Position numbers and translations under genes: made by a program
Notes under the pieces: model-generated
The model's input: the letters and a program-made list of their open reading frames with translations, nothing else
Told to the model about the DNA's origin: nothing
Databases searched by the model: none
Shown here: in pieces, positions 1 to 40,624 of the stretch
How positions within the stretch are numbered: position 1 is the first letter of the stretch
Layout of the letters: each line of letters starts with the position of its first letter
NCBI GenBank assembly: GCA_002753495.1
Contig: PEAJ01000003.1
Coordinates: forward strand, 1 to 40,624
From: Magnetococcales bacterium HA3dbin3
GTDB taxonomy: Bacteria > Pseudomonadota > Magnetococcia > Magnetococcales > DC0425bin3
Length of the DNA: 40,624 bases
Direction of reading: 5' to 3'

Positions 1-61
1 TGGGGGGGGGGGGGGGGGTATAACCGCGACCACAAAAGGCGATGCGCAGGGCAATCGCGGT

Positions 62-1231
62 TTGACAGGGCGGCGGAGTGGGAACGTGGGCGGAGCATCG
101 GCGGCACAGCGGGCAGCGGCGACCCTGGTCCTGGAGGATGGTACGGTCTTCACCGGTTGGGCTCTGGGGGCGGATGCCCGGCAGGTGGGAGAGGTGTGCT
201 TCAACACTTCGATGACCGGCTACCAGGAGATCATGAGCGATCCCTCCTACGCCGGCCAGATTGTCACCATGACCGCCACCCAGATCGGCAATGTTGGTCT
301 CAATCCCGAGGATATGGAGTCGGCGCGGCCTTACATTCGCGGATTTGTCATCAAGGAGTCCTCGCGCATTGTCTCCAATTGGCGGCAGCAGGAGACCCTC
401 GACCATTTCCTGAAGCGCCATGGTATTCCCGCCATCGAGGGGATCGACACCCGGCAGCTTGTCAACCTGCTGCGCACCAAGGGGGCACAGCGCGGCGCCC
501 TCTCTACCCGTGGTGATTCCGCCGAGGCGCTTCTCGCCCAGGCACGCTCCTGGCCTGGATTGGTTGGTATGGATCTGACCGGCGAGGTAACCTGCGCCGC
601 CTCCTACCCCTGGGACACAGGGGGGTGGCGACTCGGGGATGGGTATCGCCGGCCAGGGGCGGATGAGGGGAGATTCCACGTCGTTGTCATGGATTTCGGC
701 GTCAAGCACAACATCTTGCGCTGTCTGGTCGAGGTTGGTTGTCGGCTCACCGTCGTGCCGGCTACCACCGGTGCCGATGCCATCCTTGCCCGTAATCCGG
801 ACGGGGTGTTTTTCTCCAACGGCCCCGGTGATCCAGACGCGGTCAAGGGGGCTATCGCGGCGATCCGAACCCTGCTCGCCAGCGACAAGCCGCTGTTTGG
901 CATCTGCCTCGGTCACCAGATGCTTGGCCTGGCCCTGGGTGGCCGGACGACAAAGCTGAAATTTGGCCATCGTGGCGGCAACCATCCGGTGCAAAACCTG
1001 CGCACCGGTCAGGTGGAGGTCACCTCCCAGAATCACGGCTTCATGGTTGAGGAGGGGAGTTTGCCGGCCGGTGTCGAGGTGACGCATCGCTCCCTGTTCG
1101 ACGGGACGGTCGAGGGGATGGCCCTGCGCGATCGCCCGGTCTTCTCGGTGCAGTATCACCCGGAGGCAAGCCCGGGCCCACACGATTCGCGCTATCTCTT
1201 TCGGCAGTTTGCCGACCTGATGCGGGGGTGA
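62..1231 (+). CDS. carA: Carbamoyl-phosphate synthase small subunit
   Basis: Motifs [29 protein letters not shown] (catalytic Cys) and QYHPE. The start is uncertain (TTG at 62). Confidence 0.97.
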
Positions 1232-1234
1232 GCC

Positions 1235-4200
1235 ATGCCCAAACGCACAGACATCGAGAAAATTTTGTTGATCGGCTCCGGCCCGATCGTTATCGGTCAG
1301 GCTTGCGAGTTTGATTACTCGGGGGCGCAGGCGTGCAAGGCGTTGGCCGAGGAGGGGTACCAGGTGGTGCTCGTCAACTCCAACCCGGCGACGATCATGA
1401 CCGACCCCGATCTCGCCGCCCGCACCTACATCGAGCCGATCACCCCGGAAGTGGTGGCCGAGATTATCCGCAACGAACGCCCACAGGCCTTGCTCCCAAC
1501 CATGGGCGGACAGACCGGGCTCAACGTTGCCATGCAGCTCGCCGAACGTGGCGTCCTGGCACAATACGGTGTCGAGATGATCGGTGCCTCGCGCGAGGCA
1601 ATCGATAAGGCGGAAAACCGCGAGCTGTTCAAGGCGGCCATGCACCGGATCGGTCTCGATATGCCGCGTTCCGGCTTTGCGCACAACTTGGACGATGCGC
1701 GGCGCATTCTTGGCGAAGTTGGCTTTCCGGCCGTCATGCGCCCGAGCTTCACCCTCGGTGGCACCGGCGGCGGCATCGCCTACAATCAGGAGGAGTTCGA
1801 GGAGATTGTCCTGGGTGGTTTGGAGGCTTCGCCAATCACCGAGGTGCTGGTCGAAGAGTCGGTCCTCGGCTGGAAAGAGTACGAGATGGAGGTGGTGCGC
1901 GACCGCGACGACAACGCCATCATCATCTGCTCGATCGAAAACCTCGACCCGATGGGGGTGCACACCGGTGACTCCATCACCGTCGCCCCGGCGCTGACGC
2001 TGACCGACAAAGAGTACCAGATCATGCGTACCGCCTCGATCGCCGTCCTGCGCGAAATCGGGGTGGACACCGGCGGTTCGAATGTGCAGTTTGCCGTGCA
2101 TCCGCAAACCGGGCGGCTGGTGATCATCGAGATGAACCCGCGCGTATCGCGCTCGTCGGCGTTGGCATCGAAGGCGACTGGGTTCCCGATTGCCAAGGTG
2201 GCGGCCAAGCTTGCAGTCGGCTACACCCTGCCCGAGATCATGAACGACATCACCGGCAGCATCCCGGCCTCGTTCGAGCCGACCATCGATTATGTCGTCA
2301 CCAAGATTCCCCGCTTCACCTTTGAAAAATTTCCCCAGGCCGAGCCACGTTTGACAACACAAATGAAATCGGTCGGCGAGGTGATGGCGATCGGCCGCAC
2401 CTTCAAGGAGTCGTTCCAGAAGGCCCTGCGCTCGATGGAGACCGGCCTGAGTGGCCTCGATGAGGTCCTGGATCCGGCACTGTCACTGGAAGACCGGCAG
2501 GCGATTCTGGAGCGGGAGTTGCACCAGACCGGGCCCGATCGCGTGCGCTATGTCGCCGAGGCGTTTCGTTGTGGTCGTTCCGTGGCCTGGGTTCACGAGT
2601 TGACCGCGATCGACCCCTGGTTCCTCGACCAAATCTGGCAGATCATCGCTGCCGAGGAGAATCTGCGGGGACAGGCGTTGTCGGGGCTTTCCCCGGATAA
2701 GCTGCGCACACTCAAGGTGATGGGGTTTTCCGACCGGCGTCTGGCAACCTTGCTCGGAACGACACCCGATGCCGTGCGCGCGACGCGGCTGGCGGTCGGG
2801 ATCAGGCCGGTGTTCAAGCGCGTCGACACCTGCGCGGCCGAGTTTGCCACCCAGACCGCCTACGTCTACTCCACCTACGAGGCCGAGTGCGAGGCGCGCC
2901 CGACCGATCGCCAGAAGATCATGATCCTGGGTGGCGGACCCAATCGCATCGGTCAGGGCATCGAGTTCGACTACTGCTGCGTCCACGCATCCTTTGCCCT
3001 GCGCGCGGCTGGCTATGAGACGATCATGGTCAACTGTAACCCGGAGACTGTCTCCACCGATTACGACACCTCCGACCGGCTCTATTTCGAACCGCTGACG
3101 CTGGAGGATGTCCTCTCCATCGTCGATGTTGAGAAGCCGAAGGGGGTGATTGTCCAGTTTGGCGGGCAGACCCCGCTCAAGCTTGCCAAGGCGCTGGAAG
3201 CGGCCGGTGTGCCGATCATCGGCACCACACCGGATGCGATTGATGTTGCCGAGGATCGTGAGCGATTCCAGAAACTTCTGCATCAGCTTAAGCTTTTGCA
3301 ACCAGCCAACGGTCTTGCCCGTTCGGAGGCCGAGGCACTGGAGGTGGCCGAACGCGTCGGCTATCCGGTGGTCGTGCGTCCCTCCTATGTGCTGGGTGGG
3401 CGGGCGATGGAGATTGTCTTCGACGCGCGCGACCTCAACCGCTACATGCGCACGGCGGTGCAAGCCTCGCCCGATCATCCGGTGTTGATCGACCATTTTC
3501 TCCAGGATGCGATCGAGGTGGATGTCGACTGCATCGCCGATGGCCAGACCTCCGTCGTTGGCGGCATCATGGAACACATCGAGGAGGCTGGCGTCCACTC
3601 GGGTGACTCCGCCTGCTCGTTACCCCCCTACTCGATCAGCGATGAATTCCGGGAGGAGATTGGTCGTCAGACCCTGCAACTGGCCGCCGCGCTGGGGGTG
3701 GTCGGGTTGATGAACGTCCAGTTTGCCATCTGCCAGGGGCGGGTTTACATCCTGGAGGTCAATCCGCGTGCCTCACGCACGGTGCCGTTTGTTTCCAAGG
3801 CGACGGGGGTTCCCTTGGCCAAGATTGCGGCCCGGCTCATGGCGGGGGAGACCCTTGCCGCACTGGGTATCACCGCTTCGCCGATACCTAAGCACATATC
3901 GGTCAAGGAGTCGGTTTTTCCGTTCGCCAAGTTCCGTGGCGTTGATACCATCCTCGGGCCGGAGATGAAATCGACCGGCGAGGTGATGGGGATCGCCGAC
4001 TCCTTCGGCATGGCCTTCGCCAAGGCGCAGTTTGGGGCGGGGGTGTTTCTGCCGCGCGCCCGCGATCTCAAGCCACAGCAGCGGATTTTTGTCTCGGTAC
4101 GCGATGCCGACAAGGAGGGGATGATCCTCCCCTCGCGCCAGCTGCTGGCAATGGGGTACCGCCTCTGTGCCACCCGCGGTACCGCCGAGAGGTTGCGGCG

Positions 4201-4477
4201 TGAGGGCCTGGAGGTGGAGACCGTGCACAAGGTGAACGAGGGGCGGCCGCATGTGGTCGATCACATGAAGAACGGCGTCATCGCCATGGTGTTCAACACC
4301 ACCGAGGGCAAGCAGGCGATGGCCGACTCCTTCGTCGTGCGCCGCACCGCCCTGATGTGCAAAATTCCCTATTTCACGACCATGGCCGGCATGCGTGCCA
4401 CCGTCTCCGCCATGGAAGCGGTGCAAGATACCGGGTTCCATTGCAAGGCGCTCCAGGATTATTATCCTCGCGGGTAG
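1235..4477 (+). CDS. carB: Carbamoyl-phosphate synthase large subunit
   Basis: MPKRTDI...[17 protein letters not shown] start, duplicated ATP-grasp halves, C-terminal MGS domain; 1080 aa; 3 nt after carA. Confidence 0.99.
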
Positions 4478-4504
4478 CTCTTTTGCGCGTGCATCCTCTT
4501 TCCT

Positions 4505-4653
4505 TGAGAGGCTGTTTAAAAGCGCCGGATTGCGCCGCCCCGGCGAGGAAGAGCGGCGCGCAGATGCGCAGTGTACTGTGCTGTACATGAGCAATCGAGC
4601 ACCGATCTGACGAAGCCGCGGCAAGCAGGACGGTGTTTTCAAACAGCCTCTCA
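4505..4653. mobile_element. MITE-like palindromic element (149 bp)
   Basis: 22-bp imperfect terminal inverted repeats TGAGAGGCTGTTTAAAAGCGCC (4505-4526) and GGTGTTTTCAAACAGCCTCTCA (4632-4653), 19/22 complementary; internal TGTAC..GTACA palindrome; too short for a transposase. Confidence 0.75.
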
Positions 4654-4669
4654 GACGGGACATCGTAAT

Positions 4670-5143
4670 ATGGCACAAAAAATCCCCCTGACCCTGGAAG
4701 GGGCCGACATGCTGAAGGCGGAGCTGAAGCGGCGCAAAACCGTGGATCGCGCCAAAGTGATCGAAGCCATCGCCGAGGCCCGGGCGCATGGCGATCTCTC
4801 CGAGAACGCCGAGTATGCCGCCGCCAAGGAGCAGCAATCCTTCAACGAGGGGCGCATTCAGCATCTGGAGTCGATCCTCGCCAACGCCGATGTCATCGAT
4901 ACAAGCCGGTTGCGTTCGACCAAGGTGGTGTTCGGGGCGAAGGTCACCGTCACCGACGAACAAACCGACGAGGAGGTGACCTACTACATCGTCGGCGCGG
5001 AAGAGGCCGATTTTGACAAGGGGAAGATCTCCATCACCAGCCCGCTGGCACGCGCGATGATCGGCAAGGAGGAGGGGGATTCGATCAACGTGCAGGCGCC
5101 CGGCGGCGTGCGTCACTACGAAATTCTCTCCATCCGCTTTTGA
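4670..5143 (+). CDS. greA: Transcription elongation factor GreA
   Basis: [17 protein letters not shown] and [14 protein letters not shown] motifs. ATG at 4670 gives 157 aa; the longer ORF-track start lies inside the MITE. Confidence 0.97.
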
Positions 5144-7253
<2,110 letters not shown>

Positions 7254-7259
7254 GACCCC

Positions 7260-8852
7260 ATGCCCGCACACCCGAATCACCCGGCCGCGGATGCCGCGCC
7301 GACGCAGGACGAACGCATTCTCATCCTCGATTTCGGTTCCCAGTACACGCAGCTGATTGCCCGGCGCGTGCGTGAGGCGCGTGCTTACAGCGAGATTCAC
7401 CCCTGGTTCATGGCCCCCGAGGCGGTGCGCGCCTTCAACCCGAAGGGGATCATTCTCTCCGGCGGGCATCAGTCGGTCTACGAGCTGAAGGCGCCGACTT
7501 TGCAACCGGAGGTGCTCGCCCTTGGTGTGCCGGTCCTGGGTATTTGCTACGGCATGCAGGTCCTGGCGCGGCACTTGGGTGGTGCGGTTGAGGCCTCGGG
7601 CAAGCGCGAGTACGGCCCGATGCGCGTGCGGCGACAGGGGGATCCGGGTGAGCTGTTCGGCGAATTTTTCCACGAGGAGTCTACCCCGGTGTGGATGAGT
7701 CACGGCGACCATGTGACCGAATTGCCAGCCGGGTTTCGTGTCGTCGGGGCGAGCGATAATGCACCGATCGCCGCCATGATCGATGATCAGCGCCACATCT
7801 ACGGGGTGCAGTTTCACCCGGAGGTACACCACACGCCGCGTGGAAGCTTCCTGATCGATGCCTTCGTACGCAGGGTGTGTGGGTGTCGGGGATTGTGGAC
7901 GCCTGGGCATTTCATCGCCCAGGCCATCGCCCGTGTCCGGCAGCAGGTCGGCGATGATCAGGTGCTGCTTGGGCTCTCGGGTGGAGTGGATTCGGCGGTG
8001 ACGGCGGCCCTGGTGCATCGGGCGATCGGCGACCGCCTGACCTGCGTCTTCGTCGACAACGGTCTGCTGCGTTTGAACGAAGGGGACGATGTCATGGCCA
8101 CCTTCGCCGAGCATATGGGGGTGCGGGTGATCCGGGTCGACGCCGAGGATCGCTTTCTCGAACGTCTACGCGGCATCAGCGACCCGGAACGTAAACGCAA
8201 GATCATCGGCCACACCTTCATTGATGTTTTCGAGGCCGAGGCGCGGCGTTTGCCGGCCGTGCAGTGGCTGGCGCAGGGGACGATCTATCCGGATGTCATT
8301 GAATCCGCCGGCGGCAAAACCGGTGTCGCGGCAAGCATCAAATCGCATCACAATGTCGGTGGCCTTCCCGCCGACATGGGGTTGCGCCTGCTCGAGCCCT
8401 TGCGCGAACTCTTCAAGGACGAGGTGCGTCAGGTCGGCGAGGAGCTGGGATTACCGCGGCGCATGCTCTATCGTCACCCCTTTCCCGGCCCGGGGCTTGG
8501 GGTGCGCATCCTCGGCGAGGTGCGCAAGGAGTTTGCCGACATGTTGCGCCAGGCCGACGCCATCTACATGGAGGAGCTGCACAGTTCCGGCCATTATGAT
8601 CGGACTTCGCAGGCCTTTGCCGTCTTTCTCCCGGTGCGCAGCGTCGGCGTCAAGGGGGATGGGCGCAGCTACGAATATGTCGTTGCCCTGCGCGCGGTGG
8701 AGACACAGGATTTCATGACCGCCTCCTGGTACGCGCTGCCGCAGGAGCTTCTGTCGCGCATCGCCAACCGTATCATCAACGAGGTCCCCGGCATCAACCG
8801 GGTGGTCTACGACATCACCTCCAAGCCGCCAGGGACGATTGAGTGGGAGTGA
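7260..8852 (+). CDS. guaA: GMP synthase (glutamine-hydrolysing)
   Basis: [34 protein letters not shown] and C-terminal KPPGTIEWE. Confidence 0.98.
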
Positions 8853-8947
8853 TTCAGGTCGCCCACTCGAAACACACCCTGCGGCTGGCAAGTTCCTGAC
8901 ATAACCGAGAGTTGTCGTGTGTCAGCCAAGTTTCAGCGGACGACCGC

Positions 8948-11303
8948 TCACACCTTGGCCCTCCCACGCGTCCGTGCCTGGAGCTGGCTTCTGACTTGTG
9001 TATAAAGCCGGGCCTCCCCGTTTTCCCGGTCACGCAGGCAGACCACCAGGGCATAGTCCTCTTCGGTGGCACATAGCGGTTCACCCCACGGAAGATCGTT
9101 GCGGGTAACAACAACGAACAGCCGGTTGTTGCGCAGGAGGGATCTGCGATCAAACTGCCTGAATTGCCAGAAGTCGGCCTGCACCGTGCCCTTGCTGCGG
9201 GCCCGCTGGCCAACGGTAGCGGTTTTCAACTCGGAGATGCTCTCGTAATCGTCCTTCTCGGTGGCCTTGTTGAACATGGTGGTGACATGTTCCAGATCCG
9301 GTGCCGTCACCAGGCGAAAGTCGATGCGGGTGGCACGGTACTTGATTCGGGTTGAACGGACGATGGGCGCATAGGCCAGCCCCACGGCAATTTCCCGCGA
9401 TCGACGACGGCCACCGCTGGTAAACTCCTCTGGAATGGGAATCTCATAGAAGTGGTGACGCTTGTTCTCAATGGAGCTATCGGCGATAAGGGTCACCGCA
9501 TTTTCGAGGGAGCGGTACAGAGCCGATTCATCCACCCGGCCATAGCCGCAGACCTTTCTGAACGCCTCATCGCGGTCTATCAGGGCCTGGCTTTCCTTTG
9601 GCATGATGGCATGGGCGCAGAGCAGTGCCCGCAATAGTCTGGCGCTGGCGTCAGGATGTTCCCGCAGGATGGACGCCGCCAGGTGGGCCACCTGGGGCGC
9701 GGCCATGCTGGTTCCCGAATCGACGGCAAAAGGATGGCCCATGGCAAATTGATGATGGGTCGAGACGACTCCCAGACCCACAGCCCGATCCAACAATGCG
9801 TTGCCAACCCGCCGAGTATTGAACGCCCAGTTGCCGCCATGCGCCATCAATTCTGGCTTGATCGCCCCATCCACGGAGGGCCCGCTGCGGGTGAAAGGGG
9901 ATGGCTGATCCGGCTGGGCAATCGGGATCTCTGACGGGTCCAGCGGGTAGTGCTGGCTGTTGTAGGTTTGGTTGTGTCGAGCCAGGCTGCCTACGGTGAG
10001 GACGTTCAACGCCGGGGCCGGCTCGATCATCCGCCACGCCTTGTCCAGCAGGTAGTGCGGGTAGTTGTCCCGCCAGGCAAGTCCGTCAGGGGAATCCTCG
10101 CCGACCCTGTGGTTGCCCGCCGACACCACGAACAGCACCCCCAATTCTCTGGAAAGGGCATCCAGAGTCAAGGAAAGTCCTTTCAAATGGCCGCCCAGGT
10201 AGGGTTTGTTGGCGTCACCGAAAGAGAGATTGAAGACCCGGCAGTTGTACTCCTTCACGAAATACCGCACGGCCTTTTCGATATGTTTCTCGACAAAGCC
10301 TGTGGTGTTCTCGTTATTCTTGTCGAGAATCCTGCCACTGAACAGGCGCAGTGTGGGCACGAATAAACGGGAGCGCAGGCTGCTCTCGAAATCCCCGTAC
10401 AGGGCCAACCCGGCCACATGGGTGCCATGCCCGCTCTCATCGGCGGCAGACTCTCCAGGCAGAAAACTTTGAGCGTCCCCCACCGCCGCCCCCAACAAGG
10501 GGTGTCCCGTGGCCAGGCCGCTATCCAGGACCACGACACCGGGAGCTTGCTCGCCCGGGGCATTGACGATAGGGAACTTCTGGATATCCTGAAAGACGAC
10601 GGAGCGTTCCAAACCGAAGCTGGGTGGCAGGTCTACTGACCGCACATCCCGGTGTCTGAGAAGCTGATGAGCCTGGACAGCGTTGCACTGCACTCGGTAA
10701 AGAGTCAGGCCGGACTGTTTGGCCTGATCTTTCTTATCAATGCCTTCACGAGTCAACCACGTTTCAAACGCCTCCCATTCTTGGCCTCGTTCCCGATGAT
10801 TATCTTCCAGGGGCCACAGCTCCACATCCAACAGGAAGGAGTCCGATTCTGGAAGGCCCTGTTTTTTTCAGCGCCCACCCTTTGCGATCCTCGGGACGCC
10901 AGTTGTCTATGCTTTGCAGGGCATAAATGACCTGCTTGTTGGTGACGTCACCCCCGCTGGCCATGGTGGCCAGTCGGGCTTCGAACTGGGCAAGGGCTGC
11001 GTCACTGGCGAAGACGACAACAACCGTCTCGTCCTCCTGGCTGACGAACTCGATTCCCGAGGAAATCTTGCGCAGGTCGTCGGGGTTGAATCCCTTCTGC
11101 ACGGAAAAGCGGAACAAGCGGCGCTCGTCAAACCCACCTACATCCCCCGCGGTTTGCTCCCTGGCCTGGGCGAGTTTTTGCTGCAATCCTCGTCCATGGC
11201 CACGAATATCTTGCGGAACAGAAAACCTTGGCGGCTGGCCCGGTCGTTTCTCATTGACCAGTGCCTCCCGTTGCAGTGGCAGATGAGGATAGGACTCAGC
11301 CAT
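8948..11303 (-). pseudogene. Subtilisin-like S8 serine protease (IetS-like), split by a one-base frameshift
   Basis: Catalytic triad motifs VVVLDSG, GHGTHVAG and SGTSMAAP in 8948-10831; N-terminal part in 10800-11303. Removing one base from the T7 run at 10862-10868 joins them (..WALKK-QGLPESDSFLLDVELWP..) into about 784 aa. It may instead be an intact gene with a sequencing error. Confidence 0.85.
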
Positions 11304-11309
11304 GGGTCA

Positions 11310-12305
11310 TCAACCTCGCTTCATCCGGGCACGCCGGGCATCCTCCCGGTGGATGGCGGACTGGATGTGCCGTTCGCTCAGGAACTCCTTGCCGGCTAGA
11401 ATCATTTCTTTAGCGGCCCGGCGCAATACCCGCTCCACATCGGCTTGACTCATCCCCTTGAAGAGGGTGGCGATCTCGTTGCTCTCCACCTCGAAATTTC
11501 GTCGCAGACCGCGCAGTTTGCAGGCCAGCAGCTTCCGCAATTGCTCCAGATTGGGCGGTTCGAAAACCAGAACCTCGTCGAACCTGCGCCAAACGGCGGC
11601 ATCCAAAATGCCCTCGTGATTGGTGGCGGCGATGAGCAGGCTCCTGCCATTGTAGGTATCGAGAAGCTGTAAAAAGGCATTGACTACTCTTTTCAGCTCG
11701 CCATGATCCGCCGCATCGGCGCGTTCCTTGGCCAGGGCGTCGAACTCGTCGAACAGCGCCACCATGGGCACGGAGGCTACGAAATCCAAAACCTGACGCA
11801 AATTGGCGGCTGTCTCTCCCAGATAGGAGGAGACCACACTGTCGATACGCACGATGGCCAATGGTAGACCGAGTTCCGAGGCCAGGACTTCCGCCGTCAG
11901 GGTCTTGCCGCAGCCAGGAGGGCCGCAGAACAGGAGTCGATCCGCTGGCGCGAGACCATGACTCTTTAATACCTCTTGTCGATGGTACTCCTGGAGAACC
12001 TCGTCGATCAGGGAGCGGTTGTCATCGGAAAGAATGACATCCTCCAACCGCCGAAGGGGTTCCCTGATATACAGGAGTGGAAGGCCACGCTCTTTGTCGC
12101 TTGGAACTTGCTTGGTCAAGGAGACGAATGGTTGACTGGTAACACTTGACCGGCCGTAAAGGATTTTTTCCAGGTCGCTGGCAAGTAGGTGGTGGTGTCT
12201 CTCCCGCTCCTCTCGGATGACATCCTCGGAAGCCTTTTTGAAAGCCTCCAGGTCTCCTTCCGCGCCTGACCGAATGAGCTGTCTTAGCAAGCTGCCCGAT
12301 GCCAT
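11310..12305 (-). CDS. AAA+ ATPase (IetA-like)
   Basis: Walker A GPPGCGKT, Walker B ALFDEFD, sensor-1 AATN and arginine finger RRFD; ends 6 nt upstream of the S8 protease start. Confidence 0.92.
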   Translation of the reverse strand: MASGSLLRQLIRSGAEGDLEAFKKASEDVIREERERHHHLLASDLEKILYGRSSVTSQPFVSLTKQVPSDKERGLPLLYIREPLRRLEDVILSDDNRSLIDEVLQEYHRQEVLKSHGLAPADRLLFCGPPGCGKTLTAEVLASELGLPLAIVRIDSVVSSYLGETAANLRQVLDFVASVPMVALFDEFDALAKERADAADHGELKRVVNAFLQLLDTYNGRSLLIAATNHEGILDAAVWRRFDEVLVFEPPNLEQLRKLLACKLRGLRRNFEVESNEIATLFKGMSQADVERVLRRAAKEMILAGKEFLSERHIQSAIHREDARRARMKRG

Positions 12306-12537
12306 GGTTTAAACCCTCTCTTCGGACCTGTTTGCCTTATTGGGGGGACTCCATGGAAATTTTCAAGGAGTAGGGCAGGGTCCAGGGCAAGGGCAAGGGG
12401 ATTCATCGATGCCCGTGGTTTCCACGCCTCCCTTCCCCGATCGGCACTGGCCTATCCGAACTTGAGGACAAAATTATCATAGCTTTCGGTCATGCCATAG
12501 TCATTGCCAATGCCGCGCGCAGGAACGCCAAAAAGCA

Positions 12538-12915
12538 TTACTCCTGGAAGCACGAAAGGCGATAGTAGCGCCGATTGATGGTGACGCATCGGTGGTCGCA
12601 AGGCATGATCTCGTAGACCATCGAGTGATGCATGCGCGGTTCGCGGCCGCAGTAGAGGGTGTGGCAGTGCTTGCGGATGGCCTGCTCTACCTGGTCTTGG
12701 CGCAGGATGTCACCCCATTCGGCATTCTTGTATCCCAGGGTAAGTCCGAACCAGTTGCAAGCCGGGGTTCCCGGCATGGCGCCGACGATGCCAGGCGAAC
12801 ACAGAAAGACAAAGGACAGGAGAGGCACGCACAAAAGGGCCACTCTCCTCCCCTTGCCTTGCGACTCCAGGCTCTGTTTCGCCGTGGTCACGCCTCCATG
12901 TTGCCGCGGTTTCAT
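12538..12915 (-). CDS. Small putative secreted Cys-rich protein (start uncertain)
   Basis: Hydrophobic segment VALLCVPLLSFVFLCSPGIVGA followed by a 79-aa region with 6 Cys; co-oriented with the upstream secreted protein. Confidence 0.4.
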   Translation of the reverse strand: MKPRQHGGVTTAKQSLESQGKGRRVALLCVPLLSFVFLCSPGIVGAMPGTPACNWFGLTLGYKNAEWGDILRQDQVEQAIRKHCHTLYCGREPRMHHSMVYEIMPCDHRCVTINRRYYRLSCFQE

Positions 12916-13063
12916 TCGTGTTACCGCCCGCGTCGCCACGCCTTCATCCCTGCCTGACAACCGCCCGGTGACGCCAGAAATGACCCGCGAAGGGGGCACT
13001 CCAGCCTCCTCGCGGCCACGCTCCCGCAGGCGAAACGCCCACACCTCTTCCCGGCCATCAACT

Positions 13064-13936
13064 TCAGCGAGGCGGGTACCGGTTACCCCCCGGCGGCTCG
13101 GTGCCCCCCTGCGGACCACCCTGTGGCGGCGGACCACCCTCACCGCCCATGCGCGGATCGGGCATTTTGGGAGCGGCCACCTGTTGAAAATCGCCCGGCA
13201 GCACGAAGAGGGCATCAGCCTGAGGCCCTTCCTGAATATTGCGAACCTCAAGGAGGTATTTCTGATCGCTGCTCATGCCGCGCACGGGAATGCGCAAACG
13301 CGCATCGATCCATTGGGTGCTGCTCATGCTCTGACCACGGAAGGAGCGCACAAACTCCCATTTTTCGGTCTGACGCCCGTTGACGTCCTCCATGCCCTTG
13401 AAGAGCCGTTCCATGATTGGGCCATCCTGCGCTTCCTGGCGCAGCACAATGCGACGTTGCGCATCCACCCACAAGTTGACCTGCATCGTCCGATTCTGGA
13501 ACGCACGCACAATCACCCACTTCTCGGCAGCAACCCCGCCGACATTTTCCGTACCGGTCTTGCTGCATTTGACCTGACCAGCGCTGGTGTTGCATGGGCT
13601 GTCCGCGTCGGAGGGCATCGGCTCGACGTCAGGCTGAGGCGGGACCGGGGCATCGGCCACCCCCTCGTAGTACTGCTTGCTTGTCGGGAGGAGCGTCCAC
13701 GCCTTGTGGTTGGTATCATCGATGAGGACAACCTTGCTCTGCCCACGATAGGACCCTTCCGCGCGCAGGCGCCCCTTGCCGACGAAGACGCGCCCCGTCG
13801 CCTGATTGCTGGGGTTGTCCTTGCTGCTCATGGTCACTTCCGCCGAAAACTCCCCCCCGTACCAGGGAGCGGCAGCCGCCGGAGAAGCCACGACACCCAC
13901 GACCAACAGAGCCAACGCCCCGGTAACCTGTTTCAT
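13064..13936 (-). CDS. Secreted protein, DUF4412/LolA-like beta-sheet family
   Basis: Signal peptide ending PAAA; GTENVGG..EKW and GMEDVNG..EKW motifs; C-terminal PQADALFVLPGDFQ and Pro/Gly-rich tail; GGAG upstream. Confidence 0.7.
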   Translation of the reverse strand: MKQVTGALALLVVGVVASPAAAAPWYGGEFSAEVTMSSKDNPSNQATGRVFVGKGRLRAEGSYRGQSKVVLIDDTNHKAWTLLPTSKQYYEGVADAPVPPQPDVEPMPSDADSPCNTSAGQVKCSKTGTENVGGVAAEKWVIVRAFQNRTMQVNLWVDAQRRIVLRQEAQDGPIMERLFKGMEDVNGRQTEKWEFVRSFRGQSMSSTQWIDARLRIPVRGMSSDQKYLLEVRNIQEGPQADALFVLPGDFQQVAAPKMPDPRMGGEGGPPPQGGPQGGTEPPGGNRYPPR

Positions 13937-14242
13937 ACCTCTGCTCCCCTTCGGATTGCATCCATCCTGAACAAACCAACCCCTCCCTCGGCATCATAGG
14001 CGTCGACACTGCCCGACGCAAAGGGAAAACACCCCCGCAACCGGATGATGGGTTTCGGAATGCCTTGGCGGCGGAGCGCGGCTTTGCTACCCTCGGCCGC
14101 GTTCTGTCGCGCTTGGCGTTCCGGCGTTTCATGTTCGTCATCGATCGGCCACCTCCCTTGGGGGGTGTCGCCGGTGCCCTCCGCATCCGCAAGGGTGATG
14201 GGGACCTCCCCCGCGCCCGTCCATCCCATCAGGAGAGATTTT

Positions 14243-14668
14243 ATGGCAATCGAGCGTACCTTTTCCATCATCAAACCGGATGCCGTGGCCAAAAATGTCA
14301 TCGGCCAGATCGTGGCCCGTTTCGAGGCCGCCGGCCTGCGGATTGTTGCCTCGCGCATGATCCACCTGACACGCGAGCAGGCTGGGGCGTTCTACGCCGT
14401 GCATAAGGGACGTCCCTTTTACGATGAGTTGACCGCCTACATGTGTTCCGGGCCGATCGTGGTTCAGGTTCTTGAGGGCGAAAATGCCATCAAGAAGAAC
14501 CGTGAGGTCATGGGGGCAACCGATCCGAAAAAGGCAGCGCCGGGAACCATTCGCGCCGATTTTGCCAGCGATGTTTCCGCCAACGCGGTTCACGGTTCCG
14601 ATGCACCGGAGACCGCAGCCCAGGAGATTGCCTTCTTCTTCAATGGTCTTGAGATTTGCCCGCGCTAG
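14243..14668 (+). CDS. ndk: Nucleoside diphosphate kinase
   Basis: [23 protein letters not shown] and NAVHGSD motifs; ATG follows AGGAG. Confidence 0.98.
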
Positions 14669-15729
14669 GAATCCGCCTGACGGGCCTTTCCAGGGCGGAG
14701 CTGACCGAACTCGTTGCCGGATGGGGGGAAAAACCTTATCGGGTTCGGCAGCTCTGGTCCTGGATCTACGTGCGTCTCGCCTCGGAGTGGGACGCCATGA
14801 GCGACCTTTCCAAGGATTTTCGTCGCCGTTTGGCGGAGAGCTGTGCCCCGATGCGACCGCTGCCGGTGACGCATCAGGTGGCGGCTGATGGCACCGAAAA
14901 GTGGCTTTTGCAGCTCCAGGATGGCCAGACGATCGAGACGGTGTTCATCCCGGAGGAGGGGCGAGGCACCCTCTGCGTTTCGTCACAGGCGGGTTGCAGC
15001 CTGAATTGCAGTTTCTGCCATACTGGCGCTCAGGGTTTCAGCCGCAATTTGACGGCAGCGGAGATTGTCGAACAGGTGTTGTTTTGCCGGCAGGATCTGG
15101 CCCAGCGTGATCGGCGGTTAACCAACATCGTCCTCATGGGGATGGGCGAACCCCTTTACAATTACGATGCCGTCGCCAAGGCGGTACACATCCTGATGGA
15201 CGACGCCGGTGTCGCCATTGGCACACGCAAAATAACCCTCTCCACTGCCGGGGTGGTGCCGCGTTTGCACGCGGTCGGACGCGAACTGGGCGTCAATCTT
15301 GCCATCTCTCTCCATGCCGTCCGCGACGACCTCCGCGATCAATTGGTGCCCCTCAATCGCAAATACAACCTCGCTGCGTTGCGACAGGCCCTGCTCGACT
15401 ACCCCCTGAAGGGAAGCCGACGCATCACCTGGGAGTATGTCCTGCTTTCCGGAGTCAACGACACCCCGGACGATGCCCGGGAGATGGCGCGCTATCTGCG
15501 CGGCATTCCCTCCAAGGTCAATTTGATCCCCTTCAACCCCTGGCCGGGCTGCCCGTATGAGCCGGCGCCGGCGGAGCGCATGCTCCGTTTCCAGGAGATC
15601 CTGCATCAGGCAGGCTATGTGACGGTGATCCGCGACAGCCGCGGTGCCGATATCGCCGCCGCCTGTGGGCAACTGAAGGGGATGCTTCCCGGGGCGCGTT
15701 CGCGCGTTCATGCCCCCGCCGACGTGTAG
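14656..15729 (+). CDS. rlmN: Dual-specificity RNA methyltransferase RlmN (radical SAM)
   Basis: [21 protein letters not shown] and IAAACGQL motifs; conserved ndk-rlmN order. The TTG start overlaps the ndk stop. Confidence 0.96.
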
Positions 15730-15818
15730 CCTTGCCCCTTGTCGAGTCTGTTCGGCATGGTGTCCGCTGGATTGGCATTCGGGCGCGCGCGCAGGTCGCA
15801 CGGTCGATTGCAGGCACA

Positions 15819-17483
15819 TCAAGCCAACGCCGCCGGAAGGGACTGGCCCAGTGCGGGGGCGTGGTGGCTTGAATCACGCTCGGCATCACCCAAATGAAGG
15901 GCGGCGGCCAGGAGTTTCCGCGTATAGGGGTGTTGCGGCTGGTCAAAAATTTCCCGCGTCGGGCGATATTCGACGATGCGCCCCTGGTGCATGACGGCAA
16001 CATCGTGCGCCATGGCGCGAATGACACGCAAATCATGGGAGATGAAAAGATAAGCCAGATGGTGATCCGCCTGCAGGCGCAGCAAGAGCTTGAGGATTTG
16101 CGCCTGTACCGAGAGGTCGAGGGCGCTGGTGGGTTCATCGAGGAGAAGCAGATCGGGTTTGAGGACCATGGCGCGGGCGATGGCGATGCGCTGGCGCTGC
16201 CCGCCGGAGAATTGATGCGGGTAGCGATCAAGGATCTCCCCGCTCAGGCCGACCTCCTCAAGCATGGCGACGATGCGGTTGCGCCTGCGTGCCGGATCGC
16301 TCTCCAGACGGTGAACCTTCAACCCCTCCTCAAGGCTCTGGGCAATGGTCAGGCGTGGCGACAGGGAGGAGACCGGATCCTGAAACACCACTTGCAGGCG
16401 ACGTCGCAGATATCGCAACTCAGAGCGTTTGGCTCGGGTCAGATCCTGACCATCGAAGAGAAGTTCCCCACCACCGGTATTGAGACGGAGCAGGGTCTCC
16501 CCGAGGGTACTCTTGCCGCTGCCGGATTCGCCAACCACGCCCAGGGTTTCACCACGATGCAGCGTCACATCTACCGCGTCGACTGCCTTGATCCAGGCCA
16601 CGGTACGCTGCAGCACCCCACGCCGGATCGGAAAGTGGCAGTGCATACCCCGGGCAGCGTAGAGAGGGGTCGCCGCTTGCGGACGTGGTGGCGGGTGAGT
16701 GGATGGAAGGCTTGCAAGCAGGGTGCGCGTGTAGGGGTGACTGGGGGCATGAAACAGTTGCCCGGTGGCCGCGCTCTCCACCACCTTGCCGGCACGCATG
16801 ACGCAAACCCGATCGGCCGCACGCTGCACCATCGGCAGATCATGCGTGATCAGGAGCAGGGCCATGCCCAAGTCGCATTGCAGATCACGCAAGAGGTCAA
16901 GTATTTGCGCCTGAATGGTGACATCGAGGGCGGTGGTCGGCTCATCGGCAATGAGCAGGGTTGGTCGACAGGCCAGCGCCATGGCAATCATCACCCGCTG
17001 CCGCTGCCCGCCAGAGAGCTGATGCGGATAGGCATCGAAAACGCGCGGTGGATCAACAATCCCGGTACGTTCGAGCAGGGCAAGGGCCGGTACCCGAATC
17101 GCCGTGGTGCTTAACCCCTGATGCTGCATCAATGGCTCCGCCAGTTGCCGCCCGATCGGATAGACCGGATTGAGCGCGGTCATCGGCTCCTGGAAGATCA
17201 TCGCCACCTTGTTGCCACGCAGACGACGCCACGCCGTCTCGTCCATCTTCAGCAGGGAGTCATCTGCAAAACGCAGCGTTTTTGCCACGTGCCTGGCACC
17301 CGGGGGAAGCAAGCCGAGAACAGCCAGCGCGGCCATGGTCTTGCCGCTGCCTGACTCTCCGACCAGCGCCAGGGTTTCGCCCGCGTCGACGTGAAACGAT
17401 ACCCCGTCGAGGGCGACGACTTCCCTGTCCCTGTCGCCAAAACGGACGGCCAGATCCTCCACTTGAAGCAGGGGGCGATGCAT
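15819..17483 (-). CDS. yejF: Peptide ABC transporter ATPase with two NBDs (YejF-like)
   Basis: Two Walker A motifs (GESGSGKT and GESGSGKS), two SGGQRQR signatures and HPYTRxLL motifs. Confidence 0.85.
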
Positions 17484-17522
17484 GCAACCTTCACCTGTCT
17501 GGACGACGTGATAAAAAAACGA

Positions 17523-18563
17523 TTAACTTCCCAGCTCTTGCCGGGGATCCATCGCGTCGCGCAAGGCTTCGCCGATAAAATTGAGCAACAGAAGAACCAC
17601 CACCAGAACCACAAAGGTGGAAAGGGAGAGCCACCAGGCGTCGATGTTCTCCTTGCCCTGGCGCAACAGTTCGCCGAGACTCGGGGTGGTTGGTGGCACG
17701 CCCAGCCCGAGAAAGTCAAGGCTGGTCAGCGCCATGAACGCCTCCGAAATCCGAAACGGCAGAAAGGTGATGACCGGTGTCAGGGCGTTTGGCAGCAAGT
17801 GTCGCCCCATGATCGCCAGGTCGGACACCCCCATGGCCTGCGCCGCCTTGACGTAGACCATGTTGCGCGAACGCAAAAACTCCGCGCGCACGTAATCCGA
17901 CAGACCAATCCAACCAAAAAGCGAGAGCAAAACCAAAAGCAGCCCCAATGTCGGCGTGAACATGCTCGCAAAGATGATCAACAGGTACAGCTCGGGCATG
18001 CTGCCCCAGACTTCGATGAACCTCTGCAACGACAGGTCGACCCGACCGCCGAAATAGCCCTGGATCGCCCCGGCCAGGGTGCCCAAAACCACACCAATGG
18101 CGGTCAGGGCCAGGGCGAAGAGCACCGACAGGCGAAAACCGTAAATCAGCCGCGCCAATACGTCGCGACCGCGATCGTCGGTGCCGAGGAGATTTTCGCG
18201 CGAAGGGGGGGCCGGCGAAGGACGCGAGAGCTGGGTGTTGATCGAGCGGTAGCTGTGCGGGTTCAGAGGGAAAATGACGCGATTGCCGGCCGATTGCAGT
18301 TGCCCCAGAATGAAAGGATCCCGATAATCAGCCTCCGTTTCGAGAAAACCACCAAAGCGGGTTTCCGGATAGGTGACAAACAGTGGAAACAGCCATGTCC
18401 CCTGGTAGCGCACGATCAATGGCCGATCGTTGGAAAGAACCTCGGCGAAGAGGGAAAACCCAAACAGGATGCCAAAAATCCAAAGGGAGACGTATCCCCT
18501 GCGGTGCTTTTTGAAGAGCCGCCAGCGACGTTGAGTCAGTGGTGAAGGGTTCCAGGGGCGCAT
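17523..18563 (-). CDS. yejE: Peptide ABC transporter permease (YejE-like)
   Basis: RRWRLFKKHRRGYVSL, LGTDDRGRDVLARLIYGFR, EAA-like loop and IGEALRDAMDPR. Confidence 0.88.
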   Translation of the reverse strand: MRPWNPSPLTQRRWRLFKKHRRGYVSLWIFGILFGFSLFAEVLSNDRPLIVRYQGTWLFPLFVTYPETRFGGFLETEADYRDPFILGQLQSAGNRVIFPLNPHSYRSINTQLSRPSPAPPSRENLLGTDDRGRDVLARLIYGFRLSVLFALALTAIGVVLGTLAGAIQGYFGGRVDLSLQRFIEVWGSMPELYLLIIFASMFTPTLGLLLVLLSLFGWIGLSDYVRAEFLRSRNMVYVKAAQAMGVSDLAIMGRHLLPNALTPVITFLPFRISEAFMALTSLDFLGLGVPPTTPSLGELLRQGKENIDAWWLSLSTFVVLVVVLLLLNFIGEALRDAMDPRQELGS

Positions 18564-18652
18564 GCGGCGATTATAACGGCTCTCGACAGGTTGCAGCAGG
18601 TATCTTGTGTGCCAGGTGGATGGGTTGATCGCGGGATTTGGGAGACAACAGC

Positions 18653-20329
18653 ATGGAGAACAAAAGGAAAAAGGGTCTTGACATCACGTTGCGCTGGGGG
18701 CTGGGGAGCGCCTTTGTTGGTCTGTCCCTGCTGACTCTGTTTCTCTTCGGGTTGGTCACCCACCTCATGGTTCATACCTCGGCCAAGGAGGAGTTTCGGA
18801 ATTGTCTTTTTGAGGCAACCGGCATTGCCGCTCTGGTGGTTGATGCTCGTCTGCATAGCTCCATTCACGGTCCCACCGACGAATCCAGCGAGGCCTATCT
18901 GGCCATTCAGCGTCAATTGCGGCGCGTGCGCAACGTTTCCGGTGAAATCCAGTCCATTCATACCCTACGCAAGGAGCCGAGTGGTCGGATCATCTTTGCT
19001 GTCGATGCAACGCAGGGTGCTGATCGCACCAACCATGTCGGTCATCCGCGTGAGAAGGTCACGCCGGCGATGCTTGCGGCGTTCGAGAAACCCTATCGTG
19101 TTACAGTCGAGCAGGAGTTTCACACCGACAAGGCGGGGACGACCCTCTCCAGCTACGCCCCGATCTTCAATACCGATGGCTCCCTGGAGGCGGTCCTCGC
19201 CATTGTCATCAACGCCCAAAAAATCGCTGGTTACGAGAGCGACTACATCTACACCCTTTGCACGATCATCTTCGTTTCGACCCTCGTCGCGATGGTTCTG
19301 GGATTTCTCTTCTCGCGCCGTATCAGCAAACCTTTGCTGGCCCTGGAGCAGGACATGGCGCGGATCCAGCGGTTTGATCTCGATCACAAACCCGAGGTTG
19401 ACTCCCGTGTGCGCGAGATTGTCATGATGAAGTCGACGGTCGACAACATGAAGAACAGTCTGCGCTCCTTCAAGAAATATGTTCCCGCTGATTTGGTGGC
19501 GGAGTTGATTCTGTTGCGCAAGGAGGCGGTTCTGGGGGCGGAAAAGCGGGAGATGACCATCTTTTTTTCCGATATTGCCGGCTTCACTACGATATCCGAG
19601 CAGGTCTCTCCGGAGGTGTTGTCCGAGCGTCTGGGGGTCTATTTCGAGGGGATGACCAGCACCATCTTGCGGCAGCGTGGGACAGTGGATAAGTTCATTG
19701 GCGATGCGATCATGGCCTTCTGGGGGGCGCCGGGATTGCTCGCGACCCATGCCGAAGCGGGGTGTCGCGCGGCCCTGGCCTGTCAGCGTCTGCTTGCCGA
19801 ACAGGCGCCGGCATGGAGCCAGGCTGGATTTCCCGCGTTTCCCACGCGCATGGGACTGTGCAGTGGCGAGGTCATTGTTGGCAACATGGGATACAAGGAT
19901 CGTCTGAGTTACACGGTCATCGGCGATACCGTCAACCTCGCCAGCAGGCTGGAGAGTTTGAATAAATATTACGGTACGCGCATCGTGATTGGTGAAAGCA
20001 CGCAGGCACAGGTGGATGCCAGCATGGTGACCCGGTTTCTGGATGTGGTGGCCGTCAAGGGCAAGAGCCAGGGCGTACGTATCTACGAACTGGTGGAGGA
20101 GCGGGACCGAGTGACGCCCGAGGAGTTGCAATTTGTCAATCGCTACAATGACGGTATGCGTCTTTATCTCGATCGTCAGTGGCAACAGGCGGCGGAGCTC
20201 TTTTCGGCTTGTCTTGGGGAGCGGCCTCAGGACCAGCCTGCGGGCATGTTGCTCACGCGCTGTCGAGAGCACGCCATTCAATCGCCCCCCGCTGACTGGT
20301 GTGGCGTGACAATCATGAAGGAGAAGTGA
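18653..20329 (+). CDS. Membrane-anchored class III adenylate/guanylate cyclase (sensor domain, HAMP, cyclase, helical tail)
   Basis: Two TM segments, HAMP-like ISKPLLAL, FSDIAGFT, DKFIGDAIMA and YTVIGDTVNLASRLE. The Lys/Thr specificity pair points to a class IIIb adenylate cyclase. Confidence 0.92.
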   Translation: MENKRKKGLDITLRWGLGSAFVGLSLLTLFLFGLVTHLMVHTSAKEEFRNCLFEATGIAALVVDARLHSSIHGPTDESSEAYLAIQRQLRRVRNVSGEIQSIHTLRKEPSGRIIFAVDATQGADRTNHVGHPREKVTPAMLAAFEKPYRVTVEQEFHTDKAGTTLSSYAPIFNTDGSLEAVLAIVINAQKIAGYESDYIYTLCTIIFVSTLVAMVLGFLFSRRISKPLLALEQDMARIQRFDLDHKPEVDSRVREIVMMKSTVDNMKNSLRSFKKYVPADLVAELILLRKEAVLGAEKREMTIFFSDIAGFTTISEQVSPEVLSERLGVYFEGMTSTILRQRGTVDKFIGDAIMAFWGAPGLLATHAEAGCRAALACQRLLAEQAPAWSQAGFPAFPTRMGLCSGEVIVGNMGYKDRLSYTVIGDTVNLASRLESLNKYYGTRIVIGESTQAQVDASMVTRFLDVVAVKGKSQGVRIYELVEERDRVTPEELQFVNRYNDGMRLYLDRQWQQAAELFSACLGERPQDQPAGMLLTRCREHAIQSPPADWCGVTIMKEK

Positions 20330-20331
20330 CC

Positions 20332-22380
20332 GTGGTGGCACGATACCTGTCGGCGATTCTCGTTCTTGGCACGTTGTTTGTCGGTGGCTGTCTGGTCAGT
20401 TGGAGAAAGTGGGCGGACATTACGGTCGACTATGGCCGCAGTCTGTACATTCCCTGGCGCATGAACGAAGGGGAGGTGCTCTATCGTGACCTCGATGCCA
20501 TCTTTGGTCCCCTCTCCCACGCCTTTCATGCCTGGCTGTTTCGGATCTTTGAAACCTCGTTCATGACCCTTGTCGTGCCGAATTTGATAGGGATTATTCT
20601 CCTTGCCGCCTGCATTTTCCATTTTTTCCGACGCCATACACTACCCATTTCCGACCAGTCCACGGGATTGTTTGTGGGTACCCTGGTTTCCTCCGTGTTT
20701 TTGGCGGTGTTTGCTTTTGGCCACTACGCCTGGATGGGCAACTTCAACTACGTTACGCCCTACAGTCCGGAGGCGGTTCATGGAACAATTCTGCTCACCT
20801 TTATGGTCACCCTTGGTGCGTCGACGCTGGGGAATCCGGGGCGAATCCGGCTTCTGGTTTGGCTGATGGGGGGGGTGTGTGGTCTGATTTTCATGACCCG
20901 CGTGGATATGACCCTGGCGGCGTTGATGATTGTGGCGGTCTACATGCTGCTTGCCTGGCGTGCCCCGGCGCATCGGGTACTTGGGCTTTCCCCGCGCGTT
21001 GCCCTGTTCGCGGGCGGTGTGGTCACGGCGATACTGGTTGTTTACGTGATGATTGGCCAGTTTCCGTTGGCCTATATCTGGCATGACATCAACGTATTGC
21101 TCGTGCGGGGTCGCATCGACAAAAACCCCTTCTACGCCACGGTGATGGGAACCGATAATTGGCAGGGTAATCTCTGGGTGATGACGAAAAACATGTTTGT
21201 CTACCTGGCCCTGATTGTTGGCACGGCCATGGTCTACCGTGCCCCGCCGGCGGCCATGGGCGTGGGGGGGAAATTGGTGTATGTGGTGGCGGGGCTCTTT
21301 CCCATGCTTATGGTAACGCTGTGGATCTGGGAGATGTTTCCCATCTCCGGGCTTGCATTAATCTGCCTGTTGCCGATCGTTGGTCTGGTCTGGTCGACTT
21401 ATCGCTCCCCGCCTGTGGTGGGAAGGGTCGAGGGATGGCTGCGCAAGGCGGCAAGTCTGGTTCCCATGCTTGTGGCGGCGCTGTGGATCCTGCTGACTCC
21501 CCCTACGCCATTCCTTAAGTTATTGTTGCTTTCCATCCCGCTCCTGGTCCTGATGATGGCCGGGATGTTCCTGGTTGCCCTCTTGCGCCCGCGAGAGAAA
21601 CAGGGGTTTGACGGGGAAGGGGCCGTCCCCTGGTTGCTTTGGGCAACCTTCTCCTTTGCCCTGTTGCTGAAGGTGCCTTTTAATGCCCGTATTTTTCATT
21701 ACGGCTTTATCCATGTCATGCCCGCAACCCTTCTGCTGGTCGCATTTCTGGTCGGCCACCTGCCAGCGTGGCTGCGAGCGCTTGGATTGAACGATCGACA
21801 TTTTCGTTTGGTCATGACCGTGCTGATTGTCTTGACATCGGCGCGCCTTGTGAGTTTGGGTTACAGCCTTTATGCGAAAAAAGACTTTCCGGTTGGAGAG
21901 GGGCAAGATCAGATGTTTGTTTATTCGCCGAAGAACGATGCACGCGGCGAGGTGATCGGCAACTTTCTTGCCTGGATGAAAGAACGCGCAGCACCGAATG
22001 CCACGTTTGTCGTGGTCCCTGAAGGGGTGATGTTGAATTACCTTGCCCGGCGCAAGACTGTAACCCCGTCCATGTCATTTCTCCCTCTCGAGTTGCTGCG
22101 CATTCCTGAGGAACAGCAAATTGCTTATTTTGAGCAACGTCCGCCGGATTATTTTGTCGTGATCAAGCGAACACTCAAGGAGTATAGCCTGCCAGGTTTT
22201 GGCGAAAGTCCGAAGCTTGGGCAAAAAATGATGAGCTGGATTCACGGTCATTACAGCCAGCTGGCGTTTCTGGAACCGAAAAATGAGGATCCCGGCAAGT
22301 TTTGGATCCGGATTCTTGGCAGAAAGGAATCCCCTTATAACACGAAGCAAGGTGAAACCGGCATTCGCGGAACACAGTGA
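20332..22380 (+). CDS. Polytopic membrane protein, probable GT-C (ArnT/PMT-like) glycosyltransferase, copy 1
   Basis: First TM followed by loop DYGRSLY..GEVLYRD..FGPL, many TM helices and a soluble C-terminal domain. The GTG start (20326 or 20332) abuts the cyclase stop. Confidence 0.65.
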   Translation: MVARYLSAILVLGTLFVGGCLVSWRKWADITVDYGRSLYIPWRMNEGEVLYRDLDAIFGPLSHAFHAWLFRIFETSFMTLVVPNLIGIILLAACIFHFFRRHTLPISDQSTGLFVGTLVSSVFLAVFAFGHYAWMGNFNYVTPYSPEAVHGTILLTFMVTLGASTLGNPGRIRLLVWLMGGVCGLIFMTRVDMTLAALMIVAVYMLLAWRAPAHRVLGLSPRVALFAGGVVTAILVVYVMIGQFPLAYIWHDINVLLVRGRIDKNPFYATVMGTDNWQGNLWVMTKNMFVYLALIVGTAMVYRAPPAAMGVGGKLVYVVAGLFPMLMVTLWIWEMFPISGLALICLLPIVGLVWSTYRSPPVVGRVEGWLRKAASLVPMLVAALWILLTPPTPFLKLLLLSIPLLVLMMAGMFLVALLRPREKQGFDGEGAVPWLLWATFSFALLLKVPFNARIFHYGFIHVMPATLLLVAFLVGHLPAWLRALGLNDRHFRLVMTVLIVLTSARLVSLGYSLYAKKDFPVGEGQDQMFVYSPKNDARGEVIGNFLAWMKERAAPNATFVVVPEGVMLNYLARRKTVTPSMSFLPLELLRIPEEQQIAYFEQRPPDYFVVIKRTLKEYSLPGFGESPKLGQKMMSWIHGHYSQLAFLEPKNEDPGKFWIRILGRKESPYNTKQGETGIRGTQ

Positions 22381-22383
22381 CGA

Positions 22384-22977
22384 ATGGGCGTGTGGTGTGG
22401 TGGTACGAGGTGTTATGCCGCCCTGGCCTGTCAGCGTCTGCTTGCCGAACAGGCACCGGCGTGGAGCCAAGCTAGATTTCCCGCGTTTCCCACACACATG
22501 GGGCTGTGCAGTGGCGAGGTCATTGTTGGCAACATGGGGTACAAGGATTGCCTGAGTTACACGGTCATCGGCGATACCGTCAACCTTGCCAGCAGGTTGG
22601 AAAGTTTGAACAAGTACTATGGTACGCGCATCGTGATTGGTGAAAGCACGCAGGCACAGGTGGATGCCAGCATGGTGACCCGGTTTCTGGATGTGGTGGC
22701 CGTCAAGGGGAAGAGTCAGGGCGTGCGTATCTACGAGCTGGTGGAGGAACGGGGTCGGGTGACAGCCGAGGCGTTGCAATTTGTCGAGCGCTACAATGAC
22801 GGTATGCGTTTTTATCTTGACCGTCAGTGGCAGCGGGCGGCAGGGCTTTTTTCGGCCTGTCTTGAGGAGCGGCCCCAGGATCGGCCTGCGGACATGTTGC
22901 TTGTCCGTTGTCGGGAGTACGAAGTTCAATCGCCTCCCACGGACTGGCGTGGTGTGACGATCATGAAGGAGAAGTGA
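22384..22977 (+). pseudogene. 5'-truncated copy of the cyclase (C-terminal ~185 aa), frame intact
   Basis: Matches 19772-20329; lacks the FSDIAGF and KFIGDA motifs but keeps GDTVNLASRLE. Confidence 0.85.
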
Positions 22978-22979
22978 CC

Positions 22980-25028
22980 GTGGTGGCACGATACCTGTCG
23001 GCGATTCTCGTTCTTGGCACGTTGTTTGTCGGTGGCTGTCTGGTCAGTTGGAGAAAGTGGGCGGACATTACGGTTGACTATGGCCGCAGTCTGTACATTC
23101 CCTGGCGCATGAACGAAGGGGATGTGCTTTATCGCGATCTTGACGCCATCTTTGGTCCCCTTTCCCATGCTTTTCATACCTGGCTGTTTCGGGTTTTTGA
23201 AACCTCGTTCATGACCCTTGTCGTGACGAATTTGATAGGGATTATTCTCCTTGCCGCCTGTATTTTCCATTTTTTCCGACGCCATATACTACCCTTTTCC
23301 GATCATGCCACGGGATTGTTCGTGGGCACCCTGGTTGCCTCTGTATTTTTGGCGGTGTTTGCTTTTGGTCAATATATCTGGGCGGGTAACTACAACTACG
23401 TTGTGTCTTACAGCCCGGAGGCGGTCCACGGGACAATTCTGCTTGCTTTCATGGTTACCCTTGCTGCGTCGACGCTGGGGAACCCGGGGCGAATCCGGTT
23501 TCTGGTTTGGCTGATGGGGGTTGTGTGTGGTCTGATTTTCATGACCCGCGTGGATATGACTCTGGCGGCGTTGATGATTGTGGCGGTCTACATGCTGCTT
23601 GCCTGGCGTGCCCCGGCGCGCCGGGTACTTGGGCTTTCCGCGCGCGTTGCCCTGTTTGCGGGCGGCCTGGTCACGGCGATACTGGTTGTTCACGTGATGA
23701 TTGGCCAGTTTCCGTTGGCCTACATCTGGCGTGACATCAACGTGTTGTTCGTACAGGGTCGCATCGACAAAAATCCCTTCTATGCCATGGTGATGGGAAC
23801 CGACGATTGGCAAGGTAATCTTTGGATAATGACGAAAAACATGTTCGTCTACCTGGCCCTGATCGTTGGCACGGTCATGGTCCATCGCCCTCCGCTGGTA
23901 ACCATGGGCGCGGGTGGGAAATTGGCGTATGTAGCGGCGGGGCTCTTTCCTATGCTTATGGTGACGCTGTGGATCTGGGAGATGTTTCCCAGCCCCGGGC
24001 TCGCATTAATTTGCCTGTTGCCGATCGTTGGCCTGGTCTGGTCGACCTGTCGCCCTCCGCTTGCGCTGGGAAGGGTCGAGGGATGGCTGCGCAAGGCGGT
24101 GAGTCTGATTCCTATGTTCCTGGCGACACTGTGGATTATGCTGACTCCTCCCCTTCCTTTTCTGGGGCTGTTGCTGTTCTCCATTCCAATCTTGGTCCTG
24201 ATGATGGCTGGGGCATTTCTGGTTGTCCTCTATCGGCCATGGATGGAACGGGGGCTTGCTGGAGAAGATGTCGTGCCTTGGCTGCTCTGGGCAACCTTCT
24301 CTTTTGCCCTGTTGCTGAAGATGCCTTTTAATGCCCACATTCCCCATTATGGTTTCATCCATGTCATGCCTGCGACCCTCCTGTTGGTTGCATTCCTGAC
24401 TGGCCACCTGCCAGCGTGGCTACGGGCATTTGGATTGAACGATCGACATTTTCGTTTGGTCATGACCGTGCTGATCGTCTTGGCATCGGCGCGCCTTGTG
24501 AGTTTGGGTTACGGCCTTTATGCGAAAAAGGACTTTCCGGTTGGAGAGGGCAACGATCAGATGTTTGCCCTTTCGCCGGAGAGCGACGCGCATGGCGAGG
24601 TGATCGGCAACTTTCTTGTCTGGATGAAAGAACACGCAGCTCCGAACGCCACGTTTGTCGTGGTTCCCGAAGGGGTGATGTTGAATTACCTCGCCCGGCG
24701 TAAGACTGTAACCCCGTCCATGTCGTTCCTTCCCCTGGAGCTGCTGCGCATTCCTGAGGAACAGCAAATTGCCTATTTTGAGCAACGTCCGCCGGATTAT
24801 TTTGTCGTGATCAAGCGGACTTTCAAGGAGTACGGCCTGCCAGGTTTTGGTGAAAGCCCGGAATTTGGACAAAGGATGATGAGCTGGATTCACGGTCATT
24901 ACAGCCAGCTGGCGTTTCTGGAACCGAAAAATGAGGATCCTGGCAAGTTTTGGATCCGGATTCTTGGCAGAAAGGAATCCCCTTATAACACGAAGCAAGG
25001 TGAAACCGGCATTCGTGGAACACAGTGA
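22980..25028 (+). CDS. Probable GT-C membrane glycosyltransferase, copy 2
   Basis: Same length as copy 1 and colinear with it, with substitutions concentrated in the middle. Confidence 0.65.
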   Translation: MVARYLSAILVLGTLFVGGCLVSWRKWADITVDYGRSLYIPWRMNEGDVLYRDLDAIFGPLSHAFHTWLFRVFETSFMTLVVTNLIGIILLAACIFHFFRRHILPFSDHATGLFVGTLVASVFLAVFAFGQYIWAGNYNYVVSYSPEAVHGTILLAFMVTLAASTLGNPGRIRFLVWLMGVVCGLIFMTRVDMTLAALMIVAVYMLLAWRAPARRVLGLSARVALFAGGLVTAILVVHVMIGQFPLAYIWRDINVLFVQGRIDKNPFYAMVMGTDDWQGNLWIMTKNMFVYLALIVGTVMVHRPPLVTMGAGGKLAYVAAGLFPMLMVTLWIWEMFPSPGLALICLLPIVGLVWSTCRPPLALGRVEGWLRKAVSLIPMFLATLWIMLTPPLPFLGLLLFSIPILVLMMAGAFLVVLYRPWMERGLAGEDVVPWLLWATFSFALLLKMPFNAHIPHYGFIHVMPATLLLVAFLTGHLPAWLRAFGLNDRHFRLVMTVLIVLASARLVSLGYGLYAKKDFPVGEGNDQMFALSPESDAHGEVIGNFLVWMKEHAAPNATFVVVPEGVMLNYLARRKTVTPSMSFLPLELLRIPEEQQIAYFEQRPPDYFVVIKRTFKEYGLPGFGESPEFGQRMMSWIHGHYSQLAFLEPKNEDPGKFWIRILGRKESPYNTKQGETGIRGTQ

Positions 25029-25140
25029 CGAGCCGAACGTGTGTGTGCGGTGTACCCGAAGAGAGGAAGGGGAGGGGAGCATGAAGAGTTCACCGCATCT
25101 CCCCGACGCGTTTCGGCCATCCGCGCGGAAAACCAATAAC

Positions 25141-25266
25141 TCCAATGCCAGATCAAGGTGGCAACGAGGCCCATAACGCGTGAACGAGAAGGAGACAGCA
25201 CACGTTTGGTGCGGCGAGGAGCGAGCAAGGCAGCCAACGAAGTTGCTGTCTTGGTCTGGAATTGGA
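25141..25266. mobile_element. MITE-like element (126 bp)
   Basis: 25-bp imperfect inverted ends TCCAATGCCAGATCAAGGTGGCAAC and GTTGCTGTCTTGGTCTGGAATTGGA; ends 1 nt from the Sel1 gene stop codon. Confidence 0.65.
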
Positions 25267-25267
25267 A

Positions 25268-25939
25268 TTACGGTTTCAGGGTTTCAGGAAATTTTTCGGC
25301 CCATTCGCGGCTTAAGCGTTGCGCTTCCTCAATTTGGGTGCGCGTCATGATCCTGGAGATGGCCGTGCGGTACGCGACCGCATCGTCGGCACCATTCGAG
25401 GCCGCCAGATTGAACCAGGCATAGGCCAGGGTGTCGTCCTTCGGAACACCTTCCCCCTCCCGGTAGAGCAGGCCGAGGTTGCACTGGGCGCTGACGATGC
25501 CCTGTTTTGCAGCCTTGCGCAGCCACTCTGCAGCCTGCCTGTCATCTTTTGGGGTTCCGTGTCCTTCGTGGTAGGCCGTGCCCAACATGCCCTGGGCTAC
25601 GGCAAACCCCTGTTCCGCTGCCTTGCGCAGCCATGTCACGGCGCGTCGGCTGTCTTGTGGCAGCCCCTGTCCCTCTTGGTACATGAGCCCGAGCATGGCC
25701 TGAGCGCTTGCGTCCCCCTGTTCCGCGGCCTTGCGAAACCATGTCGCCGCCTGTTCGTCGTCCTTGGTGACGCCGAGGCTGTAGTAGTACACCATGCCGA
25801 GGCTGGATTGGGCGTTGGCGTCGCCGTGCTCGGCTGCTTCTCGCGTCAGATCGATGCTTCTTGAATCGGCACAAACTCCGACCCCAACCTGGACAAACGT
25901 GATGATTCCGATCGCCAACAATGCCGAGAAAAATCTCAT
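25268..25939 (-). CDS. Secreted Sel1-like repeat protein
   Basis: Signal peptide plus four ~36-aa repeats of the type AAEQG.A.AQ..LG..Y..G.G.PKD...A..W.RK. Confidence 0.93.
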   Translation of the reverse strand: MRFFSALLAIGIITFVQVGVGVCADSRSIDLTREAAEHGDANAQSSLGMVYYYSLGVTKDDEQAATWFRKAAEQGDASAQAMLGLMYQEGQGLPQDSRRAVTWLRKAAEQGFAVAQGMLGTAYHEGHGTPKDDRQAAEWLRKAAKQGIVSAQCNLGLLYREGEGVPKDDTLAYAWFNLAASNGADDAVAYRTAISRIMTRTQIEEAQRLSREWAEKFPETLKP

Positions 25940-26291
25940 TGCGTATCCTCCATCAAGTGCGCGACAGGCGGGAAGAGGTCGAGGGACAAGACGAAGCGGA
26001 CACGCCTGCGGCCGGTGCCCTTGCCATTACGTGGTGAAAAGAAGCCGATCACATCTCGGGTAGCGTTTCCGAAGCCGCGAGAGACGGGACAACGGCCTCA
26101 AGATCGACGTCCCGTGAATCAGGGTTCGGCACCTCAAGCAACCACCCCGGGGATTCTGGAACACGCTTCCGATCGTGTCAATCGAAAGTGAAACGCGCGC
26201 AGGGCAAACAGACCTGAAACCTGGCCAAGGGGTGGTAATCCGTCGGGGGCATGGGTCTCCTTTTTGGCGCGGACCTCTGAAGCGGAGTCAA

Positions 26292-26357
26292 TCCAATTCC
26301 AGTATTCAAGGTGGATGCAAAGCAGCCAACGAAGCGGATGCTTGAATTGGAATTGGA
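26292..26357. repeat. Internally deleted relative of the 25141-25266 element (66 bp)
   Basis: Inverted ends TCCAATTCCAGTATTCAAG and CTTGAATTGGAATTGGA; shares TCAAGGTGG and GCAGCCAACGAAG with the longer copy. Confidence 0.65.
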
Positions 26358-27071
26358 ATCAGGTTGCAAGTTCGCCCCGATGGCATATCCGACTCCGTGA
26401 CCGGATGGCAGTCACGGTCCTGTACTGGCACCTCCATGCGTGAAAGTGCCAATTTCCATCAGCGTCTTTTTTAACCGTTGGTTCAGTGCGGCCATCTCAA
26501 TGCCGGATTCATGCTTCCCATGACATGTTTCTATTGGATGTATTTACCAGATGATCCTCTGTTTGCAGCAAGAATTGTCTAATATCTGGCAGGTTATTCC
26601 CATCAAAATTCATAATCGCGGACGGTCTGAGTGTGATTAACGTGTAAAATACATACAAACTGGCGCAGAATCAAGTTTCAGCTCCGCAGACAAGATGGCA
26701 ATATCTTGATGTTTACAATTATTTCCCACCATGCCGCCGCGCAGAAATTTTTAAATATCATCACGGCGCTACCGGGACATTGCATTATTTTGTGCTATAT
26801 TTAATAGGATTAATTTTAATACTAAAATCATTGAAAGATGTTTTTTTTGCATTGTTTCGGGTTATTAAGTCTGTTTTTCTAGTGATCTTTCCCTGTTCGG
26901 CCTTATCAGCCTTTGCATATTTCATGAGGATGGTCACGTTGTATTCTGTGCATGGATTCAAGCGCCCAAAAAAATCGAGTGCCAGCGATTCCGGCGTTTT
27001 CATCGCGGGTATTCTGTGCTATCGTGCCGAGCTTGGTCCTGCCTGGGGCTGTACGGGGGCTGGATTGCGAT

Positions 27072-27147
27072 GGGCCGTTAGCTCAGTCGGTAGAGCAACA
27101 GACTTTTAATCTGTGGGTCGTTGGTTCGATTCCAACACGGCTCACCA
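27072..27147 (+). tRNA. tRNA-Lys (anticodon UUU)
   Basis: 76 nt; D arm GCTCAGTCGGTAGAGC, anticodon stem ACAGA/TCTGT with loop CTTTTAA, GGTTCGATTCC in the T arm, encoded CCA. Confidence 0.98.
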
Positions 27148-27154
27148 AAAAAAT

Positions 27155-27190
27155 CAGGGGGTTGCGATCTTTCGCAGCCCCTGTTTTTTT
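27155..27190 (+). terminator. Intrinsic terminator after tRNA-Lys
   Basis: Stem CAGGGGGTTGCGA / TCGCAGCCCCTG followed by T7 and preceded by an A run, so possibly bidirectional. Confidence 0.8.
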
Positions 27191-27368
27191 GTGGGTGTCA
27201 ACCAGGTGTCAACGTTGAGCGGATTCATCCGCTTGGCGTTTCGGGGATCGTATCTCCGCTGTGGGAGGGACGAAACCAGGGCGTCTTGATCTTTCTGGGA
27301 CGCTGAGGGAGAATCCCCGGCCTTGGCTTTTGGCGGCCATTTTTTCAGCACAGCGAGGGCGCGCGGGC

Positions 27369-27869
27369 ATGACGAGCGACCAGACGTTGACTCACTTCGA
27401 TGCCCATGGGGCGTCACGGATGGTGGACATTGCCGGCAAGGGGGAGACGGCACGTCTGGCAATAGCGGCTGGGGGCGTTGCCATGCGGCCGGAGACCCTG
27501 ACCCTGATTCTCGACAGACAACTCGCGAAAGGGGATGTTTTGGAGGTTGCGCGCATTGCCGGTATCATGGCGGCCAAGCGGGCGGGCGAGCTCATTCCCT
27601 TGTGTCACCCGATCGCCCTGACGGCAGTGAGCGTCGACTTTGCACCCGATCGCGAACGAAGCCGGGTGGACATTATTGCCCGCGTCACTTGCACCGGTCG
27701 TACCGGGGTTGAGATGGAAGCCCTGACTGCGGTGGCGGTGGCCGGTCTGACCATCTACGATATGTGCAAGAGCGTCGATCGGAGCATGGTGGTTGATGCC
27801 ATCCGCCTGCTTGAAAAGTCTGGCGGGCGCAGTGGTCATTTTGTTCGGATGGTCGAGGGACAAGGGTGA
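27369..27869 (+). CDS. moaC: Cyclic pyranopterin monophosphate synthase
   Basis: [26 protein letters not shown] and KSGGRSG motifs. Confidence 0.97.
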
Positions 27870-28900
27870 CCGCGATCGAAACACCGTCAGCGCTAACATC
27901 CTCGGGGTTGCGGGATCGCTTTGGGCGGGTGATTCGCTATTTGCGTTTATCGGTGACCGAAAAGTGCAATTTTCGTTGTCATTATTGCCGGTTGGCAGCC
28001 GGTGAGGGCGGGGAGCCACGGCACGATCCCCTCACGACCGCCGAGCTCGTGCGCTTGGTGCGACTGTTTGCCCGGTTGGGAGTGGGGCGGTTTCGTCTGA
28101 CCGGCGGCGAACCGTTGCTGCGTCGTGACATCACCACCTTGTTGGCGGCGATGCTTGCACTGCCCGGCGTGGAGGAGGTCTCCCTTTCGACCAATGCCTA
28201 TCTGCTCGCCGGCATGGCCCAGGAGTTGAGGAACCTTGGCTTGCGTCGCGTCAACATCTCCCTGGACTCGCTTAAACCGGAGATGTTTGCCCGCATCACG
28301 CGCGGCGGGGATCTGGCGCGGGTGCTTTCAGGCATCGATGCCGCTGTGGCGGCGGGATTGGCGCCGGTGAAGATCAACACGGTGGTCATGGGTGGAATCA
28401 ACGAACAGGAGATTCCTGACCTGATCAACTACGCGCGTGGCCGGGGCGTTTTGTTGCGTTTTATCGAGACCATGCCGATCGGCGACGCCGGGGCGGCGGT
28501 GATGGGGCGCCACGTCCCGGCCGCGGAGATTCGGGCGCGCATCCTGGCCACTTGTGGCGGGGAGCTGTTGCCGGTATCCCAGCCCGTTGGCAATGGTCCC
28601 GCGAGTTATTTTCGCATTGCCGGACTTGGGGTTGATGTGGGCATCATCTCCGCTTTGTCGCAGCATTTTTGCGACACCTGCAATCGGGTACGTCTTACGT
28701 CGTGGGGAGATCTTGTTCTTTGTCTGGGTCGGGAGGATCGGGTTGACTTGCGGGAGGTGCTCCGGTCACATGCCGACGATGCAACCCTTTGTGACATGAT
28801 TGCCCAGGCCATCCTCCGCAAACCTCGCGGGCACGAGTTTGCCGCGTCATCCGTTAGTGATAACATCTCCCCCCACCCTATGGCCAGCCTTGGAGGATGA
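27866..28900 (+). CDS. moaA: GTP 3',8-cyclase
   Basis: [33 protein letters not shown] and C-terminal GG; GTGA overlap with moaC. Confidence 0.97.
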
Positions 28901-29207
28901 CGCGAGAGCCAAGCTGACCCAAAATGCGTGGCTGCCTTCCCCCCCGTCCGCTGCGCCACCTTGACGCTGCGTCCCCTGTGGTCATCTTTTGGTGATCTGT
29001 ACCGCCTGGTTGGGTTCCACGTGGATCGTCTGTTTTTCCTTGATGTGATCCCGCACCACTTCCCATATCGGTGTTCCGCCTGGAGACTCTGGTTTCTCCA
29101 CCGAAGCCCAACCAGCCACAACGTAGTTCCGTTGTGGTTCCAGCACACGTCCGTCGCTTAAGGTCAGACTGTGGATACGCTGACCGGCAGCCGCTTCCGG
29201 GTCGATC

Positions 29208-29370
29208 TGTAGGGCGCCGTTTGATTTGGCACCGATCGTCGCTTAGGTTGGCACCGATTTAGGGTTGTAAAAAAGTCATCGGCACGCATCTTGCTTTTAC
29301 CAACCGGACACCTGCTGTACCGCGCCGCCTTCGTTGGCATAAATTTTTGCGCTCGTTGGCACTGATTTAG
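29208..29370. repeat. Two blocks of TGTA-N3 plus two tandem 22-bp repeats (putative transposase-binding end)
   Basis: Repeats at 29215-29236, 29237-29258, 29323-29344 and 29345-29366, all carrying TTGGCA and ending in AT. The two blocks are 108 bp apart and both end in TTAG. Confidence 0.8.
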
Positions 29371-29432
29371 AGCCTACCTTCCCCGCTCTCGCCACCTCCT
29401 CCTAAGAAAATGCATTGTTCTGTTTTTTTCTG

Positions 29433-29526
29433 TTGCATAGCCTACGCAGTATGCTATGATGGATTCATCGATCGGGGCAGACGGCCCCACCCGCTCCTCG
29501 GGGATATCAGGGGATGGAGATGGAAG
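29433..29526 (+). promoter_or_regulatory. Sigma70-type promoter plus structured leader, copy 1
   Basis: TTGCAT-16nt-TATGAT with extended -10 TG, upstream T tract, GGGGC-loop-GCCCC hairpin and GGAG RBS. Confidence 0.8.
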
Positions 29527-29919
29527 ATGCAAGAAAAAACACATCATTTCGTTCAGCTCGCCATTGATCGCGCAGCCCGCCTTTTAGAGGAAAGGCTTGT
29601 GCAGCTAAGGGCGGTTAAGGGCCCCGGCTGCCCCTTCCCCCAATTCGATCCACGCGTGGTTGAATGGCACCGGGAAATCAAAAAGAAGTGCTGTGCGGAG
29701 TCTGAGAGGCATGTACCTGCCATAACAGCAGCCGCTTTTGCCGCTGCCGGCGCTATGGCAGTGGCAGAAACTGATGCCGCAATAGTGACTGTGGCGGAAA
29801 AAGCCGCCCAGTCTGTTGTCCATAAGATATGCCCGTTCCCGACTGCGTTGGAGCTATCAGATGCATACGTAGGGCTCTCACCCCTCTATCCTCCCGAGGA
29901 AAACGACTGCGCAGGGTGA
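29527..29919 (+). CDS. Hypothetical protein (130 aa)
   Basis: ATG lies at the same position after the leader and RBS as in copy 2; no recognisable family. Confidence 0.7.
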   Translation: MQEKTHHFVQLAIDRAARLLEERLVQLRAVKGPGCPFPQFDPRVVEWHREIKKKCCAESERHVPAITAAAFAAAGAMAVAETDAAIVTVAEKAAQSVVHKICPFPTALELSDAYVGLSPLYPPEENDCAG

Positions 29920-29999
29920 CTAAGACGGCAAGCCGGTGGTGGGAGATAGCCCTCCCCCACCACCATCCTTCATATCCTCCAAAAAATGAGGTTGAGAAA

Positions 30000-30551
30000 A
30001 TGTTGAAATCTTTCGATAAATTTTCACAGGATTCCATTCTACTGGTCTCGGCGGAGGCTCGTGCCGTTCTCTCCGACGCGGCCCGGGAGGGACGGACGGC
30101 TGCGGTGATAGAGGATGTCCGTGATGCCTATGACATACTCCGTCCCCTCGCTGTTGTCTCCGCCGCACGCCTCCTGATCGGGGCGCGCGGGCGGATCGAC
30201 GAGGGGGAGCTCCGCCGACTCCTCGGCGCCCCCGGGACAGTCGTTGATCACCTATCCGTCGTAGAAATTTATGGGTCAACCCCTTATGATAATATTTTCT
30301 TATCTGACTTCTTCGACGCGACGACCCTCGATAACACCGTGAGACATGCCCTCACGGTGTCAATTTTTTGCGATCTCCGTGCGTGCCCTGTTTGCGTTGG
30401 GGGGGGCTGCCCCTCATGTGCGCAGATCGGGGACAGCATCGTCCAGGTGCGCCCTGGACGGCCATCGTGCTTTGGCAAGAGCCCCCAAGAGCGGTTTGAG
30501 GAGGAGATCAGGGAGTGGCTGTCCCTGCCTCCGTCAGAGACGAGGATCTGA
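30000..30551 (+). CDS. Hypothetical protein with a CxxCxGxG-CxxC zinc-finger-like motif (183 aa)
   Basis: GAGG upstream of ATG 30000; CPVCVGGGCPSC near the C-terminus. Confidence 0.7.
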   Translation: MLKSFDKFSQDSILLVSAEARAVLSDAAREGRTAAVIEDVRDAYDILRPLAVVSAARLLIGARGRIDEGELRRLLGAPGTVVDHLSVVEIYGSTPYDNIFLSDFFDATTLDNTVRHALTVSIFCDLRACPVCVGGGCPSCAQIGDSIVQVRPGRPSCFGKSPQERFEEEIREWLSLPPSETRI

Positions 30552-30563
30552 GAGATAAACACA

Positions 30564-30599
30564 CCCTGGCGGGCCATCCTCTGCCAGGGCATCTTTTTT
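30564..30599 (+). terminator. Terminator-like hairpin before the HTH gene
   Basis: Stem CCCTGGCGG / CTGCCAGGG followed by CATCTTTTTT; the U tract is offset from the stem by 4 nt. Confidence 0.5.
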
Positions 30600-30606
30600 G
30601 GAGTAT

Positions 30607-31098
30607 ATGCAAGGGCGTAACTATATGATAAAGCTGGTCTATCCCGACTCAGAGCACGCACTTAGGTTTGATCCCGTGCGGATCGCTGTCCGCTGGCCGC
30701 ACGGGAAAGTTATTGACGGGGAAGAGTTTTCGTCTATCGCCGCGGCTGGGGGCGTCATAAAGACCGACCAGAGAATCGGAGTTCTACGCGCGTTCCAGGT
30801 CGAGGACGGCAGCCTTTTGGCAGATTCCATTGTTTCTGTTGAGGATGTTCGTGGAAAGCGCTTGCGCGATCTGCTGTCGCTCATGTCTCTCACACGCGAC
30901 CAGGCGGCGGCGCTGGTGATGGTCTCGCCATCGACGCTGGATGCGTGGATCTCACAGACTGGGGGGGCGGCCAAAAGGTCTGCCCCCGCGTGGGCCCTGC
31001 TGCTCCTCTCTCTCCTCTACGAGGCACGCGCCGCCGGAGAGGTAGGAGAGGCGATCGAGCGTAGAGCGCGCGCACGGGTGGAGTCCAAAAAAATTTAG
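30607..31098 (+). CDS. Protein with C-terminal XRE-type HTH resembling anti-CRISPR-associated (Aca) repressors
   Basis: LRDLLSLMSLTRDQAAALVMVSPSTLDAWIS...RSAPAWALLLLSLL. The start is 30607 or 30625. Confidence 0.7.
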   Translation: MQGRNYMIKLVYPDSEHALRFDPVRIAVRWPHGKVIDGEEFSSIAAAGGVIKTDQRIGVLRAFQVEDGSLLADSIVSVEDVRGKRLRDLLSLMSLTRDQAAALVMVSPSTLDAWISQTGGAAKRSAPAWALLLLSLLYEARAAGEVGEAIERRARARVESKKI

Positions 31099-31130
31099 GA
31101 TGGATCGCTCCTTGCCGTGCCGTTTTTTCC

Positions 31131-31226
31131 TTGTATAGACCACCACGCGTGCTATAATGAAATCATCGATCGGGGCACATCGCCCCGCCCGCTCCTCGGG
31201 GGGAAATCAGGGGATGGAGATGAAAA
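31131..31226 (+). promoter_or_regulatory. Sigma70-type promoter plus structured leader, copy 2
   Basis: TTGTAT-16nt-TATAAT with extended -10 TG; leader nearly identical to copy 1. Confidence 0.85.
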
Positions 31227-31967
31227 ATGAATAAAACCAATTTTTTGGTCCCGCTGCCATCCCTCACAGGCCTTGAAGCGGCTGAGGCTGAGCCTGTCCG
31301 CGACCGTCAGCTTGGCATAGCCCGCAGGATCGGCGAGGCGTTCGCTTTATCCGAGGACGGCGCCAGCCGTGAGGAGATCAGCTCGGGACTAGAAGGCCAG
31401 GAGCCAGTTTTTTTCGGTCTCGTGCTCGGATACGCTTCCCTGTCAGAGTACGACAGGGTGGTAGCTCATCTCGCCGGCATCACGTCGGCGCGCTGGTGGG
31501 TGACGACGGGGGCGAAGATTTTTCCGGAGCTGATCTCCAGCGCTATCAGACACATCCGTCTCGGTGAGCTGCCGGAGCTGGAAGGGACTGAAAAGCAAGC
31601 GGTCTGGGCGGGGGAGATCCGCGCCCAGCATCTCGATCGCGCAGAGCGTATGCTGCGCATCGCGCGTATCGTACAAAGTGAGACGATCTTCCTCAGTATG
31701 TCCGAACAGGCACAGGCGGAGGCATATACTGAGATCAAAAAAATTGCGGCGGGGACTTCTCTCCTGGACCAGGGCGCCCATGGAGGGGATTTTGTCACCC
31801 TCATGCGTCTCGCGGGCGACTCTGGTCGCTACGAGGCGTTTTACACCTGGCTGCGCGGCCGGACTGCATCTGGATGGTGGCTGGAGCGCAAGGTGGCGGG
31901 AATGGATTTGATTATGAAAGATTTTTTACGGGTGAGTTCAGCTGCTCAGAGCAGCTTCCGCTCCTAG
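31227..31967 (+). CDS. Hypothetical protein with an internally duplicated domain (246 aa)
   Basis: LPSLTG...TSARWWV and LPELEGTEKQAVWAGEIR...TASGWWL; GGAG RBS. Confidence 0.8.
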   Translation: MNKTNFLVPLPSLTGLEAAEAEPVRDRQLGIARRIGEAFALSEDGASREEISSGLEGQEPVFFGLVLGYASLSEYDRVVAHLAGITSARWWVTTGAKIFPELISSAIRHIRLGELPELEGTEKQAVWAGEIRAQHLDRAERMLRIARIVQSETIFLSMSEQAQAEAYTEIKKIAAGTSLLDQGAHGGDFVTLMRLAGDSGRYEAFYTWLRGRTASGWWLERKVAGMDLIMKDFLRVSSAAQSSFRS

Positions 31968-31989
31968 TCGGCGGCGGTAGGGTTCTCGA

Positions 31990-32217
31990 TCACATATAAA
32001 ACACTGGCGTATCATCGCTTTCCGTCTGCGCCTTGACGACCCTCCCGTCGCGCACGGTGACACGATCTCCCGACACCGAGACCCCATCCCACGCCGCCTC
32101 GACCACCCCGCGCGGCGTGGCGACGCGGGCGGTGCTGCCGGAGACGGAGAGGATCCGGCCAGAAGACGACGCATCGCCGACTAAAAGGGAACGCAGCTCA
32201 AGTAGAGGATGGGGCAT
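31990..32217 (-). CDS. Small beta-rich phage protein, last gene of the tail operon
   Basis: 75 aa; overlaps the upstream gene; GGAGG RBS; alternating Val/Gly beta-strand pattern. Confidence 0.65.
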   Translation of the reverse strand: MPHPLLELRSLLVGDASSSGRILSVSGSTARVATPRGVVEAAWDGVSVSGDRVTVRDGRVVKAQTESDDTPVFYM

Positions 32218-33598
32218 AGCGGAGCACCTCCAATGAAGTCGTGATGCGCGGCAAGCGCGCCTCGTGCGTGACGCTCGTGACCTTGCCGCGCCAGGAATCG
32301 CCCATCAGGGCGTCGTGGACCTCGACCAGCTGGCCAGGCATGATGCCGGGGCGGTAGATACAGGTCAGTGAAATCTCTTGCAGATCCTCCCCGGCGTCGA
32401 TCTCGGAGCGGCCGCGCTCGATCTTTTCGGCGCTGTTGGCAAGAAGCGGTTCAGCGATGTCTTTGCCCGGGTAATCGCCAGCGCCGCGCTGACAGATGAT
32501 GTCGCTGTCCCCGTAGCCGGTGCCGTTTTTGGTCTGCCCGGAGATGCGCAGAGAGACCGGGTAGGCTTCGAGCCCGCCGGCTGTTTTGGGCGTGATCAAT
32601 CCCCAGGCCTGGGCAACGGATCGGTACTTCACCCGCGCGACGGCCGTGCCGGCGTACTCCGCGGTCAGGGTGCGGTTGTCGGATTCCAGATTCAGCTCAC
32701 CCAGGGTTACCCCGAGCCAGAGGACGCTGACGATGGCCACTGCTGGCTTACTGATGGCAGCCATGGAAGTCCCTGAGAATGTGACGATTTCTTCGTTCTC
32801 TACCAGGTGGTTTCCCTCAGGGAAGATAAGTCCGGCGGAGGCCTCCAAAGCCAGATTGGTCACATTGGCGTCGACGTAGGCGAGGGTGTGTACCGTGTCG
32901 CCGCCGTAAAACTCCGTGCGGCCGCGATTGAGACCGGCCGGCCTGGCGTCCGGCTCGATATTGATCGGGCTGCCTTGTGGCAGATAGCCACGCACGACGA
33001 TCCGATTGACGCGCAGTCGCGACCGGTGCGACTCGCGGCAGGAGAGATTGTCGGCGATGTCGGTCAAGACATGATCCGGCGTGGCCGTGCCCCAGTCCGG
33101 TGGCGAGACCGGAAAGCGCTTACGCGTATGCAGCCGACCGTCGGGCAGACTCTCGACCACCCCGCCCGCCGCCTCGGCGATGGTGCGGACTACCTCGATT
33201 GGAAACCCCTCATGAATCGCCAGCCGGACCCGCCCGGATATGAGCCAGTTAATCATGTCCCAAACGATGGTCTCGCCGATCGCTTCCTCGGCGGCGGTGT
33301 GCGCCATGATCGGGGCATCCCAGGTGCGCTCGATAGGCTTTGCGCGCGGGGTTGCATAGCGCGCGGCCGGGCTGATGACGGCAACGACCAGTCGCGGCCG
33401 ATGTACACCCTCGCGCGACAGCTCTTTGCGATCGACGATCACACCGTATGTTTCGCCCGCGGCGTCGGCGCCGCCCAGGCGGATGGTCAGCGCGTCGTCG
33501 ACCTGGATGCGCTGATAATCTGCCGGGTTTTCCAGCTCGACCTGGCCGGTCCAGAACAGGTCGCCCTCGGATACTGAAAGAGTGATGGAGATTGGCAT
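32198..33598 (-). CDS. Putative phage tail hub/baseplate-type protein
   Basis: IEVVRTIAEAAGGVVESLPDGRL and C-terminal PGIMPGQLVEVHD..WRGKVTSVTH, a pattern typical of hub proteins. The start is uncertain (33598 or 33658). Confidence 0.6.
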   Translation of the reverse strand: MPISITLSVSEGDLFWTGQVELENPADYQRIQVDDALTIRLGGADAAGETYGVIVDRKELSREGVHRPRLVVAVISPAARYATPRAKPIERTWDAPIMAHTAAEEAIGETIVWDMINWLISGRVRLAIHEGFPIEVVRTIAEAAGGVVESLPDGRLHTRKRFPVSPPDWGTATPDHVLTDIADNLSCRESHRSRLRVNRIVVRGYLPQGSPINIEPDARPAGLNRGRTEFYGGDTVHTLAYVDANVTNLALEASAGLIFPEGNHLVENEEIVTFSGTSMAAISKPAVAIVSVLWLGVTLGELNLESDNRTLTAEYAGTAVARVKYRSVAQAWGLITPKTAGGLEAYPVSLRISGQTKNGTGYGDSDIICQRGAGDYPGKDIAEPLLANSAEKIERGRSEIDAGEDLQEISLTCIYRPGIMPGQLVEVHDALMGDSWRGKVTSVTHEARLPRITTSLEVLRYAPSST

Positions 33599-33626
33599 CG
33601 GATTAAACCAAAACAAGCTGCAAAGA

Positions 33627-34499
33627 TCATGATTTGCGCCGAAACGACAGAAAGACATCGCAAACAGGAATGAGTGACGAAGATGATTGTGTCGGGAGTG
33701 ACCAGGTATCCCCAGACCTCAAAAGCACGACCGGTCCCCCGGTCACCACTGGGCCAAACCAGGCTGCCGTGAGTGATGAAGCGATTGACTGCATCGGCAT
33801 AGAGTTGTCATAAACAGGGATGTTTATCGTCGATACAGCTGACGAAACCGTAATATTCACCCCATTGACTATAAATTTTTTAATTAAAAAGGTACCTTGT
33901 AAACAATTATAGAAGAACCCATAAACAGGGGTAAGAACTTCGATAACACTAATTGGTTGAATTCCTTTGCTTACCCAGTTTTCAATAGAAATTTCATCCC
34001 AACTGGTAGAAATCCTGTAGTAGGTAAAACATCCGGAGCATGGGCCGGTTGGGAATTTACTATCGTATGAAATTTTCTCATATAGCGGAGAGCCAGGAGT
34101 CCGTAAAATCGCCGGGTAAGACGGGATCCCTCCATCTGTGACGAAGGAGGAAGTGTAGATGGACAGCGTAACATTTCCACCGTTAACATTATCTTGCCTA
34201 GAGGGTTCCCTATAGAAATTAACCACATAGGACTCAAGGTATCCATCACCTACAAACTTTATGTATATTACAGACGTGCCTGAGTCGAAAAACGCCCCAG
34301 TTCCATCATTAAAAAAATTGAGAAATCTCCACGGGAAAATATCTCTAAAATTAGCGTCTATCCTGATAAGGAACCTCCATGAAATACCGTCTTGACCAAG
34401 GAACCGGTAGAGTTTTCCGCTATATCTTTTTGGGCCAAGGCTCGCCCCCACCACCTCATCAAACGGTCCAAGATCAATGGCTTGCGTCTGCGTCGTCAT
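33627..34499 (-). CDS. AT-rich hypothetical phage protein (290 aa)
   Basis: ATGA coupling to the upstream gene; aromatic- and Ser-rich; visibly lower GC than its neighbours. Confidence 0.7.
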   Translation of the reverse strand: MTTQTQAIDLGPFDEVVGASLGPKRYSGKLYRFLGQDGISWRFLIRIDANFRDIFPWRFLNFFNDGTGAFFDSGTSVIYIKFVGDGYLESYVVNFYREPSRQDNVNGGNVTLSIYTSSFVTDGGIPSYPAILRTPGSPLYEKISYDSKFPTGPCSGCFTYYRISTSWDEISIENWVSKGIQPISVIEVLTPVYGFFYNCLQGTFLIKKFIVNGVNITVSSAVSTINIPVYDNSMPMQSIASSLTAAWFGPVVTGGPVVLLRSGDTWSLPTQSSSSLIPVCDVFLSFRRKS

Positions 34500-35053
34500 C
34501 GAATTGGTATCCCGAGGTGGATGATGCTCACCCCACCATCTGGCATGAGCGGTGGCGTGTCACCGAGGACGGCATAGCGGATGGTCATGCTTTTACGTAC
34601 CGGATTCAGCGCGAGGAGGGGGTAGGAGATGGTCGCGGACGCCCGTACCGGACTTGTGCAGGCCCACTCCGCCCGCATAGCCTGCGCTACCGAGGTCAGA
34701 GTGCCGTACTGGGCTGTTGCGGCTGCGGCCACCCCCAGGCCGTAGACGCCTCGCGCTGCGGCAGAGAGGTAGCTTGCCCCACAGATGCCGCGCGCCGCCG
34801 CCTCGACGCGCAGGCCGTAGCTCGCTCTGACAGCGGCCGAGACACCGAGAGACCATGCCCCACGCTCGGCAACCCGGGTGACGGTGATCCCCTCCGTGAG
34901 GACGGCGTTGCCGGTCTGGTCGAGGATCCTGCCGCCATCCTGCCCCAGGATCCGGCCCGGGTAGACGGACGGGAACTCGATTGCCAAGAGATTCCCGGCC
35001 TGGTCGAGGATCTTCCCCCCAGCCTGGTCGAGGAGATGTGAGACGGTCGTCAA
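34496..35053 (-). CDS. Hypothetical phage structural protein
   Basis: ATGA coupling on both sides; repeated (L/I)LDQxG motif at the N-terminus; Ala-rich short repeats. Confidence 0.65.
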   Translation of the reverse strand: MTTVSHLLDQAGGKILDQAGNLLAIEFPSVYPGRILGQDGGRILDQTGNAVLTEGITVTRVAERGAWSLGVSAAVRASYGLRVEAAARGICGASYLSAAARGVYGLGVAAAATAQYGTLTSVAQAMRAEWACTSPVRASATISYPLLALNPVRKSMTIRYAVLGDTPPLMPDGGVSIIHLGIPIR

Positions 35054-35502
35054 GGCGCGATCGCCCAGGGCGGATGCCCTTCATAAAGGTGCAACCCTGC
35101 CACCTGCGTCGGCCGGCTGGTGGCGATCACCGGCGGCGTTGGCGGGCTCGCCAGCGGGTCCGGCGGCGCAGTGACGGTGAGGGTATCCTCCAGGTAGTCG
35201 AGGATCGTCACCGGCACCGGCCGCAAGATTGCCAGGTGTCCAGAGGCGTCGATCCCTTGCATGGCGAGCACCTGCCAGTCGAGCTGGTGCGCGGTGATGG
35301 CGCTCTCGATCGTCGCCAGCGGGTCAGCAGTGTCGATGTCGATCAGCACGTGCGTCAGCCGCCGTCCGCTCACCACGCGCGTCCCCGGCATCATCCCCGC
35401 CGGCCACTCGCCGCGCATTTGCCGGATGGTCGCTTGCACAGCGGCGGGGAGTGCGCCGAAAGACGTATCGTCCGGCATGTTGAGGATGGCGTCGCAAATC
35501 AT
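35050..35502 (-). CDS. Hypothetical phage protein (150 aa)
   Basis: ATG at 35502 overlaps the upstream TGA; AGGAG RBS. Confidence 0.65.
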   Translation of the reverse strand: MICDAILNMPDDTSFGALPAAVQATIRQMRGEWPAGMMPGTRVVSGRRLTHVLIDIDTADPLATIESAITAHQLDWQVLAMQGIDASGHLAILRPVPVTILDYLEDTLTVTAPPDPLASPPTPPVIATSRPTQVAGLHLYEGHPPWAIAP

Positions 35503-36860
35503 GAAAAATCTCCTTGGATGGCGACGGTAGACTGAACGCTGCCGAGGATCATCGCATTGGCGATCAGAATTGATTCCGGGATTCCCACCCCAAGGGTGAT
35601 GTAGCCATCGGAGCCTGCAAAGGAGCCGGCAAAGCTCGTGACCGTTCCCCAACTCCAAGCTCCAGGATCGGTGATGTTTTTACAGCCGATTTGCAGCTGA
35701 TTGGTCGCCACATCCCAGCGCACGGCGACACGGAAGCGTTTGCCGCGTGCCGGCACCGCTGCGATGCTTGCGCTGTTGCTACCATCGGTGGCCTTAAAAG
35801 CCTGCGCGGCAAAGTCGTAGTAGCAGAGTGACGCAGCGGACCCGGTGAGACTGACCAGCCCCATCGCGCCGGACGACAACAGAGAAGTGTCCTTCAAAAA
35901 CGGAAGCTCCAGCTCAACGATAAGCACGCCAGAGGCTCCATTGACGTTACCGGTGGCTGGCCACCGTAGAGCCTCGGATGCGCGGGTGACGGCGCTTATG
36001 CCTGTCACGATCGGGGTGCTGACCCCGTGCCCCGCTTCAACTTGTACATGCGCAGAGTCAATTGTTGTGGCGCCTGTCCCGCCGCTGTTGAAGGTCCAGT
36101 GCGTCGCCCCTCCGTCGATCAGGTGCTCGAGGTAGGCGTAGTCTTCTCCGCTTGGTATGTGACATTCGGTCGCGCGGATGAACCCTGTCGTCCCCAGCTC
36201 CGTGACATCTGCATCGATAGATGCGTCTCCTGTCACATGACATGTCTTGCTGTAAGGGTCGTGATAAAACTGGGAAGATGAGGCGCCGCCAAGAACTTGC
36301 ATGTAGCTGAAATGGGGGTTATCCCCGGCAATTATTTTATAGATTGCCTGTGCGGCGGCAGGAGTACCTGCCGGGAAAACGCCGTTGACCCCGCTCCAGC
36401 GGGCAGAATACCATCCCCACCCCTGCGGTTTGCCTAGACGTAGGCAAGCGCCGCCATCAATACCAGTACCGATATTTGCAAAAGTTTCGAGGTTGACGTT
36501 TTGAGGATTATTTCCCCCTTGATCTTGCGTCGACGCGTAGATGTAGTTTGTGCGCGTTGGCTCCAGGAGCAAGCCGAAGCCGTTTTGATCGAACCAGGTC
36601 ACGCCGAGCTTGCTGGTGCTCGTCACCCCCGGCGCTGACCACGCCGACCCCGACCAGATGCCGCCTTGAAGACGATGAACGTTGGTGCTCATTGACTTTA
36701 GCGCCCAGTTCGCATCGAAGACAGTACCCGTGCTTGCGCGGGTGAAGGTGGCCGCCCCCTGGCCCGCACGCAACGAAAGGTCAACGAAGTTCGGGCAAAA
36801 CAGCGGCGTTGCCTTGCCGCCGCCGGAGGCGAGCACCCCGATGCACGCTGGCGACATCAT
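35499..36860 (-). CDS. Phage fibre/spike protein with LamG/concanavalin-like domain
   Basis: TFTRAST, GLLLEPTRTN and QVEAG..STPI.T...VTRA motifs typical of virion fibre proteins; ATGA overlap at 36857-36860. Confidence 0.7.
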   Translation of the reverse strand: MMSPACIGVLASGGGKATPLFCPNFVDLSLRAGQGAATFTRASTGTVFDANWALKSMSTNVHRLQGGIWSGSAWSAPGVTSTSKLGVTWFDQNGFGLLLEPTRTNYIYASTQDQGGNNPQNVNLETFANIGTGIDGGACLRLGKPQGWGWYSARWSGVNGVFPAGTPAAAQAIYKIIAGDNPHFSYMQVLGGASSSQFYHDPYSKTCHVTGDASIDADVTELGTTGFIRATECHIPSGEDYAYLEHLIDGGATHWTFNSGGTGATTIDSAHVQVEAGHGVSTPIVTGISAVTRASEALRWPATGNVNGASGVLIVELELPFLKDTSLLSSGAMGLVSLTGSAASLCYYDFAAQAFKATDGSNSASIAAVPARGKRFRVAVRWDVATNQLQIGCKNITDPGAWSWGTVTSFAGSFAGSDGYITLGVGIPESILIANAMILGSVQSTVAIQGDFS

Positions 36861-37423
36861 GCCAGGTCTCCGTACGCGCCCCAGGTGTTGGGGGTCCCAG
36901 CGACCAGCTTGATGATGGTGACCGGGGAGTGCTGGCCGGCCAAGGATGTTCTTCCCTGCTTGCTTTCGATTACGTCCGCCCCTTGAGCGACCATCGTCAC
37001 CGTGCCGACGCCTCGCTGGATCACGGCACACTGCCACCCGGCCGGGATGGCCTCGGTGGAGGTCTGCGGCAGCGTCAGGGTGATGGGGCTCGCGTTGCTC
37101 AGAGTGATGATCTTCCCGCGATCCGCCCCGGTGGCTGTGTAGCTGGTACCGGTCTGCGCGCTGATCTGCGCACCGTGGCCAGACATGCTGTTGTTGGCAT
37201 CGACGGCGATGCCGGAGGCGTGCGCCGCGCCGTTGCCGTCGGTGACCGGGAGATACCCAGCACTTCCGGACGGGCCCATCGCCTGTCGCAGGTTTGCTCC
37301 GGTGATTTTCCGCGTGCTCCCGGCGGAAGAGTCGGTCGTGTCGGACACATCGACTGTCACGAAGTAGTCGCTTGGGTCTGGGGTCGTCAGAGCCGGCAGG
37401 TCGGTGATTTTACGGTCGGCCAT
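36857..37423 (-). CDS. Phage fibre/decoration protein
   Basis: MADRKITDLPALT N-terminus and a QTGTSYT..AD.GKII.LSNASPITLTLP domain. Confidence 0.7.
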   Translation of the reverse strand: MADRKITDLPALTTPDPSDYFVTVDVSDTTDSSAGSTRKITGANLRQAMGPSGSAGYLPVTDGNGAAHASGIAVDANNSMSGHGAQISAQTGTSYTATGADRGKIITLSNASPITLTLPQTSTEAIPAGWQCAVIQRGVGTVTMVAQGADVIESKQGRTSLAGQHSPVTIIKLVAGTPNTWGAYGDLA

Positions 37424-37433
37424 ATCATTCCCT

Positions 37434-38399
37434 TTAGCTATTGCTGCTTTCGTCGTCTGGGAGGAACCTCATCTTGATTACCCTGCCCGTATCTTGGTCC
37501 TTCATCCAGACCTCTGTGGTTCTTTTTACATCGACCTTCTGAGAAGTGTCGTCCGGATTTGTTACTGGTTTGGTGTCGGTTTTTTTCTTGCCGGGCATCT
37601 GGATTAGTAGATCTTCATCCTTGACATCATCGCCGTTATTGTCCGCACCGTCCCTCGGCTTCCGGATGCGTATCTCGGGACGGCCACGCGGCCAGAAAAG
37701 GCGCGGAAAAGAGAGAGACCCGGCGTGATATTTCGACTTCCCAAAGACGCGGACTGGCGGGACTTCGGCGAGCGTGACATCGCCTTTCTCCCAGGCGCGT
37801 TGCATCGCCTTGAAAACGTCTGCCGACGCAACCTTTTTTCCGTTGTCATAGGGGATACTGTAGAGCGAAAAAGGCACTGTGTAGGACACAAACATCGCCC
37901 CCGTGCAGGCGACGGGCGAATAAAATTCTCCGCGGTCTCTGTCAAATACAGGCGTCGGCACCATGTTGTCGCGATCGTCCCAGAAATCAGTACGCTGGTC
38001 GATCGAGACGCTTGTCACATTGTATGGGTATCGCAGCGTCTTGCGCACCTCGCGGCGCCAGGTGATGTCCTCCTTGATGACATCCTGACGCCGGCCAAGA
38101 TAGTCATACCCCCAGCCGAAAGAGTTGCCATCGACCGAGAGCCTGACGGTGTTGGCAACCTCGTCCGAACAGAAAAGCTTGATGCGTTTGATGCCTGGCC
38201 GCTCTACACGCAGAGAGTCCTCAGACGTTGCCGGGGGAGGCTTCCCATCCTCCCAGACAGCTATCGTGCCAGCCTCGACGGTAAAGGCGACAATGCACGG
38301 GAAGGCCCCCCCTTGATCGTCATCGACGACCAGCTCAAACGGCTCACTCGCCGCACGCGAGGCGATGGAGAGCGGCAGGACGGCAGAGACGACGGCCAT
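37434..38399 (-). CDS. Hypothetical phage tail-region protein (321 aa)
   Basis: TAATG coupling at 38397-38401; long ORF within the operon. Confidence 0.7.
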   Translation of the reverse strand: MAVVSAVLPLSIASRAASEPFELVVDDDQGGAFPCIVAFTVEAGTIAVWEDGKPPPATSEDSLRVERPGIKRIKLFCSDEVANTVRLSVDGNSFGWGYDYLGRRQDVIKEDITWRREVRKTLRYPYNVTSVSIDQRTDFWDDRDNMVPTPVFDRDRGEFYSPVACTGAMFVSYTVPFSLYSIPYDNGKKVASADVFKAMQRAWEKGDVTLAEVPPVRVFGKSKYHAGSLSFPRLFWPRGRPEIRIRKPRDGADNNGDDVKDEDLLIQMPGKKKTDTKPVTNPDDTSQKVDVKRTTEVWMKDQDTGRVIKMRFLPDDESSNS

Positions 38400-39424
38400 T
38401 ACGCGCTCTCGCCGGAGATCATGAGGTCGAAGTAGTTGTTCGAGAGGCTGTTGGCCCCGGCTGGTACGATGCGCTTGGTCCAGACCGGCACGGATGATGG
38501 ATGCGTGCGGAAGGTCAGGACATCGCCCGTTGCCCACGTACCGCCCCAGCCGGCAGACGGCAAACTGAAATAGGGCCTGGAGAAGATGGCGTTGGCGGGC
38601 GAGAAATCGTTGCCGGTCGATCCACTACCGACCGCCCCGAGGGTGTCGCCGGTACAAGCAAAGGTCGTGGGACTGGTAAAAACCAACGTCCACACCTGCT
38701 CAACACCGCCAATCGAGTCCACCGTCGGCACCACGGATGTCGGCGGTGTTGCCGGCGCGTTACCGGCGTAGGTCCCTGCAACCGTCGACCCGCCCCAGTT
38801 GTCCCACGACCCAATGACATATCCCACCTCGATCACCGACGAAACCCGGGCCGTGCCCCCGGCATAGCCATACGCCGTGCTGACGCCGGCAGAGAGCGTG
38901 AGCGTGGCCTTGCTGCCGTTCCAGCTGACACCGGAGGTCGATGCCACGCGCAAAAACTCCTCGTGCCCGTTGGCATCACTGATGCTGGTCTGGTCGCAGA
39001 TGCGGATTAGGTCGCCGTTACGGAATATTTGGTCTGCCGCCTCGCAGTTGACTGCGAGTGTGGTAGCCCCGGCGCTGATTGTGACATCGAGCGTGCCGGC
39101 GCCGTAGAGTCGCTCGGCTCCGGTCAAGGCATTCTGGGTGTCGGTCTGTACCCCTGGAAAGATCAAAACCCGGTCATCGCCCGGTGTCGGCGCGTTGAGA
39201 AAGACCTTGGCGTTGACCATTCGCTGGTTGCTCGCCGGGGCGACTTTGGCGAACAGTTTTCGATACTTCGTTGACCCCGCCAGCCGCTCAGCCTGCGGGA
39301 CGTAAGGAAAAAGGTTGCCCATGCCAGCCGGAAGGGCGTTTGCGGACATCCGGCCGCCGTTGCTGGAGGCGTCGCTGACGGTCGCGGGGAGATAGAACTG
39401 GATGTCAGTTGCTTGGATGGCCAT
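38399..39424 (-). CDS. Phage tail-associated protein
   Basis: MAIQATDIQF..SD..SNGGRM..NLFP.V...ERLAG..YRK N-terminus, recalled from tail-tip genes of temperate phages; not searched. Confidence 0.65.
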   Translation of the reverse strand: MAIQATDIQFYLPATVSDASSNGGRMSANALPAGMGNLFPYVPQAERLAGSTKYRKLFAKVAPASNQRMVNAKVFLNAPTPGDDRVLIFPGVQTDTQNALTGAERLYGAGTLDVTISAGATTLAVNCEAADQIFRNGDLIRICDQTSISDANGHEEFLRVASTSGVSWNGSKATLTLSAGVSTAYGYAGGTARVSSVIEVGYVIGSWDNWGGSTVAGTYAGNAPATPPTSVVPTVDSIGGVEQVWTLVFTSPTTFACTGDTLGAVGSGSTGNDFSPANAIFSRPYFSLPSAGWGGTWATGDVLTFRTHPSSVPVWTKRIVPAGANSLSNNYFDLMISGESA

Positions 39425-39431
39425 GATATTT

Positions 39432-39824
39432 CTAGACCTCGATCAACTTTACAGTGCCACTGTAACGGTCGTTCCAGGTCGGCACCGGCGTGCGGTCATT
39501 GTGCGGAACGCACGGACGTAGATCGATTGCCGGCGGCTCTTGATGGCGAAACCGCACCTGGAATGATTTATCCCACCAAATCAACATAAAAACAGCGTCG
39601 GGTAGGGCGGCGATGGCTTGCAGGGCATCCACCATTGCCCGCGTCAGCCATACCACCTCCCGGTGGGCCTCAAGGGTGATCGGGCGCCCGCCGGTGAGCG
39701 GAGTTGACCAATAAGCCACCGACCCGCCCAGCGTGCGTACGCCCTCTTGGGTGACCGGCGCCCAGGCGTGCTCATCGCTCCACTGGATGGCGTCAGGCAA
39801 AATCAGATCTCCGAGCCTTTTCAT
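39432..39824 (-). CDS. Phage distal tail-type protein
   Basis: LPD..QWSDE.AW.PV.Q...RTLGG...GRPITL motif; lies directly after the putative tape-measure gene. Confidence 0.7.
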   Translation of the reverse strand: MKRLGDLILPDAIQWSDEHAWAPVTQEGVRTLGGSVAYWSTPLTGGRPITLEAHREVVWLTRAMVDALQAIAALPDAVFMLIWWDKSFQVRFRHQEPPAIDLRPCVPHNDRTPVPTWNDRYSGTVKLIEV

Positions 39825-40624
39825 GGCAGCCCCCGCAGTGTCTCTTTGATGGAGTCGACCATGCCCTTGATCTGCTCGCGCGGCGCAAGCACCGATCCGA
39901 CACCTTTACCATTGATCACAATCTCATGCCGTACGACGTTTGCCTCTAATGCGCTTGGCGTGCCGCCCGATCCGCCGGCAGCGAAGGCCGGAGCAGGGAT
40001 GGCGGGGATGGTCAGGCGTGGGATTTCCGCCGTGAAATCATGGCCGGCATTCAGCCACGCCTGCATCCGGTCGGGCGGTGGCGGTGTAAACCCGGGCGGC
40101 CACGCGCCTTGCGCGTGGCTAGATTGAGATTGCCATGAGCTTAGGCGGTTAACAGCGGAGCCTCTCCAGAAATCATCGAAACCGCCCATCTGTTCGATAT
40201 ATGCTTCGGGACTTGATGGAACTTCGAGCTTTTCACCCTGCTTAGCTAACGAAAGAAGCCACTTTTCTCGCCATCCAGTCGTATGGCCAGGATGATGTTT
40301 TGCCGTGTTTTCCTCGTCTACAAGAGTCCCTAGATGCCGATTTTCTGGTTGCTCGGGCGCAGAGCCAAGATACTGCTTTTCCAGCACCCTGCCCTCCTTG
40401 TCCATAAGGGCTATCCAGGATCGCTCTTTTGGCTGTCCGGGCGCAGAGCCAAGATACTGCTTTTCCAGCATCCTGCCATTTTTATCCACAGATGCTATCC
40501 AGGATCGCTCTTTTGGCTGTCCGGGCGCAGAGCCAAGATACTGCTTTTCCAGCATCCTGCCCTCCTTGTCCATAAGGGCTATCCAGGATCGCTCTTTTGC
40601 TCCCCCGTCGCCAGCGCGAGGCTT
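39821..40624 (-). CDS. C-terminal part of a probable tape-measure protein (5' end outside the window)
   Basis: Frame stays open to the window edge; position upstream of the distal tail genes; ATGA overlap with the next gene. Confidence 0.5.
   Translation of the reverse strand, partial: KPRAGDGGAKERSWIALMDKEGRMLEKQYLGSAPGQPKERSWIASVDKNGRMLEKQYLGSAPGQPKERSWIALMDKEGRVLEKQYLGSAPEQPENRHLGTLVDEENTAKHHPGHTTGWREKWLLSLAKQGEKLEVPSSPEAYIEQMGGFDDFWRGSAVNRLSSWQSQSSHAQGAWPPGFTPPPPDRMQAWLNAGHDFTAEIPRLTIPAIPAPAFAAGGSGGTPSALEANVVRHEIVINGKGVGSVLAPREQIKGMVDSIKETLRGLP
40310..40599 (-). repeat. 84-bp (28-aa) coding tandem repeat, 3 copies plus a degenerate partial
   Basis: GCCAAGATACTGCTTTTCCAGCA at 40364, 40448 and 40532; peptide unit DKEGRMLEKQYLGSAPGQPKERSWIAxx. 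Confidence 0.95.

Follow-up and report, generated by a model that had tools for sequence, protein, structure and literature searches.

A candidate Aca-controlled anti-defence module at the right end of a Mu-like prophage

The right terminus of a Mu-like transposable prophage carries an accessory module that is built like an acr-aca locus. Its control region is duplicated, its helix-turn-helix (HTH) protein is homologous to Aca regulators, and its gene order recurs in related prophages with different cargo. We take counter-defence to be the most likely role of the cargo, a reading held with about even confidence, and regard the locus as a promising candidate, though not a proven one, for novel anti-defence genes under Aca control. 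All coordinates refer to the window, the whole 40,624-nt stretch of DNA that was analyzed.

Anatomy of the module and of the prophage end

The module lies on the plus strand in the order orfA, orfB, HTH gene and orfD, with every element at the position given in Table 1. It starts 117 nt inside the phage end and is antisense to the tail genes, whose protein p486 matches PHROG tail families (phrog_24698, 2.7e-29; phrog_6079, 'tail protein', 9.8e-14). The first-pass annotation had described two ORFans, an HTH gene, a second promoter copy and a 246-aa ORFan, all antisense to the tail operon, and each of these was present. The terminator-like hairpin that it placed before the HTH gene was found as well, with its stem at 30564-30589 (10 pairs, 7 of them GC; loop of 6) ahead of a T-run. 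Over the whole region, such sites numbered 3 versus 3.1 expected from shuffles, so there was no excess. As read by eye, an HTH homologue in G046 is likewise preceded by a hairpin with a T-run.

Table 1. Features of the module and its surroundings
Feature	Position	Strand	Details
Mu-like prophage terminal sequence, right end	29316-29368	+	Starts TGTACCGCGCC; two GTTGGCA-type sites 22 bp apart
Promoter P1	29433-29460	+	-35 TTGCAT 29433-29438; 16-nt spacer; TGc + TATGAT extended -10 29452-29460
P1 palindrome, imperfect, 23 bp	29436-29458	+	Spans -35 to -10; 9/11 positions pair
P1 operon 5' leader	29461-29526	+	Ends at orfA ATG 29527
P1 leader hairpin GGGGC-N5-GCCCC	29474-29488	+	~8-22 nt after predicted transcript start (near 29467)
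orfA	29527-29919	+	130 aa; candidate cargo gene
orfB	30000-30551	+	183 aa; Cys-rich stretch CPVCVGGGCPSC; candidate cargo gene
Terminator-like hairpin + T-run, possible attenuator	30564-30599	+	Between orfB and HTH gene
HTH gene, Aca-like	30607-31098	+	Frame open 30598 to 31098
N-terminal extension, ~80 residues	about 30607-30843	+	Upstream part of HTH ORF
HTH domain, C-terminal	about 30844-31041	+	Related to Aca10, Aca3, Aca1
Promoter P2 + leader	31131-31226	+	-35 TTGTAT 31131-31136; 16-nt spacer; TGc + TATAAT 31150-31158; hairpin 31171-31187
orfD	31227-31967	+	246 aa; cargo of second transcription unit, convergent with tail operon
Tail genes	31990-40624	-	Protein p486 matches PHROG tail families

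Codon statistics favoured a coding role for orfB and orfD, and for the HTH ORF in both its halves. For orfA the statistic was ambiguous (-0.138 in frame versus -0.132 in another frame), and the upstream extension of orfB (29829-29999) looked non-coding. The HTH ORF has four candidate starts (ATG 30607, ATG 30625, TTG 30817 and TTG 30862) and encodes 157-163 aa from the ATG codons. Intergenic gaps measure 80 nt (orfA-orfB), 46-73 nt (orfB-HTH) and 128 nt (HTH-orfD). In the available part of its description, AcaFinder looks for same-strand genes separated by less than 250 bp, proteins under 200 aa and at least one Acr homologue, and takes HTH proteins under 150 aa as Aca candidates; its authors stress that HTH proteins are not all Acas (PMC9765179). 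Here all genes share the plus strand and the largest gap is 128 nt. At 246 aa, orfD exceeds the size limit, whereas the P1 unit alone (130, 183 and 157-163 aa) stays below it. The HTH ORF is longer than the usual limit for Aca candidates; the public 78-aa call is below it.

The terminus, putative in the first-pass annotation, is supported by a 53-nt match (92% identity; window 29315-29367) to the end (37496-37444) of a sibling prophage on C238 of the same genome. The sibling encodes MuA, MuB and an S24/HTH repressor, with HTH_Tnp_Mu_1 (4.4e-16), Mu-transpos_C (9.6e-15) and AAA_22 ATPase domains. Because the contig ends inside the window's prophage, the transposase genes of the latter lie outside the window. 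The sibling has the identical order of end, P1, two ORFs, extended HTH gene, P2 and ORF. By tblastn, none of the window's four module proteins matched the sibling, and BLASTP gave no significant similarity between the two HTH proteins. A third Mu-like prophage, G013, carries a -35 element, a perfect 9+5+9 palindrome, a 111-aa ORF and then an extended HTH gene. Synteny is conserved between these prophages while cargo varies. In the C238 sibling, the ORF before the HTH gene overlaps the HTH start by ATGA (coordinates derived by hand).

Variable cargo would also be expected of generic prophage 'moron' cassettes, in which the genes would serve host physiology or superinfection exclusion and the HTH protein would be a local repressor with the same regulatory logic. 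The module's own promoters, its location in a phage-end region that varies and the replacement of cargo between related phages all suit this reading, and the family and PDB searches showed no anti-defence signature in any cargo ORF. Moreover, the genes that come after tail-protein relatives in IMG/VR contigs are diverse: a D12 Dam methylase (L015) and ORFs that by eye look SOS-peptidase-like and UmuD-like (L016, L017). But the regulator's nearest characterised relatives are all anti-CRISPR-associated, and the combination of promoter palindrome, leader hairpin and multiple operons is the layout published for anti-defence operons, as far as the available text of PMC13551039 goes. Extreme ORFan status and small size also fit Acr-like cargo. 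We consider the moron explanation unlikely, if still one to be taken seriously.

A duplicated promoter and leader

A promoter plus leader of ~115 nt occurs twice, before orfA and before orfD. Segments 29425-29503 and 31123-31201 are 77% identical, segments 29500-29536 and 31200-31236 are 84% identical, and the start codons of orfA and orfD align within the duplicated leader. A BLAST search of the whole 2.9-Mb assembly returned just these two copies, both in the module, and the second promoter copy is thus real. The description of the promoter as strong held in part: it is duplicated and has an extended -10 element, but its strength is a plausible reading, with a -35 hexamer that matches at 3/6 bases only. 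For that reason the consensus promoter scan called neither P1 nor P2.

The P1 palindrome is only modestly unusual, its score being reached by 139 of 2000 shuffles. Between the -35 and -10 elements of P2 the palindrome is weaker (7/11 by hand count) and was not among the best in the palindrome scan. P2 of the C238 sibling has a perfect 13+5+13 palindrome in the same place, with a score reached by 0 of 2000 shuffles. The P1 leader contains, besides its hairpin, a second stem in which CCGCUCCUC pairs with GGGGAUGG beside the GGAG ribosome-binding site; leader RNA folded no more stably than shuffles (z of -0.6 and -0.9). Two leaders in G016, another genome of the order, share 83% identity with the 3' half of the P1 leader, and this genome contains two more cassettes in which a leader of the window type goes with GTGACATGTCAC palindromes. 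The P1 palindrome and the inverted repeat of the leader hairpin are candidate operators.

In acr-aca upstream regions, according to the available portion of PMC13551039, a DNA motif overlaps the promoter, the transcript starts ~10-15 nt downstream, an inverted repeat of ~20 nt folds into an RNA hairpin right after the start, and neighbouring operons share motifs. The control region of the window has this layout, with the P1 palindrome, the predicted start, the leader hairpin and the repeat block at 31123-31236 in the corresponding places, and with a weak palindrome at P2.

We propose that the module comprises two sigma-70-type units, P1-orfA-orfB-(hairpin)-HTH and P2-orfD, each of which carries the same promoter-plus-5'UTR control region. 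Upon phage entry, both promoters would fire and cargo proteins would be made; as the HTH dimer accumulated, both units would be shut down. The HTH protein is predicted to repress its own operon via an inverted repeat. Its target may be the palindrome spanning -35 and -10, the inverted repeat just after the transcript start, or both, and the latter repeat could be bound as DNA or possibly as an RNA hairpin. Repression would also keep P2 transcription from colliding head-on with the tail operon. Counter-defence is the most likely function of the cargo ORFans, and possibly also of the extension at the N terminus of the HTH protein; one plausible target would be the type III CRISPR-Cas system of the host.

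The HTH protein and its relatives

Sequence comparison shows the HTH protein to be homologous to validated Acas of the Aca10/Aca3/Aca1 class, and a divergent member of an Aca-related family. It matched a rare family of ~78-aa proteins in hhalign (probability 96.1%, E 3e-9), with a family profile built from 8 members and the window's protein excluded. A phmmer search of 1.84 billion representatives with the window protein found P0004 (78 aa; E 2.6e-4), and exhaustive HMMER returned the public 78-aa gene call (30862-31098) and a 78-aa homologue. When the family profile was searched against 177,635 distinct PDB sequences, the only 9 matches at E <= 0.01 were to Aca10 (4.9e-13), Aca3 (7e-10), Aca1 (~2e-6), the AcrIF24 HTH (~4e-6) and HigA-2 (4.5e-4). 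Two other searches gave the same order. The window protein alone gave no Aca match in the PDB; the Aca link runs through the family profile. Structural comparisons pointed the same way. The best three Foldseek matches were Aca1 chains (probability 0.99-1.00, though with E of 0.4-0.8), and VIA-align gave Aca10 a Z of 9.6 (rmsd 1.2 over 57 residues), ahead of Aca2 (9.3), Aca1 (9.3), HigA2 (7.7) and MqsA (7.6). The resemblance to Aca1 that the first-pass annotation had pointed out reflects real homology. Its concern that the protein might cluster with antitoxins or repressors was eased in part: Acas outscore HigA-2, but HigA-2 and MqsA occupy the same fold neighbourhood.

Could the HTH protein be a HigA2/MqsA-type antitoxin in a toxin-antitoxin or abortive-infection system? 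The extension would then neutralise a toxin encoded upstream (by orfB or orfA), and the complex would autoregulate P1. HigA-2 was significant in two family profile searches (4.5e-4, as above, and 5.4e-5), and both antitoxins, which have the structural scores just given, consist of an extra N-terminal part and a C-terminal HTH. Toxin genes come first in higBA and mqsRA, and the ATGA overlap in the C238 sibling would also suit such a pair. However, Aca10, Aca3, Aca1 and AcrIF24 outscore HigA-2 by 2 to 9 orders of magnitude, and neither orfA nor orfB matched a toxin family in Pfam, NCBIfam or PADLOC, so the adjacent gene is not recognisable as a toxin. The gap and terminator-like hairpin between orfB and the HTH gene also speak against this reading, and a second operon under the same control region (P2-orfD) is foreign to toxin-antitoxin loci. 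We judge it improbable.

We give still less credence to a phage life-cycle role, with a Cro/Ner-like or late-gene regulator among ordinary phage functions. A weak PHROG match to a 'transcriptional repressor' family (0.0039) points to it, as does the P22 C2 repressor, at E 0.0085 in the one profile search that placed HigA-2 at 5.4e-5. Yet the sibling's S24/HTH repressor, MuA and MuB sit at the opposite end, the module, located beyond the tail genes, shows no sequence conservation between the two siblings, and a Pfam scan gave no Mor/C-type family match. A life-cycle regulator is therefore very doubtful.

Guilt by association, as the first-pass annotation had proposed, gave no support: a known acr or other anti-defence gene was recognised beside HTH homologues in none of the 6 loci inspected (L011, L012, L013, L014 and phages Sirocco and Hyacinthe).

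The public gene call makes the HTH protein 78 aa long, whereas codon statistics favour the long form; the N-terminal extension scores +0.064 in frame versus -0.47 and -0.46 in the other frames. In the AF2 model, which is unreliable for the N-terminal part, pLDDT is < 50 over residues 1-79, and the N-terminal 85 residues had no match below E 0.9 among PDB sequences. N-terminally extended relatives occur in two other Mu-like prophages (179 aa in C238, 183 aa in G013). Coding statistics and these relatives argue for the extra N-terminal domain, which may, as had been proposed, act as an effector.

Cargo, host CRISPR and known systems

The cargo proteins are isolated. orfA and orfB had no match in Pfam, PHROGs, NCBIfam, PADLOC or PDB sequences, nor had orfD in Pfam, NCBIfam, PADLOC or PDB sequences, a PDB set that includes solved Acrs; across these collections, the earlier statement that no ORF matched a known Acr stands. 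orfD gave one PHROG match (16123, function unknown; 5.3e-6), found itself only among 5.8 billion clustered proteins and had nothing above chance in the ESM Atlas, where orfB had no usable match.

A type III CRISPR locus in the host comprises Csx1, Cas6 and 10 repeats. Two of its 9 spacers match the C238 sibling prophage, at 30/39 and 29/39 nt versus 24-27 for the best background, and CRISPR pressure on the phage lineage is therefore real. The search for spacers against the window's prophage, a check set by the first-pass annotation, was negative: 0 of the 9 match it above background, giving no self-targeting signal. Because no ORFan matched a known Acr, a family of known function or a structure in the collections searched and no spacer targets the prophage, the inhibition of CRISPR-Cas or other defences that had been attributed to these ORFans is something we still infer.

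To our knowledge, few inhibitors of type III CRISPR-Cas, the host's type, have been described. Aca-type regulators have proved a fruitful starting point in the search for anti-CRISPR and other anti-defence proteins, and the Aca10/Aca3/Aca1-related regulator here marks three proteins without detectable relatives. Their phages come from a sparsely sampled and apparently uncultured lineage, for which the nearest MoaA matches with a name are Magnetococcales MAGs. Related phages have different cargo behind the same promoter-leader cassette, which gives an easy way of collecting further candidates. Regulator-inhibitor fusions, of which few are known, may gain new members in the extended HTH proteins. 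If the cargo were unrelated to defence, this control architecture would not be specific to anti-CRISPR genes. A bolder joint reading, which we rate a long shot, is that the extended Aca-like proteins of Magnetococcales-type Mu-like prophages (157-163 aa in the window, 179 in C238, 183 in G013) form a new bifunctional regulator-inhibitor class in the manner of AcrIF24; that the swappable ORFans include first-of-kind inhibitors of type III signalling; and that the leader is a portable RNA/DNA control element by which one regulator could serve any cargo.

Among known systems, the right end of phage Mu offers a precedent of position: its com/mom DNA-modification genes provide an accessory counter-defence function beyond the tail genes. 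mom encodes a DNA-modification enzyme and is controlled by C/Com, with transcription in the late direction. In contrast, the module in the window consists of ORFans that run opposite to the tail operon from sigma-70-type promoters of their own and are accompanied by an Aca-like HTH protein. The HigA2 and MqsA antitoxins share the HTH fold neighbourhood and the order of extra N-terminal segment and C-terminal HTH, but score below the Acas, and the window has no upstream toxin homologue and repeats its control region on a second operon.

The acr locus of JBD30-type phages is embedded among the structural genes, whereas the window's locus occupies the far right end of the prophage, antisense to the tail genes, with unrelated cargo. 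Aca1 of the acrIF1-aca1 locus in Pseudomonas phage JBD30 (PDB 7C0G, 7VJM, 7VJN, 7FA3), which is Mu-like too, has a homologous HTH. At that locus a promoter DNA motif is followed by a transcript start ~10 nt downstream and a hairpin directly after it, in the available text of PMC13551039; motif, start and hairpin are shared by the window's control region, where the start is predicted.

AcrIF24 (PDB 7DTR, 7XI1, 7ELM) is a dual Acr-Aca protein according to the part of PMC9638941 at hand. Its C-terminal HTH (residues 156-224 of 228) matches the family profile at ~4e-6, and its topology of extra N-terminal domains plus C-terminal HTH is common to the window, C238 and G013 proteins. The N-terminal parts differ, with no detectable similarity to the AcrIF24 effector domain. 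Aca10, encoded in Pseudomonas citronellolis by the acrIC7-acrIC6-aca10 operon (PDB 7XI5), is the protein that the HTH family matches best in sequence, and it is a top match in structure. The window protein differs by its ~80-residue N-terminal extension, and its upstream genes are not homologues of acrIC6 or acrIC7. Aca10 is a small dimeric HTH protein that binds a 21-bp palindrome in its own operon's promoter (PMC9410881, available part); the 23-bp palindrome across P1 is a candidate site in the window.

A probable Mu-like prophage end and possible further phage-end sequences

The host assembly is fragmented (316 contigs, 2.9 Mb, 77% complete), and the window, the whole 40,624-bp contig C206, joins a host segment to a prophage (see table). 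Among named sequences, the host MoaA was closest to those of Magnetococcales MAGs (57% and 53% identity). Within the prophage, tail protein p486 matched phrog_24698 (2.7e-29) and a tail PHROG (9.8e-14). The first-pass annotation had put a putative terminus beside the module, and comparison with a second prophage, on contig C238 of the same genome, bears this out. The two elements have a common end, which begins TGTACCGCGCC and contains GTTGGCA-type sites spaced 22 bp apart; the module sits at the right end of the window prophage, 117 nt inside this terminal sequence, so a location outside the prophage was rejected. Among the products of the C238 element are an S24/HTH repressor, a 723-aa transposase (HTH_Tnp_Mu_1, 4.4e-16; Mu-transpos_C, 9.6e-15) and an AAA_22 ATPase. 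These genes and the common end make Mu-like transposable phages the best reading of both prophages. The 22-bp-spaced repeats were also considered as integrase arm sites, and this was rejected because the sibling has MuA/MuB and the shared end begins with TG. A search for the other end of the window prophage with the 24-nt end motif (≤6 mismatches) recovered only the two known ends.

Other sequences possibly of this kind were seen. A second, partial copy of the Mu-like end (TGTAGGGCGCC...) occupies nt 29208-29296, directly outside the intact end (29316). Its two GGCACCGAT sites are spaced by 22 bp, and its inner part is closer to the C238 prophage end than to that of the window prophage. This copy may be a solo end from an earlier related element, or outer transposase-binding sites. 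On C17, the host contig with the CRISPR locus, three CTCGTTGGCA-type sites resembling phage ends lie at 10255-10420 (L003), ∼3 kb upstream of the array. No transposase gene is nearby, and the five ORFs up to the array lack a family match; this may be another phage-end remnant. Amid the tail genes, a 290-aa ORF (33627-34499, - strand) without a family match shows flat GC across the three codon positions (0.43-0.45), against ∼56-64% for the prophage, and may be a recently acquired host-recognition gene. The assembly probably broke at the contig end because of a tandem repeat at 40354-40599 (84-bp unit, 2.9 copies, 89% matches), which lies in the final - strand ORF.

Coordinates of features in the window and on two other host contigs
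Feature	Contig	Position	Description
Host genes	Window	1-28900	ABC transporters, Sel1-repeat protein, tRNA-Lys, moaC, moaA
tRNA-Lys	Window	27072-27147	
Prophage	Window	~29316 to contig end	Tail genes on - strand
Prophage end	Window	29315-29367	92% identical to end of second prophage on C238
P1 palindrome	Window	29436-29458	23 bp, -35 to -10, 9/11 pairs
Terminator-like hairpin and T-run	Window	30564-30599	
Type III CRISPR array	C17 (L003)	13207-13931	10 repeats of 37 nt, adjoining Csx1 and Cas6
Prophage sites matched by spacers 8 and 9	C238	24562-24600 and 36996-37034	

The duplicated promoter-leader block and the module ORFs

A strong promoter with a second copy had been described for the module. 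The duplication stands: the promoter and leader block at 29425-29536 (P1) recurs at 31123-31236 (P2) in two segments of 77% and 84% identity, with no third copy anywhere in the assembly. Both copies have TTGCAT/TTGTAT, 16 nt and TGc-TATGAT/TATAAT, an arrangement plausible as an extended -10 promoter. A consensus promoter scan called neither copy, so 'strong' is a plausible description rather than an established property. The score of the P1 palindrome was reached by 139 of 2000 shuffles, and P2 has only a weak version of it. Both leaders open with an inverted repeat, GGGGC-N5-GCCCC, ∼8-22 nt past the predicted transcript start, and have a second stem further on, beside the ribosome-binding site. 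Neither leader folds with unusual energy (z -0.6 and -0.9). Across four leaders folded as RNA, z-scores ran from -0.6 to -2.5, so that stability by itself gives no statistical support for structured RNA. The terminator-like hairpin reported ahead of the HTH gene was found, together with a T-run.

All four ORFs of the module were confirmed in place. With 1,242 long ORFs from the host genome as the training set, codon statistics returned in-frame scores of 0.006 for orfB (other frames, -0.36 and -0.35) and 0.125 for orfD (-0.40 and -0.27), and were ambiguous for orfA (-0.138 versus -0.132); upstream extensions of orfA and orfB were non-coding in appearance. Neither orfA nor orfB had a match in Pfam, PHROGs, NCBIfam, PADLOC or PDB sequences, and the sole match of orfD in these libraries was one PHROG of unknown function (5.3e-6). 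A k-mer-seeded search of 5.8 billion clustered proteins returned orfD itself but no relative, and a related-locus search found none in viral contigs. Proteins identical to orfD and to the 78-aa public call of the HTH gene are both present on a longer public contig (82.7 kb). In the ESM Atlas, no usable match came up for orfB, and for orfD none rose above chance level. The caveat of the first-pass annotation that no ORF matched a known Acr holds, as a limited statement about these general libraries.

Homology of the HTH protein to Aca repressors

Searched alone, the HTH protein gave only sub-threshold HTH matches (HTH_28, 0.027; Xre-like-HTH, 0.037; a repressor PHROG, 0.0039). It found no Aca in the PDB, and a k-mer-seeded homologue search returned nothing. 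Exhaustive HMMER over 1.84 billion representatives yielded three proteins. One was a 78-aa public gene call that coincides exactly with the C-terminal half of the HTH ORF (start TTG 30862); the others were the 78-aa homologue P0004 (E 2.6e-4) and P0003, a spurious PPR-repeat protein set aside as low-complexity noise. Two further relatives (77-79 aa) came from a profile search. Of the 56 genomes in the host's order, 4 gave matches, the host among them. A related-locus search of viral and genome contigs with the HTH family found no relative, and tblastn with the window's HTH and with protein P0005 matched none of 50,697 phage records.

An eight-member alignment that left out the window's protein matched its HTH by hhalign (probability 96.1%, E 3e-9). 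Compared with 177,635 distinct PDB sequences, this family gave nine matches in all at E ≤ 0.01: Aca10 (4.9e-13; 7XI5, the structure described in PMC9410881), Aca3 (7e-10), three Aca1 entries (about 2e-6), three AcrIF24 entries via the C-terminal HTH (4e-6 to 7e-6) and HigA-2 (4.5e-4). Smaller family profiles left the order unchanged. AF2 modeled the HTH domain well (pLDDT 70-89). Foldseek ranked Aca1 chains first, at probability 0.99-1.00 but E 0.4-0.8. VIA-align Z-scores were 9.9 for SO3848, 9.6 for Aca10, 9.3 for Aca2 and Aca1, 8.6 for NE0471, 7.7 for HigA2 and 7.6 for MqsA. Together, the family-to-PDB matches and structural rankings confirm as homology the Aca1 likeness that the first-pass annotation had proposed. 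The likeness is seen with the family profile and in the structural rankings, but not when the window's protein is compared alone with PDB sequences.

These comparisons also bear on a HigA2/MqsA-like toxin-antitoxin module. Such antitoxin HTHs share the neighborhood of the window's HTH but are somewhat more distant than Aca proteins, and we regard this explanation as improbable. That the HTH protein is a life-cycle regulator we consider highly improbable. We favor, with about even confidence, two accessory operons under Aca-type autoregulation that probably carry counter-defence cargo.

The HTH ORF is open and codon-biased over ∼80 residues upstream of the HTH, so the public 78-aa call is probably truncated. 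The extension (30607-30816) scored 0.064 in frame (others, -0.47 and -0.46), and the C-terminal part 0.114 (-0.48 and -0.37). No homologue of the extension was found, and a PDB sequence search with it was empty. In the full-length AF2 model the N-terminal 79 residues have no confident fold (pLDDT < 50), and a fold search of that domain is therefore not meaningful. Extended HTH relatives occur in two other Mu-like prophages, those of C238 (179-195 aa) and genome G013 (183 aa; MuA- and MuB-type genes present). Between these two proteins, identity is 35% across 132 residues, and the aligned stretch takes in the N-terminal part (E 1e-16); their extension is unrelated to the window's or to anything in the PDB. 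The extra N-terminal domain proposed earlier is supported by coding statistics and by extended relatives, whereas a role as an effector is an inference from topology, for which AcrIF24, described in PMC9638941 as an inhibitor fused to an Aca-type HTH, is a precedent.

Exchangeable cargo, CRISPR spacers and the acr-aca layout

From the phage end, the C238 prophage reads P1, 128-aa ORF, 94-aa ORF, extended HTH, P2 and a further ORF; the window reads P1, orfA, orfB, HTH, P2 and orfD. In C238 the stop of the 94-aa ORF overlaps the HTH start by ATGA. By tblastn, none of the window's four module proteins matched on C238, whereas p486 did (27% identity). BLASTP detected no similarity between the two HTH proteins. 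In IMG/VR contigs with more distant relatives of p486, other genes occupy the module position. A conserved frame with exchangeable cargo looks like accessory or counter-defence hot spots. The same regulator could also control an accessory site whose cargo has nothing to do with defence, which we consider rather unlikely; counter-defence cargo is the reading we prefer.

In one IMG/VR contig (IMGVR_UViG_3300039449_000030; L015 9034-9897), which carries a distant p486 relative, a D12-class Dam methyltransferase (Pfam 6.1e-29) follows the last tail genes. This fits a counter-restriction or accessory hot spot.

The type III-style CRISPR locus on C17 comprises the 10-repeat array, a CARF-HEPN Csx1 (PADLOC, 5.8e-140) and Cas6 (3.6e-97). 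Its nine spacers were compared, ungapped, with both prophages, the remaining 2.8 Mb of the genome serving as background (best, 24-27 matches). Host spacers against the window prophage, which the first-pass annotation suggested looking for, were not found: 0/9 exceeded background (best, 21-24 matches), which gives no evidence of self-targeting. Against the C238 prophage, spacers 8 and 9 matched 30/39 and 29/39 nt, and the translation of spacer 9 coincides, over 12 amino acids, with that of the first cassette gene at the right end of this prophage. These matches indicate that this phage lineage is under CRISPR pressure.

The control design of the window recurs in C238, G013, G046 and G016, the last three being other genomes. 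C238 has two cassettes, 90% identical to each other, both with a GC hairpin at the equivalent position. In one, the -35 and -10 elements enclose a perfect 13+5+13 palindrome (score reached by 0/2000 shuffles); the other has a palindrome with 9/11 pairs (157/2000). G013 has TTGATA, then a perfect 9+5+9 palindrome, a 111-aa ORF and the extended HTH. In G046, a GTCCCC-ATC-GGGGAC palindrome on the -35 is followed by a 21-codon ORF, a terminator-like hairpin and a 72-aa HTH, which lies antisense amid lambda-like tail genes. The two G016 cassettes drive different ORFans; in its 3' half, their leader shares 83% identity with that of the window (E about 1e-7), and each cassette has two perfect GTGACATGTCAC palindromes around -35.

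The G016 cassettes lie after tail-fibre genes (L120 6480-8250, G016:C320). Their cargo ORFs have the first 12 residues in common, so the duplication extends into the coding region. The 241-aa ORF between them has a ribbon-helix-helix-strand-like stretch by eye only, no Pfam match and no similarity to the window's HTH protein.

The G046 homologue matched 5 phage records; in the two whose neighbors were inspected, Sirocco and Hyacinthe, only unannotated small ORFs adjoin the HTH. In the P2-like Pseudomonas phage Sirocco (OR683410.1 11888-12464; L018 2317-2893), a 62-aa hypothetical gene precedes a 114-aa HTH gene that is related, at 43% identity (E 1e-3), to the G046 family member. Lying antisense, with tail-completion genes on one side and baseplate genes on the other, the pair is an acr-aca-like cassette, though not annotated as such.

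The locus amounts to a well-marked candidate list rather than a new principle; its originality lies mostly in the extended HTH proteins and in its portable promoter-leader cassette. In PMC13551039, the aca1, aca2, aca10 and aca12 operons are described with a DNA motif over the promoter; transcription begins 10-15 nt downstream, an RNA hairpin comes immediately after the start, and adjacent operons without an aca gene carry the same pairs of motifs. As described there, this is exactly the layout of the module and the related cassettes.

Follow-up and report, generated by a model that had tools for sequence, protein, structure and literature searches.

A structured 5′ leader repeated in a Magnetococcales prophage and a five-residue N-terminal tag suggest a portable off-switch for translation

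Introduction

Two accessory genes of a Magnetococcales prophage are headed by copies of one repeat, which raises the question of what this repeat does in front of them. Phages must produce a burst of anti-defence gene expression and afterwards reduce it, and work on Aca2 reportedly indicates that the reduction needs a brake at the RNA level. Dual control of acr-aca operons on DNA and RNA has been described for Aca2 and also for Aca1 (PMC13551039, PMC12658196). A further repressor, Aca10, is known from the acrIC7-acrIC6-aca10 operon (PMC9410881; PDB 7XI5). In a 2026 survey, a 5′-UTR RNA motif was predicted for 139 Aca10-associated operons (Fig. S6A of Feussner et al., PMC13551039), and binding to it was not demonstrated.

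Results

Two copies of a promoter and leader at the right end of a Mu-like prophage

The window, the whole 40,624-nt stretch of the Magnetococcales genome that was analyzed, contains the repeat twice, each time in front of accessory genes in the right-end region of a Mu-like prophage. Contig C238 carries a prophage with a gene for a Mu-type transposase (phrog_310, E 7e-140), whose right end shares 92% identity over 53 nt with that of the window prophage. The window's own genome is 77% complete, and its prophage is broken off by the contig end. The features of the repeat region are as follows.

29316..29368, no strand assigned: right end of the Mu-like transposable prophage, TGT followed by two TTGGCA repeats
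29423..29460, forward: copy 1 promoter, with T-tract, -35 TTGCAT (29433-29438) and extended -10 TG-C-TATGAT (29452-29460)
29436-29458, forward: copy 1 candidate operator CATAG-N13-CTATG, overlapping the promoter
29516..29529, forward: copy 1 Shine-Dalgarno (SD) GGAG (29516-29519) and start ATG (29527)
31122..31158, forward: copy 2 promoter, with T-tract, -35 TTGTAT (31131-31136) and extended -10 TG-C-TATAAT (31150-31158)
31134-31156, forward: copy 2 candidate operator TATAG-N13-CTATA, a compensatory change relative to copy 1
31216..31229, forward: copy 2 SD GGAG and start ATG (31227)

Both copies were present as written in an earlier note on this DNA, and BLAST aligned them with 79.3% identity over 116 columns (E 9e-20); the longest exact run common to both is 17 nt. 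The note had described a duplicated leader of about 60 nt. The duplication is real, but the repeat begins about 40 nt further upstream, includes the promoter and measures about 105 nt, with a sigma-70 promoter, 5′ leader and SD in each copy. The ATG touching GGAG at the end of the sequence first described (29520, 31220) opens frames of only 15 and 4 codons, and it is the second ATG, 7 nt past GGAG, that begins each gene. A third copy was absent from the 2.9-Mb assembly, where the next best matches had E 0.044 (nhmmer) and E 0.014 (covariance model).

The upstream part of both copies comprises the T-tract, TTG(C/T)ATAG (29433, 31131) and TGCTAT(G/A)AT (29452, 31150). An inverted repeat, YATAG-N13-CTATR, lies over the -35 and -10 elements, with half-sites of 5 bp that share promoter consensus bases. 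A simple promoter scanner reported neither promoter, probably because the -35 elements match at only 3/6 bases. A promoter was found at the equivalent spot relative to the motif in 76 of the 141 homologs listed, and the predicted transcription starts of copies 1 and 2 are at about A29467 and A31165.

Genes behind the repeats

29527..29919, forward: cargo ORF1, 130 aa, no family; unmatched in Pfam and PHROG and without a tblastn relative in the fetched loci
30000..30551, forward: cargo ORF2, 183 aa, no family by Pfam and PHROG
30564-30599: terminator-like hairpin behind ORF2, inside the window operon
30625..31098, forward: two-domain regulator, 157 aa, an N-terminal domain followed by an XRE/Aca1-like helix-turn-helix (HTH)
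31227..31967, forward: cargo ORF4, 246 aa, with a phrog_16123-type segment (E 5e-6)

The regulator matches phrog_2328 (E 0.004) and the regulators of three other motif-bearing operons with the same order (hhalign 92.9%, E 3.7e-7). In its model (pLDDT 82), the C-terminal part superimposes on Aca1 with an rmsd of 1.4 Å, a Foldseek match that is not significant (E 0.45). It is not Aca10 by sequence, as no match to 7XI5 was obtained at E<=1. No relative of this two-domain HTH protein was found in IMG/VR, and the Aca2/YdiL Pfam domain (DUF1870) was not found in the window ORF. A word search gave no homolog of ORF4, while the phrog_16123 family supplies the first gene behind the motif at two other loci (G010, G051). 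Homolog searches with the cargo and HTH proteins were nearly empty, and together with Pfam and PHROG they identified no anti-defence or acr gene among the three cargo ORFs; the Pfam and PHROG scans of the window ORFs also showed no recombinase.

The leader belongs to a family of structured RNAs

The leader of each copy contains a 5′ hairpin (P0) and a core motif.

29474..29488, forward: copy 1 P0, GGGGC-AGACG-GCCCC, just downstream of the predicted +1
29490..29513, forward: copy 1 core, P1a CCC, loop GCTCCTCG (29493-29500), P1b GGG, linker ATAT and CAGGGG (29508-29513)
31172..31186, forward: copy 2 P0, GGGGC-ACATC-GCCCC, downstream of the predicted +1
31188..31213, forward: copy 2 core, CCC, loop GCTCCTCG (31191-31198), GGG, linker GGAAAT and CAGGGG (31208-31213)

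As described before, the GGGGC/GCCCC stem is kept in both copies while its loop differs (AGACG and ACATC). Motif homologs head many phage and plasmid accessory operons, and the family comprises at least 141 distinct motifs with a common architecture: a variable hairpin, a short P1 of 2-4 bp closing a GC(G/U)CCUCG loop, a linker, CAGGGG(C) and the SD. In 105 of the 124 distinct IMG/VR matches listed, an SD and a start codon follow the motif directly, and the SD begins 1-2 nt past CAGGGG in 104/139. The motif is strand-specific, and its placement between +1 and SD is fixed. Searching IMG/VR with exact window-type patterns built around P0 gave no match, and a blastn comparison of the leader with annotated phages and plasmids yielded chance matches or none. 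A contig scan of genomes yielded 102 stretches; three viral rows aside, the best 45 lacked the promoter-plus-SD architecture, and these genome-contig loci were therefore used as a negative set only. Freeing two loop bases in the scan (37 stretches) added no members.

The structure is supported by variation among the homologs. The P1 positions pair in 55/56 and 56/56 sequences, although P1 was not required for their selection; double changes occupy 30 cells compared with 5.8 in shuffles (0/500 shuffles reach this value), and the compensatory pairs include G-U. P0 is free in sequence and conserved in structure, with 62 of 71 homologous segments beating at least 95 of 100 shuffles. A correlation between P1 length and linker length (rho 0.51) is partly circular and was left out of the evidence. 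Neither window leader folds better than its shuffles (z -0.29 to -1.03), so the evidence for leader structure is the covariation in homologs. These results bear out the proposal of a conserved cis-acting structured leader. The second hairpin proposed with it, CCCG-CTCCT-CGGG, is retained as a stem in another register, since the covarying pairs agree better with CCC/GGG, one G being omitted.

If P1 is the first stem of an H-type pseudoknot, the second would form between the loop and AGGGG (CUCCU/AGGGG in copy 1). This putative pairing is plausible, even probable: 83% of the cells are paired, with one position a G.G mismatch in the majority form, but the helix is invariant (0/7 pairs double-changed). 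The earlier note had pointed out an anti-SD pairing, CTCC with GGAG, which is unsupported as a conserved mechanism because 127 of the 141 motifs listed cannot form it; CTCC is a minority variant (14/141) and the majority have CGCC. In the two window copies the anti-SD helix may still form, since CUCC/GGAG and CUCCU/AGGGG are equal in energy (-4.1 and -3.9 kcal/mol). A suggested pairing of the 5′ TCATC is unsupported, because its TC precedes the predicted +1 and homologs differ at TCATC.

Rfam 15 contains no family for the window at the gathering threshold, the same search of 20 homolog loci gave only a tRNA, and one canonical copy had no match at E<=1.

A five-residue tag is coupled to the motif

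An N-terminal tag of five residues, M-x-NHPNR, is encoded by operons of this family, both on Aca10-like repressors and on about 30 unrelated domains. Starting from the motif, a tagged ORF is present in 38 of the 61 IMG/VR loci that extend 1.5 kb or more downstream; under a looser tag pattern the number is 44/61, compared with 14 on the opposite strand, and five further variants were seen by eye. Starting from the tag, the motif lies upstream in 42 of 59 loci, compared with none on the opposite strand and one downstream. A query with the tagged HTH found the motif at 15/17 loci, the two misses having only 831 and 350 nt upstream. When named plasmids and phages were approached from the HTH domain, the single tagged locus in this comparison had the motif (E 3e-9) and none of ten untagged loci did; the untagged Aca10-like operon of phage Hyacinthe keeps the promoter and P0 without the core. 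The tag was absent from all 102 chance-match loci. As the loci are related, these counts overstate independence.

The tag begins at residue 3 in 91/102 ORFs and uses all synonymous codons, which shows conservation at the amino-acid level. The tagged ORFs form 34 sequence clusters, and a tagged gene is the first behind the motif in 36 cases. Aca10-like HTHs account for 49/102, and roughly half of the tagged set lacks such a domain. A repressor encoded on a plasmid also carries the tag, and the distance between tag and motif reaches 2 kb. The tagged HTHs are homologs of Aca10 (E 8.5e-14), with similar operators between -35 and -10. Crystallised Aca10 (PDB 7XI5) is itself without the tag, as its residue 4 onward aligns to residue 16 of a tagged homolog. 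Two class-wide searches for Aca10-like genes, over nearly the same 400 genomes, gave one locus, which lay in the centre genome of the searches and is not independent.

The coupling is one-sided, since about one fifth to one third of motif loci have no tag in the DNA read. Both window copies and the loci G010, G017 and G051 keep a perfect core, and no tag was found there or on the window regulator. The earlier note had cited translational repression by Aca2 and proposed an RNA-binding assay with the HTH protein; Aca10-like genes and operator palindromes do occur at motif loci, but the data favour the N-terminal peptide as the partner.

Searches of the literature for NHPNR and for the core strings returned only unrelated papers. 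The link between tag and motif was not found in print; the motif itself may be in the supplement of a viral structured-RNA catalogue (PMC10690425).

Discussion

Taken together, these patterns suggest that repeat and tag form a portable off-switch for translation. Each repeat would be a cassette that drives early accessory genes, probably with anti-defence roles, and in which a strong sigma-70 promoter, its -35 and -10 elements flanking an HTH operator, precedes the leader RNA. The 5′ hairpin probably protects the 5′ end of the leader, and P1 would present the GC(G/U)CCUCG loop for a probable pseudoknot with AGGGG(C) just upstream of the SD. In the wider family, the most likely ligand of the core is the M-x-NHPNR peptide on a protein of the same operon. 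As the tagged protein accumulates, it would stabilise the fold beside the SD and block 30S loading, a second brake on top of repression at the DNA level, exerted by the portable tag and not by the HTH. By analogy with Aca2, we lean, with modest confidence, toward a tag that binds the leader RNA and thereby blocks translation. The small size of the tag argues against this, five residues being few for a specific RNA-binding unit, and binding need not mean repression, since Aca1, according to PMC13551039, binds its RNA yet does not silence translation. The window prophage yielded no tagged protein, so its two copies may be orphaned, read in trans, or read by the N-terminal domain of the regulator.

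HK022 put RNA acts on RNA polymerase, and T4 internal proteins carry a capsid-targeting signal. Along such lines, the leader could function alone or with a host factor, its hairpin and pseudoknot stabilising the mRNA, boosting or tuning initiation, or acting on RNA polymerase, while the tag would be a separate degron or capsid-targeting signal co-inherited by descent. This appears rather unlikely to us, but several observations fit it: the perfect cores of the tagless loci, the terminator-like hairpin within the window operon and the fixed N-terminal place of the tag, as expected of a degron or targeting signal. The tagless leader at the C238 right end also has the stem and loop-pairing topology in unrelated sequence (19/1000 shuffles), as does, by eye, the aca10 probe shown in PMC13551039. 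Descent alone or virion packaging poorly explains a tagged repressor on a plasmid and tags up to 2 kb from the motif, and the core is missing from 10/10 untagged Aca10-like operons, even where promoter and P0 are retained.

A direct role of the HTH, either Aca10-like or the window's two-domain regulator, with the tag incidental, is still less probable. Aca1 and Aca2 bind 5′-UTR hairpins according to PMC13551039, nearly half of the tagged ORFs are Aca10-like HTHs, and the tagless loci encode an HTH. However, the other tagged ORFs, many of them first behind the motif, have no Aca10-like HTH, and untagged HTH operons have no core. The same source treats the HTH protein as the binder, yet reports that purified Aca10 did not bind its predicted motif and that protein and RNA showed no co-evolution.

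The earlier note had also offered a recombination module for exchanging accessory genes and expected the downstream genes to vary between relatives. They do vary: near-identical leaders precede different genes, and duplicated cassettes occur in the window, G004, G010 and G051, where the G004 pair additionally shares the first 12 codons. A DNA-level exchange site, or a recent promoter duplication with no RNA function, is nevertheless very improbable. Compensatory pairing, strand specificity and the fixed place between +1 and SD speak for RNA, many loci have a single copy within the fetched DNA, no recombinase of the kind expected for an attC-like cassette was seen among the window ORFs scanned, and a 17-nt exact run gives a dedicated module no support; homologous exchange between copies is plausible as a by-product.

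RNA anti-CRISPRs are solitary CRISPR repeat units, but mimicry of this kind is most improbable here: the covariance model weakly matches type I-E-like repeats (G002, 25-28 bits) and the motif lies in Aca-type operons, while no Rfam CRISPR repeat family matches the leaders, P1 is sequence-free and 2-4 bp long where a CRISPR repeat has a long fixed stem, and a spacer-like unit is absent. An HDV-like ribozyme, considered for a loop similarity, was dropped because the helix order misfits.

The motif of PMC13551039 resembles the present family in operon class, position after the transcription start and covarying hairpins, and, judged from its legend and text, probably overlaps P0 and perhaps the core. 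The words 'pseudoknot' and 'peptide' are absent from its main text, and its motif, as presented there, concerns Aca10 operons, whereas the present family also reaches about 30 protein clusters without an HTH and Magnetococcales prophages that lack the tag. The characterised Aca10 has no tag, and its UTR, as represented by the published aca10 probe, has no core; this pair offers a concrete and cheap test of the model. The Aca1 and Aca2 systems likewise have a strong promoter with an inverted-repeat operator, a structured leader near the SD, small variable cargo, an operon HTH and leaders repeated in neighbouring operons, and the window shows the promoter with inverted repeat and the HTH gene of an acr-aca operon. 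Their published probes differ in sequence, the aca2 probe has no core, the two-hairpin Aca2 operator was not found here, and the putative binder is an N-terminal tag and not an HTH.

We tentatively see in a pseudoknot of about 25 nt and a five-residue tag a minimal portable switch, in which a grafted tag lets a protein count its own abundance and shut down translation of its operon. It might name the missing RNA binder of Aca10 operons and make leader plus tag an HTH-free marker of anti-defence genes; in Magnetococcales prophages, another small domain may replace the tag. If true, the tag would be an RNA-binding peptide of very small size whose target is defined, of use as a tool and in searches among hundreds of accessory genes that await characterisation. 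Should the tag serve another role, the motif is still a widespread structured leader unmatched in Rfam.

In T4 gene 32, rpsO/S15 and lambda N-boxB, an RNA fold near the start, a pseudoknot in the first two, is read by the product of the same unit. Kinship in sequence with these systems would not be expected. The likeness lies in a small fold near the start and a short basic N-terminal RNA-binding peptide; those binders are fixed, whereas the tag is grafted on many unrelated proteins.

Two promoter and leader repeats at the right end of a Mu-like prophage

The window spans one entire contig. Its host genes end with moaA at 28900, and the features that follow are:

29316-29368: prophage right end, matched by the corresponding end of another prophage (contig C238 of the same assembly)
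About 29423-29529: repeat copy 1, with an operon of two orphan ORFs and the two-domain HTH gene (30625-31098) downstream
About 31122-31229: repeat copy 2, with a 246-aa ORF (31227) downstream
From 31990 onward, minus strand: phage tail genes

The prophage on C238 encodes a Mu-type transposase, and the match at 29316-29368 thus places the cassettes in a Mu-like prophage, where they lie between its right end and the tail genes and are transcribed inward. A transposon-end-like sequence at 29208-29260 (TGT, then two TTGGCAC repeats), 108 nt outside the end at 29316, could be the end of another Mu-like element, either nested or a remnant; similar DNA is present in genomes G001 and G038. A long GC-rich hairpin without a U-tract lies at 29936-29965, between the first two cargo ORFs.

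Both stretches of the earlier note were found in the sequence as described, and the two copies are real (79.3% identity over 116 columns, E 9e-20; far above chance), but the true repeat is longer and starts further upstream with a promoter. An assembly-wide search found no third copy. The 5' part of each repeat consists of a T-tract, TTG(C/T)ATAG and, after 11 nt, TGCTAT(G/A)AT, which by sequence is a sigma-70 promoter with an extended -10. A consensus promoter scanner did not report these promoters in the window, probably because the -35 agrees at only 3/6 bases. The usual promoter spacing would place +1 near A29467 in copy 1 and near A31165 in copy 2. The transcript then probably excludes the TC of TCATC, a string previously read as a pairing strand of the leader RNA. 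The ATG adjoining GGAG is out of frame, and the gene starts are 29527 and 31227. Both promoters contain an inverted repeat with 5-bp arms 13 nt apart (CATAG/CTATG versus TATAG/CTATA); the arms show a compensatory change between the copies, and the repeat is a candidate operator.

Structure of the leader RNA

The leader is laid out as promoter, P0 hairpin, P1a, loop GC(G/U)CCUCG, P1b, variable linker, CAG(U)GGG(C) and SD, with the core motif running from P1a to CAGGGG. P0 is free in sequence, and 62/71 segments folded better than at least 95 of 100 mononucleotide shuffles. P1 pairing was analyzed in 56 distinct motifs from loci selected by the peptide described below, without requiring P1, to avoid circularity. 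The loop-flanking positions were paired in 55/56 and 56/56 motifs with four pair types, and the third position in 29/56. P1 covaries, as a pair counter gave 30 double-change cells versus 5.8 in shuffles (0/500), and slid registers were worse. The CCCG/CGGG hairpin drawn earlier is therefore off by one, since the covarying register does not pair the final loop G within P1.

The loop is able to pair with AGGGG(C) as a pseudoknot, with five pairs (CUCCU/AGGGG) in the U-variant of the window. We can only infer this helix, because its columns are nearly invariant, with no double change and a G.G position in the majority form. The SD starts 1-2 nt 3' of CAGGGG in 104/139 motifs, an SD within 28 nt having been required. 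The anti-SD role previously assigned to CTCC is possible in only 14/141 motifs.

The sister Mu-like prophage on C238 (about 37250-37330, minus strand) carries a promoter, a hairpin and a leader at the corresponding place of its right end. Its leader shows the same stem and loop-pairing topology in unrelated sequence (GCC/GGC; CGGAC/GTCCG), which 19/1000 shuffles also show, and by eye the published aca10 probe has a topology similar to it. Pseudoknotted early leaders may be a class that extends beyond this motif.

Spread of the motif

A relative, G004, has two copies in an unrelated lambdoid prophage, where the core is kept and hairpin and operator differ. A core-only pattern matched 3 IMG/VR and 34 metagenome stretches, and the leader architecture was seen by eye in 11 of the 34. 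The commoner form, in which G replaces T at loop position 3, was reached via a downstream gene and matched at least 123 IMG/VR stretches. Among the 124 distinct IMG/VR matches listed, SD and start codon lay directly behind the motif in 105 and the promoter pattern in front of it in 69. All loci examined yielded 141 distinct motifs; the structured leader is real and is widespread among accessory operons of the Aca type.

A covariance model, the route to homologs suggested in the earlier note, detected clear copies in six of 56 genomes of the order (G004, G010, G017, G038, G049 and G051), and one of four matches outside the order in a 151-genome phylum sample had the leader architecture. Rfam gave no match to the motif. 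The model also matched two CRISPR spacers in genomes of the order (L476, G024:C110:23351-23386; L480, G018:C158:3995-4031); both copy the leader motif and differ from each other in P1, which is compensated in each. Among related phages (L123, L124, L129, L152, L157, L159), the leaders are near-identical but the nuclease gene behind them, HNH-type or GIY-YIG-looking, is swapped; the site lies between head genes and terminase, upstream of a THQNR-tagged HTH. Translations inspected by eye place a protein of about 320-350 aa (phrog_6160 in G004) after the motif-bearing operon in L009, L504, L505 and L508.

Coupling of the motif to an N-terminal peptide

Genuine motif loci repeatedly encode proteins starting M-x-NHPNR (the tag), which was absent from 102 chance-match loci. 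Starting from the motif, the tag was found in 38/61 loci with at least 1.5 kb downstream, and a looser pattern in 44/61 versus 14 on the opposite strand; 5 of the other 17 contained tag variants by eye. With tagged HTHs as queries, the motif was upstream in 15/17 loci (14 by pattern, 1 by eye), which include two duplicate pairs, both misses being truncated loci. Tag-coding DNA matched at least 121 stretches (116 distinct among those listed), of which the 59 with 1 kb or more of upstream DNA and an ORF no shorter than 40 aa were kept. The strict motif preceded the tag in 25 of these and the generalised motif in 42; the opposite strand gave 0 and the downstream side 1. Of the 17 misses, 4 have near-matches and several seem to be internal methionines. 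When the query was the HTH domain without the tag, the motif was present at the one tagged locus and at none of 10 untagged loci; these came from 9 of the 40 plasmid rows listed (108 records), chosen for taxonomic spread, and from two of the five phage rows obtained with the full-length protein.

The tag starts at residue 3 in 91/102 ORFs and uses all synonymous codons, so its conservation is at the peptide level. The remainders of the tagged proteins form 34 clusters, including 49 Aca10-like HTHs, 12 DUF6948 proteins and many singletons; the clustering may over-split short proteins. In 36 cases the first gene after the motif is the tagged one.

A tagless subtype

Strict and loose patterns found no N-terminal tag in the window's own genome, which is 77% complete with the prophage cut. 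Within the order, the tag is present in G004, G038 and G049, and none was found in G010, G017 and G051. Each of the latter three has a two-domain homolog of the HTH at 30625-31098 (hhalign 92.9%, E 3.7e-7). G010 and G051 resemble the window further, in that the leader is duplicated and followed by a phrog_16123 protein, as with ORF 31227. The tagless arrangement of the window, with two U-variant copies, is thus a subtype that recurs. The motif may work there without a tag; alternatively, the N-terminal domain of the two-domain HTH, with its conserved basic residue and His, may substitute for the tag, or the copies may be read in trans. This rare regulator family (30625-31098; L504, L506, L507) joins a domain of about 70 aa without known family to an XRE-type HTH and was seen only in motif-bearing, tagless operons of the order; two relatives have Magnetococcales as their source.

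Relation to published work

Feussner et al. (2026; PMC13551039), in the accessible part of their article, predicted an RNA motif in 139 aca10 operons and found neither protein-RNA co-evolution nor binding by purified Aca10; the main text does not indicate which Aca10 was used, and "pseudoknot" and "peptide" are absent from it. Their motif probably overlaps ours, so the RNA itself may not be new: of the new cis-regulatory RNA proposed earlier, the conserved structured leader with a covarying P1 stands, and the novelty may not. Their aca10 probe lacks the core, unlike the motif loci, and the crystallised Aca10 lacks the tag, unlike the tagged homologs. The accessible parts of Lee et al. (2022; PMC9410881) and Shehreen et al. 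(2022; PMC9410906) treat DNA operators, and the latter's supplement, as far as available, has the exact core string in 11 promoter rows and a tagged Aca10 in its protein list. Dual control of acr-aca operons by Aca2 at the DNA and RNA levels is described in PMC12658196 and PMC13551039. A partial search of the PMC10690425 supplement gave no match. Searches for the tag and core strings, with subscription journals mostly outside their reach, found no relevant literature; the peptide partner is apparently unreported.

Proposed mechanism and alternatives

Beyond the conservation, position, P1 and tag-motif coupling seen in the comparison, we lean, with some reserve, towards translational autorepression. 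The tag would bind the core adjacent to the SD and block translation, on top of repression by the HTH at the operator; both the binding and the translational repression are proposed from the comparison. Comparators for this model are T4 gene 32, S15 and lambda N. A leader that is self-acting or host-bound, with an unrelated role for the tag, is a less likely contender; HK022 put would be a parallel for such a leader, and capsid-targeting signals for such a tag. RNA binding through the HTH itself seems unlikely. That the leader is a DNA cassette site is very improbable. Mimicry of a CRISPR repeat, as in RNA anti-CRISPRs, is the least credible reading.

Type I-E-like CRISPR repeats in G002 (L479, L497) resemble the core at 25-28 bits, which we judged coincidental. 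Elsewhere in the window, the last phage gene, at the contig end, contains three tandem repeats of 84 nt (40338-40599) that are the likely cause of the assembly break. A 2648-nt tandem duplication of host genes at 19758-25028 is about 93% identical over its first 300 nt, and the duplicated genes have no Pfam match. An AAA ATPase and a subtilase S8, separated by a small ORF (8948-12305, minus strand), form a pair that is inserted after guaA and resembles an IetAS-type module.
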